Part shown: positions 1 to 64,000 of the stretch, in pieces
Position numbering within the stretch: the first letter of the stretch is position 1
Layout of the letters: every line of letters begins with the position of its first letter
Assembly: GCA_963832165.1 (NCBI GenBank)
Contig: CAWHTE010000008.1
Span: forward strand, 70,250-134,249
Direction: 5' to 3'
DNA length: 64,000 nucleotides
DNA from: an uncultured delta proteobacterium
Lineage (GTDB): Bacteria > Myxococcota_A > UBA9160 > SMWR01
The notes under the pieces: model-generated
What the model was told of the DNA's origin: nothing
Database searches by the model: none
The model's input: only the letters and a program-made list of their open reading frames with translations
Translations under genes and position numbers: made by a program

Positions 1-19
1 ACTTAACGGGTCGACAGGC

Positions 20-235
20 TCAGTTCTTCACACCGGCCGCGAGCAGCGCCGCGCCCGCCACCGTGCCCGCAATGCCTGCCCACAGCGGAATGTTGACGTG
101 TTCCTCGTCTTCGACCTGGATCTCGAACGGTCCGATCTCGGCCGTGTCCTTGTCCGTATACGTGAACCCGCCATAGACCAACGCCAGCAGTCCCAGAGTC
201 AGAAGGATCGCTCCCAGGAGCCTGTTGCCCTGCAT
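20..235 (-). CDS. Small two-TM membrane protein (DUF3185-like)
   Basis: 71 aa from the ATG at 235 (MQGNRLLGAILLTLGLLALVYGGFTY...NIPLWAGIAG); two hydrophobic segments; GAGAGGTGG RBS-like sequence upstream. Confidence 0.7.
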   Translation of the reverse strand: MQGNRLLGAILLTLGLLALVYGGFTYTDKDTAEIGPFEIQVEDEEHVNIPLWAGIAGTVAGAALLAAGVKN

Positions 236-366
236 CTTCCACCTCTCTCGAGTTTCCGGGTATCCAGTCTGGTAGAGCAAGGTCCGTGCCACGGAAACGC
301 GCGCTGGGTTAGCCTCGAATGTAGAAACCGGAGCAGCCGAGGGGCTTTGTACCGCCGAGGTGGATC

Positions 367-1852
367 TTGAGGAGAGCCGTCGCCTGGGTGCCCTTGTTGC
401 TGACCGCATGGATGCTCAGCGGCTGCAGCGATGACGACGATGACGATTTCTTCTTCATCAGCGCGTCGTCGACCGCGGACCTGAACATCGACGGCTTCGC
501 AGACCTCGTGGTCGGCGCGCCGCTGGACGATGGCGCGGGAGCGGCGGGCTCGGAGCGCGGCGCCGTCTTCATTCATCTCGGCAGCCTTTCAGGCCCATCC
601 GCGGCGCCCGATCTCACGATCTTCGGAGCCGAGGACCGCGCGCATTTTGGTGCTTCGCTCGCGCTCGTGGGAGACATCAACGGCGCGGGCGCCCCCGACC
701 TCCTCATCGGAGCTCCGTTCGACGACGCCGACAACAACACCACGAACGGCAACACCGATCGCGGCCGCGCGTTCATCTTCTTCGGCGGGCCCCAGATGGA
801 CGCGATCGCCGACGTCACGATGAGCGGTGCGGAGTCCGGCGCGCTGCTCGGATCGAGCGTGGGCTGGGTCGGGTGATACCAACGGCGACGGTCTCGAAGA
901 CTGGTTGGTCGGTGCACCGCTCGACGACGGGGACGGCAACACGACCGACGACAGCATCGACCGCGGCCGCGCGTTCTTCCACTACGGAAGCTTTGCGCCC
1001 GATGCCATCGCAGACGCCACGTTCACGGGGTCGGAGGCCGGCGCGCAATTCGGATTCGTCGTCTCGTCGGCTGGCGACATCAACGGGGGTGGCGCGGACG
1101 ACATCGCCGTGGGCGCGCCCTTCGACGACGGCGACGGAAACACCACCGACGATACTGACGACCGCGGCCGCGTGTACGTCTTCTTCGGCGGCAGCGTTCT
1201 CGACGCGTTTCCCGACGTCACGCTCACGGGCGACGAGAACGGCGCGCAGTTCGGCACGGCCGTGGCGGCGGTATTCGACGTCAACAACGACAACGTCGAT
1301 GATCTCCTGGTCGGTGCGCCGTTCCACAATGCGGGCGGCGGATCGGGCGCCGACCGCGGCGAGGCGTACGTCTTCTTCGGCAGCAACCCGGTCGATCCCA
1401 CCGCGGACATCACGATGAGCGGCTCCACCGATGACGGGTCGTTCGGCGCCTCGGTCAGCCGCGCGGGCGACGCCGACGGCGACGGCGAGCGGGACTTCAT
1501 CGTAGGGGCTCCACGCGAAGAACCCGGCGGCCTCACCGAGGCGGGTAGCGCCTATCTGTTCCGCGGCGGTTCAGGCGTCGACGACAACCCCGATGTCATC
1601 TTCGACGGCTTCGAGGCGGACGCGCATTTCGGGGCGTCCGTCGCGGGTCCGGGCGACCTCGACGGCGGCGGCCGCGACCTCATCGTCGGCGCACCGCTCG
1701 ACGACGCGGACGGCAACGCGACCGACGACGGCTTCGACCGCGGCAGCGTGTTCGTGTTCACGGGCGGTGCGGGGCTGCTCGACAACGTCGAGGAGGCGAT
1801 CATCGACGGGACGCTCGATGGTGCCCAGTTCGGCACCGCGATCGGGAACTGA
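367..1852 (+). CDS. FG-GAP repeat (integrin-alpha-like 7-blade beta-propeller) lipoprotein; frameshift near 870
   Basis: Lipobox LSGC; seven FG...GDxNGDG..D..VGAP repeats spread over ORFs 367-876 and 827-1852, which join at ...SSVGWV/GDTNGDG. Confidence 0.85.
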
Positions 1853-1893
1853 CGCGTGCGATACCGTTCCGAGACGTTGCGGAGGATCGTGCG

Positions 1894-2922
1894 ATGAAGG
1901 CCGCGTACATGCGGAGCGGCAAGCTGGAGCTCGGCGCGCTGCCCGACCCGGTTCCCCAGGCCGGGGAAGTGCTCGTGCGCACGCTCGCGTGCGGCGTCTG
2001 CGCGTCGGATCTCCACGTCCTCCGCCACGGCCGCGATCTGACCGAGTGGTCGCGCGCGAACAACGGCCCGTTCACGATGGACCTCGAGCGCCCGGTCGTG
2101 CTCGGCCACGAATACACCGCCGAGATCGTCGACTACGGGCCCAATACCGAGCGCAAGCTCGCGACCGGCACCGTCGTGACGTCTTCTCCCGTCGTGATCG
2201 GCGCACACGGGATCGCGGGCGTCGGCCTCTCGAACGACTATCCGGGCGGTTTCGGCGAGTACATGCGCCTTTCGGAGGCGCTGATTCGCCCCGTGCCCGA
2301 GTCGCTGGGCCCGCGGCTCGCGGCGCTGACCGAGCCTGCGTCGGTCGGACTCTACTACGTGCGCGTCGCGGACCTGCGCGAGGGGGACGTCCCGCTCGTG
2401 ATCGGCTGCGGTGCAATCGGCCTCGCGGTGATCGCCGCGCTGCGCCGCGCGGGCGCGCACCCGATCCTCGCCGCCGACTTCTCGGCGGCACGCCGCGAGC
2501 AGGCGCTGCACATGGGCGCGGATCGCGCGATCGATCCGCGAGCCGAATCGCCGTACGTCGTGCAGCCCGGCGCGCGCGGCCCCGCGAACGTGATCTTCGA
2601 GTGCGTCGGTCTCCCCGGAGTGCTCGACGGCGTCACGCGCGGCGCGCCGTTCGGAGCACGCGTGATGGTGGCGGGCTGGTGTCTCGAGATGGATCACCTG
2701 TTCACGCCGATCGCGCACTTCAAGGGTCTCGCGATCAAGTTCGGCGGCGGTCCCACCCCCATGGACTTCGACGCTGCGCTGCGCGCGCTCGGTGAAGGAG
2801 AGATCGACATCTCCTCGTGGATCACGCACGAAGCAGGTCTCGACGGCGTCGAGTCCGCGTTCGACCGGCTGGGCGATCCCGGAACGGGTCTGCGCACGTT
2901 GATCTGGCCCGGGCGCGGTTGA
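1894..2922 (+). CDS. Zinc-binding MDR-family alcohol dehydrogenase
   Basis: CGVCASDLH, GHE and GCGAIG motifs; lacks the 4-Cys structural zinc lobe. Confidence 0.9.
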   Translation: MKAAYMRSGKLELGALPDPVPQAGEVLVRTLACGVCASDLHVLRHGRDLTEWSRANNGPFTMDLERPVVLGHEYTAEIVDYGPNTERKLATGTVVTSSPVVIGAHGIAGVGLSNDYPGGFGEYMRLSEALIRPVPESLGPRLAALTEPASVGLYYVRVADLREGDVPLVIGCGAIGLAVIAALRRAGAHPILAADFSAARREQALHMGADRAIDPRAESPYVVQPGARGPANVIFECVGLPGVLDGVTRGAPFGARVMVAGWCLEMDHLFTPIAHFKGLAIKFGGGPTPMDFDAALRALGEGEIDISSWITHEAGLDGVESAFDRLGDPGTGLRTLIWPGRG

Positions 2923-2934
2923 CGCGCGGCTGGA

Positions 2935-4158
2935 TCAGGCGATCGCGCCGGCCGCGCGCAGCTCGATGATCTGGTCCCAGTCCATGCCGAGCTCCTGCAG
3001 GATCTCGTCGCCGTGCTCGTTGAAGAGCGGCGAGCGCTCGGTCGGCGTGGGCCGCTCGTCGAACTGGACCGGCGTCGCGCCGAGCTCGAACGGTGTGCCG
3101 TCGGCGGTCTTCGTCGCCGCGATGTAGCCCATCGCGCGCACCTGGGAATCCGCCGCGACCTCGAGCGAGTTCTGGACGGGAGCCCACTGGCCGCGCAGCG
3201 TCTGGAACCGCTCCATCCACTCCGCGAACGTCTTTGATCCGATCACTTCGCGAATGATCTCCACTGCAGCGAGCGCGTTCTGGGCCAGCTTCTCGACGCT
3301 GTCGAAGCGCGGGTCGCGCGCGAGCTCGCTCTTGCCGATGTGATCGCAGAAATCGGGCCAGTAGGCGAAGGCCTGCAGCATCACGAGCGAGATGTAGCGT
3401 CCGTCGCTCGTGCGATAGCTGCCCACGAGCGGGTTGGAGATCGCGAGGTGGCCGCCGACCGGAGGCGCCTGCAGCGGCGCACCCGACTGCAGCGCCAGCG
3501 CGATCGCCTGGCCGAGCGCCCAGACACCCGTGCCCAGCAGCGAGACGTCGACGACCGAGGGCTCGCCCGTGCGCTCGCGCTTGAGCAGTGCGCCCGCAAT
3601 GCCTCCCGCGATCGTCATCGCGCCGATCGAGTCGCCGTAGCCCGGGCCGGGTTGGCTGATCAACCCCCCCAGGCCCTGCGGCGTGCAGCTCGCGGCGCTG
3701 CCCGCCCGGCACCAGAAGCTCGTGAAGTCGTAGCCGCCCTTCTCGCCGTCGGGTCCGTGCGGGCCGAACGCAGTGCCGCGCGTGTAGATGATCTTCGGGC
3801 TGTGCTTGCGCACGTCGGCCACGTCGATCTTCAGCTTGCGCAGCACGGGCGGCGTCTTGTTGGTCAGGAAGACGTCCGCGGTCGCCGCAAGCCGGTACAC
3901 GAGGTCGAGCCCCTTCGCATTCGACAGGTCGATCCCGATGCTGCGCTTGCCCCGGTTGCTGTGCTCCATGAGCACGTGGACCTTGGTCGCAAACGAAACG
4001 ACGCCCGTCTGCGCGAGGCCGCGCATCGCGTCGCCGCGCTCGGCGTGCTCGACCTTGATCACGTCCGCACCCCATTCGGCAAGCACCGCCGAGGCTGCCG
4101 GCACGAAGGTGTGCTCGGCCACCTCGAGGATGCGGATGCCCTTCATCACGTCGAGCAT
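2935..4158 (-). CDS. Family III CoA transferase (CaiB/BaiF)
   Basis: MLDVMKGIRILE..., LAEWGADVIKVE, NRGKRSIGIDL, GYD, PGYGD (catalytic Asp region). Confidence 0.92.
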   Translation of the reverse strand: MLDVMKGIRILEVAEHTFVPAASAVLAEWGADVIKVEHAERGDAMRGLAQTGVVSFATKVHVLMEHSNRGKRSIGIDLSNAKGLDLVYRLAATADVFLTNKTPPVLRKLKIDVADVRKHSPKIIYTRGTAFGPHGPDGEKGGYDFTSFWCRAGSAASCTPQGLGGLISQPGPGYGDSIGAMTIAGGIAGALLKRERTGEPSVVDVSLLGTGVWALGQAIALALQSGAPLQAPPVGGHLAISNPLVGSYRTSDGRYISLVMLQAFAYWPDFCDHIGKSELARDPRFDSVEKLAQNALAAVEIIREVIGSKTFAEWMERFQTLRGQWAPVQNSLEVAADSQVRAMGYIAATKTADGTPFELGATPVQFDERPTPTERSPLFNEHGDEILQELGMDWDQIIELRAAGAIA

Positions 4159-4169
4159 GCGAGTCTCCT

Positions 4170-6422
4170 TCAGCTTCGGCTGCGCGGAAGCCCGAGTGCC
4201 TGCTGCGCGATGATGCTGCGCATGATCTCGGAGGTCCCCGCGTAGACCCTCGTCGCGGCCGCGACCCGATAGCCAAACTCGGGCTCGCCATCCGCGATCG
4301 CGCCCTCGCTCCCCGCGCGCAGCAGCGAATCGGGCGCAAACAGGTCGAGCAGATCGGAAGCATCCGTCTGCAGCGTGTCGGTGCCGAAGAGCTTGCTCAT
4401 CGGTCCCTCGCCGCGATCGGGACGGCCCGTAGCGCCCAACCACAGCGCGCGGCGGTCGAGCACGAAGGACATGTCCGCGTGCATCGCAACGCGCGCGAGG
4501 CGCTCGCGCACGCGCACGTCGTCGAGCAACGGCCGGCCGTCGCGCTGCGCGCTGCGTGCCCAGCGCACCGTCCGCTCGCTCAAATCGCGCAGGTGCGTAC
4601 CGTGCCCCGCCGAGCCCGCGCCCGACCCGTGCTCGATCTCGAGCGCGTAGCCGAGGACTCGCCAGCCGCCGTCGACCTCGCCGACGCGATAGCGATCGGG
4701 AATCCGCACGCCGCTGTAGTACGTCACGTTGGTGCGCTCGTCGGAGAGCGTGTGGACCGCGTGGATCGCGATGCCGGGCGCGTCGAGCGGCACGAGGAAC
4801 ATCGTGAGTCCGTTGTGCTTGGCCACACCCGGGTCGGTGCGCGTGAGCAGGAAGACGTACTGCGCGCGGTCCGCCCCGCTCGTGAACATCTTCTGGCCGT
4901 CGATCACCCAGTCGTCGCCGTCGCGCACCGCCCTCGTCTGTGCGGCCGCGACGTCCGAGCCCGAGGCGGGCTCGGTGTAGCCGAGGCTGATCACCGCGTC
5001 CCCTTCCAGGATGCGCGGCAGCACTTCGCGCTTGAGCTCCTCGCTCGCCATTTTGATCAGCGTCGCACCGACCATGCCGGTCGTGATCACCGCGTGCGTC
5101 GACCAGCCCGCGCGCTGATATTCCTCCGCGAGTGCGGCGGTTTCGTAGGGGCTCGCATCGCGGCCGCCGTACGCGCGCGGCCAGTGCGGAAACAAGAGGC
5201 CCGCCCGCGCGAGCTCTCGCTGGAAGCCCGCGTCGTGACCATCCCAGCTGAAGTGGGCCTTCGCGCGCAGTTCCGGCGTGAGCGCGTGCTCGAAGAATGC
5301 GCGCGCTTCTTCGCGCATCCCCTCCGCGCCGGCGCCGAGGCTCCAGTCGAGCGTACACGCGCCCGCGTCGGGCAGCGCCACGGGCGCCTCGTTGCCCCAG
5401 AGCCGCGCGGCGGCGCGCAACAGCTCGTCGCGCGGGTCCCCGCCCGCGAGCGCCCAGGCCTTCGCGCGCCGGTAGTAGAGCTGGATGTCGTATTCGAGCG
5501 AGAGGCCGTAGCCGCCGTGCGCGTGCAGCGCGCGACCGCTCGCGGTCGCCGCGCTCTCGGCCGCGGCAGCGAACGCGAAGCAGATCCGACCGGCCGCCTC
5601 GGGCTGCGCCGTCGCGACCGACCAGACCGCGTACTGCACGAGCAGCTGCGACGCGGAGACTGACGTCGCGGCGTCCGCGAACGCGTGCGCGATGCCCTGG
5701 AAAGCGCCGATCGGGCGGCCGAACTGGACGCGCGACTTCGCGTAGTCGGCGCCGATCTCGAGCGCGCGCTGCGCGAGACCCGTGAGCGCTGCGGCCGTGA
5801 GCAGGCGCCACTCCTCGCGCGCCGCGTGGTATGCGTTCCGCGCCTCGTCGCCGCGCGCGAGGATCACGCGCTCACCGCCTGGCGGCGCGACGTCGAGTCG
5901 CCAGCGCGCGAGCGCGCTCGATCCGATGTTCGCCGGCGGAGCCTCGACGGCTGCGCGCGGCCGGCGCATCAGCACGAGCGCATCGCCCTCGAGCGCCAAC
6001 ACCGCGTCGGCCGCCGCACCGCCCGCGATGAGCTGGGCGGGATTTCGCTCGACCTCGTGGAGCGCGAGCGTGGCAACGCAGCTGCCCGCGAGGATCTCCG
6101 CGAGCAGAGCGCGCGCGGGCGCGCCGTCGATCCGCGCGAGCATGCCCGCGACGCAGATCGCCTCGACCAGCGGAACCGAGGCGAGCGCGCGACCCGCCTG
6201 CTCCGCGAGGATCACCGCGTCGTGCAGGCCCGCGCCGCTGCCGCCGTGCGCGTCGGGCACGCGAATGCCGATCGCACCCGTCTCGATCAGGTGCTTCCAG
6301 AGCCCCGGGTCGAAGCCGGTCTGCTCCGCGGCGCGCACCCGCTCGGCGCTCGACTCCGCCGCAAACAGCTCCGCGAAGGTGTGCTGCAGGAGCTCCTGCT
6401 CTTCGGTGAGGCCGAGCTGCAT
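4170..6422 (-). CDS. Fused two-domain acyl-CoA dehydrogenase (FadE34/ChsE3-like architecture)
   Basis: N-terminal half has RVQFGRPIGAFQ and HGGYG; C-terminal half has GYTEPASGSD, GQKMFTS, YAGTSEIMRSIIA; ATG at 6422. Confidence 0.9.
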   Translation of the reverse strand: MQLGLTEEQELLQHTFAELFAAESSAERVRAAEQTGFDPGLWKHLIETGAIGIRVPDAHGGSGAGLHDAVILAEQAGRALASVPLVEAICVAGMLARIDGAPARALLAEILAGSCVATLALHEVERNPAQLIAGGAAADAVLALEGDALVLMRRPRAAVEAPPANIGSSALARWRLDVAPPGGERVILARGDEARNAYHAAREEWRLLTAAALTGLAQRALEIGADYAKSRVQFGRPIGAFQGIAHAFADAATSVSASQLLVQYAVWSVATAQPEAAGRICFAFAAAAESAATASGRALHAHGGYGLSLEYDIQLYYRRAKAWALAGGDPRDELLRAAARLWGNEAPVALPDAGACTLDWSLGAGAEGMREEARAFFEHALTPELRAKAHFSWDGHDAGFQRELARAGLLFPHWPRAYGGRDASPYETAALAEEYQRAGWSTHAVITTGMVGATLIKMASEELKREVLPRILEGDAVISLGYTEPASGSDVAAAQTRAVRDGDDWVIDGQKMFTSGADRAQYVFLLTRTDPGVAKHNGLTMFLVPLDAPGIAIHAVHTLSDERTNVTYYSGVRIPDRYRVGEVDGGWRVLGYALEIEHGSGAGSAGHGTHLRDLSERTVRWARSAQRDGRPLLDDVRVRERLARVAMHADMSFVLDRRALWLGATGRPDRGEGPMSKLFGTDTLQTDASDLLDLFAPDSLLRAGSEGAIADGEPEFGYRVAAATRVYAGTSEIMRSIIAQQALGLPRSRS

Positions 6423-6438
6423 GAATTCCTCGCTCCGC

Positions 6439-7263
6439 TCAGCTGCCCAGGAAGAACTTCGCAGCCGGAGCCGCCGCGGGGAACGCATCGGTGATGCCGG
6501 CGCTGAGGTATCCGGCGTCGCTGATCACGGTCGTGCCCGTGATCGCGGACGCGGCGTCGCTGCACAGGAACACGAGCGGGTACGCCTGCTCGAGCGCCGT
6601 CGCGGGTGCGATGCCGACCTCGGCGCGGTAGTCGGCGCCGAAGCCGAGCCAGGTCTGCTTGTTGGCCTGCGCGAGCGGCGTGTCGGTCGGCCCCGGGCAG
6701 ACCGCGTTGATCCGGATCCCCTTCTTCAGGAGCGACATCGACTCGCGCGCGACGTAGGTGCAGATCGCCTGCTTGCTGTGCATGTAGTCGGCCATGCCGT
6801 GCTCGTTCGCCCAGCGCGAGGCCGCGTCGAAGTCGCTGATGTCGAGGTACTCCTTCAAGGGCTCCAGGTTCGCGCGCCAGCCGAGCCCTGCCGCGGACGA
6901 GATGAAGCCGATCGCGGATCCGCGGCCGAGCATCCCGCGCTCGAGCAGCCGGTCGATCAGGTAGCGATGGCCGATGAAGTTGATCTTCTCGATGCCGGGC
7001 GTGCCGTCGGCGACACCCGCGCACGCGAACAGCGCGTGCACGCGTCCCCCGCATTCCTCGATCGCGCGATCGATCGAGGCCTGGTCGGCGAGATTCAGGT
7101 GGATCGACTTGACGCCGGAGAGCTTCACGGGCGCGAAGTCCATCACGACCACTTCGGCGCCCGCGTCGCGCGCCAACTCGGCACTGGCCGCGCCCATTCC
7201 CGTGGCACCACCGACCACGAGAACCCGCTTGCCGTCGTACCGGAATTTGTCGAACTGCGTCAT
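6439..7263 (-). CDS. SDR oxidoreductase (3-alpha-HSD/coniferyl-alcohol dehydrogenase-like)
   Basis: GGATGMG, YMHSK, NAVCPGPTDT. Confidence 0.88.
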   Translation of the reverse strand: MTQFDKFRYDGKRVLVVGGATGMGAASAELARDAGAEVVVMDFAPVKLSGVKSIHLNLADQASIDRAIEECGGRVHALFACAGVADGTPGIEKINFIGHRYLIDRLLERGMLGRGSAIGFISSAAGLGWRANLEPLKEYLDISDFDAASRWANEHGMADYMHSKQAICTYVARESMSLLKKGIRINAVCPGPTDTPLAQANKQTWLGFGADYRAEVGIAPATALEQAYPLVFLCSDAASAITGTTVISDAGYLSAGITDAFPAAAPAAKFFLGS

Positions 7264-7286
7264 CGTCGTTTCCTCGCTCGGCGCGC

Positions 7287-8345
7287 TCACGTTTGCGGAC
7301 CCGCCGGTGTCATCGGCGGGAGATCTGCGGTGGACAGGATGCCCGGAGGCGCCGCACACACGTAGGGGATCGCGTTGACGGCCGGGTTCGCCGTCAAAGA
7401 CGGCGTGTGCGCGCCGAGCTCCGCGAGCGAAACCGCGATCGGCAGCTCGACGTCGAGCGGTGCGTCGCCGCGCACGCGGACGCGCCATCCGGTCCGCCCG
7501 AGATCCCACGCGGGCTCGATCTCGGTGGTGCAGTACCAGGTCGGCGTCATGCTGACGACCGCGTCGCCGCGAGAGCGCCCGACGATCCGGGTCCGCATCG
7601 CGGCGATCGTCCCCGCCTCGAGCCGACCCGCAGCGATCTCCGTCGTCCGCCGGGCGACCGCGTATTCGCCCGTGCTCGACCACGCGTCGACGGGACGACC
7701 CGCGGCTGCCGCGAGCCGGCCGAGCGAGGGACTGAACGAGCGCAGCATGTGTGCTTCCCGGAGCTCCGCGCGGAACGCCTCGGCCGGCCGACCGAATCCC
7801 ATGAGCTCGAAGATCATGTGCGGCGAGTTGCGCTGCGACATGTTCGCGAACTCTTCGATCTCGATCGATTCGACGTTGCGCTGCAGCGACAACAGCGCGA
7901 ACGGCAGCGCATCGGTGATGAAGCCGGGACTGCTCCCCGTCGCATACAGCGACGCGTTTCCCTTCGCGCACGCATCGAGCACGCGGGCCCGCGCTTCGTC
8001 GCCGAGCGGATGCCCCCCATCGGTGAACTCGACGCAGGTCGTGACGACGTTCGTTCCGGCCTCGAGAAACGCCACCACGTCCGCGAGGTCCGTCACGCGC
8101 GGCATGTAGAGCACGCAGTCCGCGCCGAGCGCGTGGATCGCCGCGCGATCCGTCGTCGCCTTCACGCCAACGGGCGGCTCGCCGCACAGGGAGCCCGCAT
8201 CGACGCCATCCTTCGCAGGGTCGTAGACGAGCAGACCCACGAGATCGAGAGACGGATGCCGGATCACCTCGCGCAGCGCGCGGGTGCCGACGTTCCCGGT
8301 CGCCCATTGGACGACGCGGCGACGGGGGGTGGGGCTGCGGCTCAA
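7287..8345 (-). CDS. DapB-like NAD(P)H-dependent amine dehydrogenase family protein
   Basis: VVQWATGNVG Rossmann start, KDGVDAG, GTNVVTT, TGSSPGF, TANPAVNAIP; TTG start overlaps the upstream stop codon. Confidence 0.8.
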   Translation of the reverse strand: MSRSPTPRRRVVQWATGNVGTRALREVIRHPSLDLVGLLVYDPAKDGVDAGSLCGEPPVGVKATTDRAAIHALGADCVLYMPRVTDLADVVAFLEAGTNVVTTCVEFTDGGHPLGDEARARVLDACAKGNASLYATGSSPGFITDALPFALLSLQRNVESIEIEEFANMSQRNSPHMIFELMGFGRPAEAFRAELREAHMLRSFSPSLGRLAAAAGRPVDAWSSTGEYAVARRTTEIAAGRLEAGTIAAMRTRIVGRSRGDAVVSMTPTWYCTTEIEPAWDLGRTGWRVRVRGDAPLDVELPIAVSLAELGAHTPSLTANPAVNAIPYVCAAPPGILSTADLPPMTPAGPQT

Positions 8346-9808
8346 GCCGCCGGCTCCGCGAAGGTCTTGATCTCGAGGAACTCGGAGAGTCCGGCCGCGC
8401 CCATCTCGCGCCCGATGCCCGCCTGCTTGTAGCCGCCGAAGGGCGCATCCGGCCCGTAGTAGATGCCGCCGTTGACGCTGAGCGTGCCCGCGCGAATGCG
8501 CCGCGCCACCGAGAGCGCGCGCTCGCGATCGGCGCTCATCACCGAGCCCGACAGGCCGTAGATCGAATTGTTCGCGATGCGCACGGCGTCGTCGTCGCCG
8601 TCGTGCGGCAGGATCACGAGTACCGGACCGAAGAGCTCGTCCTGTGCGACCGCGGAGTTCTCGTCGGCGCCGACGAGCAGCGTAGGCTCGTAGAAATAGC
8701 CGCGCGGGAGGTGCTCCGGTCTGCGTCCTCCGATCACGGCGCGGGCGCCGTCGGCGACCGCGCGATCGACGTAGCCGGCGACCTTCTCGCGCTGCCGCGC
8801 GTTGATCAGCGGGCCCATCATCGTGGCCGGATCCGTCGGATCGCCGTACTTCACGTTGGCGAGCAGCCCGCGCACCCGATCGACCACTTCGTCGTGGCGG
8901 TTGCGCGGCACGACCATGCGCGACGTGATCGCGCAGCCCTGGCCCGAGTGCGAGATCACTGCGAACCCGCAGGCCATCGCGGCCATCCCGATGTCCCCGT
9001 CGTCGAGGAGCACGAACGCGGATTTCCCCCCGAGCTCGAGGAACACGCGCTTCACCGTCGCGCTCGCAGCGGCCATGATCTGGCGCCCGACCGGTGTCGA
9101 GCCCGTGAACGAGACCACGTCGACATCGGGATGCGTGGTCATGAGCGCACCGACGGCGTTGTCGGAGGCCGAGAGCACGTTGACGACACCGGGCGGGATG
9201 TCGGTCGCCTCGGCGATGAGCCTGCCGAGCGCGAGCGTGGCCCACGGCGTGTCGGGCGCCCCCTTGAGCACGACCGTGCAGCCCGCTGCGAGCGCAGGCG
9301 CGAGCTTCGCGAGAGCGAGCTGGATCGGATAGTTGTACGCCGCGATCGCGCTGACGACTCCCGCGGCCTCCTTCTCGATCCAGCGGTGGTTCTTGCGCCC
9401 GAACACCTCGCGGTTGCCGAGGTCTTCCACCCACTCGTAGTTTCCGACGAGATCGGCGTACCAGCGCACCACCTCGATCGGGCCGGCGAGCTGCGGGCCC
9501 TGCGTGATGGAGACGGGAGCGCCCACCTCGGCCACGACGATGTCGCGCAGCGGCTCGAAGTGGTCCTGCAGCGCCTTGTGGAGCTGCCGAAGGCAGCGCT
9601 CGCGCAGCGCGCGGTCGCGCGACCACTCCGTCGTGTCGAACGCCCTGCGCGCGGCCGCGATCGCGCGCTCCGCGTCCGCGAGCGAGGCGTCGGCGGCACG
9701 CCCTAACACGGCCTCCGTGGCTGGATTGATCGTCTCGTAGCTGGCCCCGCCCTCCGCAGCCACGAGCTTGCCGTCGATCAGCAGACGCTCTTCGTGCCAG
9801 CTTGTCAT
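8342..9808 (-). CDS. Aldehyde dehydrogenase
   Basis: FTGST, LELGGKS, GQGC (catalytic Cys), ELFGPV, PFGGYKQAG. Confidence 0.95.
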   Translation of the reverse strand: MTSWHEERLLIDGKLVAAEGGASYETINPATEAVLGRAADASLADAERAIAAARRAFDTTEWSRDRALRERCLRQLHKALQDHFEPLRDIVVAEVGAPVSITQGPQLAGPIEVVRWYADLVGNYEWVEDLGNREVFGRKNHRWIEKEAAGVVSAIAAYNYPIQLALAKLAPALAAGCTVVLKGAPDTPWATLALGRLIAEATDIPPGVVNVLSASDNAVGALMTTHPDVDVVSFTGSTPVGRQIMAAASATVKRVFLELGGKSAFVLLDDGDIGMAAMACGFAVISHSGQGCAITSRMVVPRNRHDEVVDRVRGLLANVKYGDPTDPATMMGPLINARQREKVAGYVDRAVADGARAVIGGRRPEHLPRGYFYEPTLLVGADENSAVAQDELFGPVLVILPHDGDDDAVRIANNSIYGLSGSVMSADRERALSVARRIRAGTLSVNGGIYYGPDAPFGGYKQAGIGREMGAAGLSEFLEIKTFAEPAA

Positions 9809-9825
9809 GGTGTTTTACGTTACGT

Positions 9826-9862
9826 GAGAATCAGTCTCTCGCCAAGTGGATTCCGGATTCTC
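9826..9862. promoter_or_regulatory. Tandem putative operator sites (GAGAAT-N3-ATTCTC-like), 22-bp spacing
   Basis: GAGAATcagTCTCTC at 9826 and GGATTCcggATTCTC at 9848, upstream of the ALDH operon. Confidence 0.55.
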
Positions 9863-9876
9863 GCAAGAGATCCCCG

Positions 9877-10632
9877 TCAGGAGAACGAGCCGCGTGCGGC
9901 GCTGCTTCCGCCGTCGAGCGGCAGCACGCTGCCCGTGAGCCAGCGGCTCTCGCGCGAGGCGAGGTAGACCGCGGCGAGCGCGACGTCGTCCGCCGTTCCG
10001 AGGCCGAGCAGGTGCATCGCTTCGCGCCGCGCGCGCTCTTCCGGCGTCATGTGCGCGTCGCGCTTCGCGTTCTCTACGTAGCCCGGACTGATCGCATTGC
10101 AGCGCACGCCGTGCGCTGCCTCGTCGACCGCGATGCTGCGCGTGAGCGCTTCGAGCGCGCCCTTGGCAGCGATGTAGCCCGCGAGTCCCCGCGATGCGCG
10201 CGATGCGGCGCGGCTCGACACGTTGATGATCGATCCGTGGCCGCACGCGCGCAGCGACGGCATCGCAGCGCGACACAGACGGGCCACCGCGAGCAGATCG
10301 ACCTCGAGGATCGCGCGCCACTGCGCATCCTCGAGCTGCGCGACCGGTCCATCGCGCAGGCCGCTCGCGGCGTTGTTGACGAGCACCGTCAACGCACCGA
10401 ACTCGCGGATCGCCGCGTCGACGAGCGCTCCCGGCGTCGCGGCATCGCCGAGCTCGCCCGCCACGAAGCGGGCCCGACCGCCGCAGGCGCGCGCGACATC
10501 TTCGCCCCGGGCGCGATCGCGCCCGGTGACGATCACCGAGGCGCCCTCTTCGGCGAAGCGGATCGCGATCGCGCGCCCGATGCCCGACGTCGAGCCCGTG
10601 ATCAGCGCTGTTTCGCCTGCGAGTCGTCCCAT
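9877..10632 (-). CDS. SDR oxidoreductase
   Basis: TGSTSGIG, NNAA, YIAAK, NAISPG. Confidence 0.9.
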   Translation of the reverse strand: MGRLAGETALITGSTSGIGRAIAIRFAEEGASVIVTGRDRARGEDVARACGGRARFVAGELGDAATPGALVDAAIREFGALTVLVNNAASGLRDGPVAQLEDAQWRAILEVDLLAVARLCRAAMPSLRACGHGSIINVSSRAASRASRGLAGYIAAKGALEALTRSIAVDEAAHGVRCNAISPGYVENAKRDAHMTPEERARREAMHLLGLGTADDVALAAVYLASRESRWLTGSVLPLDGGSSAARGSFS

Positions 10633-11354
10633 CAGGCGGCCGCGACCTGCAGCAGCGCTTCGGTCACGGCCTTCGGCTCGGTGATCATGAGGTCGTGACC
10701 CGTGTCGATCGCCCAGAGCCGGCCCTCCGCGCGCGCCTTCGCGATCAGCTTCGGATCTCGCGTCGCCAGCGTGGACGTACACACGATGTGGTACTGGGGA
10801 ATCGACCACAGCGCCGCTTCGTTCGTGAGCTGCAGCGGCTGCTCGAAGCACGCCCAGGGATGGCCCGTGAGCCGCTCATTCATCCACATCACGTCGTCGG
10901 GGTCGTTCACGCCGTAGAACAGGCGCGGGTCGGTGTGCTCCGGGAGCAGCACGAGCTCGACACCGTCGATCACGCGGCCGGCGGGGCGCACGGCCTGGAT
11001 GACGGGCCCCGCGACGTCGACGAGCGACTGGCCGTTCCTCGGATTCGCGGCGTCCAGGTACACCAGGCGCCCCACGCGGTCGGTCGCGCGATCGGCCGCG
11101 CCCGTGATCACCATCCCGCCGTAGCTGTGGCCGACCAGGATCACGTCACGGAGGTCCTCGTAGTGCAAGAGCGCGGTGACGTCGCGGATGTGCAGGTCGA
11201 GATCGATGCCCCGGCGCAGCAGATGCGACCGCTCACCCAGCCCCGAGAGCGTCGGCGAGTACACCTCGTGTCCGGCCGCCTTCAGCAGCCGCGCGACGCG
11301 CTGATAGCACCAACCGCCGTGTCCCCCGCCGTGCACCAGGACGTATGTCGCCAT
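10632..11354 (-). CDS. Alpha/beta-fold hydrolase (esterase-like)
   Basis: HGGGHGGWCY, GHSYGG nucleophile elbow, TGHD catalytic His. Confidence 0.9.
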   Translation of the reverse strand: MATYVLVHGGGHGGWCYQRVARLLKAAGHEVYSPTLSGLGERSHLLRRGIDLDLHIRDVTALLHYEDLRDVILVGHSYGGMVITGAADRATDRVGRLVYLDAANPRNGQSLVDVAGPVIQAVRPAGRVIDGVELVLLPEHTDPRLFYGVNDPDDVMWMNERLTGHPWACFEQPLQLTNEAALWSIPQYHIVCTSTLATRDPKLIAKARAEGRLWAIDTGHDLMITEPKAVTEALLQVAAA

Positions 11355-11374
11355 GCTGCGATCCTCTCCTCTGC

Positions 11375-11411
11375 GAAAACGATCTTCTCACTTCTGGAGA
11401 TCAATACTATC
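11375..11411. promoter_or_regulatory. Tandem putative operator sites, 22-bp spacing
   Basis: GAAAACgatCTTCTC at 11375 and GAGATCaatACTATC at 11397, in the divergent hydrolase/P450 promoter. Confidence 0.45.
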
Positions 11412-11449
11412 CTACGCGACTTCCCACGGTGCGGAGACTGCGAGCGGAA

Positions 11450-12665
11450 ATGGCGACTCCTGACTCAGACGTCTACTACGACCCCTACGACTTCGAGATC
11501 GACGTCGATCCGTACCCGGTTTGGAAGCGGCTGCGCAACGAGCGACCGCTCTACACCAACGAGCGCTACGGATTCTTCGCGTTGAGCCGCTTCGAGGACG
11601 TCGAGCGCGGTCTGATCGACTGGGAGACGTTCATCTCGGGTCGCGGAACCATCCTCGAGCTGATCAAGGCGAACGTGAAGATGCCGCCCGGCATGGTGAT
11701 CTTCGAGGATCCGCCCAGCCACGAGATCTACCGCGGCCTGCTCTCCCGCGTGTTCACGCCGCGCAAGATGAATGCGATCGAGTCGAAGGTGCGGCGCTTC
11801 TGCGCGCAGTGCCTGGATCCGCTCGTCGGCGCGGGCCGCTTCGACTTCATCAAGGATCTCGGAGCGCAGATGCCGATGCGCACGATCGGCATGCTGCTCG
11901 GCATCCCCGAGCAGGACCAGGAGGCGCTGCGCGACAGCATGGACGAGCGCCTGCGGCTCTCCTCGGGCGAGATGCCCGACGCCGACGAGCTCTCCGATTC
12001 GCTGAATCGGGTCGGCGTCGAGGGCAGCTTCTCCGAGTACATCGAGTGGCGCGCGAAGCACCCCTCCGACGATCTGATGACCGAGCTCCTGAACGCGGAG
12101 TTCGAGGACCAGAACGGCACGCGGCGTCGCCTCACGCACCAGGAGGTGCTGTCGTACACCCGGCTGATCGCTTCGGCCGGCAACGAGACCACCACGCGGC
12201 TGATCGGGTGGGCTGGCAAGGTGCTGAGCGACCACCCCGATCAGCTTCGCGAGCTCGCGAAGAGCCCCGACCTGATCGCCAACACGATCGAGGAAGTGCT
12301 GCGCTTCGAGGCGCCTTCACCGGTCCAGGCGCGTTATGTCGCGAAGGATGTGGAGCTCTGCGGACAGGTCGTTCCGGAGGGCAGCGCGATGATGCTGCTG
12401 AACGGCTCGGCGAACCGCGACGAGCGCAAATTCCCGGACGCGCGATCGCTTCGACATCCGTCGCAAAATCGATCACCACCTCGCGTTCGGCTACGGCATC
12501 CACTTCTGCCTCGGCGCAGCGCTCGCGCGGCTCGAGGGCCGCGTCGCACTCGACGAAGTGCTGAAGCGCTTTCCGTTCTGGGAGGTCGACCGCGACCACG
12601 CGGTTCAGGCGCGCACCTCGACGGTGCGCGGCTGGGAGAGCCTTCCGGTCTTCACTGGGAAGTAG
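11450..12665 (+). CDS. Cytochrome P450 (resembles mycobacterial CYP189 from memory); frameshift near 12440
   Basis: AGNETT I-helix and EEVLR ExxR; the heme motif [10 protein letters not shown] lies in the next frame after ...KFPDA; ends [11 protein letters not shown]. Confidence 0.88.
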
Positions 12666-13407
12666 GCGCGGGGCGCGGCGTCGCCATCACGACGGGCATC
12701 GCCGTGGAAGCGCCTGCCCGCAAGATCGTGTCCACGATCACCACGAGGTCCTCGACATCCATGAGCGCGCCCGCGAGGTAGTTGCGCGCGCTCCAGATCG
12801 GAAAGAGCTCCGCGGCGAGCTTCATGTCCCAGCCCTCATTGAACTGGGTCCTCGAGTCGCCCTCGCCGCCCGCGCAGTCGCCGACGACGAGCCGCGTGAA
12901 TCCGATCCCGGGATGCTCGCCGCGCCACGCATCGACGAGCATGCCGAGCGCCGCCTTGCTCACCGCGTACGCGCCGAGACCGGGCCACGGCGGCGTGAGC
13001 TGGCCCGCGACCGACGAGAGGTAGATCGCCTTGCCGGCCGAAGCCGTGAGATGCGGAATCGCCGCGGCGGTGACGAGCGCCGCACCCGTGACGTTGGTGT
13101 CGAACACGCGCCGCCACGTCTCCGCATCGACGTCGACGAGCCGGTGGAGGGGTCCGATTGCGGGCGTGTACACGAGGCCGTCGATGCCTCCGAGACCCTG
13201 TGCGGCCTCCGCGATCGCGGAGCGGCACGACGCTTCGTCGGTGACGTCGCACTCGATCGCGAGCGATTCGGGTCCCGCCTCCTTCGCAGCATTCTCGAGC
13301 CTCGTTCGCCGTCTCGCGAGCAAGGCCACGCGCGCGCCGCGCTGGGCCAGGCCGATTCCGATGCAGCGCCCGAGCCCGCTCGAAGCGCCGATCACCACGA
13401 TTCGCAT
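12652..13407 (-). CDS. SDR oxidoreductase
   Basis: GASSGLG, YAVSK. Confidence 0.88.
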
Positions 13408-13419
13408 TCCCGATTCCCC

Positions 13420-15012
13420 CTACGTCCTGCCGCGTCGCGCCGCGCGCGCGCGCAGGATCTCCTTCTCGACCTTGCCCGCCGCATTGACGGGCAGCTCGGC
13501 CACGATCTCCACGGCGCGCGGCACCTTGTAGTTCGCCATCGCGTCGCGCGCCCACGCGATCAGATCCTCGGGCGCGAGCGTCGCGCCCGGAGCCAGCACC
13601 ACGAATGCCATCCCCACCTCGCCGAGCCGCTCGTCGGGCATGCCGACCACCGCGGCGCGGCTCACGGACGGATGGCCGAGCAACAGGCTCTCGATCTCGG
13701 CCGGATAGGCATTGAAGCCGCCGACGATGAACATGTCCTTCTTGCGTCCGACGATGCGCAGGCAGCCCCGCTCGTCGAACACGCCGAGGTCCCCCGTGTG
13801 CAGCCAACCGTCGGCGTCGATCGCGCGGGCGGTCTCGGTCGGATCGTCGAGATAGCCGCGCATCACGCTGTAGCCGCGCACGAGCACCTCGCCGGGCTCG
13901 CCCACGGGCCGCTCCACTCCTGCGTCGTCCGCGATGCGGATCTCGAGGCCGGGCCGGGCGCGACCCACGGTCGTGGCGATCGTCTCGAAATCGTCGTCGG
14001 GCCAGGTGCCCGTGACCGTTCCGGCCTCGGTCAAGCCGTAGCCGGTGTTGATCGATTGAAACCGCAGCTCCTCGCGCATGCGGCGGATCAGGTCGACGGG
14101 AATGTCGGCCGCGCCCGTCACGGCGATGCGCAGCGACGAGAGGTCGAAGCGAGCTCGCGCGGGGTGGTCGAGGACCGACTGGAACAGCGTCGGCGGACCC
14201 GCGAGCACCGTCACCGACTCGGCGCTGATCGTGCGCAGCACGTCTTCGACATCGAACACGGCCTTGGGAAGGATCGCCGCACCGCGCATGAGCGACGTGA
14301 GCCAACCGGCCTTGTAGCCGAACATGTGGAAGAAGGGATTGACGACGATGTAGCGATCGCCGGCCGTGAGCCCGGTCATGTCGCACCAGTCGGAGAACTG
14401 CCGGAGCGTCTGCGCGTGCGTCATCAGCACACCCTTCGGTGCGCCGGTGGTCCCCGACGTGAACAGCACGTCGCAGATATCGTCGGGCCCCACCCCGCCG
14501 ATGCGAGCATCGAGATCTGCGTCACCGATCCGCTCTCCGCGGCGCACGAACGACTCGAGCGAGTGGTCGACGTGCGATGCGCCGTCTAGGCCGATCACGA
14601 GCTCGAGGCTCGGCAGCTGTGGGCGCAGCTCGGAGAGCGTCGCCGCGTAGTTCATGCCCAGGAACTCGCCGACCGTGAACGCCACGCGCGCGCGGCTGCG
14701 CTCGAGGATGTGGCTGACCTCTTTTCCCTTGAATCGCGTGTTCACGGGCACGATCGCCGCGCCGGCGCCCTGCGCTCCGAGCGCCGCGACCACCCACTCG
14801 TATCGGTTGGGGGCCCATACCGCGACGCGCTCGCCGCGCTCGATACCGCACGCGAGCAGCGCCGCCGTCACGCGGCGATAGTCCGCGACGAGCTGGCCGA
14901 AGCTCATGCGCCGGGAACCGTCCACGACGGCTTCTGCCGAGCCGAAGCGTTTCGCGGCATCGGCGGCCAGCGCGGGAATGCTCGCCCACAGTAGGTCGCC
15001 TCTCGTCGTCAT
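13420..15012 (-). CDS. Acyl-CoA ligase (FadD3-like)
   Basis: FTSGTTGAPKG, NPFFHMFGYKAG, GYGLTE, TGDLG, GRKKDMFIVGGFNAYPAEIE. Confidence 0.9.
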   Translation of the reverse strand: MTTRGDLLWASIPALAADAAKRFGSAEAVVDGSRRMSFGQLVADYRRVTAALLACGIERGERVAVWAPNRYEWVVAALGAQGAGAAIVPVNTRFKGKEVSHILERSRARVAFTVGEFLGMNYAATLSELRPQLPSLELVIGLDGASHVDHSLESFVRRGERIGDADLDARIGGVGPDDICDVLFTSGTTGAPKGVLMTHAQTLRQFSDWCDMTGLTAGDRYIVVNPFFHMFGYKAGWLTSLMRGAAILPKAVFDVEDVLRTISAESVTVLAGPPTLFQSVLDHPARARFDLSSLRIAVTGAADIPVDLIRRMREELRFQSINTGYGLTEAGTVTGTWPDDDFETIATTVGRARPGLEIRIADDAGVERPVGEPGEVLVRGYSVMRGYLDDPTETARAIDADGWLHTGDLGVFDERGCLRIVGRKKDMFIVGGFNAYPAEIESLLLGHPSVSRAAVVGMPDERLGEVGMAFVVLAPGATLAPEDLIAWARDAMANYKVPRAVEIVAELPVNAAGKVEKEILRARAARRGRT

Positions 15013-15992
15013 GCGCGCCGTCCGATCACTTCGGCAATCACCTGCTCGGCCACGCGCTGCGGATCGAATACGCCGTGCGCCTGCTCGCGGACGATCGCAT
15101 CGAAGCGCGGGCTGCGACAGCACTCCTCCGCGAGGCGACCGAGCTGCGCCCGGACCCGTTCCCGGATCTCGTTGCGCACGCGCTCGGACCGTCGCCGTTC
15201 GAGGGCGCCCGTCTCGATCCCGTGAGCCCGGTGCGCGCGGATCGCCTCCCAGAGCTGCTCGACCCCCTCGCCTGTCGTGGCCACCGTCTGCACGATCGGC
15301 GGCGTCCAGGGCGCGACCTGCGAGAGCTCGAGCATCGCCTCGAGATCCTTCACCGCGGTGTCCGCGCCCGCGCGATCCGCCTTGTTCACGACGAACACGT
15401 CGGCGACTTCGAGCAGTCCGGCCTTGTTCGCCTGCACGCCGTCGCCCCAGCCCGGGCTCACGACGACGATCGCGGTGTCGGTGGCGCCCGCGATGTCGAT
15501 CTCCACCTGCCCGACGCCGACCGTCTCCACGAGGATCCACGGCGTTCCGCTCGCGCCGAGCACGCGGATCGCCTGCGGTGCGGCCGCGGCAAGACCGCCC
15601 AGCTGTCCGCGCGTCGCCATCGAGCGGATGAACACACCGGGATCGGTGGCGTGTGCGCCCATGCGCACGCGGTCGCCCAGGATCGCACCGCCCGTGCGCG
15701 GGCTCGAAGGGTCGATCGCGAGCACCGCCACGGATTCGCCGCGCGCGCGAACGGCCGCGATCATGCGATCCGTGAGCGTGGACTTGCCGACTCCGGGCGC
15801 GCCCGTGATGCCGATCGCGTAGGCCTGCCCGTCGCCGGCGAGCGACGCGAGTGCCGCGTGGGCCAACTCGTCACCGGCCTCGACGAGCGACAAGAGACGC
15901 GCGACGCAGGCGCGCTCGCCGCGCCGAACGCCCTCGGCAAGCGCCGCAGCATCGAGACCCGCACGCGGCAACCGCTTCTCCTGCCGGGTCAA
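15009..15992 (-). CDS. meaB: B12-mutase-associated GTPase chaperone MeaB
   Basis: GAPGVGKST P-loop, DPSSPRTGGAILGDRVRM, ETVGVGQ, NKAD; start approximate (TTG at 15992). Confidence 0.92.
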   Translation of the reverse strand: MTRQEKRLPRAGLDAAALAEGVRRGERACVARLLSLVEAGDELAHAALASLAGDGQAYAIGITGAPGVGKSTLTDRMIAAVRARGESVAVLAIDPSSPRTGGAILGDRVRMGAHATDPGVFIRSMATRGQLGGLAAAAPQAIRVLGASGTPWILVETVGVGQVEIDIAGATDTAIVVVSPGWGDGVQANKAGLLEVADVFVVNKADRAGADTAVKDLEAMLELSQVAPWTPPIVQTVATTGEGVEQLWEAIRAHRAHGIETGALERRRSERVRNEIRERVRAQLGRLAEECCRSPRFDAIVREQAHGVFDPQRVAEQVIAEVIGRRA

Positions 15993-16052
15993 TGACGACT
16001 CGCGACCTCGCACGTGCACCGCAGCGGGCGTCCGCCTGACTGGTGTCGCTGT

Positions 16053-16088
16053 GAAAACGGGCTTACAGTATCTGAGAATGTCATTCTC
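16053..16088. promoter_or_regulatory. Perfect operator-like palindrome GAGAATgtcATTCTC plus a weaker upstream site
   Basis: 16074-16088 is a perfect 6-3-6 inverted repeat; GAAAACgggCTTACA at 16053; lies between divergent meaB and ACAD genes. Confidence 0.65.
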
Positions 16089-17258
16089 CGACAAGGGCGC
16101 GCCTCCTCCCGCTGCGCTTGCCGACTACCGCACCCAGCTCCACGCCTGGCTCGACGCGCACCACGAGGAGCTCGCGCCTCGGTTCGCTCCACCCGGAACG
16201 CTCGACGAACACGTCGCGCAGATGCAGCGCGTGAAATCGATCTTGTTCGAAGCCGGCTGGATGCAGTGCGGATGGCCGGAGCGCGTCGGCGGACGCGGTG
16301 GCGCCCCGATGCTGCGAACGGAGCTCGGCGCGGCGATCGCGGGCCGCGACTACGTCGATCCGGGGATCTACTCGCTGGTCGAAGTGCTCGCGCCGACCAT
16401 GATCGACTTCGCGCCGCCCGAGCTCGCGGCAGAGATGGTTCCGCGCCTGCTCTCGGGCGCCGAGATGTGGTGCCAGGGCTTCTCGGAGCCGGGCTCGGGC
16501 AGCGACCTCGCGTCGCTCTCGTGCCGCGCCGTGCCGGACGGCGACTGCGCGCACCGCGTCGAGCTGGGTGATCAAGGGGCAGAAGGTCTGGACGAGCCTG
16601 GCCCAGTACTCCGACCGCTGCGTGCTCCTCACGCGCACGGGAGCTGCCGACTCGCGCCACCGCGGGATCACCGCGTTCTTCGTCGACATGGAAACGCCCG
16701 GCATCACCGTGGCGCCTCTCGAGATGATCAACGGCGACCACGAGTTCGCCGAGGTGTTCTTCGACGACGTCGTGGTCCCGGCCGATCGGATGCTCGGCGA
16801 GCTCGACGGCGGCTGGGCGGTGGCGATGAGCATCCTCCCGTACGAGCGCTCGTCGTGCTTCTGGCAGAAGATCGCGTGGCTCTACCGGCGCCTGCAGAGA
16901 CTCGTCGATGTCGCGCCCGACGACGATCGGGCGGCGGAAGTCGTCGGCAACGCGTTCGTGCAGCTCCACGCGCTGCGAGCCCGCTCGCGCGTCACGCAGC
17001 ACCGACTCGCGAGCGGGAGCCACGCTGGGTGCGGAGACCTCGATCGACAAGGTGCTCGTGGCGACCGCCGAGCAGGTGACCTACGACGCCGTCCGCCGGC
17101 TTCTGCCCGGCGCGATCGAGATGGACGACAGCGGATCCGGTGAGGTGTGGCGCAGCGAGTACCTGTATTCGCGCGCCGCCACGATCTACGGCGGTACCGC
17201 GGAAGTGCAGCGCAACATCATCGCCCGCCGGCTGCTCGACCTCGGGAGCGCCGAATGA
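16078..17258 (+). CDS. Acyl-CoA dehydrogenase (heteromeric-pair subunit); frameshifts near 16560 and 17025
   Basis: WCQGFSEPGSGSDL, GQKVWTS, FAEVFFDDV and IYGGTAEVQRNIIA spread over three frames. Confidence 0.85.
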
Positions 17259-18235
17259 TCGACGCCTCCGAACGGGCGCTGCTGGAAGAGACGGTGCGCA
17301 AGGCGATAGCGAACGCGAACGCGACCGCTGACGGCGGTAGCGCGATCGATGCGGTTCTCGCGCAGCTCGGTTGGCTCGAGATGCTCGATGCCGAGCCGCG
17401 CGACGCCATCGACATCGTGTTCAGCGCGCTCGGCGCCGCCAACGCCACCGCATCGGTACTCGACGACGTGGTCGCGTCGGCGCTCGATACGGCGCCGGAT
17501 GCCGACGTCGCCGTGCTCTTCCCTTCGTTTGCCGCCTGGGATCGCCCCGGACAGATCGACCGCGACCAGCTCAACGCGCGCGGACTCGCCACGGCGCGCG
17601 TCGCCACGGCGAGCGCGCTGCTCGTCGCGTGCACACGGGGCACGGACCCGTGGATCGCCACGGTGCCGATCGCGGACGTGGAGGTCACCGCGGTGCACGG
17701 GATCGATCCCGACGCGGGCCTGCGCACCGTGCGCGTGTCAGGGCGCCACCGCGGACGCGAGGCGCCTCGAGGTCGACGCGTGGGAGCTCGCCGTCGCGCT
17801 CGGGCGGCGCGCCGTCTCGCACCAGATCTCGGGAGCCAGCCGCGCCGATGCTCGACCTGGCGCGCACCCACGCGATCGAGCGAGTTCAGTTCGGCCAACC
17901 GATCGCGCGTTTCCAGGCGGTGCGCCACCGACTCGCAGAAGCGCTCGTGGCGGTGGAGGCGCTCGAGGCGACCCTGACCGCGGCCGCAGACGAGCCGAAC
18001 CCCGACACCGCGGCGCTCGCCAAGGCCGTCGCGGGACGGACGGCCAGGACCGTCGCCGCGCACTGCCAGCAGGTGCTCGCAGGCATCGGCTTCACCACCG
18101 AGCATCCCTTCCACCGCTTCCTCAAGCGGACCCTGCTGCTCGAAGGGCTGTTCGGATCCAGCGACGAGTATCGTGCTCGATGTGGGACGCCGACTGCTCG
18201 CGACCCGCACGGTGCCCAACCTGATCGAGCTCTGA
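17255..18235 (+). CDS. Acyl-CoA dehydrogenase partner subunit; frameshifts near 17745, 17845 and 18170
   Basis: ATGA overlap with the upstream ACAD; ERVQFGQPIARFQAVRH, QVLAGIGFTTEH; ends TVPNLIEL*. Confidence 0.78.
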
Positions 18236-18258
18236 CCCATGACCAAGGGAGCCATGCT

Positions 18259-19524
18259 GTGAGCGACTTCGACACCATCGACTTCTTCCGCGCCGACTCG
18301 CTGCTCGTCGATCCGTACCCTTATTTCGCCTATCTGCGCGAGAAGGGTCCGGTGTGGCGCGAACCGCATCACGGCGTCGTGCTCGTGACCGGATACGAAG
18401 AGGCAGTCGCGGTGTATCGCGATCCCGACACCTTCTCGTCGTGCAACTCCGTGAGCGGTCCGTTCCCGGGTTTTCCGGTCCCGCTCGAGGGCGACGATGT
18501 CAGCGCTCTGATCGAGAAGCACCGCGATCAGCTGCCCTTCAGCGACCAGATCACGACGATGGATCCGCCCAAGCACGCGGATCACCGCGCGCTCTTGATG
18601 AAGCTGATCACCCCGAAGCGCCTGAAGGAGAACGAGGCGTTCATGTGGCGGCTCGCCGATCGCGTGATCGACGAGTTCCTCGCCAAGGGCGAGTGCGAGT
18701 TCATCGGCGAGTTCGCGACACCGTTCTCGCTGCTCGTGATCGCCGATCTGCTCGGTGTGCCCGAGGAAGACCACGCCACCTTCCGGGCCCGCATGCACCG
18801 CCAGACGCTCGGGAGCACCGGCGGCACCAAGATGGAGCACCACCCGCTCGAGTTCCTCTATCAGCGCTTCACGGCCTACGTCGAGGAGCGCCGTCGCGAG
18901 CCGCGCGCCGACGTGCTCACGGGGATGGCGCTCGCCAAGTTCCCGGACGGCTCCACGCCCGAGGTGATCGACGTCGTCCGCATCGCCGCGAACCTGTTCG
19001 CGGCCGGCCAGGAAACCACCGTGCGCCTGCTCGGCGCGGCGCTGCAGTTCATCGGCGAGCGCCCCGATCTCCAGAAGCAGCTGCGCGAGGACCGCGGCCG
19101 CATTCTGAACTTCGTCGAGGAGACGCTGCGGATCGAGAGCCCGGTCAAGGGCGACTTCCGGCTCTCGCGCGTGCCCACGAAGATCGGCGGCGTCCAGATC
19201 CCGGCCGGCACGATCGTGATGGTCCTGAACGGCGCCGCAAGCCGAGACCCGCGCCGGTTCGAGAGCCCCGACGAGTTCCGCATCGATCGCACCAACGCGC
19301 GCGAACATCTCGCGTTCGGGCAGGGCGTCCACACTTGTCCCGGAGCGCCGCTCGCGCGCGCCGAGGCGCGCGTGGGACTCGAGCGTCTGCTCGACCGCAT
19401 GGCCGACATCCGCATCTCGGAGACCGAGCACGGCCCGGCGGGCCACCGCCGCTACGACTACATGCCGACCTACATCCTGCGCGGCGTGCAGAAGCTGTGC
19501 CTGGAGTTCACGCCCATCCACTAG
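18259..19524 (+). CDS. Cytochrome P450 (resembles mycobacterial CYP150 from memory)
   Basis: GTG start (SDFDTIDFF), AAGQETT, EETLR, FGQGVHTCPG heme motif. Confidence 0.92.
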   Translation: MSDFDTIDFFRADSLLVDPYPYFAYLREKGPVWREPHHGVVLVTGYEEAVAVYRDPDTFSSCNSVSGPFPGFPVPLEGDDVSALIEKHRDQLPFSDQITTMDPPKHADHRALLMKLITPKRLKENEAFMWRLADRVIDEFLAKGECEFIGEFATPFSLLVIADLLGVPEEDHATFRARMHRQTLGSTGGTKMEHHPLEFLYQRFTAYVEERRREPRADVLTGMALAKFPDGSTPEVIDVVRIAANLFAAGQETTVRLLGAALQFIGERPDLQKQLREDRGRILNFVEETLRIESPVKGDFRLSRVPTKIGGVQIPAGTIVMVLNGAASRDPRRFESPDEFRIDRTNAREHLAFGQGVHTCPGAPLARAEARVGLERLLDRMADIRISETEHGPAGHRRYDYMPTYILRGVQKLCLEFTPIH

Positions 19525-19681
19525 CGAGCCGCGTTCTCGGCACAGCAGAGCTCAGCGGTCTCCCGCGGACGGCAGATGCGCATGCGAGTTATAGCGGGAA
19601 AGCAGGCGGCGCCGTCGAGGCGCCGAGCTCGATCGCGTCAAGGCGCGAGCGTGGACACTTCGACGAGGTCGCGGGGTCCAA

Positions 19682-20453
19682 CTAGCGCTTGAGGAAACGC
19701 TCCACGTTCGCGCGCAGCTCGGGCATGTCGAAGGACTCGGTCTCGGCGGACATCGCGAAGTCGATCGTGGCCAGCACCGAGCGCTCGACGTGCAGGTTCA
19801 GCACGCGCTTGGTGGCCTCCACGGCCTGGCGCGGCAGCGCGGCGATCTTGTGGGCGGCCTTGAGCGCCGCGGGCAGCACCTCGCCATCCGGGCACACGTG
19901 ATTGGCCAGGCCGATCTGCGCCGCTCGCGCCGCAGTGATGCGATCTCCCGTGAACGCGTACTCCTTGGCCAGGAGCAGGCTCGTGTGGAGCGGCCACGTG
20001 AGCGGACCACCGTCAGCCGCCACGAGACCCACCATCACGTGCGGATCCGAGAGGTAGGCCGACTCCGCCATGTAGACGACGTCGGAGAGCGCGATCACGC
20101 TGCAGCCGAGCCCGACGGCCGGTCCGTTGACCGCGGCCACCACGGGGACTCGGCAGCGGATCATGTTGAGCACGATCTCGCGCCCTTCCGCGATCACGCT
20201 TTTCCGCAGCGCGCGATCATCGGACATCCGCTGCAGCAGATCGAAGTCGCCGCCGGCCGAGAACGCGCGCCCTTCGCCCGTGATCACCGCGACGCGCGCA
20301 TCGGAGTCGGCGCTGAGCTGCGGGAAGACCTGGGCCAGTCCGCGATGCAGCTCGTCGTTCACGGCGTTGAGCTGCCTCGGGGCGCGACAGGCGCACGATC
20401 CGTACCGGTCCGTCGGCCTCGACGCGAATCACGTCGGGCAGGGAGTAGTTCAT
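19682..20453 (-). CDS. Enoyl-CoA hydratase/isomerase; frameshift near 20375
   Basis: N-terminus VRIVRLSRP joins LNAVN..., AFSAGGD, AVNGPAVGLG, VGLVAADGG. Confidence 0.87.
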
Positions 20454-20481
20454 CGGAGCTCCTTCCGCGTTCGCGGTTCCG

Positions 20482-21615
20482 TCAGGCCATCGGCAGGCCG
20501 AGGATCCGCGTGGCGATGATGTTCTTCTGGATCTGCGAGGTGCCGCCCATCACGCTCTGCGCGCGACTGTACAGGTAGGTCTTCAGCGCGACATCCTCGC
20601 CGTCGATCGCCGCGCGGGGACCGGACACCGCCAGCGCCGCGGCGCCCACCGTCTGCTCGACCCAGGTCATCAGGAGCTTGTCGATCGACCCGCCCGGCCC
20701 GTGATCGATCCCGTCGTGGCGCTCCGACAGCCGCCGGCACACGTGCAGCCGCAGCATCTCCGCCTGCACGTGCGCCCACGCGACGGATTCGCGCTGGTCG
20801 CTCCGGAACGCGCGCGGGTTCGCGCGCACCGCGCGCTCGAGCTCCTTCACCGTCTTCGCGTAGCGCGCCACGTAGCCGAGCTCACCGGGCTCGCGCTCGT
20901 GGCTCACGATCGTCATCGCGACGCGCCATCCCTCACCCGGCTCGCCGATCATGTAGGCCGCGGACGCGCGCGCGCCATCGAAGATCACCTGCCCGAACTC
21001 GCTCGTGATGCCGTTGATCATGCGCAGCGGGCGCTGCTCGATGCCCGCCTGGCGCATCGGGACCGCAAACGCGGTGATGCCCTTGTGCTTGGGCACACCC
21101 GGATCGGTGCGCGCGAGCAGGAAGCACCACTCGGCGACGTCGGAGTAGCTCGTCCAGATCTTGTGGCCGTTGATCACGTAGTCGTCGCCGTCGCGCGTCG
21201 CCGTGGTGCGCAGCGCCGCGAGGTCGGATCCGGCATCGGGCTCGCTGAAGCCCTGACACCAGCGCTCGCGTCCGCTGATGATCCCCGGCAGGAACCGGTC
21301 CTTGATCGCGTCGCTGCCGTGCACGGCGATGCCCTGCACGAGGTAGCCCAGGCTCGGGCGCGGCGGCGCACCCGCCGCGGCGAGCTCGTCGTCGACGATC
21401 ACGTCGAACACGGAGGGCAGCTCGTGCCCGCCGTACCGCTTCGGAAAGGAGAGCCCGAAGAAGCCGGCGTCGTAGAGCGCGGTGTGCCACTCCGCCTGGC
21501 GAGCCCAGTACTCGTCGTCGGTCGACGAGGTCGGCAGACCCGGATTGTTCGCGGCCACCCATGCGCGCAGGCGCGCTCTGAATTCCGCTTCCGCGGGCGA
21601 ATCACGAAAGTCCAT
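20482..21615 (-). CDS. Acyl-CoA dehydrogenase (heteromeric-pair subunit)
   Basis: WCQGFSEPDAGSDL, GHKIWTS, MGGTSQIQKNIIA. Confidence 0.92.
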   Translation of the reverse strand: MDFRDSPAEAEFRARLRAWVAANNPGLPTSSTDDEYWARQAEWHTALYDAGFFGLSFPKRYGGHELPSVFDVIVDDELAAAGAPPRPSLGYLVQGIAVHGSDAIKDRFLPGIISGRERWCQGFSEPDAGSDLAALRTTATRDGDDYVINGHKIWTSYSDVAEWCFLLARTDPGVPKHKGITAFAVPMRQAGIEQRPLRMINGITSEFGQVIFDGARASAAYMIGEPGEGWRVAMTIVSHEREPGELGYVARYAKTVKELERAVRANPRAFRSDQRESVAWAHVQAEMLRLHVCRRLSERHDGIDHGPGGSIDKLLMTWVEQTVGAAALAVSGPRAAIDGEDVALKTYLYSRAQSVMGGTSQIQKNIIATRILGLPMA

Positions 21616-22642
21616 CGCTCACTCCGAGACGCGTGCGCTGCAATTGCCGCAGCTGCTCGCCGTCGTCGCCGAACCACTGTGACGAGAGCAGCGCGCGGCG
21701 CAGGTATACGTGGACGAGGCAATCCCACGTGTTCCCCATGCCGCCGTGCACCTGTACCGCCGTCTCGCAGACGGTGCGCGCCGCGCGTGCGCAGTAGGCC
21801 TTGGCCACCCGCCCGGCGTCGCGCGCTTCGCCGGGCGCGAGATGGTCGACGGCCCACGACGCGTACAGCGCCGCGCTGAGCGATCCCTCCATGAGACAAC
21901 GCGCCTCGGCCAGCAGATGCTGCACGGCCTGGAACGAGCCGATCGCAACGCCGTACTGCCGGCGTTCGGTCGCGTAGGCCACGGTCGCGTCGATCACGCC
22001 TCTCATGAGACCGACGAGATCGGCGCTCGTGAGCGCGAGGCCCAGGGCGGCCCAGGAATCGAGATCCTCACGGGTGAGGATCCGACGCTGATCGCCGACG
22101 CCGAACACGGGCGTGCCGGACGCGATCGGGCGAATCGCGCGCGTGAGATCGGCGCCGTCGTTGGCCGTATCCACTCGCACCCGCGCGAGGCGATAGCCCC
22201 CGCCGTCGGGGACCAGCACGTAGGCATCGTGGCCGTCCGCGGCCGAGTCCACGGCGTAGATCGGCGTCGCCGTGAGCCCGCCCGGTACGACCGCGCAATC
22301 GATCAGGTCGGACGAGAATGCGACGACCGCACCTTCGGTCACGCTCGAGCCCGCGCGGCGGGCGAGATCGACCGCGAGGACCGGGCCCGCGAACGCGACG
22401 TCGGCCACGGCTCCCGCGAGCGCGTCCGCGATGATCGCCGCCTCCACTCCACCCGCGAGCGGCGCGCCGTCTCCTCCGTCGTCGCGAACTTCGAGCCAAC
22501 CGGCGTCGCGCACGGCCCCCGCGAGCGACTTGATCCGCGTCTCGTCGGTGAGATCGGCGACGGTTCGCGGTCCGAGCTCACCCGCGAGCTGGCGAGCCGT
22601 GCGCCGGAGTTCAGCCTGCTCGGGTGTGTCCCGGACGTCCAC
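21602..22642 (-). CDS. Acyl-CoA dehydrogenase partner subunit
   Basis: RRQYGVAIGSFQAVQH, QVHGGMG; overlaps the partner gene. Confidence 0.88.
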   Translation of the reverse strand: MDVRDTPEQAELRRTARQLAGELGPRTVADLTDETRIKSLAGAVRDAGWLEVRDDGGDGAPLAGGVEAAIIADALAGAVADVAFAGPVLAVDLARRAGSSVTEGAVVAFSSDLIDCAVVPGGLTATPIYAVDSAADGHDAYVLVPDGGGYRLARVRVDTANDGADLTRAIRPIASGTPVFGVGDQRRILTREDLDSWAALGLALTSADLVGLMRGVIDATVAYATERRQYGVAIGSFQAVQHLLAEARCLMEGSLSAALYASWAVDHLAPGEARDAGRVAKAYCARAARTVCETAVQVHGGMGNTWDCLVHVYLRRALLSSQWFGDDGEQLRQLQRTRLGVSDGLS

Positions 22643-22676
22643 GGGTCCTCGTCGCGCACGGGACGCCGTCCCGCGT

Positions 22677-22713
22677 GAGAATCATATTAGCGTAATTTGA
22701 GAAGACTGTTTGC
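22677..22713. promoter_or_regulatory. Tandem putative operator sites, 22-bp spacing
   Basis: GAGAATcatATTAGC at 22677 and GAGAAGactGTTTGC at 22699, in a divergent promoter. Confidence 0.55.
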
Positions 22714-22765
22714 ACGCGTCCGGCCCGGATCTTATCATCCGAATGACACCCCGCACCGGGTCCGA

Positions 22766-23776
22766 ATGCTGACCGACCACACATACCACGTTCTCTCCGT
22801 GGTCGACGTCGTCGACGAGACGCCCGACACGCGGTCGTTCGTGCTCGAGATCCCCGCCGCGCTCGAGGAGACGTTCCGCTACACCGCGGGCCAGTTCTGC
22901 ACGTTCCGCGCGGCGATCGACGGCGAGGCGATCGCGCGCTGCTACTCGATGTCGAGCTCGCCCGACGTGGGCGATCCGTTCACGACGACCGTGAAGCGCG
23001 TCTCCGACGGGCGGATGTCGAACTGGATGCTCGACGGGCTCGCTCGCGGGGACACGATCGAGGCGATGCGCCCGACCGGCCTGTTCGTGCTGCGCGAGAC
23101 CGATCTCCCGATCGTCGCCTTCGCGGGGGGCAGCGGGATCACGCCCGTAATGTCGATCCTCAAGAGCGCGCTCGCCACCACGACGCGCCGGATCGCGCTC
23201 GTGTATGCCAATCGCGGACCCGATTCGATCATCTTCGAGCGCGAGCTCGAGCGCCTGCGCGCCGCATCCGGTGGCCGGCTCTCGGTCCATCACCATCTCG
23301 ACTCGCAGCGCGGGTTCCTCGATCCCGCGGCCTGCGCGTCCCTGGTGCGCGACCCGAACGCCGACTTCTACATCTGTGGTCCGGGCGCCTACATGGACAC
23401 GGTCGAAGCCGGCCTGTCGACGCTGGGCGTGAGTGCGGACCAGCGCTTCATCGAGCGGTTCGACGTACCCACGAGCGCGCCCGCCGACGAGAAATCGCTC
23501 ACCGAGTCGGTCGTGGTCCGGATCGACCGCCGCAAGCACGTCCTGCGCTACCAGCCCGGAGATACCGTGCTCGAGTCAGCGCGACGCGCGGGCCTCTCCC
23601 CGCCCTACTCGTGCGAGTCGGGCAGCTGCGCCACGTGCATGGCGCGCCTCGACGCGGGTTCGGTGCGGATGCGCGTGAACAACGCGCTGTCGGCCGAGGA
23701 GGTCGATGCGGGATGGGTGCTCACCTGCCAGGCGATCCCCACGAGCCCGGAGGTGGTCGTCAACTACGACCCGTGA
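22766..23776 (+). CDS. FNR-type reductase with C-terminal [2Fe-2S] ferredoxin (KshB/PaaE-like)
   Basis: RCYS FAD motif, AGGSGITP, YICGP, CESGSCATC...LTCQ. Confidence 0.92.
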   Translation: MLTDHTYHVLSVVDVVDETPDTRSFVLEIPAALEETFRYTAGQFCTFRAAIDGEAIARCYSMSSSPDVGDPFTTTVKRVSDGRMSNWMLDGLARGDTIEAMRPTGLFVLRETDLPIVAFAGGSGITPVMSILKSALATTTRRIALVYANRGPDSIIFERELERLRAASGGRLSVHHHLDSQRGFLDPAACASLVRDPNADFYICGPGAYMDTVEAGLSTLGVSADQRFIERFDVPTSAPADEKSLTESVVVRIDRRKHVLRYQPGDTVLESARRAGLSPPYSCESGSCATCMARLDAGSVRMRVNNALSAEEVDAGWVLTCQAIPTSPEVVVNYDP

Positions 23777-24917
23777 TCGCGCTCCGCGCAGATCCGAGGA
23801 TCTCGTCGTCGTGCTCGTGCAGGCGCGGCGGTGCGCAGTAATCGGCGCGTGCGCCATCGAATCGCATCGGGCTGCCCATCACGTGCAGCGGCCCCTCCTC
23901 GGTCTCGATCGACGCGATCATGCCGCGCGAACGAACGAGCTCGCCGTCGAGCGCCTCCCCGAGCTCGCGCACGGCGCCGGCCGGGACGCCGAGCGGACGC
24001 AGGAGCTTCTCCCAATCCGCCGCCGAGGCCTCTTCGAGGCGCGCCGCAAGTGCGTCGAGCAGCTCCGCGCGGTGCTCGAAACGCGCGTGCATCGTGGCGA
24101 AGCGCGGGTCGTCGGCCCACTCGCGCCGATCGATCGCCGCACACAGACGCCGCCAGACTTCGTCGTGCGTGACGAACAGCGCGAGGTATCCCGATGCCGT
24201 CGCGAACAGCTGCGCGGGCACGTAGAAGATGTGCGCGCCGAGCGGCTGGCGCGTCGGCGCACCGCCGCCGTTCAGGTAGGCGGCCGCCTTGTAGTTGAGC
24301 TGCGCGAGCATCGAATCGAAGAGCGACACGTCGACCTGACCCCCCTTGCCCTCGAGCACCTTCGCGACGAGCCCGAGCGCCGCCATGATTCCCGCCGAGT
24401 TGTCGATCGCGGAGTAGCCCGCCAGCGTGGGAGGTCCGTCGGGCTCGCCCGTCAGCGCGGCCACGCCCGTGATCGCCTGGATCACGTAGTCGAACGCGGG
24501 CCACTCCGCGGCCGGGCCATCGAGCCCGTAGCCGGTCAGCGCCACGCATACGATCTTCGGGTTGAAGCGGCGCAGCGACTCGTATTCGAGCCCGAGCTTC
24601 CGGATCGTCGACGGCCGCAGGTTCACGAGCAGCGCATGCGCGGTCTTCGCGAGCGCACCGAGCTCGGCCTGACCCTGCGTCGTTGCGAGATCGATGTGCA
24701 CGCTGCGCTTGTTGCGGTTGATGCTCGCGAAATAGACGTTGTGCCCACCGACGTACTGCGACCCGACCTTGCGTGACAGATCGCCTTCGATCGGCTCGAT
24801 CTTGATCACGTCGGCGCCGAGGTCCGCCAGCAGCATTCCGCCGAACGGGCCCGCGAGGATGTGGCCGACCTCGAGCACGCGGATGCCCGCGAGCGGTCCC
24901 GAGCGAGTCGCGGTCAC
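23760..24917 (-). CDS. Family III CoA transferase
   Basis: GPLAGIRVLE, LADLGADVIKIE, NRNKRS, AFDYVIQA, SAID. Confidence 0.9.
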   Translation of the reverse strand: MTATRSGPLAGIRVLEVGHILAGPFGGMLLADLGADVIKIEPIEGDLSRKVGSQYVGGHNVYFASINRNKRSVHIDLATTQGQAELGALAKTAHALLVNLRPSTIRKLGLEYESLRRFNPKIVCVALTGYGLDGPAAEWPAFDYVIQAITGVAALTGEPDGPPTLAGYSAIDNSAGIMAALGLVAKVLEGKGGQVDVSLFDSMLAQLNYKAAAYLNGGGAPTRQPLGAHIFYVPAQLFATASGYLALFVTHDEVWRRLCAAIDRREWADDPRFATMHARFEHRAELLDALAARLEEASAADWEKLLRPLGVPAGAVRELGEALDGELVRSRGMIASIETEEGPLHVMGSPMRFDGARADYCAPPRLHEHDDEILGSARSAITGRS

Positions 24918-25360
24918 GACGGCGCATCCGTTCGGCGCCCGGCGTCGAGCAGCTCGACGAGCACCCCGTCCGGGTCGCGCACCGTCGCCGCCGCGGTTCC
25001 ATTCGAGAGGGACGTGCGGCGAACGTCGGTGGCGCCCAGCTCGAGCAGAGCCGGCAGCACGACCTCGAGATCCACGGCGAAGGCGAGCAGCACGCTCCCG
25101 GTCGCGGGCGGGCCCGGCGGCGGGCCGTCCGGAACCGGCTCCGCGAACGTGATCAGCTCTAACGCTCCAGCGTGCGGGCGCTTCGGATCGCCGAGGATCA
25201 CGGCTCGCAGCCGCTTGGACGGAGCCGCGACTCCGAGCAGTGTCGGCCAATCCCCGTCGAACTCGCGGTCGACCAGCACCTCGAAGCCCAGACCATCGCG
25301 GTAGAAGCGCGTGCTGCGCTCCGCATCGCGGACGAAAAGCGTGACGTGATGCAGTTGCAC
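24914..25360 (-). CDS. VOC/glyoxalase family protein
   Basis: LHHVTLFVRD..RSTRFYRDGLG, LELI, RDPDGVLVEL. Confidence 0.88.
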   Translation of the reverse strand: MQLHHVTLFVRDAERSTRFYRDGLGFEVLVDREFDGDWPTLLGVAAPSKRLRAVILGDPKRPHAGALELITFAEPVPDGPPPGPPATGSVLLAFAVDLEVVLPALLELGATDVRRTSLSNGTAAATVRDPDGVLVELLDAGRRTDAPS

Positions 25361-25380
25361 GGTCGCCCTCCGCTAGGCGC

Positions 25381-26331
25381 TCAGATCTCCGGACACAGTG
25401 AGGCGAGGAACGCCTCGGTGCGGCGGCGCGACTCGATCCGCCCGGCGCGGTCGCGCCCGAGCGGGAGGATCCGGACCGAAAGATCGGTGACACCCACGTC
25501 GCGGAACGAGCGCAGTCGCTCGACGATCGCCGACTCGTCGCCCGCCGCGAGGATGTCGCCTACGTCGGTGGCGTCTCCTTGTTCGAGCAGACGCTGATAG
25601 TTCGGCGAGAACTCGGCGTGCCCGAGCAGCTGATTCGCCCAGGCACGCGCATCGTCCACCTCGTCCTTGGAGCACAGGCAGACGGGCACTCCCGCGACGA
25701 TGCGCGGGGCGGGCCTTCCCGCCCCGTCTGCGGCCTTCGCGATGCGCGGAACGATGTGATCGCCGATCGCGCGCTCGTCGGCCATCCAGAGGATCGTGCC
25801 GGAGGTCAGCTCGCCCGCGACGCGCAGCATGACGGGCGCGAGCGCCGCGACGAGGATCGGCACGGGGAGATCGCTGACGTCGAGCGGATTGTGGACGCGA
25901 TACGCCTCGTTCTCGACGTCGACCGGGCCCGGCCCCGCGAACGCCGCGTTCAACACTTCGAGGTAGCTGCGCATCTGGCGCGCGGGCCGCTCGTAGGGCA
26001 GGCCGAGCATCGTCTCGACGATCCAGTGGTGCGACGCACCGAGCCCGAGCGTGAATCGACCTCCGCACACGGCCTGGTTCGACAGCGACTGCATCGCCAT
26101 GGCGACGGGGTGACGGGTCTGGATCGGGATCACCGCGGTCCCGATCTCGATGCGCGTCGTCGCCCGTCCCATCAGCGCGGCCGCGGTGAGCCCGTCGAAG
26201 TCGTTGGGCAGCTGCGGAACCCAGATCGATTGGAAGCCGGCGCGCTCGGCCGCCTCGGCATCCGCGACGAGCCGCGCGACCTTCTCGCGATATCGTCCCT
26301 TCTCGGGGCCGATCATCACACCGATGCGCAC
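25381..26331 (-). CDS. LLM-class (probably F420-dependent) oxidoreductase
   Basis: AEAAERAGFQSIW, IEIGTAVIP...HP, GRFTLGLG.SH, AALAPVMLRVAG. Confidence 0.88.
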   Translation of the reverse strand: MRIGVMIGPEKGRYREKVARLVADAEAAERAGFQSIWVPQLPNDFDGLTAAALMGRATTRIEIGTAVIPIQTRHPVAMAMQSLSNQAVCGGRFTLGLGASHHWIVETMLGLPYERPARQMRSYLEVLNAAFAGPGPVDVENEAYRVHNPLDVSDLPVPILVAALAPVMLRVAGELTSGTILWMADERAIGDHIVPRIAKAADGAGRPAPRIVAGVPVCLCSKDEVDDARAWANQLLGHAEFSPNYQRLLEQGDATDVGDILAAGDESAIVERLRSFRDVGVTDLSVRILPLGRDRAGRIESRRRTEAFLASLCPEI

Positions 26332-26381
26332 TGCGTCCCCTCTTCGAGCGAGTCGCCAGCCTAGCCGCGCCCGACCGCGGT

Positions 26382-26418
26382 GGCAATATGATTCTCGTTT
26401 AACGAGAATTGCCTTGAC
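26382..26418. promoter_or_regulatory. Tandem putative operator sites, 22-bp spacing, overlapping a TTGACA -35 element
   Basis: GGCAATatgATTCTC at 26382 and GAGAATtgcCTTGAC at 26404; TTGACA at 26414 with TAGACT 18 bp downstream. Confidence 0.6.
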
Positions 26419-26450
26419 ACTCTTTTTGGGCGCGCTCTAGACTGCGTTGC

Positions 26451-27081
26451 GTGACGGACGACGCCGCCACCGCCCGCCTCGCGCCGCTCCCCCAGGAGCG
26501 CTGGGGACGACGACGTGCGCGCTGCATTGCGCGGCGCCTTCCCCAAGGAAGTCGTCGACCGCTTCCTCTCGGCGGGGCCCGACGCCGTGCGCGTGCCCAA
26601 CGTCCTCTCGACGTTGATGCATCACCCTGCCCTGACCGGCCCGTTCCTCGTCTACAACCGCGTGCTGCTCGAGAAGCCTTCGCTCGGACATCGGCTGCGC
26701 GAGCTCATGGTGCTGCGCGTCGCGTGGCGCACGCGCTCGACCTACGAATGGGTCCAGCACTCGCACCCGCGCATGGCGGATCGATCTTCCGTGACCCGAG
26801 CGGACATCGAAGCCATCGCGGGCGGCACGCGCCAGGAATCGTGGACGCCGCTCGAGGCCGATCTGATCGCGGCCACCGATCAGCTGATCGACCACCACCG
26901 CATCGACCACGACACGTGGGCGCGGCTCGCGAAGCACCTCGACGACCGTCAGCTCCTCGAGGTCGTGTTCACCGTCGGCACCTACACCTGTCTCGCGATG
27001 GCGTTCAACAGCTTCGGGCTCCAGCTCGATCCCGAGCTGCACGCCGTCGAGACCATCCCGTTTCCCGCATCGGAGGACTAG
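26451..27081 (+). CDS. Carboxymuconolactone decarboxylase/AhpD-like protein; frameshift near 26505
   Basis: RLAPLPQERW then DDVRAAL..., LRELMVLRVAWR...YEWVQH, QLLEVVFTVGTY. Confidence 0.82.
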
Positions 27082-27083
27082 CC

Positions 27084-28358
27084 ATGCCTCGCGTCACCAA
27101 ACCGGCCGAGGGCAGCTGGACGCAGCACTATCCCGAGCTCGGGACAGAGCCCGTGTGCTACGAGGACTCGATCTCGCCCGAGATCCACGAGCTCGAGCGC
27201 GAAGCGATCTTCAAGCGCTCCTGGCTCAACGTCGGACGCGTCGAGCAGCTGCCCCGCAACGGGAGCTACTTCACCAAGGAGCTCGCCGTCGCGAAGACGT
27301 CGGTGATCGTGGTCCGCGACATGAAGGGGGAGGTGCGCGCCTTCCACAACATCTGTCGCCACCGCGGCAACAAGCTCGTGTGGAAGGACTACCCGCGCGA
27401 GGAGACGAGCGGAAACTGCCGTCAGTTCGTGTGCAAGTACCACGGCTGGCGATACGAGCTCGACGGCAGCTGCGCGTACGTGCAGCAGCAGAGCGAGTTC
27501 TTCGACCTCGAGAAGGCGGACTACGGACTGATGCCGGTGCACTGCGATGTGTGGTCGGGGTTCATCTTCGTGAACCTGGACCCGCAGCCGCGGCAGTCGC
27601 TCCTAGAATTCCTCGGACCGATGATCACCGCGATCGACGGCTACCCGTTCCACCTGCAGACGGAGCGCTTCCACTACCGCGCCGAGGTCGGCAGCAACTG
27701 GAAGCTCTTCATGGACGCGTTCCAGGAGTTCTATCACGCACCGATACTGCACGCGAAGCAATCGCCGGGTGCGGCGTTGACCGAGGTGCAGACGGCGGGC
27801 TACGAGGGGCTCCACTACCAGATCGACGGTCCCCATCGGCTCGTGACGTCGACGGCGGCCCGCTTCTGGGAGGCGCCGCCCAACCTGATCAAGCCGATGG
27901 AGATCGTGACCCGCGGAGGTCTCTCGGGACCCTGGGATCCGCCGGATCTGGGCCCGCTTCCGGCCGGACTCAATCCCGGCAAGAAGCGCCACTGGGGGCT
28001 CGACTCGTTCCAGATCTGGCCGAACTTCGTGATCCTGATCTGGGAGCGCGGCTGGTACCTCACGTACCATTACTGGCCGACCTCGCACAACACCCATGTG
28101 TTCGAGGGGAACCTCTACTTCGTGCCGGCTCGCAATGCGCGCGAGCGCCTCGCGCACGAGATGTCCGCGGTCACCTTCAAGGAGTACGCGCTGCAGGACG
28201 GCAACACGCTCGAGGCGACGCAGATCATGCTCGAGTCGCGCGTAGTCACGAGCTTCCCGCTGAACGATCAGGAGATCCTGTGTCGGCACCTGCACAAGGT
28301 GGCGGCCGACTGGGTCGACGATTACAAACGCGAGCGCGCGGAGGCGGCAACCCGATGA
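27084..28358 (+). CDS. Rieske non-heme iron oxygenase alpha subunit (copy 1)
   Basis: CRH...CKYH Rieske motif; NWK..DAFQEFYHAPILH and LQD mononuclear iron ligands. Confidence 0.93.
   Translation: MPRVTKPAEGSWTQHYPELGTEPVCYEDSISPEIHELEREAIFKRSWLNVGRVEQLPRNGSYFTKELAVAKTSVIVVRDMKGEVRAFHNICRHRGNKLVWKDYPREETSGNCRQFVCKYHGWRYELDGSCAYVQQQSEFFDLEKADYGLMPVHCDVWSGFIFVNLDPQPRQSLLEFLGPMITAIDGYPFHLQTERFHYRAEVGSNWKLFMDAFQEFYHAPILHAKQSPGAALTEVQTAGYEGLHYQIDGPHRLVTSTAARFWEAPPNLIKPMEIVTRGGLSGPWDPPDLGPLPAGLNPGKKRHWGLDSFQIWPNFVILIWERGWYLTYHYWPTSHNTHVFEGNLYFVPARNARERLAHEMSAVTFKEYALQDGNTLEATQIMLESRVVTSFPLNDQEILCRHLHKVAADWVDDYKRERAEAATR
27108..27625 (+). repeat. Paralogous segment shared with about 30737-31255 (5' halves of the two Rieske genes)
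   Basis: Near-identical runs such as agctggacgcagcactatcccgagctcgg, caccgcggcaacaagctcgtgtgg and gtgcaagtaccacggctggcg occur in both. Confidence 0.75.
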
Positions 28359-28690
28359 GCGACGCACTCCTGCCGAGCCAGTTCTCCGAGCTCGAGTCGT
28401 ACGCCGCGAAGTGGTGTCTGCCCACGGAGACCCAGCGCTTCGCAGAGCGCATGAAGAGCACGATGGCCCAGATGCAGGCGTTCTACGACGCGTTCCTGCC
28501 GCGCGCCGAAGAGGCGATCGTGTACTGCGAGAAGTTCCCGCTCGACGACATGCCCGAGGATGCCCAGCGCCTCCTGCATCTGCTCTACTCGCTGGTCATG
28601 GTGTCGTTCCCGGTCGAAGCGTGGCGGCAGCCGCACGTCCCCGACGCTGCCGCCGCCTATCTCGACCTCGTGATCGAGCCGATCCCGTGA
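28355..28690 (+). CDS. Small conserved helical protein following the Rieske alpha subunit (copy 1)
   Basis: 111 aa; ATGA overlap; WCLPTETQRF..MQAFYDA..FPLDD; paralog of 31972-32307. Confidence 0.85.
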   Translation: MSDALLPSQFSELESYAAKWCLPTETQRFAERMKSTMAQMQAFYDAFLPRAEEAIVYCEKFPLDDMPEDAQRLLHLLYSLVMVSFPVEAWRQPHVPDAAAAYLDLVIEPIP

Positions 28691-29925
28691 GCGCAGAAGC
28701 CGTCGTCCTGCGCGCGCAGCGCTGGGTCGACATCGATGCGGGTCTGGTGCGCTCTCCCGCCGTGATCGTCGTCGAAGGCGACCGCATCAGGGCCGTGAAC
28801 CCGGCCAAGCCGCCCGCGGGCGCGCGCGAGATCGATCTCGGCGACGTCACGCTGCTGCCCGGTCTCATGGACATGGAGATCAACATGCTGCTGGGCGGGC
28901 CCCATGGCGGGAACCCGCGCAGCGATGTCCAGGACGACCCCGCGTTCCGCACGTTGCGCGCCGTCGTCAATTGCCGGACCACCCTGCTCGCGGGCTTCAC
29001 GACCGTCCGCAACCTCGGACTGTTCGTGAAGACGGGCGGCTACCTGCTCGACGTCGCGCTCTCGCGCGCGGTCGACAACGGCTGGATCGACGGCCCGCGC
29101 ATCGTGCCGGCGGGACACGCGATCACGCCCACGGGCGGCCACCTCGACCCGACGATGTTCCAGCGCTTCGCTCCCGACGTCCTGCCGCTCCGAGTCGAGG
29201 AGGGAATCGCGAACGGCGTGCCCGAGGTGCGCAAGGCCGTCCGCTACCAGATCAAGTACGGCGCGCGCCTCATCAAGATATCGGCTTCGGGCGGCGTGAT
29301 GTCGCACAGCGGACTCGCTGGCGCTCAGCAGTACTCCGACGAGGAAATCGAGGCGATCGTCGACGAGGCGCATCGCGCCGGCATCAAGGTCGCGGCCCAC
29401 GCCCACGGCGACGCCGGCATCCGCGCGTGCATCCGCGCCGGAGTCGATTGCATCGAGCACGGTTCGCTCGCGAGCGACGAGACCATCCAGCTCATGCTCG
29501 AGCACGGCACGTTCCTCGTGCCGACGAGCTATCTCTCCGAAGGTTTGCAAGCGCATCTGGAGAAGGCCGATCCTGTGCTTCAGGCAAAGGCCGCGGAAGT
29601 GCTCCCGAAGGCGCGCGTGATGCTGGGCAAGGCGATCGCGGCAGGCGTGAAGATCGCGTGCGGCACTGATGCCCCTGCGATCCCGCACGGCCAGAACGCC
29701 AAAGAGCTGTGGGCGATGGTCGACCGCGGCATGACTCCGATGCAGGCGTTGCGAGCCGCCACGGTGATGAGCGCCGAGCTGATCAGCGTCGACGACCGCG
29801 GCCGGCTCGCGGCGGGCCTGCTCGCGGACATCATCGCGGTGCCGGGCGACCCGTCAGAAGACATCAAGACGACCCAGGACGTCCGCTTCGTGATGAAGGG
29901 CGGCCGCGTCTACAAGACACCCTGA
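28687..29925 (+). CDS. Metal-dependent amidohydrolase (Xaa-Pro dipeptidase-like) with DMEIN in place of the DxHxH motif
   Basis: LLPGLMDMEIN, AGFTTVRNLG, TGGH, IKI, AAHAHG, IEHG, GTDA. Confidence 0.88.
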   Translation: MSAEAVVLRAQRWVDIDAGLVRSPAVIVVEGDRIRAVNPAKPPAGAREIDLGDVTLLPGLMDMEINMLLGGPHGGNPRSDVQDDPAFRTLRAVVNCRTTLLAGFTTVRNLGLFVKTGGYLLDVALSRAVDNGWIDGPRIVPAGHAITPTGGHLDPTMFQRFAPDVLPLRVEEGIANGVPEVRKAVRYQIKYGARLIKISASGGVMSHSGLAGAQQYSDEEIEAIVDEAHRAGIKVAAHAHGDAGIRACIRAGVDCIEHGSLASDETIQLMLEHGTFLVPTSYLSEGLQAHLEKADPVLQAKAAEVLPKARVMLGKAIAAGVKIACGTDAPAIPHGQNAKELWAMVDRGMTPMQALRAATVMSAELISVDDRGRLAAGLLADIIAVPGDPSEDIKTTQDVRFVMKGGRVYKTP

Positions 29926-29943
29926 GCGGCGAAGGGGAACGGG

Positions 29944-30684
29944 ATGTCGCTCGAAGGAAAGGTGGCCGTCGTCACCGGCGGCGGGAGCGGAATCGGTCGC
30001 GCGATCGCGCTACAGCTCGCCCGAGACGGCGCCGGCGTATCCGTCTGGGATCTGAACCGCACAGCGGCCGACGAGACGGTCTCCGAGATCGCGCAGACGG
30101 GCGGCCGCGCGATCGCCTGCGCGATCGATGCATCCGCCGAAGATCAGATCGCCACCGCCCTGGGACGCACGCGCGCCGAGCTGGGTCCCGTGACCATCCT
30201 CGTCAACAACGCCGGCATCACGGGCTTTTGCGCGTTCAAGGACATCACCGTCGAAGTCTGGGAGCGCATGATCCACGTCAACCTGACGGGTCCGTTCCTG
30301 TGCACGCGAGCCGTGCTGCCGGACATGCTCGCCGCGGGCTGGGGTCGCATCGTGAACATCTCGTCCTCCTCGGCGCAGTCGGGCGCTCCTGCGATGGCGC
30401 ACTACGTGGCGTCGAAGGGCGGCGTGATCGGCTTCACCAAGGCGTTGGCGCTCGAACTCGCGGCCAAGGGGATCACGGTCAACAACATCCCGCCGGGCTT
30501 CGTGGACACCCCGATGCTGCGCGCATCGCCCGTGAACGTCGACGCCGCCGCAGCGGTGGCGCCGATGAAGCGGCCCGGCCGGCCCGAAGACATCGCGGCC
30601 GCCTGCTCCTATCTCGTGTCGGAGGCGGCAGGCTACGTCACGGGCCACACGCTCAGCGTCAACGGCGGGCGCTACCTCGGTTGA
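29944..30684 (+). CDS. SDR oxidoreductase
   Basis: TGGGSGIG, NNAG, YVASK; paralog of 54120-54866. Confidence 0.92.
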   Translation: MSLEGKVAVVTGGGSGIGRAIALQLARDGAGVSVWDLNRTAADETVSEIAQTGGRAIACAIDASAEDQIATALGRTRAELGPVTILVNNAGITGFCAFKDITVEVWERMIHVNLTGPFLCTRAVLPDMLAAGWGRIVNISSSSAQSGAPAMAHYVASKGGVIGFTKALALELAAKGITVNNIPPGFVDTPMLRASPVNVDAAAAVAPMKRPGRPEDIAAACSYLVSEAAGYVTGHTLSVNGGRYLG

Positions 30685-30712
30685 ACCGGCGGGCCGACAG
30701 CGGAGGACGACC

Positions 30713-31967
30713 ATGACGCGCTGGGCCAGGCCGCCGGAGGGGAGCTGGACGCAGCACTATCCCGAGCTCGGCACGAAGCCGATCTCGTTCGCCGACTCGA
30801 CCTCTCCGGAGTTCTACGCGCTCGAACGCGAGGCGATCTTCAAACGCGCCTGGCTCAACGTGGGTCGCGTCGAGGACCTGCCCCGCAACGGCAGCTACTT
30901 CACCAAGGAGCTCGAGGTCGCGGGTACGTCGATCGTGGTCGTGCGCGGAAGCGACGGCCACGTGCGCGCGTTCCACAACATCTGCCGGCACCGCGGCAAC
31001 AAGCTCGTGTGGCGCGACTATCCGCGTCGCGAGACCAGCGGAACCTGCCGTCAATTCGCGTGCAAGTACCACGGCTGGCGGTACAACCTCGACGGCGCGC
31101 TCGCATTCGTCCAGCAGGAGAGCGAGTTCTTCGACCTCGACAAGCGCGATTATGGACTCGTGCCCGTGCACTGCGACACCTGGTCGGGCTTCATCTTCGT
31201 CAACCTCGACGCGACGCCGCGCCAGATCGCTGCGCGAGTTCCTCGGACCCATGCTCACTGCGCTCGAGGGCTACCCGTTCGACGCGATGACGGAGCGCTA
31301 CGAGTTCCGCGGCGAGAACGACAGCAACTGGAAGATCTTCGCCGATGCCTTCCAGGAGTACTATCACGTGCCCGCGTTGCACCCGCAGCAGGTGCCCCCC
31401 GCGATGCGCAGAGCGGAAACCTCCGTCGAGGCAGCCTACTACCAGCTCGACGGCCCGCACCGGATGACGACCACGGGAGGGTCGCGCCGGTGGACGATGC
31501 CCGAGTACATGTATCCCATCGAGCGCGCGACGAAGAGCGGCCTGCTCGGCCCGTGGACGATGCCGGATCCGGCCGACCTGCCGCCCGGGGTCAACCCGGC
31601 CAAGATCGAGCCGTGGGGGATCGACAACTTCCAGATCTTCCCGAACGTCGAGATCCTGATCTACGGGGACTGGTACCTCTGCTACCGCTACTGGCCCACG
31701 TCGCATAACACCCACCGCTTCGAGGCGTTCCTGTACTTCCGACCGGCCCGCAGCGTGCGCGAGCGCGTCGCGCACGAGGTGGCCGCAGTCGTATTCAAGG
31801 AATTCGCGCTGCAGGACGCTGGAATGCTCACAGGCACGCAGATGGCGCTGGAATCGGGCGTCCTCGACCGGTTCCCGCTCAACGACCAGGAGGTGCTCGT
31901 GCGGCACTTCCACGAAGTCGTCGCGGACTGGGTCGAGAACTACCGGCTCGAACGCGCGGCGGTTTGA
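30713..31967 (+). CDS. Rieske oxygenase alpha subunit (copy 2); frameshift near 31225
   Basis: CRH..CKYH in the 30713 frame; DAFQEYYHVPALH and LQD in the 31152 frame. Confidence 0.9.
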
Positions 31968-31971
31968 CGCG

Positions 31972-32307
31972 ATGGCGGACGCTCTGCTCCCGGCAGCCTT
32001 CGCCGATCTCGAACCCTTCGCGGCCACGTGGTGTCTGGCCACCGAGAGCGAGCGCTTCGCGCAGCGCATGGCCAGCTCGATGCCCGAGATGCAGGCCTTC
32101 TACGACGCGTTCTCGCCGCGGATCGAAGAGGCGATCGATTATTGCGATCGGTTTCCGCTCGACGATCTGCCCGACGACGTGCGCCGACTGCTGCAGCTCG
32201 TGTACTCGCTCGCGATGGTCGCCATGGCGATCGAGGTCTTCCAGCAGCCCAGACCCACCGACGCCGCGGACGCGATCCTCGAGCGCGTCAGGGAGCCGGT
32301 GCCCTGA
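31972..32307 (+). CDS. Small conserved helical protein following the Rieske alpha subunit (copy 2)
   Basis: 111 aa; WCLATESERF..MQAFYDA..FPLDD. Confidence 0.85.
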   Translation: MADALLPAAFADLEPFAATWCLATESERFAQRMASSMPEMQAFYDAFSPRIEEAIDYCDRFPLDDLPDDVRRLLQLVYSLAMVAMAIEVFQQPRPTDAADAILERVREPVP

Positions 32308-33751
32308 CGCGCGCCTCGCGCAGGCCGCTGCGGCGGACTTTGCCCGCGTCGTCGCGCAGCGGCTCGCTCACGCGCTCGAAGCTCTTCGGCACCTTGTAGT
32401 GCACGAGGCGCTCGGCGACGTGCGCGCGGAGCTCAGCGTCGGAGACCTCGTGCGCGAGCTCCACGAGCGCGTGCACGCGGTTGCCGAGATCGTCGTCGGG
32501 CAGGCCGATCACGCAGCTCGAGCGCACGGTCGGGTGCTCGTCGAGCGCGGCCTCCACCTCGGCCGGGTAGATGTTGCGGCCGCCACTCAGGATCATGTCG
32601 GAGCGGCGATCTCCCAGGTACAGGTAGCCGTCGCCATCGAAACGACCCATGTCGCCGACGGACTCCCAGCCGTCTGCGGTTCGCCGCGCATTCGCGCCGA
32701 CATAGCGGTAGGTCGAGCCCGGACCGCTCTGCGGCAGCATGAAGATCTCACCGATCTCGCCCGCGGGCATGTCCTCGAGCGTCTCCGGGTCGAGGATGCG
32801 CAGCTGCGCGTTGCCCATCGGCCGCCCGACCGAGCCCGGATGAGCCAGCCACTCGCGGCCCGTGATGAACGTGCCGCCGATGCGCTCGCTCGGGCCGAAT
32901 GACTCGTGCATCACGTCGGGACCGAGCCACTCGATGAACGCGCGCATCACCCAGGCCGGACACGGTGCGCTCCCGGTCATCACGAACTCGAGCGAGGAGA
33001 CGTCGCGCGACCGGCGCTCGGCGTCGGGCAGCTTCCAGATGCGCTGCATCATGGTCGGAACGAAGTGCACGCGGTCGATGCGGTGCTTTTCGATCAACGC
33101 GAGACACTCCGACGCGTCGAAGCGCCGCATCAGCACGACCACCGCGCCGCCGAACACGCCCTGCCAGGCCGCGCTGAACGGCACCGCGTGATAGAGCGGA
33201 CCGGGCACGAGCACCGCCGCGCGCGCCTTGAACAGCGCCGACGGAGCCTCCGGATCGTAGAGGCCCGGGTTCCGCGGCAGGATCAGCTTGGGCGCTCCCG
33301 TGCTTCCGCCCGAGGCGAGCGCGCGCTCGTGCGGAGGCGTTGCGTCGGGAAGCGGCGCATCGGAGAGCGCGGCGTCGGGCTCGAAGCCCGCGGGCACACT
33401 CGGGCGCCCACCCGCTTCCGCGGCATCGAGCCCCACGATCAGCGCGGGATTCGCGCGCTCGAGGATCGCGTCGCGCTCGCGCTGAGGCAGGCGCGACGAG
33501 AGCGGATTCGGCACGGCGCCGAGCTTCCAGATCGCCAGGCAGTTCTCGAGCCACTCGAATCCGTTGGGAAGCACGAGCGTCACGACCGCGCCCGCCGACA
33601 CTCCGCGCCGGGCGAATTCGCGCGCGCGACGGTTCGCGCTGTGCTCGAGCGCACCGAGGGTCAGCACGCGCTCCTCGAACACGAAGGCCGGCGCGTCAGG
33701 CGCTTCTGCGGCCAGATCGGTCACACGGCGCCCGTAGGGGACGGCCGTCAC
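32288..33751 (-). CDS. AMP-binding CoA ligase (bile acid-CoA ligase-like)
   Basis: SGGSTGAPK, PGPLYH, VGDMG, DRRSDMILSGGRNIYPAEVE. Confidence 0.9.
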   Translation of the reverse strand: MTAVPYGRRVTDLAAEAPDAPAFVFEERVLTLGALEHSANRRAREFARRGVSAGAVVTLVLPNGFEWLENCLAIWKLGAVPNPLSSRLPQRERDAILERANPALIVGLDAAEAGGRPSVPAGFEPDAALSDAPLPDATPPHERALASGGSTGAPKLILPRNPGLYDPEAPSALFKARAAVLVPGPLYHAVPFSAAWQGVFGGAVVVLMRRFDASECLALIEKHRIDRVHFVPTMMQRIWKLPDAERRSRDVSSLEFVMTGSAPCPAWVMRAFIEWLGPDVMHESFGPSERIGGTFITGREWLAHPGSVGRPMGNAQLRILDPETLEDMPAGEIGEIFMLPQSGPGSTYRYVGANARRTADGWESVGDMGRFDGDGYLYLGDRRSDMILSGGRNIYPAEVEAALDEHPTVRSSCVIGLPDDDLGNRVHALVELAHEVSDAELRAHVAERLVHYKVPKSFERVSEPLRDDAGKVRRSGLREARVRAPAP

Positions 33752-33885
33752 TCGAACTCCTCGATCGCCTCGCCCATCGCTCCTCCGCGCTGGATGCTGG
33801 GGGCGCCAGTCTATCAACGGACACGCGAGAGGAATGCGCCTCTCCAGGAGTACACTGTGCCCGGACCGAAGACGCGGAGCGACGG

Positions 33886-34671
33886 ATGAGCCAGGAGCTG
33901 TCGGGAAGGGTTGCGATCGTCACGGGCGGCGCGAGCGGAATTGGCCGCGCCACGGTCGAGCTCTTCGTGCAGGAGGACGCCCGGGTCGTCATCGCGGACG
34001 TGGATGCCGCGCGCGGCGAGGAGCTGGCTGCCGCGCTGGGCGCGGCCGCCGCCTTCCACCCGACGGACATCGCCGATGCAGAGCAGGTCCAGAAGCTCGT
34101 CGATTTCGCCGTGACGCGCTTCGGCGGACTGCACGTCATGTTCAACAACGCCGGGATCTCCGACGGCATGTACGGCTCGTTCCTGGATGACGACCTCAGG
34201 AACTTCCACCGCGTGATGTCGGTGAACCTGTTCGGCGTCATGGTCGGCAGTCAGCGCGCCGCGCGGCACATGGCGAAGAACGGCGGCGGCTCGATCATCA
34301 ACACCACGTCGACCGCCGCGATCAAAGCCGGACGCGGAGTGATGACCTATCGGGCGTCGAAGGCCGCCGTGATCCAGTTCAGCAAGTCGCTCGCGATCGA
34401 TCTCGCAGAGCACGGCATCCGCGTGAACTGCATCGCGCCGGGCCACATCCCCACGGCCATGACGACCTACGACATGTCCCGGATCATCCAGCTGAACCAG
34501 CCGCTTCAGCGCCAGGGGATGCCGATCGACGTGGCGAACGCCGCGCTGTATCTGGCCAGCGACCGGTCGGCGCAGGTCACGGGAATGGTGTTGCCCGTCG
34601 ACGGCGGCACGACGGTGGGATCGCCGGCCAATCTGATGAGCGAGCTCATGCGCGCCAAGGGGACGAAGTGA
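33886..34671 (+). CDS. SDR oxidoreductase
   Basis: TGGASGIG, FNNAG, YRASK. Confidence 0.92.
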   Translation: MSQELSGRVAIVTGGASGIGRATVELFVQEDARVVIADVDAARGEELAAALGAAAAFHPTDIADAEQVQKLVDFAVTRFGGLHVMFNNAGISDGMYGSFLDDDLRNFHRVMSVNLFGVMVGSQRAARHMAKNGGGSIINTTSTAAIKAGRGVMTYRASKAAVIQFSKSLAIDLAEHGIRVNCIAPGHIPTAMTTYDMSRIIQLNQPLQRQGMPIDVANAALYLASDRSAQVTGMVLPVDGGTTVGSPANLMSELMRAKGTK

Positions 34672-35774
34672 TGGATCCGGCCGAGCGCATCTACTCCTGC
34701 GACGATCACCTGGACATGCCCGCGGTGCCGCGCGAGCTGTGGGAAGCGCGGCTGCCGCGCGCGCTGGCCGAGCGGGGTCCGCACGTCGTCGCGCGCGATG
34801 GGGGATCGTTCTGGGTGTGCGAGGACCGCGTGCTCGCGCGCAGCGGGACCCGGCCCGGCGACGAACGCGTCAAGAAGCTCAGCGCGATCGGGCGCGCGGG
34901 CATCGAGGACGATGGCTTCCGCTCCGGCACCCCCAAGCTGCGGCTCGAAGACATGGACCGCGACCAGCTCTGGGCCTCGGTGATCTACGGCCCGCTCGCA
35001 ATCGGTCTGCCGATCGCCGATCCAGAGCTGCAGAGCGCTTGTTATGCCGCGTGGAACGACTGGGCGATCGAGGAATTCAATGCGGTCGCGCCCGATCGCC
35101 TGTGCGTGCTCGCGTTCCTGCCCGCCCATTCGCCCGAGGCGGCGGCGGCCGAGCTCGAGCGCTGCGCGCGCCTCGGCCATCGCGGCGCCATCATCGACGT
35201 GTTCGAGATCGACGCTGCCGATCCCGCCTGGGACCGACTCTGGGCCGCCGCCGCGCACACGCGCCTGCCGATCAGCTTCCATCTGAAGGGCGGCACCTGG
35301 TCCAAGCAGCTCCGCTACAAGATGGGCAAGTGGCAGTCGGCGGCATTCGCGTCGGTGCTGCCGCTACAGCTCGACGAGCCGCTCGCGATCATGATGTTCT
35401 CGGGCGCACTCGAGCGGCACCCGGGGTTCAAGCTGGTGCTGGCGGAGTCGGGGATCGGTTGGCTGCCCTACTTCATCTCGCGAATGGATCTGGAGTGGCG
35501 CAGCTTGCGCGACAAGATCGATTACGCGACGCAGTCGCCTCCGAGCGAGCTGTTTCGCCGCCAGGTGATGGTCACGTTCGAGGAGGAGGCGCTCGGCGCG
35601 CAGCTGATCCCGCTGGTCGGCGCCGACGGTTGCATGTGGGCTTCGGACTACCCGCACACCGACAGCACGTTCCCCCACTCGCTGCGTGCGATCGAGGAGT
35701 CGCTCGGGACGCTGCCCGCGGCAGACCGCCGCAAGGTCACGGCCACCAACTGCGCCGAGCTGTACGGTCTCTAG
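34668..35774 (+). CDS. Amidohydrolase family 2 protein
   Basis: SCDDH, RLEDMDRD, AWNDW, SFH, ESGIGW, WASDYPH. Confidence 0.9.
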   Translation: MMDPAERIYSCDDHLDMPAVPRELWEARLPRALAERGPHVVARDGGSFWVCEDRVLARSGTRPGDERVKKLSAIGRAGIEDDGFRSGTPKLRLEDMDRDQLWASVIYGPLAIGLPIADPELQSACYAAWNDWAIEEFNAVAPDRLCVLAFLPAHSPEAAAAELERCARLGHRGAIIDVFEIDAADPAWDRLWAAAAHTRLPISFHLKGGTWSKQLRYKMGKWQSAAFASVLPLQLDEPLAIMMFSGALERHPGFKLVLAESGIGWLPYFISRMDLEWRSLRDKIDYATQSPPSELFRRQVMVTFEEEALGAQLIPLVGADGCMWASDYPHTDSTFPHSLRAIEESLGTLPAADRRKVTATNCAELYGL

Positions 35775-35775
35775 C

Positions 35776-36453
35776 TCAACCGCGGAGACCATGGAGACAG
35801 TATTCCCACGTCTCGTCGGCCGTAACGCGCATCCGCGGGTTCTGGACCAGGCGGTTCCCGATCCAGCTGAACATCACCGTCTGCTGCATGAGCGCAGCCG
35901 TACGCCGCGTGTCGCTGACCTTGATCGCGCCCGCCTCGACCGACGCGTCGAGGAGCTGGACCAGCATGTGCGTGATCGGCCCCATCGCGGTCCGCAGGCG
36001 CTCGGGATGGTCGACCGCGAGCTGCAGCGAGAACTCGGAGATCGGGCGGCGGTTGTGTCCTCCGCGTTTGCGCGGCGTCCCGGCCGGCTCGCACCACTCG
36101 TGGAGTCGGATCGTGAAGGCGCGCAGACGCCCCATCGGATCGCTTTCGCTCTCGAGCATCTTCGAGATGTCTTCGATGCATTCGCGGGTGGTCTCTTCGA
36201 ACAGCGCGAGCAGCAGCTCGTCCTTGCCGTCGAAATACTGGTAGAACCCGCGCAGCGACTGCTTCGAGCGGTCGACGACCTCCTGGATCGTGAAATCGGT
36301 CGTGCCCTTCTCGTCGATCAGATCGAACGCAGCGTCCATGAACCGCTGGACACGCTGCTCCGCACGCGAACGGGCCGCGCTCAGGCTGCGCGAAACGGCC
36401 CGCTGACGCCAGGCAGGCTGATTTGCGTCACCGGGTGCTTCGACTTCTGCCAT
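35776..36453 (-). CDS. TetR family transcriptional regulator
   Basis: AAFDLIDEKG..FTIQEVVDRSKQSLRGFYQYFDGKDELL helix-turn-helix. Confidence 0.92.
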   Translation of the reverse strand: MAEVEAPGDANQPAWRQRAVSRSLSAARSRAEQRVQRFMDAAFDLIDEKGTTDFTIQEVVDRSKQSLRGFYQYFDGKDELLLALFEETTRECIEDISKMLESESDPMGRLRAFTIRLHEWCEPAGTPRKRGGHNRRPISEFSLQLAVDHPERLRTAMGPITHMLVQLLDASVEAGAIKVSDTRRTAALMQQTVMFSWIGNRLVQNPRMRVTADETWEYCLHGLRG

Positions 36454-36524
36454 TTTAGAACCCGCTTTCATTGGAAGAAGAGTACCAGCATGCTGACGCT
36501 GGAAAAGGCCTTACCAAATCCTCG

Positions 36525-37280
36525 TCAGCTCGTTCTCCGCGACTTCTTGAACGTGTCGACCGCGGCCCAATGCGCCTCGGCGGCCCAGAGCTCGGCAAAC
36601 GCGGCCGTGGCGCCCTCCTCGAGCTCGGGGTGGAAGGAAGGGGCCGCAGCGCTGACCACGGACTTCACGGCCCGGGTGGTCCCGGGCGCCGTGGCCGCCA
36701 TCCGCTGCGCCAGCCTCCGCCACTCCTCGTCGAAAGCCGCGCGCGGCACCACGACGTCGACGAGGCCCAGCCGCTGCGCGGTCGGGGCGTCGTAGAGGTC
36801 GCCAGTCGCGATCGCCAGCAGCGCGCGGCTGCGCCCGATCGCCTGCGCCAGGCGCTCCGCGCCGCCCCATGCGGGCATGATGCCCAGGGTCACCTGGTTG
36901 AAGCCGATCTTGATGTCGTCGGCCGCGATACGGATGTCGGCGGCGATTGCGACCTCGGCTCCGCCCCCGAGCGCGTGTCCGTTCAACGCCGCGAGGACCG
37001 GGACCGGGAAGGCGGCGATGCGGTCGAGGACGTGCCGGACGCGGCTCGCCATGCGGACCGCCTCCTCGTAGGTGCGAACGGCATCGAGCTCCTTGAGGTC
37101 TCCACCCGACACGAACACGCGATCCCCCGCACCCCGCAGCACGAGCACCGCTGCGCCCGAAGCCAGGACGTGGTCGAGCGCCGCGCCGAGCTCGTCGATC
37201 GTCGCGAAGCCGATCGCATTGCGGACCTCGGGCCGGTCGATCGTGACCACGGCGACGCCAGCCTCGATCTCCACGCGCAC
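36525..37280 (-). CDS. Enoyl-CoA hydratase/isomerase
   Basis: DRPEVRNAI, FVSGGDL, NGHALGGGAE, GIMPAWGG; GTG at 37280 preferred because the longer ORF runs through the operator region. Confidence 0.88.
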   Translation of the reverse strand: MRVEIEAGVAVVTIDRPEVRNAIGFATIDELGAALDHVLASGAAVLVLRGAGDRVFVSGGDLKELDAVRTYEEAVRMASRVRHVLDRIAAFPVPVLAALNGHALGGGAEVAIAADIRIAADDIKIGFNQVTLGIMPAWGGAERLAQAIGRSRALLAIATGDLYDAPTAQRLGLVDVVVPRAAFDEEWRRLAQRMAATAPGTTRAVKSVVSAAAPSFHPELEEGATAAFAELWAAEAHWAAVDTFKKSRRTS

Positions 37281-37301
37281 CTCGCCCGCGGCGAAACGGC
37301 T

Positions 37302-37382
37302 GATAATAGTGTTCTCGCTTGATATCAATATGGCACCGTAATTATGTAAAGCATACTAGATGTTTTTGGAAAGATCATTGCC
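37302..37382. promoter_or_regulatory. AT-rich divergent promoter with operator-like sites phased at multiples of 22 bp
   Basis: GATAATagtGTTCTC at 37302, GTAAAGcatACTAGA at 37346, GGAAAGatcATTGCC at 37368. Confidence 0.45.
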
Positions 37383-37415
37383 ATTCCGGCGCCCGGGTTA
37401 TAGAGTCCTCCGAGC

Positions 37416-39002
37416 ATGGACCGACGCGTGCACAGCGAGGCCGGCATCCCGCTCGCCGCGAGCTACGGACCAGACGATCTCCCCGGCCCCGAGTCGATCC
37501 CGCCGCCGGGAGAATTCCCGTTCACGCGCGGAAACTTCGCCGAGGGCTACCGCGGCCGGCTCTGGACGATCCGCCAGTACTCGGGCTTCGGCACCGCGGA
37601 AGAATCGAACCAGCGCTACCGCTACCTGCTTGCGCAGGGCGGTACCGGTCTCTCCGTCGCGCTCGACCTCCCCACTCAGTGCGGGTACGACTCCGATCAC
37701 CCGGACGTCGAGGAGGAGGTGGGCCGGGTCGGCGTCGCGCTCGACACGCTCGCCGACGCCGAGATCCTGTTCGATCAGATTCCGCTCGATGCGATCAGCA
37801 CGAGCTTCACGATCAACGGCACGGCCGCGATCCTGCTCGCGTTCTACGTGGCGGTCGCGGAGAAGCGCGGAGTCGATCGCGCGGTGCTGCGCGGCACGAT
37901 CCAGAACGACATCCTCAAGGAGTACGTGAGCCGCGGCACGTGGATCTGGCCACCCCGCCCTTCGCTGCGCCTGATCGCCGACACGATCGAGTTCTGCGCG
38001 GCAGAGGTGCCGCGCTTCAACGCGATCTCCGTCGCGGGAGCGCATTTTCGCGACGCCGGTGCCAACGCCGCGCAGGAGATGGCGTTCACGCTCATGGACG
38101 GCATCACCTACTGCGACGAGGTGATCGCGCGCGGCCGAATGACGATCGACCAGTTCGCGCCGCAGGTGTCGTTCTTCTTCTACACCCACGGCGACTTCTT
38201 CGAGGAGGTCGCCAAGTACCGGGCCGGACGGCGGCGATGGGCCCGCATCGTGCGAGAGCGCTACGGCGCGAAGGACGACCGCTCGTGCATGTTCCGCGTC
38301 GGCTGCGTCGCGGGCGGGGCGTCGCTGTACGCGCCGCAGGCCCGCAACAACGCCGTGCGCATCGCCTACGAGGCGCTCGCCTCGGTACTCGGCGGAGTGC
38401 AGTCGATGTTCACTGCAGCGTGGGACGAGCCGTTCGCACTGCCCAGCGAAGAATCGGCCACGCTCGCGCTGCGCACGCAGCAGATTCTCGCCCACGAGAC
38501 CGGCGTCGCGCGCGTCGCCGACCCGCTCGGCGGTTCGTACTACGTCGAGGCGCTGACCGACCAGGTCGAGGCGCGCGTCATCGAGATCATGGACGACCTC
38601 GAGCGCCGCGGCGGCATGGTGCACTCGATCGAGGACGGCTATCTGCAGCGCCTGATCTCGGACGAGTCGTTCCGCGCCCAGAAGGCGCTCTCGTCGGGCG
38701 AGCGGACGGTCGTCGGTGTGAACCGGTTCCAGACCGAAGAAGAGCCGCCCGAGGTCGCCGGCTACGAGCTGGACGAGAAGGGCCGAGCTGTTCAGCTCGA
38801 GCGACTCGCCGGAGTAAAGCGGGCGCGCTCGGCCGGCGATGTGCGTGCCGCGCTGGGCGCGCTGGGCCGGGCGGCGGCGCAAGCGGACGCCAACCTGATG
38901 CCGCACCTGATCGACTGCGCGAAGGCCTACTGCACGGTCGGCGAGATGGTGGACGTGCTGAAGGACCAGTGGGGCGAGTTCCAGCAGCCGGCGGTCTTCT
39001 GA
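37416..39002 (+). CDS. AdoCbl-dependent acyl-CoA mutase, large (substrate-binding) subunit; MCM family with atypical pocket
   Basis: PGEFPFTRG, WTIRQYSGF, GLSVALDLPTQ.GYDSD, GTIQNDILKEY..RG, ALRTQQILAHE, DPLGGSY. Confidence 0.95.
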   Translation: MDRRVHSEAGIPLAASYGPDDLPGPESIPPPGEFPFTRGNFAEGYRGRLWTIRQYSGFGTAEESNQRYRYLLAQGGTGLSVALDLPTQCGYDSDHPDVEEEVGRVGVALDTLADAEILFDQIPLDAISTSFTINGTAAILLAFYVAVAEKRGVDRAVLRGTIQNDILKEYVSRGTWIWPPRPSLRLIADTIEFCAAEVPRFNAISVAGAHFRDAGANAAQEMAFTLMDGITYCDEVIARGRMTIDQFAPQVSFFFYTHGDFFEEVAKYRAGRRRWARIVRERYGAKDDRSCMFRVGCVAGGASLYAPQARNNAVRIAYEALASVLGGVQSMFTAAWDEPFALPSEESATLALRTQQILAHETGVARVADPLGGSYYVEALTDQVEARVIEIMDDLERRGGMVHSIEDGYLQRLISDESFRAQKALSSGERTVVGVNRFQTEEEPPEVAGYELDEKGRAVQLERLAGVKRARSAGDVRAALGALGRAAAQADANLMPHLIDCAKAYCTVGEMVDVLKDQWGEFQQPAVF

Positions 39003-39392
39003 ATGCCGGTGCGCGTACTCGTCGCCAAGCCCGGACTCGACGGTCACGACCGCGGCGCAAAGCTCGTCGCGCGCGCGCTGCGAGATGCCGGGTTCGAGGT
39101 CATCTACCTCGGGATCCGTCAACGGCCCGAGGCGATCGCGGCCGTCGCAGTGCAAGAGGACGTGCAGATCGTGGGGCTCAGCATCCTCTCGGGATCCCAC
39201 GTCGCGCTCACGCGCAAGACCGCGGATGCGTTGCGCGCCGCGGGCGCCAAGGACGTCGTGCTCGTGGTGGGAGGCACGATCCCCCAGCGCGACGTCGCGC
39301 TGCTCGAGTCGGCCGGTGCCACCGCCGTGTATCCAACGGGCACTCCGCTCGAGGTGCTCGTCGAGAGCCTGCGCGAACTCGCGCCCGCCTAA
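39003..39392 (+). CDS. Cobalamin-binding small subunit of the acyl-CoA mutase
   Basis: AKPGLDGHDRG (DxHxxG), GLSILSGSH, VGGTIP. Confidence 0.95.
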   Translation: MPVRVLVAKPGLDGHDRGAKLVARALRDAGFEVIYLGIRQRPEAIAAVAVQEDVQIVGLSILSGSHVALTRKTADALRAAGAKDVVLVVGGTIPQRDVALLESAGATAVYPTGTPLEVLVESLRELAPA

Positions 39393-40030
39393 CCCCGGAG
39401 CAGCAGCCAGAGCACGGCGCCGAGCCCCGCCACGAGCCCGGCCGCGAGCGGACCCACCCGCTTGATCACGGACGAACCGGCGGTGGCGAGCAGGTCGATC
39501 GGTTCGCTCGCCTTCGAGTCGACGCGATGCAAATCGGTCGTCGGTGCGGGCACGGGCTCGTGCTGCGTCTCGACGCGCGTTCCGGCGCCCCTCTGCACTT
39601 CGGCCTCGAGCGCCTGCACGAACTGCCCGAGCAGCCTGGTGCTTACGTCGGCGAGCACGCCGCGGCCGAACTGCGCGACCTTCCCCGTGATCGCGAGATC
39701 CGTGTGCAGCGTGACGCGCGTGCCGTCGCCCTCGGGCACGAGCACCGCGGTGACCGTGGCCGAAGCATTGCCCTGGCCCCGCGTGTCCCGCCCTTCGGCG
39801 CGCACGACGGCGCGGTGGTTGTGCTCGTCGCGCTCCCGGAACGAGGCCACTCCCTTGTACTGCGCGATGATCGGGCCGACCTTCACTTTGACCGCGCCGC
39901 GATACTCCTCGCCCGCGACCTCCTGGAGCTCGAAGCCGGGCATGCACGGCGCGATGCGCTCGAGGTCGGTCAACAGCGCCCAGGCCTCGTGGACCGGCAC
40001 GCCGACCGAGAACTCGTTCGTCAGCTCCAC
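39389..40030 (-). CDS. coxG: SRPBCC/CoxG family protein with C-terminal membrane anchor
   Basis: AWALLTDLERIAPCMPG, VKVKVGPI, GKVAQFGRG, hydrophobic C-terminus. Confidence 0.88.
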   Translation of the reverse strand: MELTNEFSVGVPVHEAWALLTDLERIAPCMPGFELQEVAGEEYRGAVKVKVGPIIAQYKGVASFRERDEHNHRAVVRAEGRDTRGQGNASATVTAVLVPEGDGTRVTLHTDLAITGKVAQFGRGVLADVSTRLLGQFVQALEAEVQRGAGTRVETQHEPVPAPTTDLHRVDSKASEPIDLLATAGSSVIKRVGPLAAGLVAGLGAVLWLLLRG

Positions 40031-40048
40031 GGCGCTAGATCCTCGCCG

Positions 40049-42330
40049 TCACCAAGGATGGACCAGTGACGCGATCTGGGACGGGGAGAGCGGAAGCCGC
40101 GTGAGCTTCACTCCGAACGGCGAGAGCGCGTCGGCCACCGCGTTGACGACCGCGGGCGGCGCCCCGATCGCGCCGCCTTCGCCTACTCCCTTGTAGCCGC
40201 CCGGGCCGGGGCTCGGCGTCTCGATGTGCCCATACTCGATCGCGGGCACTTCGGCCGCGGTCGGCAGCAGATAGTCCATGAACGTGGTCGCGACAGGATT
40301 GCCGTCCTCGTCACAGGCGAGGTGCTCGAACAGCACGCCGCCGATGCCCTGGACCGTACCCCCCGCGATCTGGCCCTCGACGACGTTCGGATTGATCATC
40401 GGGCCGCAGTCCTCGCTCACGATGTACCGCAGCAGCTGAACTCGGCCCGTGGTCACGTCGACCTCGCACGTGCACACGTGTGTGGCGTTCACGAAGATGG
40501 CCGGGTTGTTCGCGGTGTACGGCGCACTCGCCTCGAGCCCATCCGGCGCAGCGAGCTTCCCGAACGAGATGCCCTGCGCCGGCTTCCCGCGCACGCTCGC
40601 GCGACTCTCCGCGAGCTCGACGTCGTCGATCGCCACGCCGAGCGCTCGAGCCGCGATCGCGAGGATCTGGTCGCGCAGTACGTTCGCGGTCTCGCGCACC
40701 GCACCCGCCGTCATCGACGCGCTGCGACTGCCGGCCGCGCCCGCTCCGACGGCCGTGACGGCGGTGTCTCCCTGGATCGTGTCGACGTCCTCGATCTTCG
40801 CGCCGAGCGCATCGGCGGCGAGCTGCACGACGGTGGTCTCGATGCTGTTTCCGCTCGAGCCACCCGCGATGTAGACGACGACCCTGCCCGTGGGCTCGAT
40901 GCAGATCTTCGCGGTCTCGGTGGCGTACGCGCCGTAGCCGGGCGTCGACGCCTCGACGTAGTTGGACGTGCCGACCCCGAGATAGCGGCCGACTTTGCGC
41001 GCCTCGGCCTGCTCGGCGCGAAACGCCTGGTAGTCGAGCATCGCGAGCGCCTGCTCGAACGTCTCGAGCGGCGAGATGTTGTCGTACTTCATGCCGCTGA
41101 AATTCGCGTACGGAAGCTCGTCCCGGCGCAAGAGATTGCGCCGGCGCAGCTCGACGGGGTCGATGCCCATCTGCCGCGCCGCGATGTCGAGCAATACCTC
41201 GCGAGCGAGCGACTCGTACTGCCACGGGCCGCGATACGGCGCGCGCCCCTGGGTGTTCGTGTAGACCGTCTTGACCGCGAACCCGCCGCGCGGCACGCGG
41301 TAGGGACCCGGGAAGAACGTGCCGACGGCAGCGGCCGGAAACAGAGGCCACGGCGTGGGATAGGCGCCGCAGTCCTGGAGGAAGTCGATGTAGGCGGCCT
41401 GGATCGCGCCTTCGCCGTCGAACGCCATCTTCACGGCCGCGTGTTCGAGCCTCGACTTCCCGCCCGCGAGCAGGTTCTCGCGGCGATCCTCGACCCACTT
41501 GACGGGTGCGCCGGCCACGGGAGCGGCGAGCATCAGGCACATCTCGTCGCGCTGAACCATGATCTTCTGCCCGAATCCGCCGCCCGTGTCTCGCATCACG
41601 ACGCGGACGCGGTCCTCGGGCATCCCGAGCAGGCGCGCGCAGAACAGGCGCACCTCGTGCGGCGATTGCGTCGACGAGTAGATCGTGAGCTCGCTCGTCG
41701 CGGGCGAGTAGTCCACCACGAGGCCGCGCCCTTCCATCGGAACCGGGGCGCAGGCCTGCTGGTAGATCGTCTCGCTCACCACGTGCGCCGCCGAGGCGAA
41801 GATCGCGTCGAGCGCCGAGGCTGGGAGCGTCGTCATCTGCGCGATGACGTTGGAGCCGTGGCTCTCGTGCACGAGCACCTGCGCCTGCTCGGCCTGGGTG
41901 TAGTCGACGACGGCCGGGAGCGGGTCGTAGTCGACCTCCACGCGCTCGGCCGCATCCTCGGCGAGGTAGCGGTTCTCGGCCACGACCAGCGCGACCGGAT
42001 CGCCGACGAAGCGGACCTCGCCGTCGGCGAGCGGCGGGCGCGGCGTCTCGGGCATCTCCTTGCCGATCGTCGTGTGCCACTGCTCGCGGACACGGGGATT
42101 GAGATCGGCGGCCGTGAACACGAACCGCACCCCGGGCATCGCGAGCGCTGCCGACGCGTCGATGCGCCGGATTGCCGCACGCGCGAATGGGCTGCGCACG
42201 AAGCACGCGTGCAACATGCCCGGCAGCGCGACGTCGTCGACGAAGGTGCCCCGGCCCGTGAGCAGGCGGTCGTCCTCGACGCGGTGGACGCGCGCACCCG
42301 CATAGCGAGAGGAGGATCCCGTCGAAGCGG

Positions 42331-42334
<4 letters not shown>
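40049..42334 (-). CDS. Xanthine dehydrogenase-family molybdopterin-binding large subunit (CoxL-like, not CODH)
   Basis: RVEDDRLLTGRG, TQSPH, GGGFGQK, PYRGPW, GQIAGG, KGVGEGG. Confidence 0.92.
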
Positions 42335-42808
<474 letters not shown>

Positions 42809-42816
<8 letters not shown>

Positions 42817-43685
42817 GGCGTGCCTCCGCGATCGCCGTGGTCCACGCGCGCGCCACCATCGCGGCTCCGACGCGCTTGCGGTACTCCGCCGATCCGTGCA
42901 GATCGCTCGGCACCGAGTCGAGCCCGGAGATCGCGAGTCGCCCCACCTCTTCCGCCTCGACTTCCTTCACCACGCGGCCGGCGATCTCGGCCTCCGCCGC
43001 GCTCGCGCGTTCGGGCGTCGACCCGAGTCCGAACAGGCTCAGAGCGCAGCGGCGGATCCGATCACCGCCGTCGAGCTCGACGCCGATCGCGGCGCCCGCG
43101 ATCGCGAAGTCGCCGTGACGGCGCGCGAACTCCTCGACCGCGAAGCCGCTGCGCGTGCCCCAGATCGGGAACGACACGCCCGCGAGGATCTCGTCGGGCG
43201 CCACCTTCGTGCTCCAGAGACCCTCGAAGAAGTCGCGCGCCTCGATCGCGCGCCTCGCCCTACGCCCCGACGACCTCCATGCGCGCGTCGAGCGCGAGGG
43301 CGACCGCCGGGTATTCGGCGGCCGGGTCGGCGTGTGCGATCGATCCGCCGAGCGTGCCGCGGCTGCGGATCTGGAAGTGCCCGATCAGCGGTGTGGCCTT
43401 CGCGAGCAGCGGAACACTCGACGCCACGTCGGCGCTGGCCTCGACGGCGGCTTGCGTGGTGCCTGCACCGATCCACAGTGCGCCATCGCGGCGCGCGATG
43501 CCCGAGAGCTCTGCGATGCGCCCGATGTCGACGAGGTGCTCGAAGACCGTGAGCCTAAGCGCCAAGAGCGGGATGAGGCTCTGGCCACCCGCCAGCACCT
43601 TCGCCCCCTCGCCGAGCTCGGCGAGCAGCTTCGCCGCATCGGCGACCGTGCTAGGCGAGTGATATTCGAACGGGGCGGGCTTCAA
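42809..43685 (-). CDS. FAD-binding medium subunit (CoxM-like); frameshift near 43262
   Basis: KPAPFEY, LAGGQSL, RSRGTLGGSIAHADPAAE, then ARRHGDFA and DLHGSAEYR in the next frame. Confidence 0.88.
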
Positions 43686-43695
43686 CGGGTAAAGC

Positions 43696-44439
43696 TCACG
43701 CGAGCTTCGCGGCCCATCCGCCATCGACCGGAATGATCGCGCCGCTCACGTAGGAGGCGCGGTCCGACACGAGGAACGCCGCGACCTCCGCGACTTCTTC
43801 CGGCTGCGCGCCGCGACCCAGCGGCGCCTTCGCGCCCATGAAGGCGGCCAGCTTCTCGCCGCCGGGCGCGCTCATCTCCGTGTGGATGAAGCCGGGGCAC
43901 AGGCAGTTGGCGCGGATCCCATTAGCACCGTATTCGACGGCGGCCGACTTCGTGAAGGAGATGACTCCGGCCTTGGCCGCCGAGTACACGCTCGTACCGG
44001 CAGTTGCGTTCAGACCCGCGAGCGACGACCAGTTGACGATCGAGCCGCCGTGGCCGCCCGCGAGCATGGCGCGGATCCCGTGCTTCGTTCCCAGGAACAC
44101 GCCGCGCAGATCGACCTCCATGAAGCGGTCGTAGTGCTCCGCGGTCACGTCGGCGATGCTCGCCGCACCGGCGATCCCGGCCACGTTGAGCACGGCGTCG
44201 ACGCGGCCGAAGTTCTCGACCGCCGCGCGCATCAGCGCCTCCACGTCTGCCTCCTGCGTGACGTCGCAGTGCACCGGAAGAACGTTCGCGCCGAGCGCCT
44301 TCGCGGTGTCCTTCTCGCCGCCGCTGATGTCGGCCGCCACGACCTTCGCGCCCTCGCGAACGAAGATCTTGCACGACGCTCTGCCCATGCCGGAGCCGGC
44401 GCCTGTGATCACCGCGACCTTGCCGTCCAACGATCCCAT
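43696..44439 (-). CDS. SDR oxidoreductase
   Basis: TGAGSGMG, NVAG, YSAAK. Confidence 0.92.
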   Translation of the reverse strand: MGSLDGKVAVITGAGSGMGRASCKIFVREGAKVVAADISGGEKDTAKALGANVLPVHCDVTQEADVEALMRAAVENFGRVDAVLNVAGIAGAASIADVTAEHYDRFMEVDLRGVFLGTKHGIRAMLAGGHGGSIVNWSSLAGLNATAGTSVYSAAKAGVISFTKSAAVEYGANGIRANCLCPGFIHTEMSAPGGEKLAAFMGAKAPLGRGAQPEEVAEVAAFLVSDRASYVSGAIIPVDGGWAAKLA

Positions 44440-44581
44440 TTCGCGGCCCCTTCGTGGCGTGGCGCAATGCGCGCGAATTGATGTCATCATACCATGACAC
44501 CAATATCGGCGAGTGGCAATTTTGCCAGGCGCGGCTGTCGCCGTCAGAATCGCGCCTTCACTGTCCGAGCGAGGTCGAGCC

Positions 44582-45739
44582 ATGGCGGATCTGATCAAGG
44601 ACAAGACGGCGATCGTCGGCATCGGCCAGACCCGATTCGGCAAGGGCATCGAAGACACCGAGCTGTCGCTCGCGTGCCAGGCGGTTTCGACCGCGATCGA
44701 CGACGCGGGTCTGCGGCCCTCGGAGGTCGATGGCCTCGCGATGTTCTCGATGGAGAACAGCCGCGAGGTCGATCTCGCGCGCAGCGTCGGTCTCGGCGAC
44801 ATCACCTACTTCGGCGAGATCGGATACGGCGGCGGCGCCGCGTGCGGAACCGTCGGCCATGCCGCGATGGCGGTCGCGACCGGACAGTGCGAGGTCGCGG
44901 TCGCATGGCGTGCGCGCAAGCGCGCGGCCAAGTCGAGCCGCGTCTGGATGCAGGCCTCGGAGCGCATGGGCGGCCAGTTCCAGTGGACCCGGCCGTTCGG
45001 CCTGCTGCGCCCCGTCGACGAGATCGCGATGCTCACGCGCCGCTACATGCACGAATTCGGCGCCACGCGCGACCACCTGGCCAACGTCGCGCTCGCGTTC
45101 CGCAAGCACGCCAACCAGAACCCCAACGCGATGATGCGCGACAAGAAGCTCACGCGCGCCGAGTACATGGCCGCGCGCTGGATCTCCGAGCCGCTATGTC
45201 TGTTCGACAACTGCCTCGAGACCGACGGCGCGCTGGCCTGCGTGATCGTATCCGCCGAGCGCGCGCGCGATCTGCGCCAGGACCCGGTCTACATCCACTC
45301 GTTCGCGCAGGGACTGCCCCGTCAGCACACGACGATGACCAACTACTGGTGCGACGATCCGCTGCTCGGCCCGTCGTGGGCCACCGCGAGGCGGCTGTGG
45401 GCCAACAGCGACATCGCGCCCGCCGACGTCGACGTCGCGCAGATCTACGACGCGTTCAGCCCGCTGATCCCGCTCTCGCTCGAGGGATACGGCTTCTGCA
45501 AGCGCGGCGAGGGTGCCGCGTTCACCGAGGACGACGCGCTCGAGTGGCCGAATGGCCGGCTGCCGACCAACACGTCCGGCGGAGGCATGTCCGAGGCGTA
45601 CGTGCACGGCTTCAACCTCGTGCTCGAGGGCGTGCGCCAGATGCGCGGGACCTCGACGTGCCAGGTGAAGGACGCGGCGAGTTGTCTCGTGACCAGCGGC
45701 GAGGGCGTTCCGACCAGCGCCGTGCTCTTGCGGAGGTAG
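44582..45739 (+). CDS. Thiolase-fold lipid-transfer protein (Ltp2-like, probable retro-aldolase)
   Basis: AIVGIGQT, DNCLETDGA, QIYDAF, NTSGGGMSEAYVHG. Confidence 0.88.
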   Translation: MADLIKDKTAIVGIGQTRFGKGIEDTELSLACQAVSTAIDDAGLRPSEVDGLAMFSMENSREVDLARSVGLGDITYFGEIGYGGGAACGTVGHAAMAVATGQCEVAVAWRARKRAAKSSRVWMQASERMGGQFQWTRPFGLLRPVDEIAMLTRRYMHEFGATRDHLANVALAFRKHANQNPNAMMRDKKLTRAEYMAARWISEPLCLFDNCLETDGALACVIVSAERARDLRQDPVYIHSFAQGLPRQHTTMTNYWCDDPLLGPSWATARRLWANSDIAPADVDVAQIYDAFSPLIPLSLEGYGFCKRGEGAAFTEDDALEWPNGRLPTNTSGGGMSEAYVHGFNLVLEGVRQMRGTSTCQVKDAASCLVTSGEGVPTSAVLLRR

Positions 45740-45741
45740 AG

Positions 45742-46176
45742 ATGGCACCGAGCTATGTCCTTCCCGATCTCGACGACCAGGACGGCAAGCCGTTCTGGGA
45801 CGGCACCGCGCGCGGCGAGCTGCTCGTGCAGAAGTGCGCGTCGTGCGGCCGCATGCGAATCCCGCCGCGGCCGATGTGTGCGGAGTGCCGGGCGACCGCC
45901 CACGAGTGGGCGCGGCTCTCGGGCAAGGGGCGGGTCTGGTCCTACGTGGTGCCGCATCCGCCGCTGCTGCCGGCCTACACCGATCTCGCGCCTTTCAACG
46001 TGATCACGGTCGAGCTCGAAGAGGATCCGTCGCTGCGAATGATCGGAAATCTCGTGGCCTCCGCCGACGGCGCGATCAACGAGATCGACCCGAGCTCGAT
46101 CGAGATCGGCGAGCCCGTGCGCGTAGTGTTTGCGAAGGTCGACGACGTGCATCTGCCCCGCTGGGTGCGGGCGTAA
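45742..46176 (+). CDS. DUF35 Zn-ribbon/OB-fold protein
   Basis: PFWDG, CASC..PPRPMCAEC, SGKGRVWSY, VELEE, IGEPVRVVF. Confidence 0.92.
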   Translation: MAPSYVLPDLDDQDGKPFWDGTARGELLVQKCASCGRMRIPPRPMCAECRATAHEWARLSGKGRVWSYVVPHPPLLPAYTDLAPFNVITVELEEDPSLRMIGNLVASADGAINEIDPSSIEIGEPVRVVFAKVDDVHLPRWVRA

Positions 46177-46193
46177 CGAGGAGAGGGAGAGGC

Positions 46194-47351
46194 GTGGCCC
46201 GCAACGACGAGTTCGACACCTCGGACATCGATCGCTGGATCGGTGTACCGATCGGCGGCGGCGAGATCATCGAGGACATCCACGTCAACGACATCCGCCG
46301 CTGGGCGCAGGCGATGCAGAACCCAAACCCGCTGCATTACGACAAGGTCTGGGCCGCCGGGAGCCGCTTCGGCCGGATCCTCGCACCGCAGTCGTTCACA
46401 GTGAACTGCACCTGGGGCCACGGCGCCGAGCCGTCGATCCAGGGAGTCGTGCCCGGCACGCACATGCTGTTCGGAGGCGACGAGTGGTGGTTCTTCGGAC
46501 CGCGCATCGAGCCCGGCGACGTGATCCGGAACGACAAGATGCTCTTCGACTACCGCGTGCGCGACACCGCGTTCGCGGGTCCCACGATCTTCTCGCGCGG
46601 CGATACGAGCTACGTCAACGCGCGCGGCGAGCTGATCGCGAAGCAGCGCTCCACCTCGATCCGCTACCTGGCCGAGGAGGCGAGCAAGCGCGTGAAGGAA
46701 GAGGACAAGGTCGATCCGGTGTGGAGCGACGAGGATCTCGCGCGCGTCGAGGAAGAGAAGATGGACTACTTCAAGACCATCCACGATCTCGGCCACGAAA
46801 AGCGCCTGTTCGTGCGCAAGGGAGACGCCCTGCCCCGCCGGCCGATCGGGCCGCACACCACGCAGACCTTCACGAGCGAGTGGCGCGCCTATCTGTTCAC
46901 GATCTGGGGCGCGTCGAACTACGACATGGCGAGCTCGTCGACCGAGCGCGCGGGCTGGCTGCCCGAGATGACCAAGGACTTCGAAGGCGGCAAGGTCGAC
47001 CCGTCGCGCACCGACGGCCTGTACACGGGTCCTTCGCGCGGCCACACGATTCCGAAGTACGCGCAGCTGATCGGCATGCCGCGCGGCTACGGATACGGAG
47101 CCTCGATGGGCGCTTGGTGCCTCGACTACCTGGCGAACTGGGCCGGGGAATACGGCTTCATCCGCCACAGCGATGTGAAATATCGCGCGCCGGCCCTCAC
47201 CGGCGACGTCACCTACATCGACGGTGAAGTGACCGACGTCGACCACGACCAGCGCGATGCACTCGTGGCGCGTGTGTCGCTGCGCCTGATCAACCAGCGC
47301 GGCATGCGGCTCGTGGATGGCACCGCGGAGGTCGAGCTTCCGCGGGAGTGA
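46194..47351 (+). CDS. Double hot-dog (MaoC/FAS1-like) acyl-CoA dehydratase
   Basis: DIRRWAQAMQNPNPLHYD, APQSF, FGGDEW, GYGASM, PALTGD. Confidence 0.82.
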   Translation: MARNDEFDTSDIDRWIGVPIGGGEIIEDIHVNDIRRWAQAMQNPNPLHYDKVWAAGSRFGRILAPQSFTVNCTWGHGAEPSIQGVVPGTHMLFGGDEWWFFGPRIEPGDVIRNDKMLFDYRVRDTAFAGPTIFSRGDTSYVNARGELIAKQRSTSIRYLAEEASKRVKEEDKVDPVWSDEDLARVEEEKMDYFKTIHDLGHEKRLFVRKGDALPRRPIGPHTTQTFTSEWRAYLFTIWGASNYDMASSSTERAGWLPEMTKDFEGGKVDPSRTDGLYTGPSRGHTIPKYAQLIGMPRGYGYGASMGAWCLDYLANWAGEYGFIRHSDVKYRAPALTGDVTYIDGEVTDVDHDQRDALVARVSLRLINQRGMRLVDGTAEVELPRE

Positions 47352-47360
47352 GCCCGGGCC

Positions 47361-48260
47361 TCACACCTCGGAATGCTTCCCGATCCGCTCCAGGAATCCG
47401 GAGAGCTGCTCGGGACGGCGCACGAAGTTTCCGGCCATGAACTCGATGTCGGTGACGCCCGCTGCGCGCGCGGCGTCGATCGCCGCGATCGCAGCGTCGA
47501 GGTCGCCCACGCCTTTGGCGTCGTAGGTGACGGGCGTGTGCGCGCGCACGCGGAGCTCGGCGGGATCCCGCCGAGCCTGCTCGAACGCGCGCCGCAGGAG
47601 CTCCACACCCTCGCGGATGAACGCGGGGTCCGCATAGATCGGGATCCAGCCCTGACCGAGCTCTGCAACGCGCGCTGCGTTCGCTTCCGTGGGTGCGAGG
47701 CCGAACCAGAGCGGCAGCGGCGTCTGCAGCGGCTTCGGGTTCGACCAGAGCCCCTCGAAGCGCACCGTCTCGGATTCGAACGTCGCGGGATCGTCGCGCC
47801 AGAGCACACGACACGCGCGCAGCTGATCGTCCATGCGCGCCATGCGGCCCGCGAACGGGATGCCCGAGGCTTCGTACTCCTCGCGCTGCCACCCGGTGCC
47901 AACGCCGAGGTCCAGACGCCCGCCCGAAACGACGTCGAGCGTCGCCGTGATCTTCGCGAGCAGCACCGCGGGGCGCAGCGGCGTGATCAGCACGCCCGTG
48001 CCCAACCGGATCTGCGACGTCGCGCCCGCGATCGCCGCGAGCATCGTGAGCGGCTCGAACCAGGGATACTCGGGCGGCAGCGGGAACTTCCCGAACGGGT
48101 AGCGATCCGTGCGCGCGCTCATCACGACGTGGTCGGTGAAGTTGAGCTGGTCGACGCCGGCCGCTTCCGCCTGGCGTGCGACTTCGATCAGCCCGCGCGG
48201 ATCGCCCCCGAACAGCCTCTCGAGGCCGAAGACTCCCAGCGAGATGCGCAGCGGCTCCAT
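47361..48260 (-). CDS. LLM-class (probably F420-dependent) oxidoreductase
   Basis: TDHVVM, EPLTMLAAIAGAT, LAKITATLDVVSGGRLDLGVGTGWQREEY. Confidence 0.9.
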   Translation of the reverse strand: MEPLRISLGVFGLERLFGGDPRGLIEVARQAEAAGVDQLNFTDHVVMSARTDRYPFGKFPLPPEYPWFEPLTMLAAIAGATSQIRLGTGVLITPLRPAVLLAKITATLDVVSGGRLDLGVGTGWQREEYEASGIPFAGRMARMDDQLRACRVLWRDDPATFESETVRFEGLWSNPKPLQTPLPLWFGLAPTEANAARVAELGQGWIPIYADPAFIREGVELLRRAFEQARRDPAELRVRAHTPVTYDAKGVGDLDAAIAAIDAARAAGVTDIEFMAGNFVRRPEQLSGFLERIGKHSEV

Positions 48261-48305
48261 TCGGATCCTCCCGTTCGTGGGCTCATGGTAGAGGCTCTCG
48301 ACCGG

Positions 48306-50504
48306 CTAGCGCTCGACGGAGAAGATCAAAGGCAGCGGTCGCAGGGCGCCGAGCAAGTCGCTGTAGTCGTCGGTCCAGAGCGGCGCCGACGCGAGCGTTT
48401 CGGGGGTCGGCGTACCCACGCGGATCGCGTCGTCAGCGACACCGAGTGAGTGCAGGCGTTGCAGCGCGTGGTTCGCGAGCGAACGGATGCGAGCCTGGTC
48501 GCGCGAGAGGAAGACCCAGGTCGACTGCCCACTCATGTGCGCCACGAGCGAGGGCGTCTCGATGTCCAGGACCTGGAGCCCCGCGTCGGCCGCGAGCCGC
48601 GCGAGGACCGGGACCAGATCGAAATGCCGGTTCGAGACGTGAAAGGCGAGCAGGCCGGTCTCCGCGAGTGCGTCGAGATAGAGCGCGAGCGCCTCGCGCG
48701 TCAGCAGGTGCACCGGGATCGAGTCGCTGCTGAACGCGTCGATCACGAGGAAATCGAAGCGCGGCAGCTCACCACGCTCGCGTTCGGACGCGAGCGAAAT
48801 CCGCGCGTCCCCCTCGACGACCTCGACCGTGGCGCCGCTCCCGGACAGGTAGCTGAAGGTACGGTCGTCCCGCGCGAGGCGGGCAACCGCGGGGTCGATT
48901 TCGTAGAAGCGCACGCGATCGCCCGGGCGACCGTAGGCCGCGAGCGTCCCGATGCCGAGACCGACGACGCCTAGCGAGCTCGGCACGTCGGGCTCACGCT
49001 GTGCCAGCGCGAGTCCGATTCCGGTGAGGACTCCGAAGTACGAGGTCGGCCGGCGCGGAGCGCTCGCGAACTGCACGCCGTGAAGCGTGGTGCCGCTGTA
49101 GAGGTGTTTCTGCACACTCGCGCCGTCCCCGATCTGCCGGACCCGCAGCACGCCGAAGAAGGTCCGCTCCTGGTGAAGCAGGTCGTCGGGCCGCCGCAGC
49201 TGCCGCTCCGCCCACATCGGCAGCGCAACCGCAGTAAGCGCGAGCGTGAGCGCCCAGCGCCAGCGCGGCGCGCCCGCGCGGAGCCAGCCTCGGGAGTCCT
49301 GCGCGCAGGCCGCGAGCACGAGCAGCCAGGCCAGCGCGGATCCGATCACGAGCTCGAGGAAGTCATCGAAGATCCGCGGCGCGATCAGTCCGACGAAGAT
49401 GCCGCCGAGCGCACCGCCTGCCGACAGGCAGAGGTAGTAGAGCGTGAGCGAGCTCGCGGGCGGGCGGAGCCGGTAGAGCTCGCCGTGGAGCACCATGCAG
49501 GCTCCGAACAGCAGCAGCGCGTGAACCGCGATCTGGACCTGGATCGATTTCAAGAGCGACAGGAACTCGGCGTCACCTTCGAGGCCCGCCACTTCGATCA
49601 GCGGCCCCGCCGCGAGCGGCAGCGCCGCGAGCGCGAGGTAGGGCGCGCGCCGATAGCCTCGCTCCCAGCCGAAGCAGAGAACGAAGGTGGTGAGATAGAT
49701 GCCGAGCGGAAGCACCCACAGGAAGGGGGCACTCGCGACGTCGAGCGCGAGCTCGTTGGTGACGCCCATCATCAGCACCACCGCACCGGCCGGAAGCAGC
49801 AGCCAGAGCACGAGACGTGCGAGCGCCGGTCTCTCCGCCGCGGGCGCCGCTGCGACCGTCGAGTCCCCGCTCGACAGCTGGCGCCGCGCGAGCACACCGC
49901 ACGCGAGCACCGCGAGCGCGGTCGCGACGAAGGCAAGCGACCATAGCTGTCCCGTGCTCGAGAGCGGGAGGCGCGGCTCGAGCAGGAAGGGATACGCGAT
50001 CAGGGCGAGGAAGGACCCGAGGTTCGAGACGGCGTAGAGGGGATAGGGAGAGCGCAACGGGTAGCGACGCGCGAACCAGGCCTGAACCAACGGGCCCGTC
50101 GCAGCGAGCGCGAGGAAGGGAATCGCGACGTGCGCGGCGAGCATCGCGAGGATCGCTGCACTCGGCTCGACGGCTCCGGTGGGCATCCAGCGTTCCGGGG
50201 GCAGCACGGGAAGCGCGATCAGCGCTCCTGCGAACACGAGCGCGTGAATCGCGAGCTGGATCGCGGGTCGCGCAGAGCGGGTCAAGAGGTGCGCGTACGC
50301 ATAGCCCGCGAAGAGCGTCGTCTGGTAGAACGCGAGGCACAGCATCCAGACCGCGGGGACGCCGCCGAACCAGGGCAGGATGCGCTTGCCCACCATCGGC
50401 TGGACCATGAAGATCAAAAAGGCGGACGCGAAGGCGGCGCCCGAAAAAAGCAGCGCTCCGAGGAGCTCCCGAGACTTCGATCCGGACGCGACGCGCATCC
50501 CCAT
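48306..50504 (-). CDS. Fused multi-TM / spermidine synthase-like protein
   Basis: Many TM helices (FMVQPMVGK..LPWFGG, PYPLYAVSNLGS), then GTTLHG, VVGLGIG, YEIDP, GDAR, DAFSSD, WTDDYSDL. Confidence 0.9.
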   Translation of the reverse strand: MGMRVASGSKSRELLGALLFSGAAFASAFLIFMVQPMVGKRILPWFGGVPAVWMLCLAFYQTTLFAGYAYAHLLTRSARPAIQLAIHALVFAGALIALPVLPPERWMPTGAVEPSAAILAMLAAHVAIPFLALAATGPLVQAWFARRYPLRSPYPLYAVSNLGSFLALIAYPFLLEPRLPLSSTGQLWSLAFVATALAVLACGVLARRQLSSGDSTVAAAPAAERPALARLVLWLLLPAGAVVLMMGVTNELALDVASAPFLWVLPLGIYLTTFVLCFGWERGYRRAPYLALAALPLAAGPLIEVAGLEGDAEFLSLLKSIQVQIAVHALLLFGACMVLHGELYRLRPPASSLTLYYLCLSAGGALGGIFVGLIAPRIFDDFLELVIGSALAWLLVLAACAQDSRGWLRAGAPRWRWALTLALTAVALPMWAERQLRRPDDLLHQERTFFGVLRVRQIGDGASVQKHLYSGTTLHGVQFASAPRRPTSYFGVLTGIGLALAQREPDVPSSLGVVGLGIGTLAAYGRPGDRVRFYEIDPAVARLARDDRTFSYLSGSGATVEVVEGDARISLASERERGELPRFDFLVIDAFSSDSIPVHLLTREALALYLDALAETGLLAFHVSNRHFDLVPVLARLAADAGLQVLDIETPSLVAHMSGQSTWVFLSRDQARIRSLANHALQRLHSLGVADDAIRVGTPTPETLASAPLWTDDYSDLLGALRPLPLIFSVER

Positions 50505-50633
50505 CCGTCACTCCCGCGCTCCACCCGCACCGCGACGCGCCTAGCACCCACCATTCATGGGACAAAAGCCGGTCGACGATGGCCAACACTCGCCACCAGC
50601 TCTGGGACCGTCTCGCCCGCTGGGTCCGCGCGC

Positions 50634-53090
50634 TCAGTCAGGATCGGTCGCTCGGCACCGCGCACGGCGTAGCAGAGCCACGAGCGCCGCGCCCGCCGCC
50701 CACACTGCCGTGAAGCCGGGCTCGGGCACGACCACGACGCGGACCCGGTCGATGTTGTCGATCCGGGCATAGGGAGTGGCGGGATCGCCCTCGCGTTGTG
50801 AGGTGGCGCGAATCGCGGGGAAGTAGGTGCCGGGTGTCGCGTAGCTCTGCGTGACCTGAAGGGCGACCGTCTCTTGAACGGGAGCCGCGGCGTCGGTCCA
50901 CTCGCCGGGGCCCTCGCCGTCGAAGTCCCATTCCGCGCTCACCACTTTGCCCGCGCCGGGCGGGGTCTCGATATTCGCGGTGAAGGTGACGCTCTGGCCG
51001 ACCGCCACGTCGACGCGCTTGCCGTTCGCCTCGTTCACGCAGGCGGTCGCCGCGCCGCACGAAACCATCAGCTCGGGCACCGGCTGAATACCCTTGCGAT
51101 CCGCGGCTGTCGGCTTCAGCGCGATCGCGTTGTCGACCACGTCGTAGCTGCTGCTGCCCGGAGGTGGCACGCCCTGCTCGGCCCACGCCTCGAGGTCGCG
51201 CAGCCCCTGCTCCAGCACACCCCGGTAGGAGACGGTCCGCGTGCTAGTTCCTCCGCCTCCGGTGTGCTCAGCGTGGTCGGTGTAGTAGAGGCGGAAGTGA
51301 TCGTCGAGGCTCTGCCCCTGGGCCTCTTTGTCGGCTTTCACCACGGTGCGGTACCAGTCGGCGCACCATGCAAAGGCGTCGATATCCATCACGCTCTGTG
51401 CGACGAGCACCTTGGTGGAGTCGTGGAAGTGGCCGGTGCTGACGGAGCCCGCCGAGTTGTAGTTGCCGACCGGACCCACGAGCGGCGCGGGACGCTGCGG
51501 GTATTTGGGGGTGCTGTCGGGGTTCCGGAACTGATCCCAGCCATAGAGGGCGCTGCCCGCCGGAATGCCCCCGAAGACATCGTCATCGTACGGAACCTGG
51601 TGGCGGTGATGGGTCTGGAGAGCGAGATACAGCGAGTTCTCGACCCGCACCTGATCGCCGATCGAGATCATGTTCACGACGGCGGGGTCCTCGCCGCCTC
51701 CGAAGATGATTGTGTTGGTGGTCGTCTCCACCATCCCGATCTTGACCCGCTTGCCGGCGGCAGCTCCGGTCACCATGTACAGGTGGAAATCGTTCGTATA
51801 GTCGTGGATACCTGCGGGCAGACTCTCCAGCGTGACCGCTCTCACGGGTCCACTGACGTACTGCGAGAGCATGAAGAGGTTGTAGGTGGGGCCTAGCAGG
51901 TTGTAATCGGGCACCGGTACTGGCGGCGTGGCTGCGATGACGCTCGTCGAATGCTCGACCCGTGCCGCCCTGACGTCATCTCCCGTCGCCGACGCCTCGG
52001 TGCCGAGGTAGCCGGGAAGCGTCCAGAAGTCGTCGGCGTAGGTCGGATCCATGATCGGCGCATAGGCGGCGACGAGGAAGAAAGGCCCTCCGGCCAGCCC
52101 GGCGTGCTGGTGCCATCCGCGCTGCGGGAACCCCAGCAGCGTCGCTTCCTGGAGCGCCCCGGCCTCCACCTCGTTCAGCGTGAGATACGGGTTGCCGCTG
52201 CCACCCGGGTCGATCGCGTCCATCACCTCGGGCCACTTGTTCCGTTTCCGCAGTACGCGCAGCGCGTGGAGCCGCACGGTGAAGTCGCCCGGGATCGCAA
52301 GCGGGTGTCCCATCACGAACGGAAGAACGCCGTCCCACACGCCGATCGTGTGCTCCGCGTTGGTGATCGAGATGTATGCGCCGCCGCTCCCGCCGTAGAT
52401 GTATCCGTAGGGACGGTGCTCGTAGCCGTAGATCGCCTGCGCCAGCACGCGCGAGTACTTCGCCGCGGCCGCGGCGACCCGGTATTGCGAATCCGGATAG
52501 CCAAACGCGCCGATCGCATCCCGGGCGGCCAGTGCGTAGTCCTGATAGGGACTGTATTCCACGAGATACGCGCCGCTGGCGGCGGCATGGTCGACCTCGT
52601 TCGTCCCCAGGAACACTCCGAACGGCGACAGGTCGCGGACCGCCTCGGGTACATCCACGGCGGCCAGTTCGCCCGTCAACCGAAGCTGGTGGACGGCACC
52701 CACGTAGAACCGCCCCTCGTACCCCTGCAGCGGGAAGTAGTACGCGAACGTGGCGGGCGTGGTCTCCAGACCCGGCCCCGGGGTCGAGTCGGCGAATCGG
52801 CCGTGAACGAGGATGAATTCGGTAATCGTGGGTGGAGCTGTGGTCCCGACCGTCACGGCATCGATGATCGGTGTGTTGTACCTCGGATCGACGCAATCCT
52901 CGGTAATCAGGAGCGGAGCGTCGGTCCCCCGGTTGAAGCGCTCGTACGGCGCGATCGGGTCCTGGGACCCAGGGAGGCATTCGCCTCCGGGCGCGTGTTG
53001 CGGCTCATGCGCGGAAACCGCTGACGTCGCACCTAACAGTGCCACCGCCGCGCCGAGCGCGGTCAGCGCCAGTCGTCTGTCACGCTTCAT
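50634..53090 (-). CDS. Secreted alpha/beta-hydrolase-like (tannase-like) protein with PKD domain and PEP-CTERM anchor
   Basis: Signal peptide (MKRDRR...AVSA), YIYGGSGG, DIDAF, DHAEH, WDFDG/SYATPGTY PKD, then VPEP + TM + RRAR. Confidence 0.82.
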   Translation of the reverse strand: MKRDRRLALTALGAAVALLGATSAVSAHEPQHAPGGECLPGSQDPIAPYERFNRGTDAPLLITEDCVDPRYNTPIIDAVTVGTTAPPTITEFILVHGRFADSTPGPGLETTPATFAYYFPLQGYEGRFYVGAVHQLRLTGELAAVDVPEAVRDLSPFGVFLGTNEVDHAAASGAYLVEYSPYQDYALAARDAIGAFGYPDSQYRVAAAAAKYSRVLAQAIYGYEHRPYGYIYGGSGGAYISITNAEHTIGVWDGVLPFVMGHPLAIPGDFTVRLHALRVLRKRNKWPEVMDAIDPGGSGNPYLTLNEVEAGALQEATLLGFPQRGWHQHAGLAGGPFFLVAAYAPIMDPTYADDFWTLPGYLGTEASATGDDVRAARVEHSTSVIAATPPVPVPDYNLLGPTYNLFMLSQYVSGPVRAVTLESLPAGIHDYTNDFHLYMVTGAAAGKRVKIGMVETTTNTIIFGGGEDPAVVNMISIGDQVRVENSLYLALQTHHRHQVPYDDDVFGGIPAGSALYGWDQFRNPDSTPKYPQRPAPLVGPVGNYNSAGSVSTGHFHDSTKVLVAQSVMDIDAFAWCADWYRTVVKADKEAQGQSLDDHFRLYYTDHAEHTGGGGTSTRTVSYRGVLEQGLRDLEAWAEQGVPPPGSSSYDVVDNAIALKPTAADRKGIQPVPELMVSCGAATACVNEANGKRVDVAVGQSVTFTANIETPPGAGKVVSAEWDFDGEGPGEWTDAAAPVQETVALQVTQSYATPGTYFPAIRATSQREGDPATPYARIDNIDRVRVVVVPEPGFTAVWAAGAALVALLRRARCRATDPD

Positions 53091-53136
53091 CTCGATTACG
53101 GGCACGTCGTTTCCCCGCAATTGTGCGCGCCGCACG

Positions 53137-53173
53137 CGAACAAAGGTTCTCGGATGAGGAAAGATCAGTTCTC
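53137..53173. promoter_or_regulatory. Tandem putative operator sites, 22-bp spacing
   Basis: CGAACAaagGTTCTC at 53137 and GAAAGAtcaGTTCTC at 53159, upstream of the PEP-CTERM gene. Confidence 0.45.
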
Positions 53174-53306
53174 GTATCGAGAGACGACCCCACACCGTGT
53201 CAATCGGATTCACCAAGATCAACTCTTAGCTAGACGAACGAACTAGCTGACGGTCGATCGGGAAGCATGCGCGGAGCAGAGTACGCTGGGCGTGACCGAC
53301 GGTGCT

Positions 53307-54110
53307 TCAGTCGCTGCCGAAAATGTGCTTGCTCAGGCTGTCGACGAGAAGCACTCGCTCGCGGCGCGCGGCGGCCGAGCTCGGCGCGTAACCCGCCACG
53401 TCGTCTTCGAGTCCCCAGTTGCACACCGGACCGTGCGGCAGCCGCTCGAGTCCGATCCTCGCCACATCGACCGGCGATGCGATGCCGTCGGGCACCGGCA
53501 TCCCCTTCTCGGCGAGCAGCGTGCGGAACGCAGGCGTGTCCGTCGTCACGAGAATCTGGGTGAGCACGTCGACGCCGTGAGGTCTCAGCTCTGCCCAGAG
53601 CGACTCTCCGAAGCAGAGCTCGAACGCCTTGCTCGCAGAGTAGACGGCCATGAAGCTGCCACCGCCGTAGCACGCACCGGAGTTGACGAGCAGCAGCCCG
53701 CCCCTGCCGCGCTTCTTCATGAGACCGCCGAAGTGATGGCAGCACCGCACCGTCGTCACGACGTTGCGCTGCACGAGCTCGAGCCAGACCGCCGCGTCCT
53801 TCTCGAGAAAGCGCGAGCCGTTGGGATCCGCGCCCGCGTTGCTCACGAAGAGCCCGACCTCGCGTTCACCGACCGCGGCGACGATCCGATCGAGCGCATC
53901 GGGCGCGGCCAGGTCGACGCTCGCCGTGACACACTCGACTCCGCTCTCGGCGTGGATCTCCTTCGCCAACGCGGCCAGCGGCTCCGCGCGCCGCGCGACG
54001 AGGATGCACGACACGCCGTTCGCGGCGATCTGGCGCGCGAATTCGCGCCCGGTGCCTTCGGACGCGCCCGCGACGAGCGCCCAGGGTCCATAGCGATCGG
54101 CAAAGCTCAT
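53307..54110 (-). CDS. SDR oxidoreductase
   Basis: YGPWALVAGASEGTG, SNAG, YSASK. Confidence 0.9.
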   Translation of the reverse strand: MSFADRYGPWALVAGASEGTGREFARQIAANGVSCILVARRAEPLAALAKEIHAESGVECVTASVDLAAPDALDRIVAAVGEREVGLFVSNAGADPNGSRFLEKDAAVWLELVQRNVVTTVRCCHHFGGLMKKRGRGGLLLVNSGACYGGGSFMAVYSASKAFELCFGESLWAELRPHGVDVLTQILVTTDTPAFRTLLAEKGMPVPDGIASPVDVARIGLERLPHGPVCNWGLEDDVAGYAPSSAAARRERVLLVDSLSKHIFGSD

Positions 54111-54119
54111 CGGAGCCTC

Positions 54120-54866
54120 CTACAGGTACATCCCGCCGTTCACGCCGATCAGCTGGCCCGTGATGTAGCCGCCCCGCTCGGAGCACAGGAACGAGCACGC
54201 CCCCGCAATGTCTTCGGGCGTGCCGGCGCGGCCGAGCGGGATGAACTTCGCGACCACGTCCACACCCGGGAAATCACCGCTCGCCTCGGCCGAACGCGCC
54301 ATCGGCGTGTCGACGAGCGACGGCGGGATCGTGTTGACGGTGATGCCGTGGCGGGCGAGCTCGTGAGCGAGTGCCTTCGTGAGACCGATCACGCCGCCCT
54401 TCGACGCGACGTAGTGCGCCATGCGAGGTGCGCCGGACTGCGCGCTCGACGAGGAAATCGTGACGATCCGGCCCCAGCCGGCTTCGATCATGTCCGGAAT
54501 CGCGGCCTGCGCGCAGTCGAACGTCCCGGTGAGGTTGACGGCGATCATGCGGTCCCAGAGCTCGGGCGTGATGTCGAGGACCGAGTCGAACGACTCGATC
54601 CCCGCGCTCGTCACGAGAATCGTCACGGGCCCGAGCTGCCCGCGGATCTTCGCGAACCCCTGCTGGATCGCGGCGCGGTCGGCCACGTCGACCTGGACGG
54701 CGATCACCGTTCGCCCCTGCTTCCGCAGCTCGGCCGCTGCCGCCTCGGCAGCGGCGCCCGAGCGGTCGAGCAATGCCACGGCGTGTCCGTCGGCCGCGAG
54801 CTCGCGAGCGATGCCCAGCCCGATCCCCGACGCGGCGCCCGTCACGACTGCCACGCGCCCACTCAT
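54120..54866 (-). CDS. SDR oxidoreductase
   Basis: TGAASGIG, SSSSAQSGAP.MAHYVASKGG (shared with 29944-30684). Confidence 0.9.
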   Translation of the reverse strand: MSGRVAVVTGAASGIGLGIARELAADGHAVALLDRSGAAAEAAAAELRKQGRTVIAVQVDVADRAAIQQGFAKIRGQLGPVTILVTSAGIESFDSVLDITPELWDRMIAVNLTGTFDCAQAAIPDMIEAGWGRIVTISSSSAQSGAPRMAHYVASKGGVIGLTKALAHELARHGITVNTIPPSLVDTPMARSAEASGDFPGVDVVAKFIPLGRAGTPEDIAGACSFLCSERGGYITGQLIGVNGGMYL

Positions 54867-56152
54867 CGCGGCGCGTCCACGGGCGTGAACTCGAGATGAA
54901 GGCTGTGCATGCCGCGCAGGACCCACGTCGGCTCGTACTGGAAGCGCCGCGCACTGGCGGGTCCGTGGTGCTCCTCGGAGAGCCGGATGTCGCGCATGCG
55001 GTCGAGGATCCGCTCGAGGCTGACCTTCGCCTCGACGCGAGCTAGCGGGCCGCCCGGGCAGACGTGGTGGCCGCGGCCGAACGCGAGGTGCTCCTTGCCG
55101 TTGGCGCGGTCGATGCGGAACTCCGCGGGACGCTCGAAACGGCGCGGGTCCCGGTTGGCCGCGCCGTTCAGCATCACGAGCGGGGTGCCGGCCGGAATCT
55201 CCACGCCGGCGAGCTTGGTCGTGCGGCGTACGAGGCGGAAGTCGCTCTTGACCGGGCTCTCGATCCGAAGCGCCTCCTCGATGAAGTCGGGGATCCGATC
55301 GCGGTGACTTCGGACCTCCTCCTGAAGCTCCGGATACTCGGCGAGGTACTTCAGTGCGGTGGCGAGCAGCCGTGCCGTCGTCTCCTGGCCGGCCGCGAAC
55401 AGGAACGTCGCCGTCCGCACGACGTTCGTCACGTCGGGAATCGACCCGTCGGGATACTTGGCCAGCGCCAGCTCGGTCAGCACGTCCTTTCGCGGCTCGC
55501 GCCGGCGCTCCTCGATGTACTTGTTGAACCACTCGTCGAGGAATCCGAGCGCGTTGAGCTCTTCCATCTGCTCGCCGCTGATCTGGCCGGGTGCAGCCCG
55601 AGTGAGCAGGCGCTTGCGAAACAACGGGTGGTCGGTTTCGGGCACGCCGAGCAGGTCGGCGATCACAAGCGTGGCGAACGGCTGGGAGTACGCCGCGATG
55701 AACTCGCACTTGCCGTCGCCGAGGAACTCGTCGAGCTGTTGATCGGCGAGGCGCCACATGAACTCCTCGTTCTCCTTGAGGCGCCTCGGCGTGATCAGCC
55801 GCATCAGCAGTGCCCGCTCCCGCGAGTGCTCGGGCGGATCCATCGTGACCATGTGCTCGTGCATCGGGAGCTGGTCGCGGTGACGGGCGATGATCTCGCT
55901 GATGTCGTCGCCCTCGAGGCGGACCGGGAACGCTGCGAACGGGCCGACCACCGAGTTGCACGACGAGAACGTGTCGGGGTCCTTGTAGACGGTCACCGCC
56001 TCGTCGTAGCCCGTCACCGCCACCACGCCGTGGTGCGGCAGACGCAACACCGGACCCTGCGCGCGCAGGTAGTCGAAGTACGGGTACGGATCTTCGATCA
56101 GCGACGGGTCGGTGAAGAAGTCGATCTTCTCGAACCGCTCGAGCTGGCTCAA
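54863..56152 (-). CDS. Cytochrome P450 (paralog of 18259-19524)
   Basis: AAGQETT, EEALR, FGRGHHVCPG. Confidence 0.93.
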   Translation of the reverse strand: MSQLERFEKIDFFTDPSLIEDPYPYFDYLRAQGPVLRLPHHGVVAVTGYDEAVTVYKDPDTFSSCNSVVGPFAAFPVRLEGDDISEIIARHRDQLPMHEHMVTMDPPEHSRERALLMRLITPRRLKENEEFMWRLADQQLDEFLGDGKCEFIAAYSQPFATLVIADLLGVPETDHPLFRKRLLTRAAPGQISGEQMEELNALGFLDEWFNKYIEERRREPRKDVLTELALAKYPDGSIPDVTNVVRTATFLFAAGQETTARLLATALKYLAEYPELQEEVRSHRDRIPDFIEEALRIESPVKSDFRLVRRTTKLAGVEIPAGTPLVMLNGAANRDPRRFERPAEFRIDRANGKEHLAFGRGHHVCPGGPLARVEAKVSLERILDRMRDIRLSEEHHGPASARRFQYEPTWVLRGMHSLHLEFTPVDAPR

Positions 56153-56224
56153 TGCGCGCCCTCCTGCCCCGCGAGGCCGGGCGCGTCCCGGCGACTCGCT
56201 GTACGCTTCCGCCCATTGGGCGAC

Positions 56225-56256
56225 TGCTCAGCACCGTGCTGAGCGTCTGCTTAGCA
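56225..56256. promoter_or_regulatory. Palindromic operator (TGCTnAGC repeats) between divergent P450 and TetR genes
   Basis: GCTCAGCAC-C-GTGCTGAGC (56226-56244) overlaps TGCTGAGC-gtct-GCTTAGCA. Confidence 0.65.
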
Positions 56257-56927
56257 TGGTGCGGGTCATGAGGTCAAGCACGGAAACGCCGGCGCGGCGA
56301 CGGAGTACCGGCCAGAAGCGCGCCCGCAAACGCGGCGGGGGCGACGCGGCTCTCCGACGGATCGGAACCGAGAGCTCGGCCACCCGCACGACGCTGCTCG
56401 ACGCAACCGAGCGCCTGCTCCTGGACGAGGGCTACGCCGCCGTGAGCTCGCGACGCGTCGCGGCCGAGGCGGGCGTGAAGCCGGCCCTAGTCCACTACTA
56501 CTTTCGCACCATGGACGACCTGTTCCTCGCCGTGTTCCGGCGCGGCGCAGAGAAGAACCTCGAGCGCCAGGCGCGGGCGCTGGCCTCACCGAGGCGCCTG
56601 CGCGCCTCGTGGGCGCTCAGCCGCGAACCCGCGGGCACGGCACTCATGATGGAGTTCGCCGCGCTGGCGAACCATCGCAAGGCGATTCGCACGGAGATCG
56701 CATCGTACGGCGATCGCTTCCGCGCGATCCAGGTCGACGCGCTGTCGGCCCTCTTCGCACGCGCCGGAATCGACGCGGATGTGTGCCCTCCCCTCGCCGC
56801 CTCCGTCTTGATGACGAGCATCGCCCAGCTGCTCGTGATGGAGAAGGCGCTCGGTATCACCACGGGTCACGCCGAGACGCTCGCGTTCGTCGAGCGCTGT
56901 ATGCGGCAGCTCGACGCCACCGACTAG
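56256..56927 (+). CDS. TetR family transcriptional regulator
   Basis: LLDATERLLLDEGYAAVSSRRVAAEAGVKPALVHYYF; start uncertain. Confidence 0.9.
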   Translation: MVRVMRSSTETPARRRSTGQKRARKRGGGDAALRRIGTESSATRTTLLDATERLLLDEGYAAVSSRRVAAEAGVKPALVHYYFRTMDDLFLAVFRRGAEKNLERQARALASPRRLRASWALSREPAGTALMMEFAALANHRKAIRTEIASYGDRFRAIQVDALSALFARAGIDADVCPPLAASVLMTSIAQLLVMEKALGITTGHAETLAFVERCMRQLDATD

Positions 56928-56938
56928 CAGGAGCCCGC

Positions 56939-58124
56939 GTGGACTTCGATCTCGACCCCCAGGAGCAGGCCTTCGCCGACGAAGTCGAGAAGTGGCTGGT
57001 CGAGAATCACGACCCGGAGGTGATGGACCCGACCCGCGAGAACTTCGCGCAGCTCGTCGATACACCCGAGCGGCGCGCATTCATGAAGAAGCTCGCAGCG
57101 AAGGGGTGGCTCGGGATGACCTGGCCCAAACGGTACGGCGGCCAGGAGATCGAGGGCATCTACGAGTACATCCTCAACGAGGCACTCTCCCGCCACGGTG
57201 CCCCGCAGATCGGCAAGGGCATCGGCATCATCGGCAAGACACTGATCCGCCACGGCAGCGAGAAGCTCAAGCGCGAGTTCCTGCCGAAGATCCTCGACGC
57301 CGAGATCGAGTTCGCACTCGGCTACAGCGAGCCCCAGGCCGGCTCGGACGCCGCGAACATGCAGCTCAAGGCCGTGAAGGTGGAAGGCGGCTGGAAGCTC
57401 AACGGCCAGAAGATCTGGACGACCTCCGCGCACTTCGCCGACTGGTACTGGGTCGGCGCGCGCACCGATCCGGACAAGCCCAAGCACGACGGGATCTCGC
57501 TGTTCCTGATCCCGCTGAATCACTCCGGGCTCGAGATCCAGAGCATGCCGACGATCGCCAAGGACACCACCAACCAGGTGTTCTTCGACGACGTGTTCGT
57601 GCCCGACGACTACCTCGTGGGCGAGCGCGGCAGGGGCTTCCAGTACATCTCCGAGGCGCTCGACCTCGAGCGATTCACGCTGTACACGCTGTCGCCGGTG
57701 CTGGAGCGCACGAAGCTGTTGATCGAGTACGTGAAGCACGGCGAAGCGCGACGGGGTCCCGCTGCGCGACGACTCGCGGATCCGCCGGCTCGTCGCACGC
57801 GTCGCCACGGATACCGCGGCGGCGCGCGCGCTCTCGACGCGCTTCGTATGTGCCGCCAAGGACGTCACCGGCAAGCCGCCTACCGCGCAGGCCTCGCAGT
57901 ACAAGCTGTTCAGCACCGAGCTCGGGCAGCGCGTGTGCCGCGAGGCGCTCGACGTGATCGGCCCGGCGGCTCAGCTCCGCGAGGGGCAGGACGACGCGCC
58001 GCTGCGTGGGCGCTTCGAGCACGCCTACCGCGCGACCGCGGTCGACACGCTGGGCGGTGGATCATCGGAGGTCCAGAAGAACATCATCGCGCGGCGACAT
58101 CTCGGCCTGCCGAAGAACTTCTGA
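56939..58124 (+). CDS. Acyl-CoA dehydrogenase; frameshift near 57750
   Basis: GYSEPQAGSD, GQKIWTT, NQVFFDDV, then GGGSSEVQKNIIA in the next frame. Confidence 0.88.
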
Positions 58125-58127
58125 GCC

Positions 58128-59777
58128 CTACGAGCGCTGCCCGGTCTCCGTGCGCACGCGCGGCTCGAGCAACTCGAGCAATCGCTTCTTGTGGACCTTG
58201 CCGCTGTCCGTGAGCGGAAGCTCGTCGCTCCCCAACACGAACAGGTGTCGCGGGACCTTGTACGAGGACAGCTCGTCGCGCAGACGCGCGCGCACGGCAT
58301 CGGGATCGACCTGCCGCCCCGGCTCGGCCACGACGGCTGCCACCACGAGCTGTCCGCGCACGGGATCGGGCACGCCGACCACGGCGGCGAGCTTGACCTC
58401 CGGAAGCGCCTCGAGCGCAATCTCGACCTCGCGCGGCGCCACGTTCGCTCCCGCGGTCTTGATCATGTCGCCGATCCGCCCTTTGAAGAACAGGTTCCCC
58501 TCCGGATCGAACCAGCCGCCGTCCCCGGTGTGGTAGTACCCGTCGGCGTCGAACGACTCCTCGCGCTCGCGCTTGTAGAGCCCCTGGCAGACGTTGTAGC
58601 CGCGCACACAGATCTCGCCGTACTCGCCGGGGCCGAGGATCTCTCCCGTCTCGGGATCGACCACCTTGTGCTCGACTCCGGGCACCGCGCTACCGAACGT
58701 GCCGCGCAGCGACTCGGGCAGGTCCACCTCCCTGTCGCCCCAGGTGTGGGGGCCGCAGGTCTCCGTCATGCCGAGCGAGTTCGTGCGCAGCTCGAGATCC
58801 GCGGGGCGCTTCTCGGGAGGCATCACCTCGTAGAGCGTTCCGCTGCGCACGCACGAGAAGTCGAACTCGCGCAGTCGCGGGTGCTGTACGAGCGCCTGGG
58901 TCACGGCGGGCCACGCACCCACGACGGTGGCACGCTCGCGCGAGAGGAAGGCCAGCGTGCGGTCGGGATCGAAGCCCTCCTCGCATAGCAATGTCGCGCC
59001 GCGGTACATGCACGGGAGCAGCGAGGCCGCGATGCCGCCCACCCAGAAGAATGGCATCGACGCGTAGATCCGGTCGCTCGCCGTGAAGTCGATGTACTGG
59101 CCGAGGTTGAAGGAATGGCGCACCAGCGTTCCGTGCGTGTGCAGGGCGCCCTTCGGCTCGGCGGTGCTACCGGACGTGTAGATCACCACGGCCGGATCCG
59201 CGGGCGAAACACCTGCCTCGACGAGCTCGAGGAAGTCCGCGTCGATGGCCGGTGCCGCGCGCCGCGCGGCCGCGAAGCTGCCGGGTCCGTCCAGCGCAAA
59301 GTCGCGGGTTGCGCCGCCCCACGCGCGCACCGCGCGCAGCTGCGGCAGCTCGCGCACATACAGCGGCTCGCCCTTGCACTCGGCCAGACCCGGCGCTCCG
59401 CGCTCGAGCCGCGCGAGAAAGTCGTGTCGCAGCATGTTCGAACAGCACAGCAGGGTCTGCACGTCGGCGTGGCGCAGCACCCAGCCGAGCTCGCGTGCCT
59501 GGTAGAAGGTGCTGATCGGGACCGCGAGCGCGCCGATGCGCGTCGCGGCGAAGAACGCGACGAGCCAATCGGGCCCGTTGGGGAACCAGATTCCGACGCG
59601 GCTTCCCTTGCCCACGCCACTCGCGAGCAGCGCGCGTGCGAGCTCGGCCGACTCGCTCTCGGCCTGCGCATAGGTCAGGCGGCGCGCCTCGGTCACTATC
59701 AGCTCACGCGACCCGTACTCGGCGGCCATCCGCCGCAGCAGGACGGGCAGCATCGGCGTGAAGTCGGGAAACGGCAT
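58128..59777 (-). CDS. AMP-binding acyl-CoA synthetase
   Basis: YTSGSTAEPKG, LGMTE, HTGD, GRIGDMIKTAGANV. Confidence 0.92.
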   Translation of the reverse strand: MPFPDFTPMLPVLLRRMAAEYGSRELIVTEARRLTYAQAESESAELARALLASGVGKGSRVGIWFPNGPDWLVAFFAATRIGALAVPISTFYQARELGWVLRHADVQTLLCCSNMLRHDFLARLERGAPGLAECKGEPLYVRELPQLRAVRAWGGATRDFALDGPGSFAAARRAAPAIDADFLELVEAGVSPADPAVVIYTSGSTAEPKGALHTHGTLVRHSFNLGQYIDFTASDRIYASMPFFWVGGIAASLLPCMYRGATLLCEEGFDPDRTLAFLSRERATVVGAWPAVTQALVQHPRLREFDFSCVRSGTLYEVMPPEKRPADLELRTNSLGMTETCGPHTWGDREVDLPESLRGTFGSAVPGVEHKVVDPETGEILGPGEYGEICVRGYNVCQGLYKREREESFDADGYYHTGDGGWFDPEGNLFFKGRIGDMIKTAGANVAPREVEIALEALPEVKLAAVVGVPDPVRGQLVVAAVVAEPGRQVDPDAVRARLRDELSSYKVPRHLFVLGSDELPLTDSGKVHKKRLLELLEPRVRTETGQRS

Positions 59778-59804
59778 CGCCTGGCTCTGGGCCGAGCGCC
59801 GTCG

Positions 59805-60851
59805 TCATGCAGCGCTGATGTCGAGCACCGTACGCGCCACCCTGCCTTCGCGCATGAGATCGAAGGCGCGGTTCACGTCCGAGAGCGGCATCCGTTCGGT
59901 GACGAGCCCCGTCAGGTTCAATCTGCCCTGCAGGAACAGGTCGACGAGCTTGGGCATGTGCTCGCGGAAGCGCGTGCTGCCGTACATGCACCCGATCAGC
60001 TTCTTCTCGCTGAGCGAGAAGCCCGCACCGGGCACGCTGATCTCGCCCGCCCCCATCACGCCGACTACCACGGCGGTGCCGCCCGGGCGCACCATGTCGA
60101 ACGCCTGGCGCGCGGTGGCGGGGCTGCCGATCGCCTCGAACGCGTACTCCGCGCCGAGCCTGCCCGTGAGCTCCTTGACCGCCTTGACCGGGTCGGCCTC
60201 CTTGGCGTTGATCGTATGGGTCGCGCCGAACTTCTTCGCGAGCTCGAGCTTGTAGGGAGCCACGTCGATCGCGATGATCTGGCTCGCGCCGGCCAGCTGA
60301 CAGCCCTGGATGATGTTGAGCCCGACGCCGCCGCAGCCGACCACGGCCGTGATCGCTCCGCCGGGAACCTGCGCGGTGTAGAGTGCCGCGCCCACGCCCG
60401 TCATGACGGCGCAGCCGACCAGCGCGGCCTCCGCCATAGGGATCTCGTTCGGGATCTTCACGACGCCCGAGTCGGTCGTGATCATGTACTCGGCGAACGA
60501 GCCCACGCTGCCCATCTGCAGCACGGGCTTGCCCTTCCAGGTGATCCGCCGGCCGACCGCCGACGCGAGCTCGCGGTCGTTGCACAGATGCGGCCGACCG
60601 CCCAGGCAGTAGTAGCAGTTGCCGCAGAAGGGCTTGAGCGACAGGATCACGCGGTCGCCGGGCTTGACGTAGCTCACGTCCTTTCCGACCTGCTCCACGA
60701 CTCCCGATGCCTCGTGTCCGAGCACCATTGGAATCTGGAGATTGCCCATGCCGTCGACGACGTGCAGGTCGGAGTGGCAGACCCCGCTGCAGACCGTGCG
60801 CACGAGCACCTCGTCGGACCGCAGCTCGGCCAGATCGACGTCCTCGACCAT
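59805..60851 (-). CDS. Zn-dependent alcohol dehydrogenase (class III-like), 5' end apparently missing
   Basis: GVCHSD, GHE, CGNCYYC..C, GCGGVG; homology starts abruptly at PMVEDVDL, and the preceding 23 aa of the ORF are antisense to another gene's tail. Confidence 0.85.
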   Translation of the reverse strand: MVEDVDLAELRSDEVLVRTVCSGVCHSDLHVVDGMGNLQIPMVLGHEASGVVEQVGKDVSYVKPGDRVILSLKPFCGNCYYCLGGRPHLCNDRELASAVGRRITWKGKPVLQMGSVGSFAEYMITTDSGVVKIPNEIPMAEAALVGCAVMTGVGAALYTAQVPGGAITAVVGCGGVGLNIIQGCQLAGASQIIAIDVAPYKLELAKKFGATHTINAKEADPVKAVKELTGRLGAEYAFEAIGSPATARQAFDMVRPGGTAVVVGVMGAGEISVPGAGFSLSEKKLIGCMYGSTRFREHMPKLVDLFLQGRLNLTGLVTERMPLSDVNRAFDLMREGRVARTVLDISAA

Positions 60852-60852
60852 C

Positions 60853-60930
60853 GGCAAGATGACGATGCTCGACGCGCCGACGAACATCGAGAAGTGGACG
60901 CAGGTCTGGAACGAGTACAAGGCGGGCTAG
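60853..60930 (+). pseudogene. 3' fragment of a gene, possibly a polyamine/amine ABC substrate-binding protein
   Basis: GKMTMLDAPTNIEKWTQVWNEYKAG* has coding-like codon usage and resembles PotD-type C-termini; a strong hairpin follows. Confidence 0.5.
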
Positions 60931-60946
60931 CCGCCGCGCCGGGCGC

Positions 60947-60977
60947 TCGCGGGCGGGGGAGTCGCCCCCGCCCGCGA
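60947..60977 (+). terminator. GC-rich 13-bp stem-loop without a U-tract (terminator or mRNA-stabilising hairpin)
   Basis: TCGCGGGCGGGGG-agtcg-CCCCCGCCCGCGA. Confidence 0.6.
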
Positions 60978-61015
60978 AGCCGGCGGGAATCTCACCACTC
61001 GGAGGGAGAGGATCC

Positions 61016-62390
61016 ATGAAGACCCTGGACGGAAAGGCGGCCCTGCGGGTCGCTCAGGAGAAGCTCGCGCGGCAGTCGAAGGGCTCGGGCGAGCTGTACG
61101 AGCGCTCGCGGCGGCTCATGCCGGGCGGCGTCACGAGCAACATTCGCTACGCCGATCCTCACCCTCTCTACGTCCGGGACGCCCGTGGCGCGCGGATCTG
61201 GGATGTCGATGGCCACGAGTACGTCGACTGCCGCCTCGGCTTCGGCCCGGTGATCCTGGGTCACTCGCCCGAGGCCGTCACCGCCTCGGTGATGCGGGCC
61301 TTGATGAACGGGACCGTGTACGCGCTCCCCCACGCGGGCGAGGCCGATCTGGCCGAGAAGGTGATCGACTCGGTGCCCGGCGCCGAGATGACGACGTTCT
61401 GCAGCTCGGGCTCCGAGGCGACGCTGCACGCGCTCCGTCTGGCCCGCGCGTACACGGGGCGGAAGAAGATCGCGAAGTTCGAGGGCGGCTACCACGGCAT
61501 TCACGACACCGTGATGATGAGCGTGCAGTACAAGCCCGGGGAGGCGGGGCCGGTCGAGGCGCCCGTCGCTACGGTGGAGTCGCCCGGCATCCCCGAGGAG
61601 ACCGTGCGGAACACGATGGTGCTGCCGTTCAACCACCCGGCGGCCCTCGATCTCATCGCGGCCCATGCCCACGAGCTAGCCGCGGTCATCGTCGAGCCGG
61701 TGCAGGGCTCGGCGGGGTCGATCCCGGGGACGCCCGAGTTCCTTGCGTCGCTCCGTGCGGTCACGCTCGGCACGGCGTCGTGCTCGTCTTCGACGAGGTC
61801 ATCACCGGATTTCGCGTGGCGCTCGGCGGGGCGCAGGAGCACTACGGAATCCGCGCCGATCTCGCGACGTTCGGCAAGATTCTCGGCGGCGGCTTTCCCT
61901 TCGGCGCCGTCGCAGGCTCGCGCGACCTGATGCAGCTCATGTCGGTGCCCGACGCCAAGAAGGCCGGGCGGGCGGCGGTGGCCTACGGCGGCACGTTCAA
62001 CGGCAATCCGACCTCGGTGGCGGCGGCGAACGCGACGCTGGACTTCCTCCGGGAGCATCGTGACGTCTACCAGACGATGAACGCGCAAGGCGATCGGATT
62101 CGCCGCGAGGTGCCGGCCAAGGCCGCGGCGCTCGGCATCCCACTGAGCGCCTGCGGGCTCGGCTCTATCTGTTCGCGTTCCGGTTCGTCGACGGGCCCGT
62201 CAGGAGCGTCCGCGATGCGGCCGCCGAGGACCCCGACCTGCTGCAGGCCCTGTTCCTGTTCCTCCTGAGCGAGGGCGTCCTCATCCACCCTCGGCACAGC
62301 TTCCTATCGAGCGCCCACGGCGACGCCGAGATCGCCGGGATCGTGCAGGGTTACGACCGCTCGCTGCGCGAGATCCAGGCGGCGGCCTGA
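61016..62390 (+). CDS. Class III PLP aminotransferase (GSA-aminomutase-like); frameshifts near 61768 and 62170
   Basis: MPGGVTS, DVDGHEYVD, SGSEAT, FEGGYHG, FDEVITGFR, TFGKILGGG, GGTFNGNP; RBS GGAGGGAG. Confidence 0.87.
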
Positions 62391-62624
62391 AGACCCGGGA
62401 GAAGAGGCGGACGCCGCGTCCGGGGGTGGCGTCGCGCCCTTCCTCTCCCCGGAGGGCGCTCGGAGTCGGTAGGGGGCCGGACGACAGGCGCTCCGGCTTT
62501 GTTGCGCAACAGGACGGCGTCCGGCCGTGCGCGGCAAGTCAGGAGCGTCCGGTCGAGTCGCCCATCGCCCACAGATTCTGCGACTGGGCGACGCGCCGGT
62601 GCTATCATGCGAGCGGTTTTGGTG

Positions 62625-63280
62625 ATGCCCCGCGTGAGCGGTGTAATTCTCGCCGGCGGCAGGAGCCGTCGGATGGGCGGGTCCCCGAAGGCGCTCCTTC
62701 CGTTCGGTGGTCGCCCACTGATCGAGCACATAGCGGAGACGTTGCGATCGGTCTTGTCGGACTGCTTGGTTGTCACGAACACCCCCGAGCTCTACGCGTC
62801 TCTCGGCCTTCCGATGGTCGGTGACATCTTCCCGGAGGGCGGTTCTCTGGGGGGCTCTACTCCGGCCTCCGGGCGGTCTCGGGTGACGCCGCCCTCTGTG
62901 TCGCGAGCGACATGCCGTTCCTTTCCGCCCCGCTCCTCCGATACCTGGCCGAGCGCTCCGGCGATGCCGACGTGGTGATTCCCGAGGCGGCCGGCGGGCC
63001 GCAGACTCTCCACGCCGTCTACCGGAAGGCATGCCTCCCGGCGCTGGAGCGACGCCTTCGGGCGGGGCAGCTCAAGATCGTCGACCTGCTCGACGACGTC
63101 CGGGTCCTTCGGCTGACCGCGGCCGATGTCCGGCCCTTCGCCGACCCGGAGCTGGCGTTCATGAATCTCAACACCCCGGAGGACCTCGCGCGGGCGCGTG
63201 CGCTCTGGGACCGGCAATCGACCGGAGCCGCGCGGGCGTCGTCCCTCCCTGCGCCGCACGAGGACGGGACGGCCGGTTGA
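62625..63280 (+). CDS. mobA: Molybdenum cofactor guanylyltransferase; frameshift in a G-run near 62850
   Basis: ILAGGRSRRMGG.PKALL, DIFPEGGSLGG, CVASDMPFL, LHAVY, FMNLNTPEDL. Confidence 0.87.
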
Positions 63281-64000
63281 CGGACGCGCGGGTCGCCGGT
63301 CTCGAGCTCGGCTCCCTTCAGGAGCTGAACGGGCTGCCGGCGCCGCTTCGCGAGGGCCTCTACGGACGGCTCATGCCGGCGGAGGTGTGCGCCCGCTTCG
63401 GGGTCAGCCAGGCGACGGGGCTGAACGGTGCGGGCCATCGGCTCCTCCGGATCTTCGCGCCGCCGGAGCAGAGCTGGGCGCGCGTCGAGCTGCGGGCTTC
63501 GCGCGACGATCGCGACCCGGTCGTCGTCGTCGATGTCGAGATCGGCCCGTTCGGCGTTCCGGAGCTCTCCTTCGTGCAGGTCACGGATCCCGCCTCCTCG
63601 CGATTCGGGATTGACCGGGACGACGACGGCCAAGAGACCCTTCTGGGGACGCTGACGCGGAATCTCCCCGAAGAGCGGCGGGCGGCGGAGGCGGGGCTCG
63701 CCCCGGGCCAGGTCCGACCCGGGCTGGGGCTCCTCGGTCGCGTCCTCGACGCCATGGAAGACTTCTCCCGTCTCTTCGGGAAGGATCTGTTCCTCGTGGA
63801 GCCGCTCTTCTACCACTCGGCGCTCCTCTACGAGCGGCACGGCTGTGATTACTTGCTCGGCCGAGAGCTGATGGAGACCATCGACCGGGAGTTCCGCTCG
63901 GGCGGTCGTCTCCACAAGGCGCTAGATGGGTCCACCCCCTTCCGGCAGGAGGGGTTCGACCGGACCATCCGCGGGCGGAGCTGGGCCATCCACGATGGCA
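63277..64000 (+). CDS. Conserved hypothetical protein, open to the window end (absent from the ORF track)
   Basis: TTG start overlaps the mobA stop; stop-free frame ...RNLPEERRAAEAGLAPGQVRPGL...EPLFYHSALLYERHG...LDGSTPFR...RGRSWAIHDG. Confidence 0.8.
   Translation, partial: MTDARVAGLELGSLQELNGLPAPLREGLYGRLMPAEVCARFGVSQATGLNGAGHRLLRIFAPPEQSWARVELRASRDDRDPVVVVDVEIGPFGVPELSFVQVTDPASSRFGIDRDDDGQETLLGTLTRNLPEERRAAEAGLAPGQVRPGLGLLGRVLDAMEDFSRLFGKDLFLVEPLFYHSALLYERHGCDYLLGRELMETIDREFRSGGRLHKALDGSTPFRQEGFDRTIRGRSWAIHDG

Follow-up and report, generated by a model that had tools for sequence, protein, structure and literature searches.

Few acyl-CoA mutase specificities are known so far. The Sbm operon of Escherichia coli (scpA-argK-scpB-scpC) brings together a B12 mutase, a MeaB-type GTPase, a crotonase-fold protein and a CoA transferase, and E. 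coli employs these four functions to convert succinate to propionate, according to excerpts of PMC5391575. The mycobacterial McmA2 (MMAR_4797/4798; MSMEG_4881) is, like the mutase described here, split into two subunits; it lies among many P450 and MCE genes and appears in the excerpted text of PMC4428469 as an annotation, with no assay and no mention of pocket changes. The closest solved structure is that of 2-hydroxyisobutyryl-CoA mutase (HCM; 4R3U; HcmA of M. petroleiphilum PM1; E 3e-152), which also has separate large and small subunits.

The mutase gene pair

In the window, the whole stretch of 64,000 nucleotides that was analysed, the mutase is encoded by two genes:

37416..39002, + strand, acyl-CoA mutase large (substrate-binding) subunit, 528 aa, TIGR00641
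39003..39392, + strand, B12-binding small subunit, 129 aa, TIGR00640, DxHxxG motif at His15

The large subunit scored 652.6 bits against TIGR00641 (cut-off 303.8) and the small subunit 151.1 bits against TIGR00640. Both open reading frames of 37416-39392 lie in a single frame, with the start codon of the small subunit immediately after the stop codon of the large one. The split is real. The small subunit was found in 79 of 80 related loci, and the large frame ended ahead of it in all 78 loci that have a downstream small subunit, in 62 of which the two were in different frames; a split caused by sequencing error or by read-through of the in-frame TGA was ruled out by these counts.

The AlphaFold model of the large subunit had a pLDDT of 94.2, and the best fold match of the mutase model was 4R3U (TM 0.97, rmsd 1.1 Å), while the overlay on the closest methylmalonyl-CoA mutase (MCM) structures was 1.3-1.5 Å. 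The barrel, the B12 domain and the equivalents of Glu370 and His244 place the pair in the AdoCbl-dependent acyl-CoA mutase superfamily. Judging from sequence, the pair is probably active as an adenosylcobalamin-dependent acyl-CoA mutase from an uncharacterised clade.

Residues of the substrate pocket

Residues were numbered after P. shermanii MCM (1REQ), aligned to the large subunit, and the roles assigned to MCM residues are those of the literature. The five motifs named in the initial annotation were all present in the + strand translation, and comparison with 1REQ confirmed that Tyr89 and Arg207 are kept and that Y243, Q330 and N366 are swapped; the pocket changes it listed were right, but H328G, E247D and H364F had been overlooked. 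The large subunit retains Y89 (Y55), Q197 (Q163), R207 (R173), H244 (H210), F287, R326, Q361, D369 and E370 (E338), and differs from 1REQ by Y243A, Q330V, N366A, S241A, Q246R, E247D, R283Q, H328G, S332G, W334A, H364F and L368W. H364F and L368W add bulk.

Of 196 homologues that are at least 68% identical, 193 have Ala and three have Ser at position 243, and D247, G328, V330, F364 and A366 are each present in all 196. The Tyr89/Arg207 clamp (Y55, R173) was likewise kept throughout, in 195 of 195 aligned and 196 of 196. In a sister clade of 120 proteobacterial proteins, 54-60% identical to the query, A243, D247, G328, V330 and F364 are each found in 120/120, with position 366 being Cys in 117 and Ala in three. 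A pocket signature so nearly invariant in both groups indicates that the changes did not arise by chance or decay, and a pseudogene was ruled out by its invariance in both branches.

When 109 representatives of the mutase family were compared, E370 was kept in 106, Y243 in 73, H328 in 54, Q330 in 49 and N366 in 35, and the changed sites are thus the variable sites of the family. By a crude estimate from residue volumes, the side-chain volume lost at positions 243, 328, 330 and 366 is about 208-227 Å3 in the clade versus about 94 Å3 in Ecm. Y243, E247, Q330 and N366 are presumably close to the adenosyl group, so that the changes need not all make space for substrate. Non-MCM pockets were seen in 36 of the 59 representatives that retain Y89 and R207, which implies much unexplored chemistry in the family.

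These pockets, the alteration of all four presumably adenosyl-proximal residues and the inclusion of E247D and Q246R, near the cofactor, in the remodelled site would also suit some other radical rearrangement, on a non-succinate skeleton (a hydroxy-, cyclic or longer dicarboxylyl-CoA), in which the partner crotonase ECH1 would be a ring hydrolase, isomerase or retro-aldolase; one-glutamate crotonases such as ECH1 span many reactions. We consider this unlikely, as E370, H244, Q197, Y89 and R207 are intact, the fold can be overlaid on HCM and on the closest MCM structures (see above), and ECH1 groups with an ECHDC1-like protein (see below).

Phylogenetic placement

The 196 close homologues and the 120 sister proteins formed one clade (support 100/100), apart in the tree from the tested methylmalonyl-, ethylmalonyl-, hydroxyisobutyryl- and isobutyryl-CoA mutases. 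ScpA and the genome's own MCM grouped together elsewhere in the tree, also with 100/100. Clustering with characterised MCMs had been named in the initial annotation as the outcome that would speak against it, and the query was not among them. Its view that the enzyme is not a canonical MCM was likewise borne out by the separate clade, by a score of 573.7 against the MCM equivalog model, below the cut-off of 876 (this model also covers the B12 domain, which scored 115.4 by itself, too little to close the gap to the cut-off), and by the presence in the same genome of a canonical fused MCM, besides Ecm-type and IcmF-type mutases.

It is accordingly very improbable that the pair is an ordinary MCM isozyme (McmA2) in a succinate-to-propionate cycle of the Sbm type, although it is named methylmalonyl-CoA mutase in databases and in the excerpts of PMC4428469, keeps the Tyr/Arg clamp and has a gene set that parallels the Sbm operon. 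Y243, H328, Q330 and N366 are kept by every MCM reference examined, whereas the query has A/G/V/A, and all five checked actinobacteria have a second mutase of MCM length (748-789 aa frame) at 44-47%. Moreover, an engineered Y243A exchange reportedly cripples MCM.

The order large-small-TIGR03564 in the window parallels the numbering MSMEG_4881 ... MSMEG_4879, and the mycobacterial clade member is probably McmA2/MSMEG_4881. A genome scan gave at least 574 confirmed relatives, and the mutase was carried by 10 of 301 sampled Actinomycetota genomes. The clade is widespread, unstudied and mis-annotated as methylmalonyl-CoA mutase, mycobacteria included; a search of the searchable literature found no assay of any clade enzyme, no matching characterised pathway and no account of the pocket residues.

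Conserved gene partners

The following neighbours were found in the window:

36525..37328 (start codon uncertain), - strand, divergent crotonase-fold protein ECH1, candidate (alkyl)malonyl-CoA decarboxylase
23760..24900 (5' end approximate), - strand, family-III CoA transferase, orthologue of that in the proteobacterial operon, 68/80 loci
15009..15950 (5' end approximate), - strand, MeaB GTPase chaperone, PF03308, 284.8 bits
25381..26331, - strand, TIGR03564 (MSMEG_4879 family) F420-type LLM oxidoreductase, 341.9 versus a cut-off of 234.25
19682..22642, - strand, pair of acyl-CoA dehydrogenases with a second crotonase, accessory genes for beta-oxidation
35776..36471, - strand, TetR-family regulator, downstream of ECH1, weak TetR-family matches, 7/80 loci
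37302..37316, no strand, palindrome of the GAGAAT-N3-ATTCTC type that resembles an operator, in the divergent gap between ECH1 and the mutase
16074..16088, no strand, the palindrome again, in perfect form, upstream of MeaB/ligase/SDR genes

Both branches have a core in common that comprises the mutase, MeaB, an unusual crotonase and a family-III CoA transferase, the last being orthologous between the branches. In Paraburkholderia, Sulfitobacter and Marinobacter these form an operon (ECH-large-small-CoA transferase-MeaB-like), immediately followed in Paraburkholderia and Sulfitobacter by a TRAP/TAXI transporter. Among sister-branch loci with enough flank, 42 of 55 had the ECH gene immediately upstream, and 52 of 59 carried the CoA transferase on the downstream side. 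The sister-branch CoA transferases matched that of the window at 52-53% (other paralogues at 34% or less), and the best match of the sister-branch ECH in this genome was ECH1. MeaB was located within 10 kb of the mutase in 14/80 loci. The carboxylate clamp kept in all aligned homologues and the family-III CoA transferase together point to a dicarboxylic acyl-CoA as the likely substrate, in agreement with the initial annotation.

Other genes varied between loci. The TIGR03564 oxidoreductase, found in 66 of 80 actinobacterial-branch loci and in none of 83 sister-branch loci, is accessory and restricted to the actinobacterial branch. ACAD-b was present in 37/80 loci and the second crotonase in 35/80. 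The oxygenases are accessory as well, with a Rieske protein in 9/80 and the two P450s of the window in 15/80 and 8/80 loci of the actinobacterial branch; the oxygenase-rich pathway proposed initially holds for part of this branch, but not for the proteobacterial branch, which has a compact five-gene operon. The TetR-family regulator is a candidate reader of the palindrome. A search for repeats in the promoter gap gave nothing useful, and the main text of PMC4482099 (Balhana 2015) has no mention of the palindrome, of MSMEG_48 or of the mutase.

The ECH1 crotonase

ECH1 keeps the first catalytic Glu, has Gln in place of the second, and carries an AWGG motif and a C-terminal W and H; it thus lacks the second of the two glutamates of canonical enoyl-CoA hydratases, which are E/E in the hydratases of the PDB. 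Glu/Gln was found at these positions in 33/33 actinobacterial-branch and 48/49 sister loci, and the full signature in one of the 53 crotonases of this genome. The crotonase match of G071 was ruled out as an ECH1, being a canonical E/E enzyme on another branch, and two apparent fusions of ECH and B12 domain (P0425, P0452) were read as frameshift artefacts with arginine-rich out-of-frame linkers.

ECH1 lay within 10 kb of the mutase in just 33 of 80 actinobacterial-branch loci, and five checked genomes without a nearby copy each had one distant copy, 79-129 kb off or on another contig. In the 301 sampled actinobacterial genomes, ECH1 was present in 10/10 with the mutase and in 0/291 others, 12 candidates having been scored per genome and the 10 positive genomes probably being kin rather than independent.

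A eukaryotic protein (P0437), with about 29% identity, has the E/Q/W/W/H signature in common with ECH1 and adjoins the Atlas cluster named 'Ethylmalonyl-CoA decarboxylase' (0.96). It was placed as sister to the ECH1 family (FastTree 0.957; IQ-TREE 96.6/96), this link to ECHDC1 being made through a single unnamed sequence that was obtained with the ECH1 profile and whose pairwise margin was small (phmmer, 84.2 versus 82.5 bits; second by blastp). None of the 120 proteins listed was named ethylmalonyl-CoA decarboxylase. When ECH1 itself was the query, ordinary hydratases led in the PDB and no decarboxylase was among the 60 matches listed each time, and the Atlas returned only unnamed actinobacterial crotonase clusters. 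ECH1 would probably take off the carboxyl group. The initial annotation had passed over this probable carboxyl-removing partner, as well as H328G, which the mutase has in common with Ecm.

Proposed pathway

Fold, residues, clade, gene partners and co-occurrence were observed; all the catalytic steps, their direction and the class of substrate are predictions made from them. We favour a route in which a substituted succinate is converted to its CoA ester, rearranged by a B12-dependent shift to a substituted malonyl-CoA, and decarboxylated. The succinate would be activated by the family-III CoA transferase. In the mutase, serviced by MeaB, Tyr89 and Arg207 would grip the free carboxylate and the thioester group would be moved by a radical 1,2-shift, with the substituent-bearing carbon facing the cavity opened by Y243A, H328G, Q330V and N366A. 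The ECHDC1-like crotonase would then decarboxylate the product and pull the equilibrium, and the released acyl-CoA would enter beta-oxidation or branched-chain catabolism. Such a shunt would be needed where the succinate cannot undergo dehydrogenation and hydration.

Candidate substrates, to which we give about equal weight, are 2,2-dialkyl (quaternary) succinates (for example 2,2-dimethylsuccinyl-CoA, to isopropylmalonyl-CoA and isovaleryl-CoA) and aryl-, cycloalkyl- or sec-alkyl-succinates. Only tentatively might the module be a route by which bacteria in general dispose of quaternary carbons, from 2,2-dialkylsuccinyl-CoA to a branched malonyl-CoA that is decarboxylated by a bacterial counterpart of ECHDC1; the gem-dimethyl remnant of terpenoids is an example of such a carbon. 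If so, the mutase reaction would be new, as would the pathway, which would span at least three phyla, and the ECHDC1 lineage would have a role in a native pathway.

The same chemistry on a bulky malonyl/succinyl-CoA could also proceed with an ECH1 that is no decarboxylase, or with flux from malonyl to succinyl and possibly in biosynthesis, which we regard as rather unlikely. The malonyl-to-succinyl direction is that of Ecm and of the matlystatin/actinonin MatB/ActD route. Split mutases forming 2-pentylsuccinyl-CoA were proposed in the excerpts of PMC5719088, a biosynthetic role of McmA2 was guessed by Young et al. in those of PMC4428469, H328G and the 'AW' motif are in common with Ecm, and ECH1 is often distant from the mutase in mycobacteria. 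On the other hand, the neighbours annotated in a subset of clusters included no recognisable carboxylase/reductase, epimerase, PKS or NRPS, and the partnership with a CoA transferase, transporters and acyl-CoA dehydrogenases is a catabolic pattern.

For the favoured succinyl-to-malonyl route, the enlarged pocket and constant partners suggest that a bulky branched dicarboxylic acid, refractory to the ordinary burning of fats, is reshuffled and then shortened. The constant partner set narrows the question to three enzymes and a short list of substituted succinates. If true, the route would provide a new carbon-skeleton rearrangement useful in biocatalysis, would account for the removal by aerobes of branch points that cannot be oxidised, and would give a function to the bacterial ECHDC1-like family.

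Comparison with known systems

The pair resembles MCM (1REQ, 2XIJ, 6OXC) in fold (TM 0.90-0.96) and in Y89, Q197, R207, H244, E370 and DxHxxG, but differs by Y243A, E247D, H328G, Q330V, H364F and N366A, by its split and by its clade. HCM has Ile89/Gln207 with Y243, H328, Q330 and N366 retained, IcmF has Phe89/Gln207, and Tyr89 and Arg207, both kept by the query, are reportedly lost in pivalyl-CoA mutase. Ecm/MeaA shares Y89/R207, H328G, a small residue at 366, Trp368 and the KEY.SRG and 'AW' motifs, whereas it retains Y243, E247 and Q330, is fused, has N369 and N366P, and forms a separate branch (100/100). The annotated MeaA/Ecm, with H328G and N366P, accommodates one extra methyl.

By description, in excerpts of the sources, the phenylsuccinyl-/benzylmalonyl-CoA mutase IaaGH and the hexylmalonyl-CoA mutase MatBQ/ActD are proposed to carry out B12-dependent shifts on bulky succinyl/malonyl-CoA. 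In the iaa route a CoA transferase acts before IaaGH, and the decarboxylation after it is oxidative, by the dehydrogenase IaaF; MatB is biosynthetic. No mutase was found on the Azoarcus KH32C plasmid. An ECHDC1-like eukaryotic protein carries the ECH1 signature as sister to its family, but the mammalian ECHDC1 serves in metabolite repair, whereas the gene for ECH1 belongs to a mutase operon.

The module differs from the Sbm operon in the split and the remodelled pocket of its mutase, in its ECH1, which is no orthologue of ScpB (25% identity, separate branch), and in its transferase, which is of family III whereas ScpC is a family I CoA transferase. By analogy, the Sbm operon is nevertheless probably the best model of how the module works, the module of the window acting on a bulkier, possibly quaternary, substrate.

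Mutase gene pair and its substrate pocket

The following genes encode the mutase in the window.

37416-39392, plus strand: mutase large subunit (528 aa) and B12-binding subunit (129 aa, with DxHxxG), in two abutting ORFs

Every motif quoted in the initial annotation was found in the encoded protein, and its claim that Tyr89 and Arg207 are retained while Tyr243, Gln330 and Asn366 are swapped was borne out by comparison with P. shermanii methylmalonyl-CoA mutase (MCM; 1REQ), as Y89, R207, Y243A, Q330V and N366A. Q197, H244, F287, R326, Q361, D369 and E370 were also retained, and S241A, Q246R, E247D, R283Q, H328G, S332G, W334A, H364F and L368W were further substitutions. The AlphaFold model of the mutase (pLDDT 94.2) superposed on 2-hydroxyisobutyryl-CoA mutase 4R3U (TM 0.97) and on human MCM 2XIQ (TM 0.95). 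The division into two subunits is conserved, with the large ORF ending ahead of the small subunit in 78 of 78 loci, and in a different frame in 62 of these.

Positions 89/207 are I/Q in 2-hydroxyisobutyryl-CoA mutase (HcmA) and F/Q in isobutyryl-CoA mutase (IcmF), the substrates of which are monocarboxylic esters, in agreement with the residue roles that we assume for MCM (carboxylate clamp and pocket positions, 1REQ numbering). The ethylmalonyl-CoA mutase MeaA/Ecm has H328G and N366P. Across 109 near-full-length family representatives, E370 (106) and D369 (105) were conserved, while Y243 (retained in 73), H328 (54), Q330 (49) and N366 (35) were variable. By a crude estimate, in which H364F and L368W restore some volume, the side-chain volume lost at 243/328/330/366 relative to MCM is ~208-227 A3 in the clade and ~94 A3 in Ecm. 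Our reading of these residues is that the mutase may have a dicarboxylyl-CoA site with space beyond Ecm's single methyl at the thioester-donating carbon. However, the changed residues presumably also lie near the adenosyl group, which counts against a reading purely in terms of substrate space.

Non-MCM pockets, almost all distinct, were seen in 36 of 59 mutase representatives with Tyr89/Arg207 (among proteins P0123-P0271), which implies many further unstudied mutase specificities. Other split mutases, with unusual residues at 89/207, were also encountered on a Shinella plasmid (L183:5086-11967; Val/Gln at 89/207, beside an aminotransferase and a ligase) and on a Sphingobium plasmid (L184:9471-12576; Leu/Asn at 89/207 and Gln243, beside a thiolase and a ligase).

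A mutase clade of two branches

The top 120 database matches of the large subunit were 84-91% identical to it, and a genome scan gave at least 574 confirmed relatives, from which 80 loci were retained, labelled chiefly Acidimicrobiia, Mycobacterium, Nocardia, Rhodococcus, Gordonia and Streptomyces. The 120 database sequences and 78 from the loci (198) were analyzed with family representatives, and an identity threshold of ≥68% across >400 residues left 196. The pocket signature was near-invariant in these 196, with D247, G328, V330, F364 and A366 in all, A243 in 193 and S243 in 3. A second branch, at 56-58% identity, was found on Paraburkholderia, Sulfitobacter and Marinobacter plasmids; its best 120 homologues shared this signature, position 366 being either Cys or Ala, and 119 of them retained Arg283 (R283Q in the query).

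The two branches were sisters (FastTree 0.999, 141 sequences; IQ-TREE 100/100, 25 sequences). The clustering with MCMs that would have refuted the initial annotation was not seen: the mutase did not group with the MCM references, E. coli ScpA and the genome's own MCM. The two-branch clade was also separate from annotated MeaA and the genome's own Ecm, HcmA and IcmF, with deeper nodes poorly resolved.

Within a known enzyme class, the clade forms a genuine and widespread subfamily that is uncharacterised; a literature search over main texts, with few subscription journals, gave annotation-level mentions only. In PMC4428469, MMAR_4797/4798 is described as a split second mutase (McmA2) in a P450- and MCE-rich region, and in PMC10066036, MSMEG_4881 is termed a methylmalonyl-CoA mutase gene. 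The usual gene order in query-branch loci was large-small-TIGR03564, a family named for MSMEG_4879. From locus description and gene order, the mycobacterial clade member is probably McmA2.

The genome that holds the window also carries MCM, Ecm-type and IcmF-type mutases and an adenosyltransferase. Its Ecm-type and IcmF-type genes (contig C11:270001-271922 and C5:60996-64465) look split across frames; the canonical MCM gene, also on C5, shows no such break. The RecA of this genome clusters at 90% with a protein that is labelled Myxococcota. None of 40 relatives searched at E≤1e-150 had the clade mutase gene, which is therefore patchy within this lineage and was probably acquired by lateral transfer. 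The genome has 66 LLM-family matches (3 past the TIGR03564 cut-off) and 53 crotonases, an actinobacterium-like catabolic repertoire in a probable Myxococcota.

Partner genes

Neighbourhoods of 80 query-branch loci were compared over up to 10 kb, many contigs being shorter. Partners were the small subunit (79), a CoA transferase (68), a TIGR03564 LLM protein (66), the acyl-CoA dehydrogenase ACAD-b (37), a second crotonase (35) and, in 33, the divergent crotonase ECH1; a ligase (17) and MeaB (14) were rarer. The 83 sister-branch loci had the order ECH-large-small-CoA transferase-MeaB-like, frequently following IclR; where flanks sufficed, ECH was directly upstream in 42 of 55 and the transferase was present in 52 of 59. 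No TIGR03564 LLM gene was found in these 83 loci, and ACAD-b had a single match, at 31%. Within this genome, the best matches of sister-branch transferases and crotonases were the window's own genes.

From the partners common to both branches, the shared core is therefore the mutase, MeaB, the family-III transferase and ECH1, with oxygenases and dehydrogenases accessory. The oxygenase-rich pathway proposed in the initial annotation holds in part: Rieske (9) and two P450 genes (15 and 8) lie near some of the 80 loci, but oxygenases are outside the core.

A glyoxalase/VOC-fold gene (24914-25360, minus strand), of a fold that includes acyl-CoA epimerases, lies between the LLM and CoA transferase genes and recurs in 1 of 80 loci. 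Assembly indels or decay may explain a second Rieske oxygenase spread over two frames (30713-31967), a molybdoenzyme FAD subunit in two ORFs (42809-43724) and an acyl-CoA dehydrogenase and P450 joined in one ORF (16568-19524).

A palindrome shared by scattered genes

A conserved GAGAAT-N3-ATTCTC-like site was present in 14 aligned ECH1/mutase gaps, from which a search pattern was derived.

37302-37316: palindrome upstream of mutase/ECH1
16074-16088: palindrome upstream of MeaB
9826-9840: palindrome upstream of ALDH
22677-22691: weak palindrome, two mismatches, upstream of ACAD
26382-26396: weak palindrome, two mismatches, upstream of the LLM-transferase genes

Within the window, three sites accounted for 4 matches to the pattern versus 0.06 expected, and there was 1 match in the 5.5 Mb beyond it. 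Query-branch loci held 178 matches versus 0 in three shuffles, and metagenome sister loci held 3. In 14 of 79 loci, the pattern preceded the mutase gene by ≤250 bp. The sites at 22677 and 26382 are weak because two-mismatch sites number 70 on other contigs. The distribution suggests that the scattered genes of the island are co-regulated; the palindrome is a candidate TetR operator.

Co-occurrence and identity of ECH1

The clade mutase was found at 76-78% identity in 10 of 301 Actinomycetota genomes, a count that omits 32 further matches at 51-54% and in which G046 and G093 enter the denominator only. ECH1 was found in exactly these 10 genomes, which are not independent; an eleventh crotonase match was a canonical enzyme and was excluded. 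In each of five genomes that lack ECH1 beside the mutase, a single copy lay elsewhere, in four cases on the same contig at a distance of 79-129 kb.

ECH1 retains the first hydratase Glu, and the second is Gln in 33 of 33 query-branch and 48 of 49 sister-branch proteins (His in the remaining one). It also has an AWGG-type motif and, at the C-terminus, an invariant W..H; 1 of the 53 crotonases of this genome carries the whole set. Comparison ruled out ECH1 as a ScpB orthologue. Among the best 120 of 255 matches in a search for longer ECH1 relatives, none was named ethylmalonyl-CoA decarboxylase (ECHDC1). One of these 120, P0437, is a eukaryotic-looking protein, and the three Atlas clusters closest to it are of eukaryotes, with Ethylmalonyl-CoA decarboxylase as the name of one (0.96). 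P0437 carries the ECH1 signature and was sister to the ECH1 family (0.957; 96.6/96 on 33 of 77 sequences; 0.959). Because P0437 scores just slightly better against ECH1 than against other crotonases in pairwise comparison and was retrieved via an ECH1 profile, a relationship between ECH1 and ECHDC1 is a lead. ECH1-type crotonases fused to a thymidylate-kinase domain were seen in metagenomic proteins P0419-P0421, P0426, P0430 and P0431, P0419 with the full signature.

Proposed pathway and comparison with known systems

The transferase, mutase and malonyl-decarboxylase-like crotonase would form a coherent shunt, all catalytic steps of which we infer: the family-III transferase would convert a substituted succinate to its CoA ester, the mutase would rearrange this ester to a substituted malonyl-CoA, and ECH1 would release acyl-CoA and CO2. 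B12 is not needed to oxidise simple mono-alkyl or benzyl succinates. The likely substrates are therefore succinates with 2,2-dialkyl, aryl, cycloalkyl or sec-alkyl substitution, and the substrate of the clade is probably new.

The E. coli Sbm operon follows equivalent logic (PMC5391575), but works on succinate, whereas the module here is proposed for substituted succinates; the iaa route is an equivalent shunt on phenylsuccinate with an oxidative decarboxylase (PMC8360864); and the reverse direction is proposed for MatBQ/ActD (PMC5719088).
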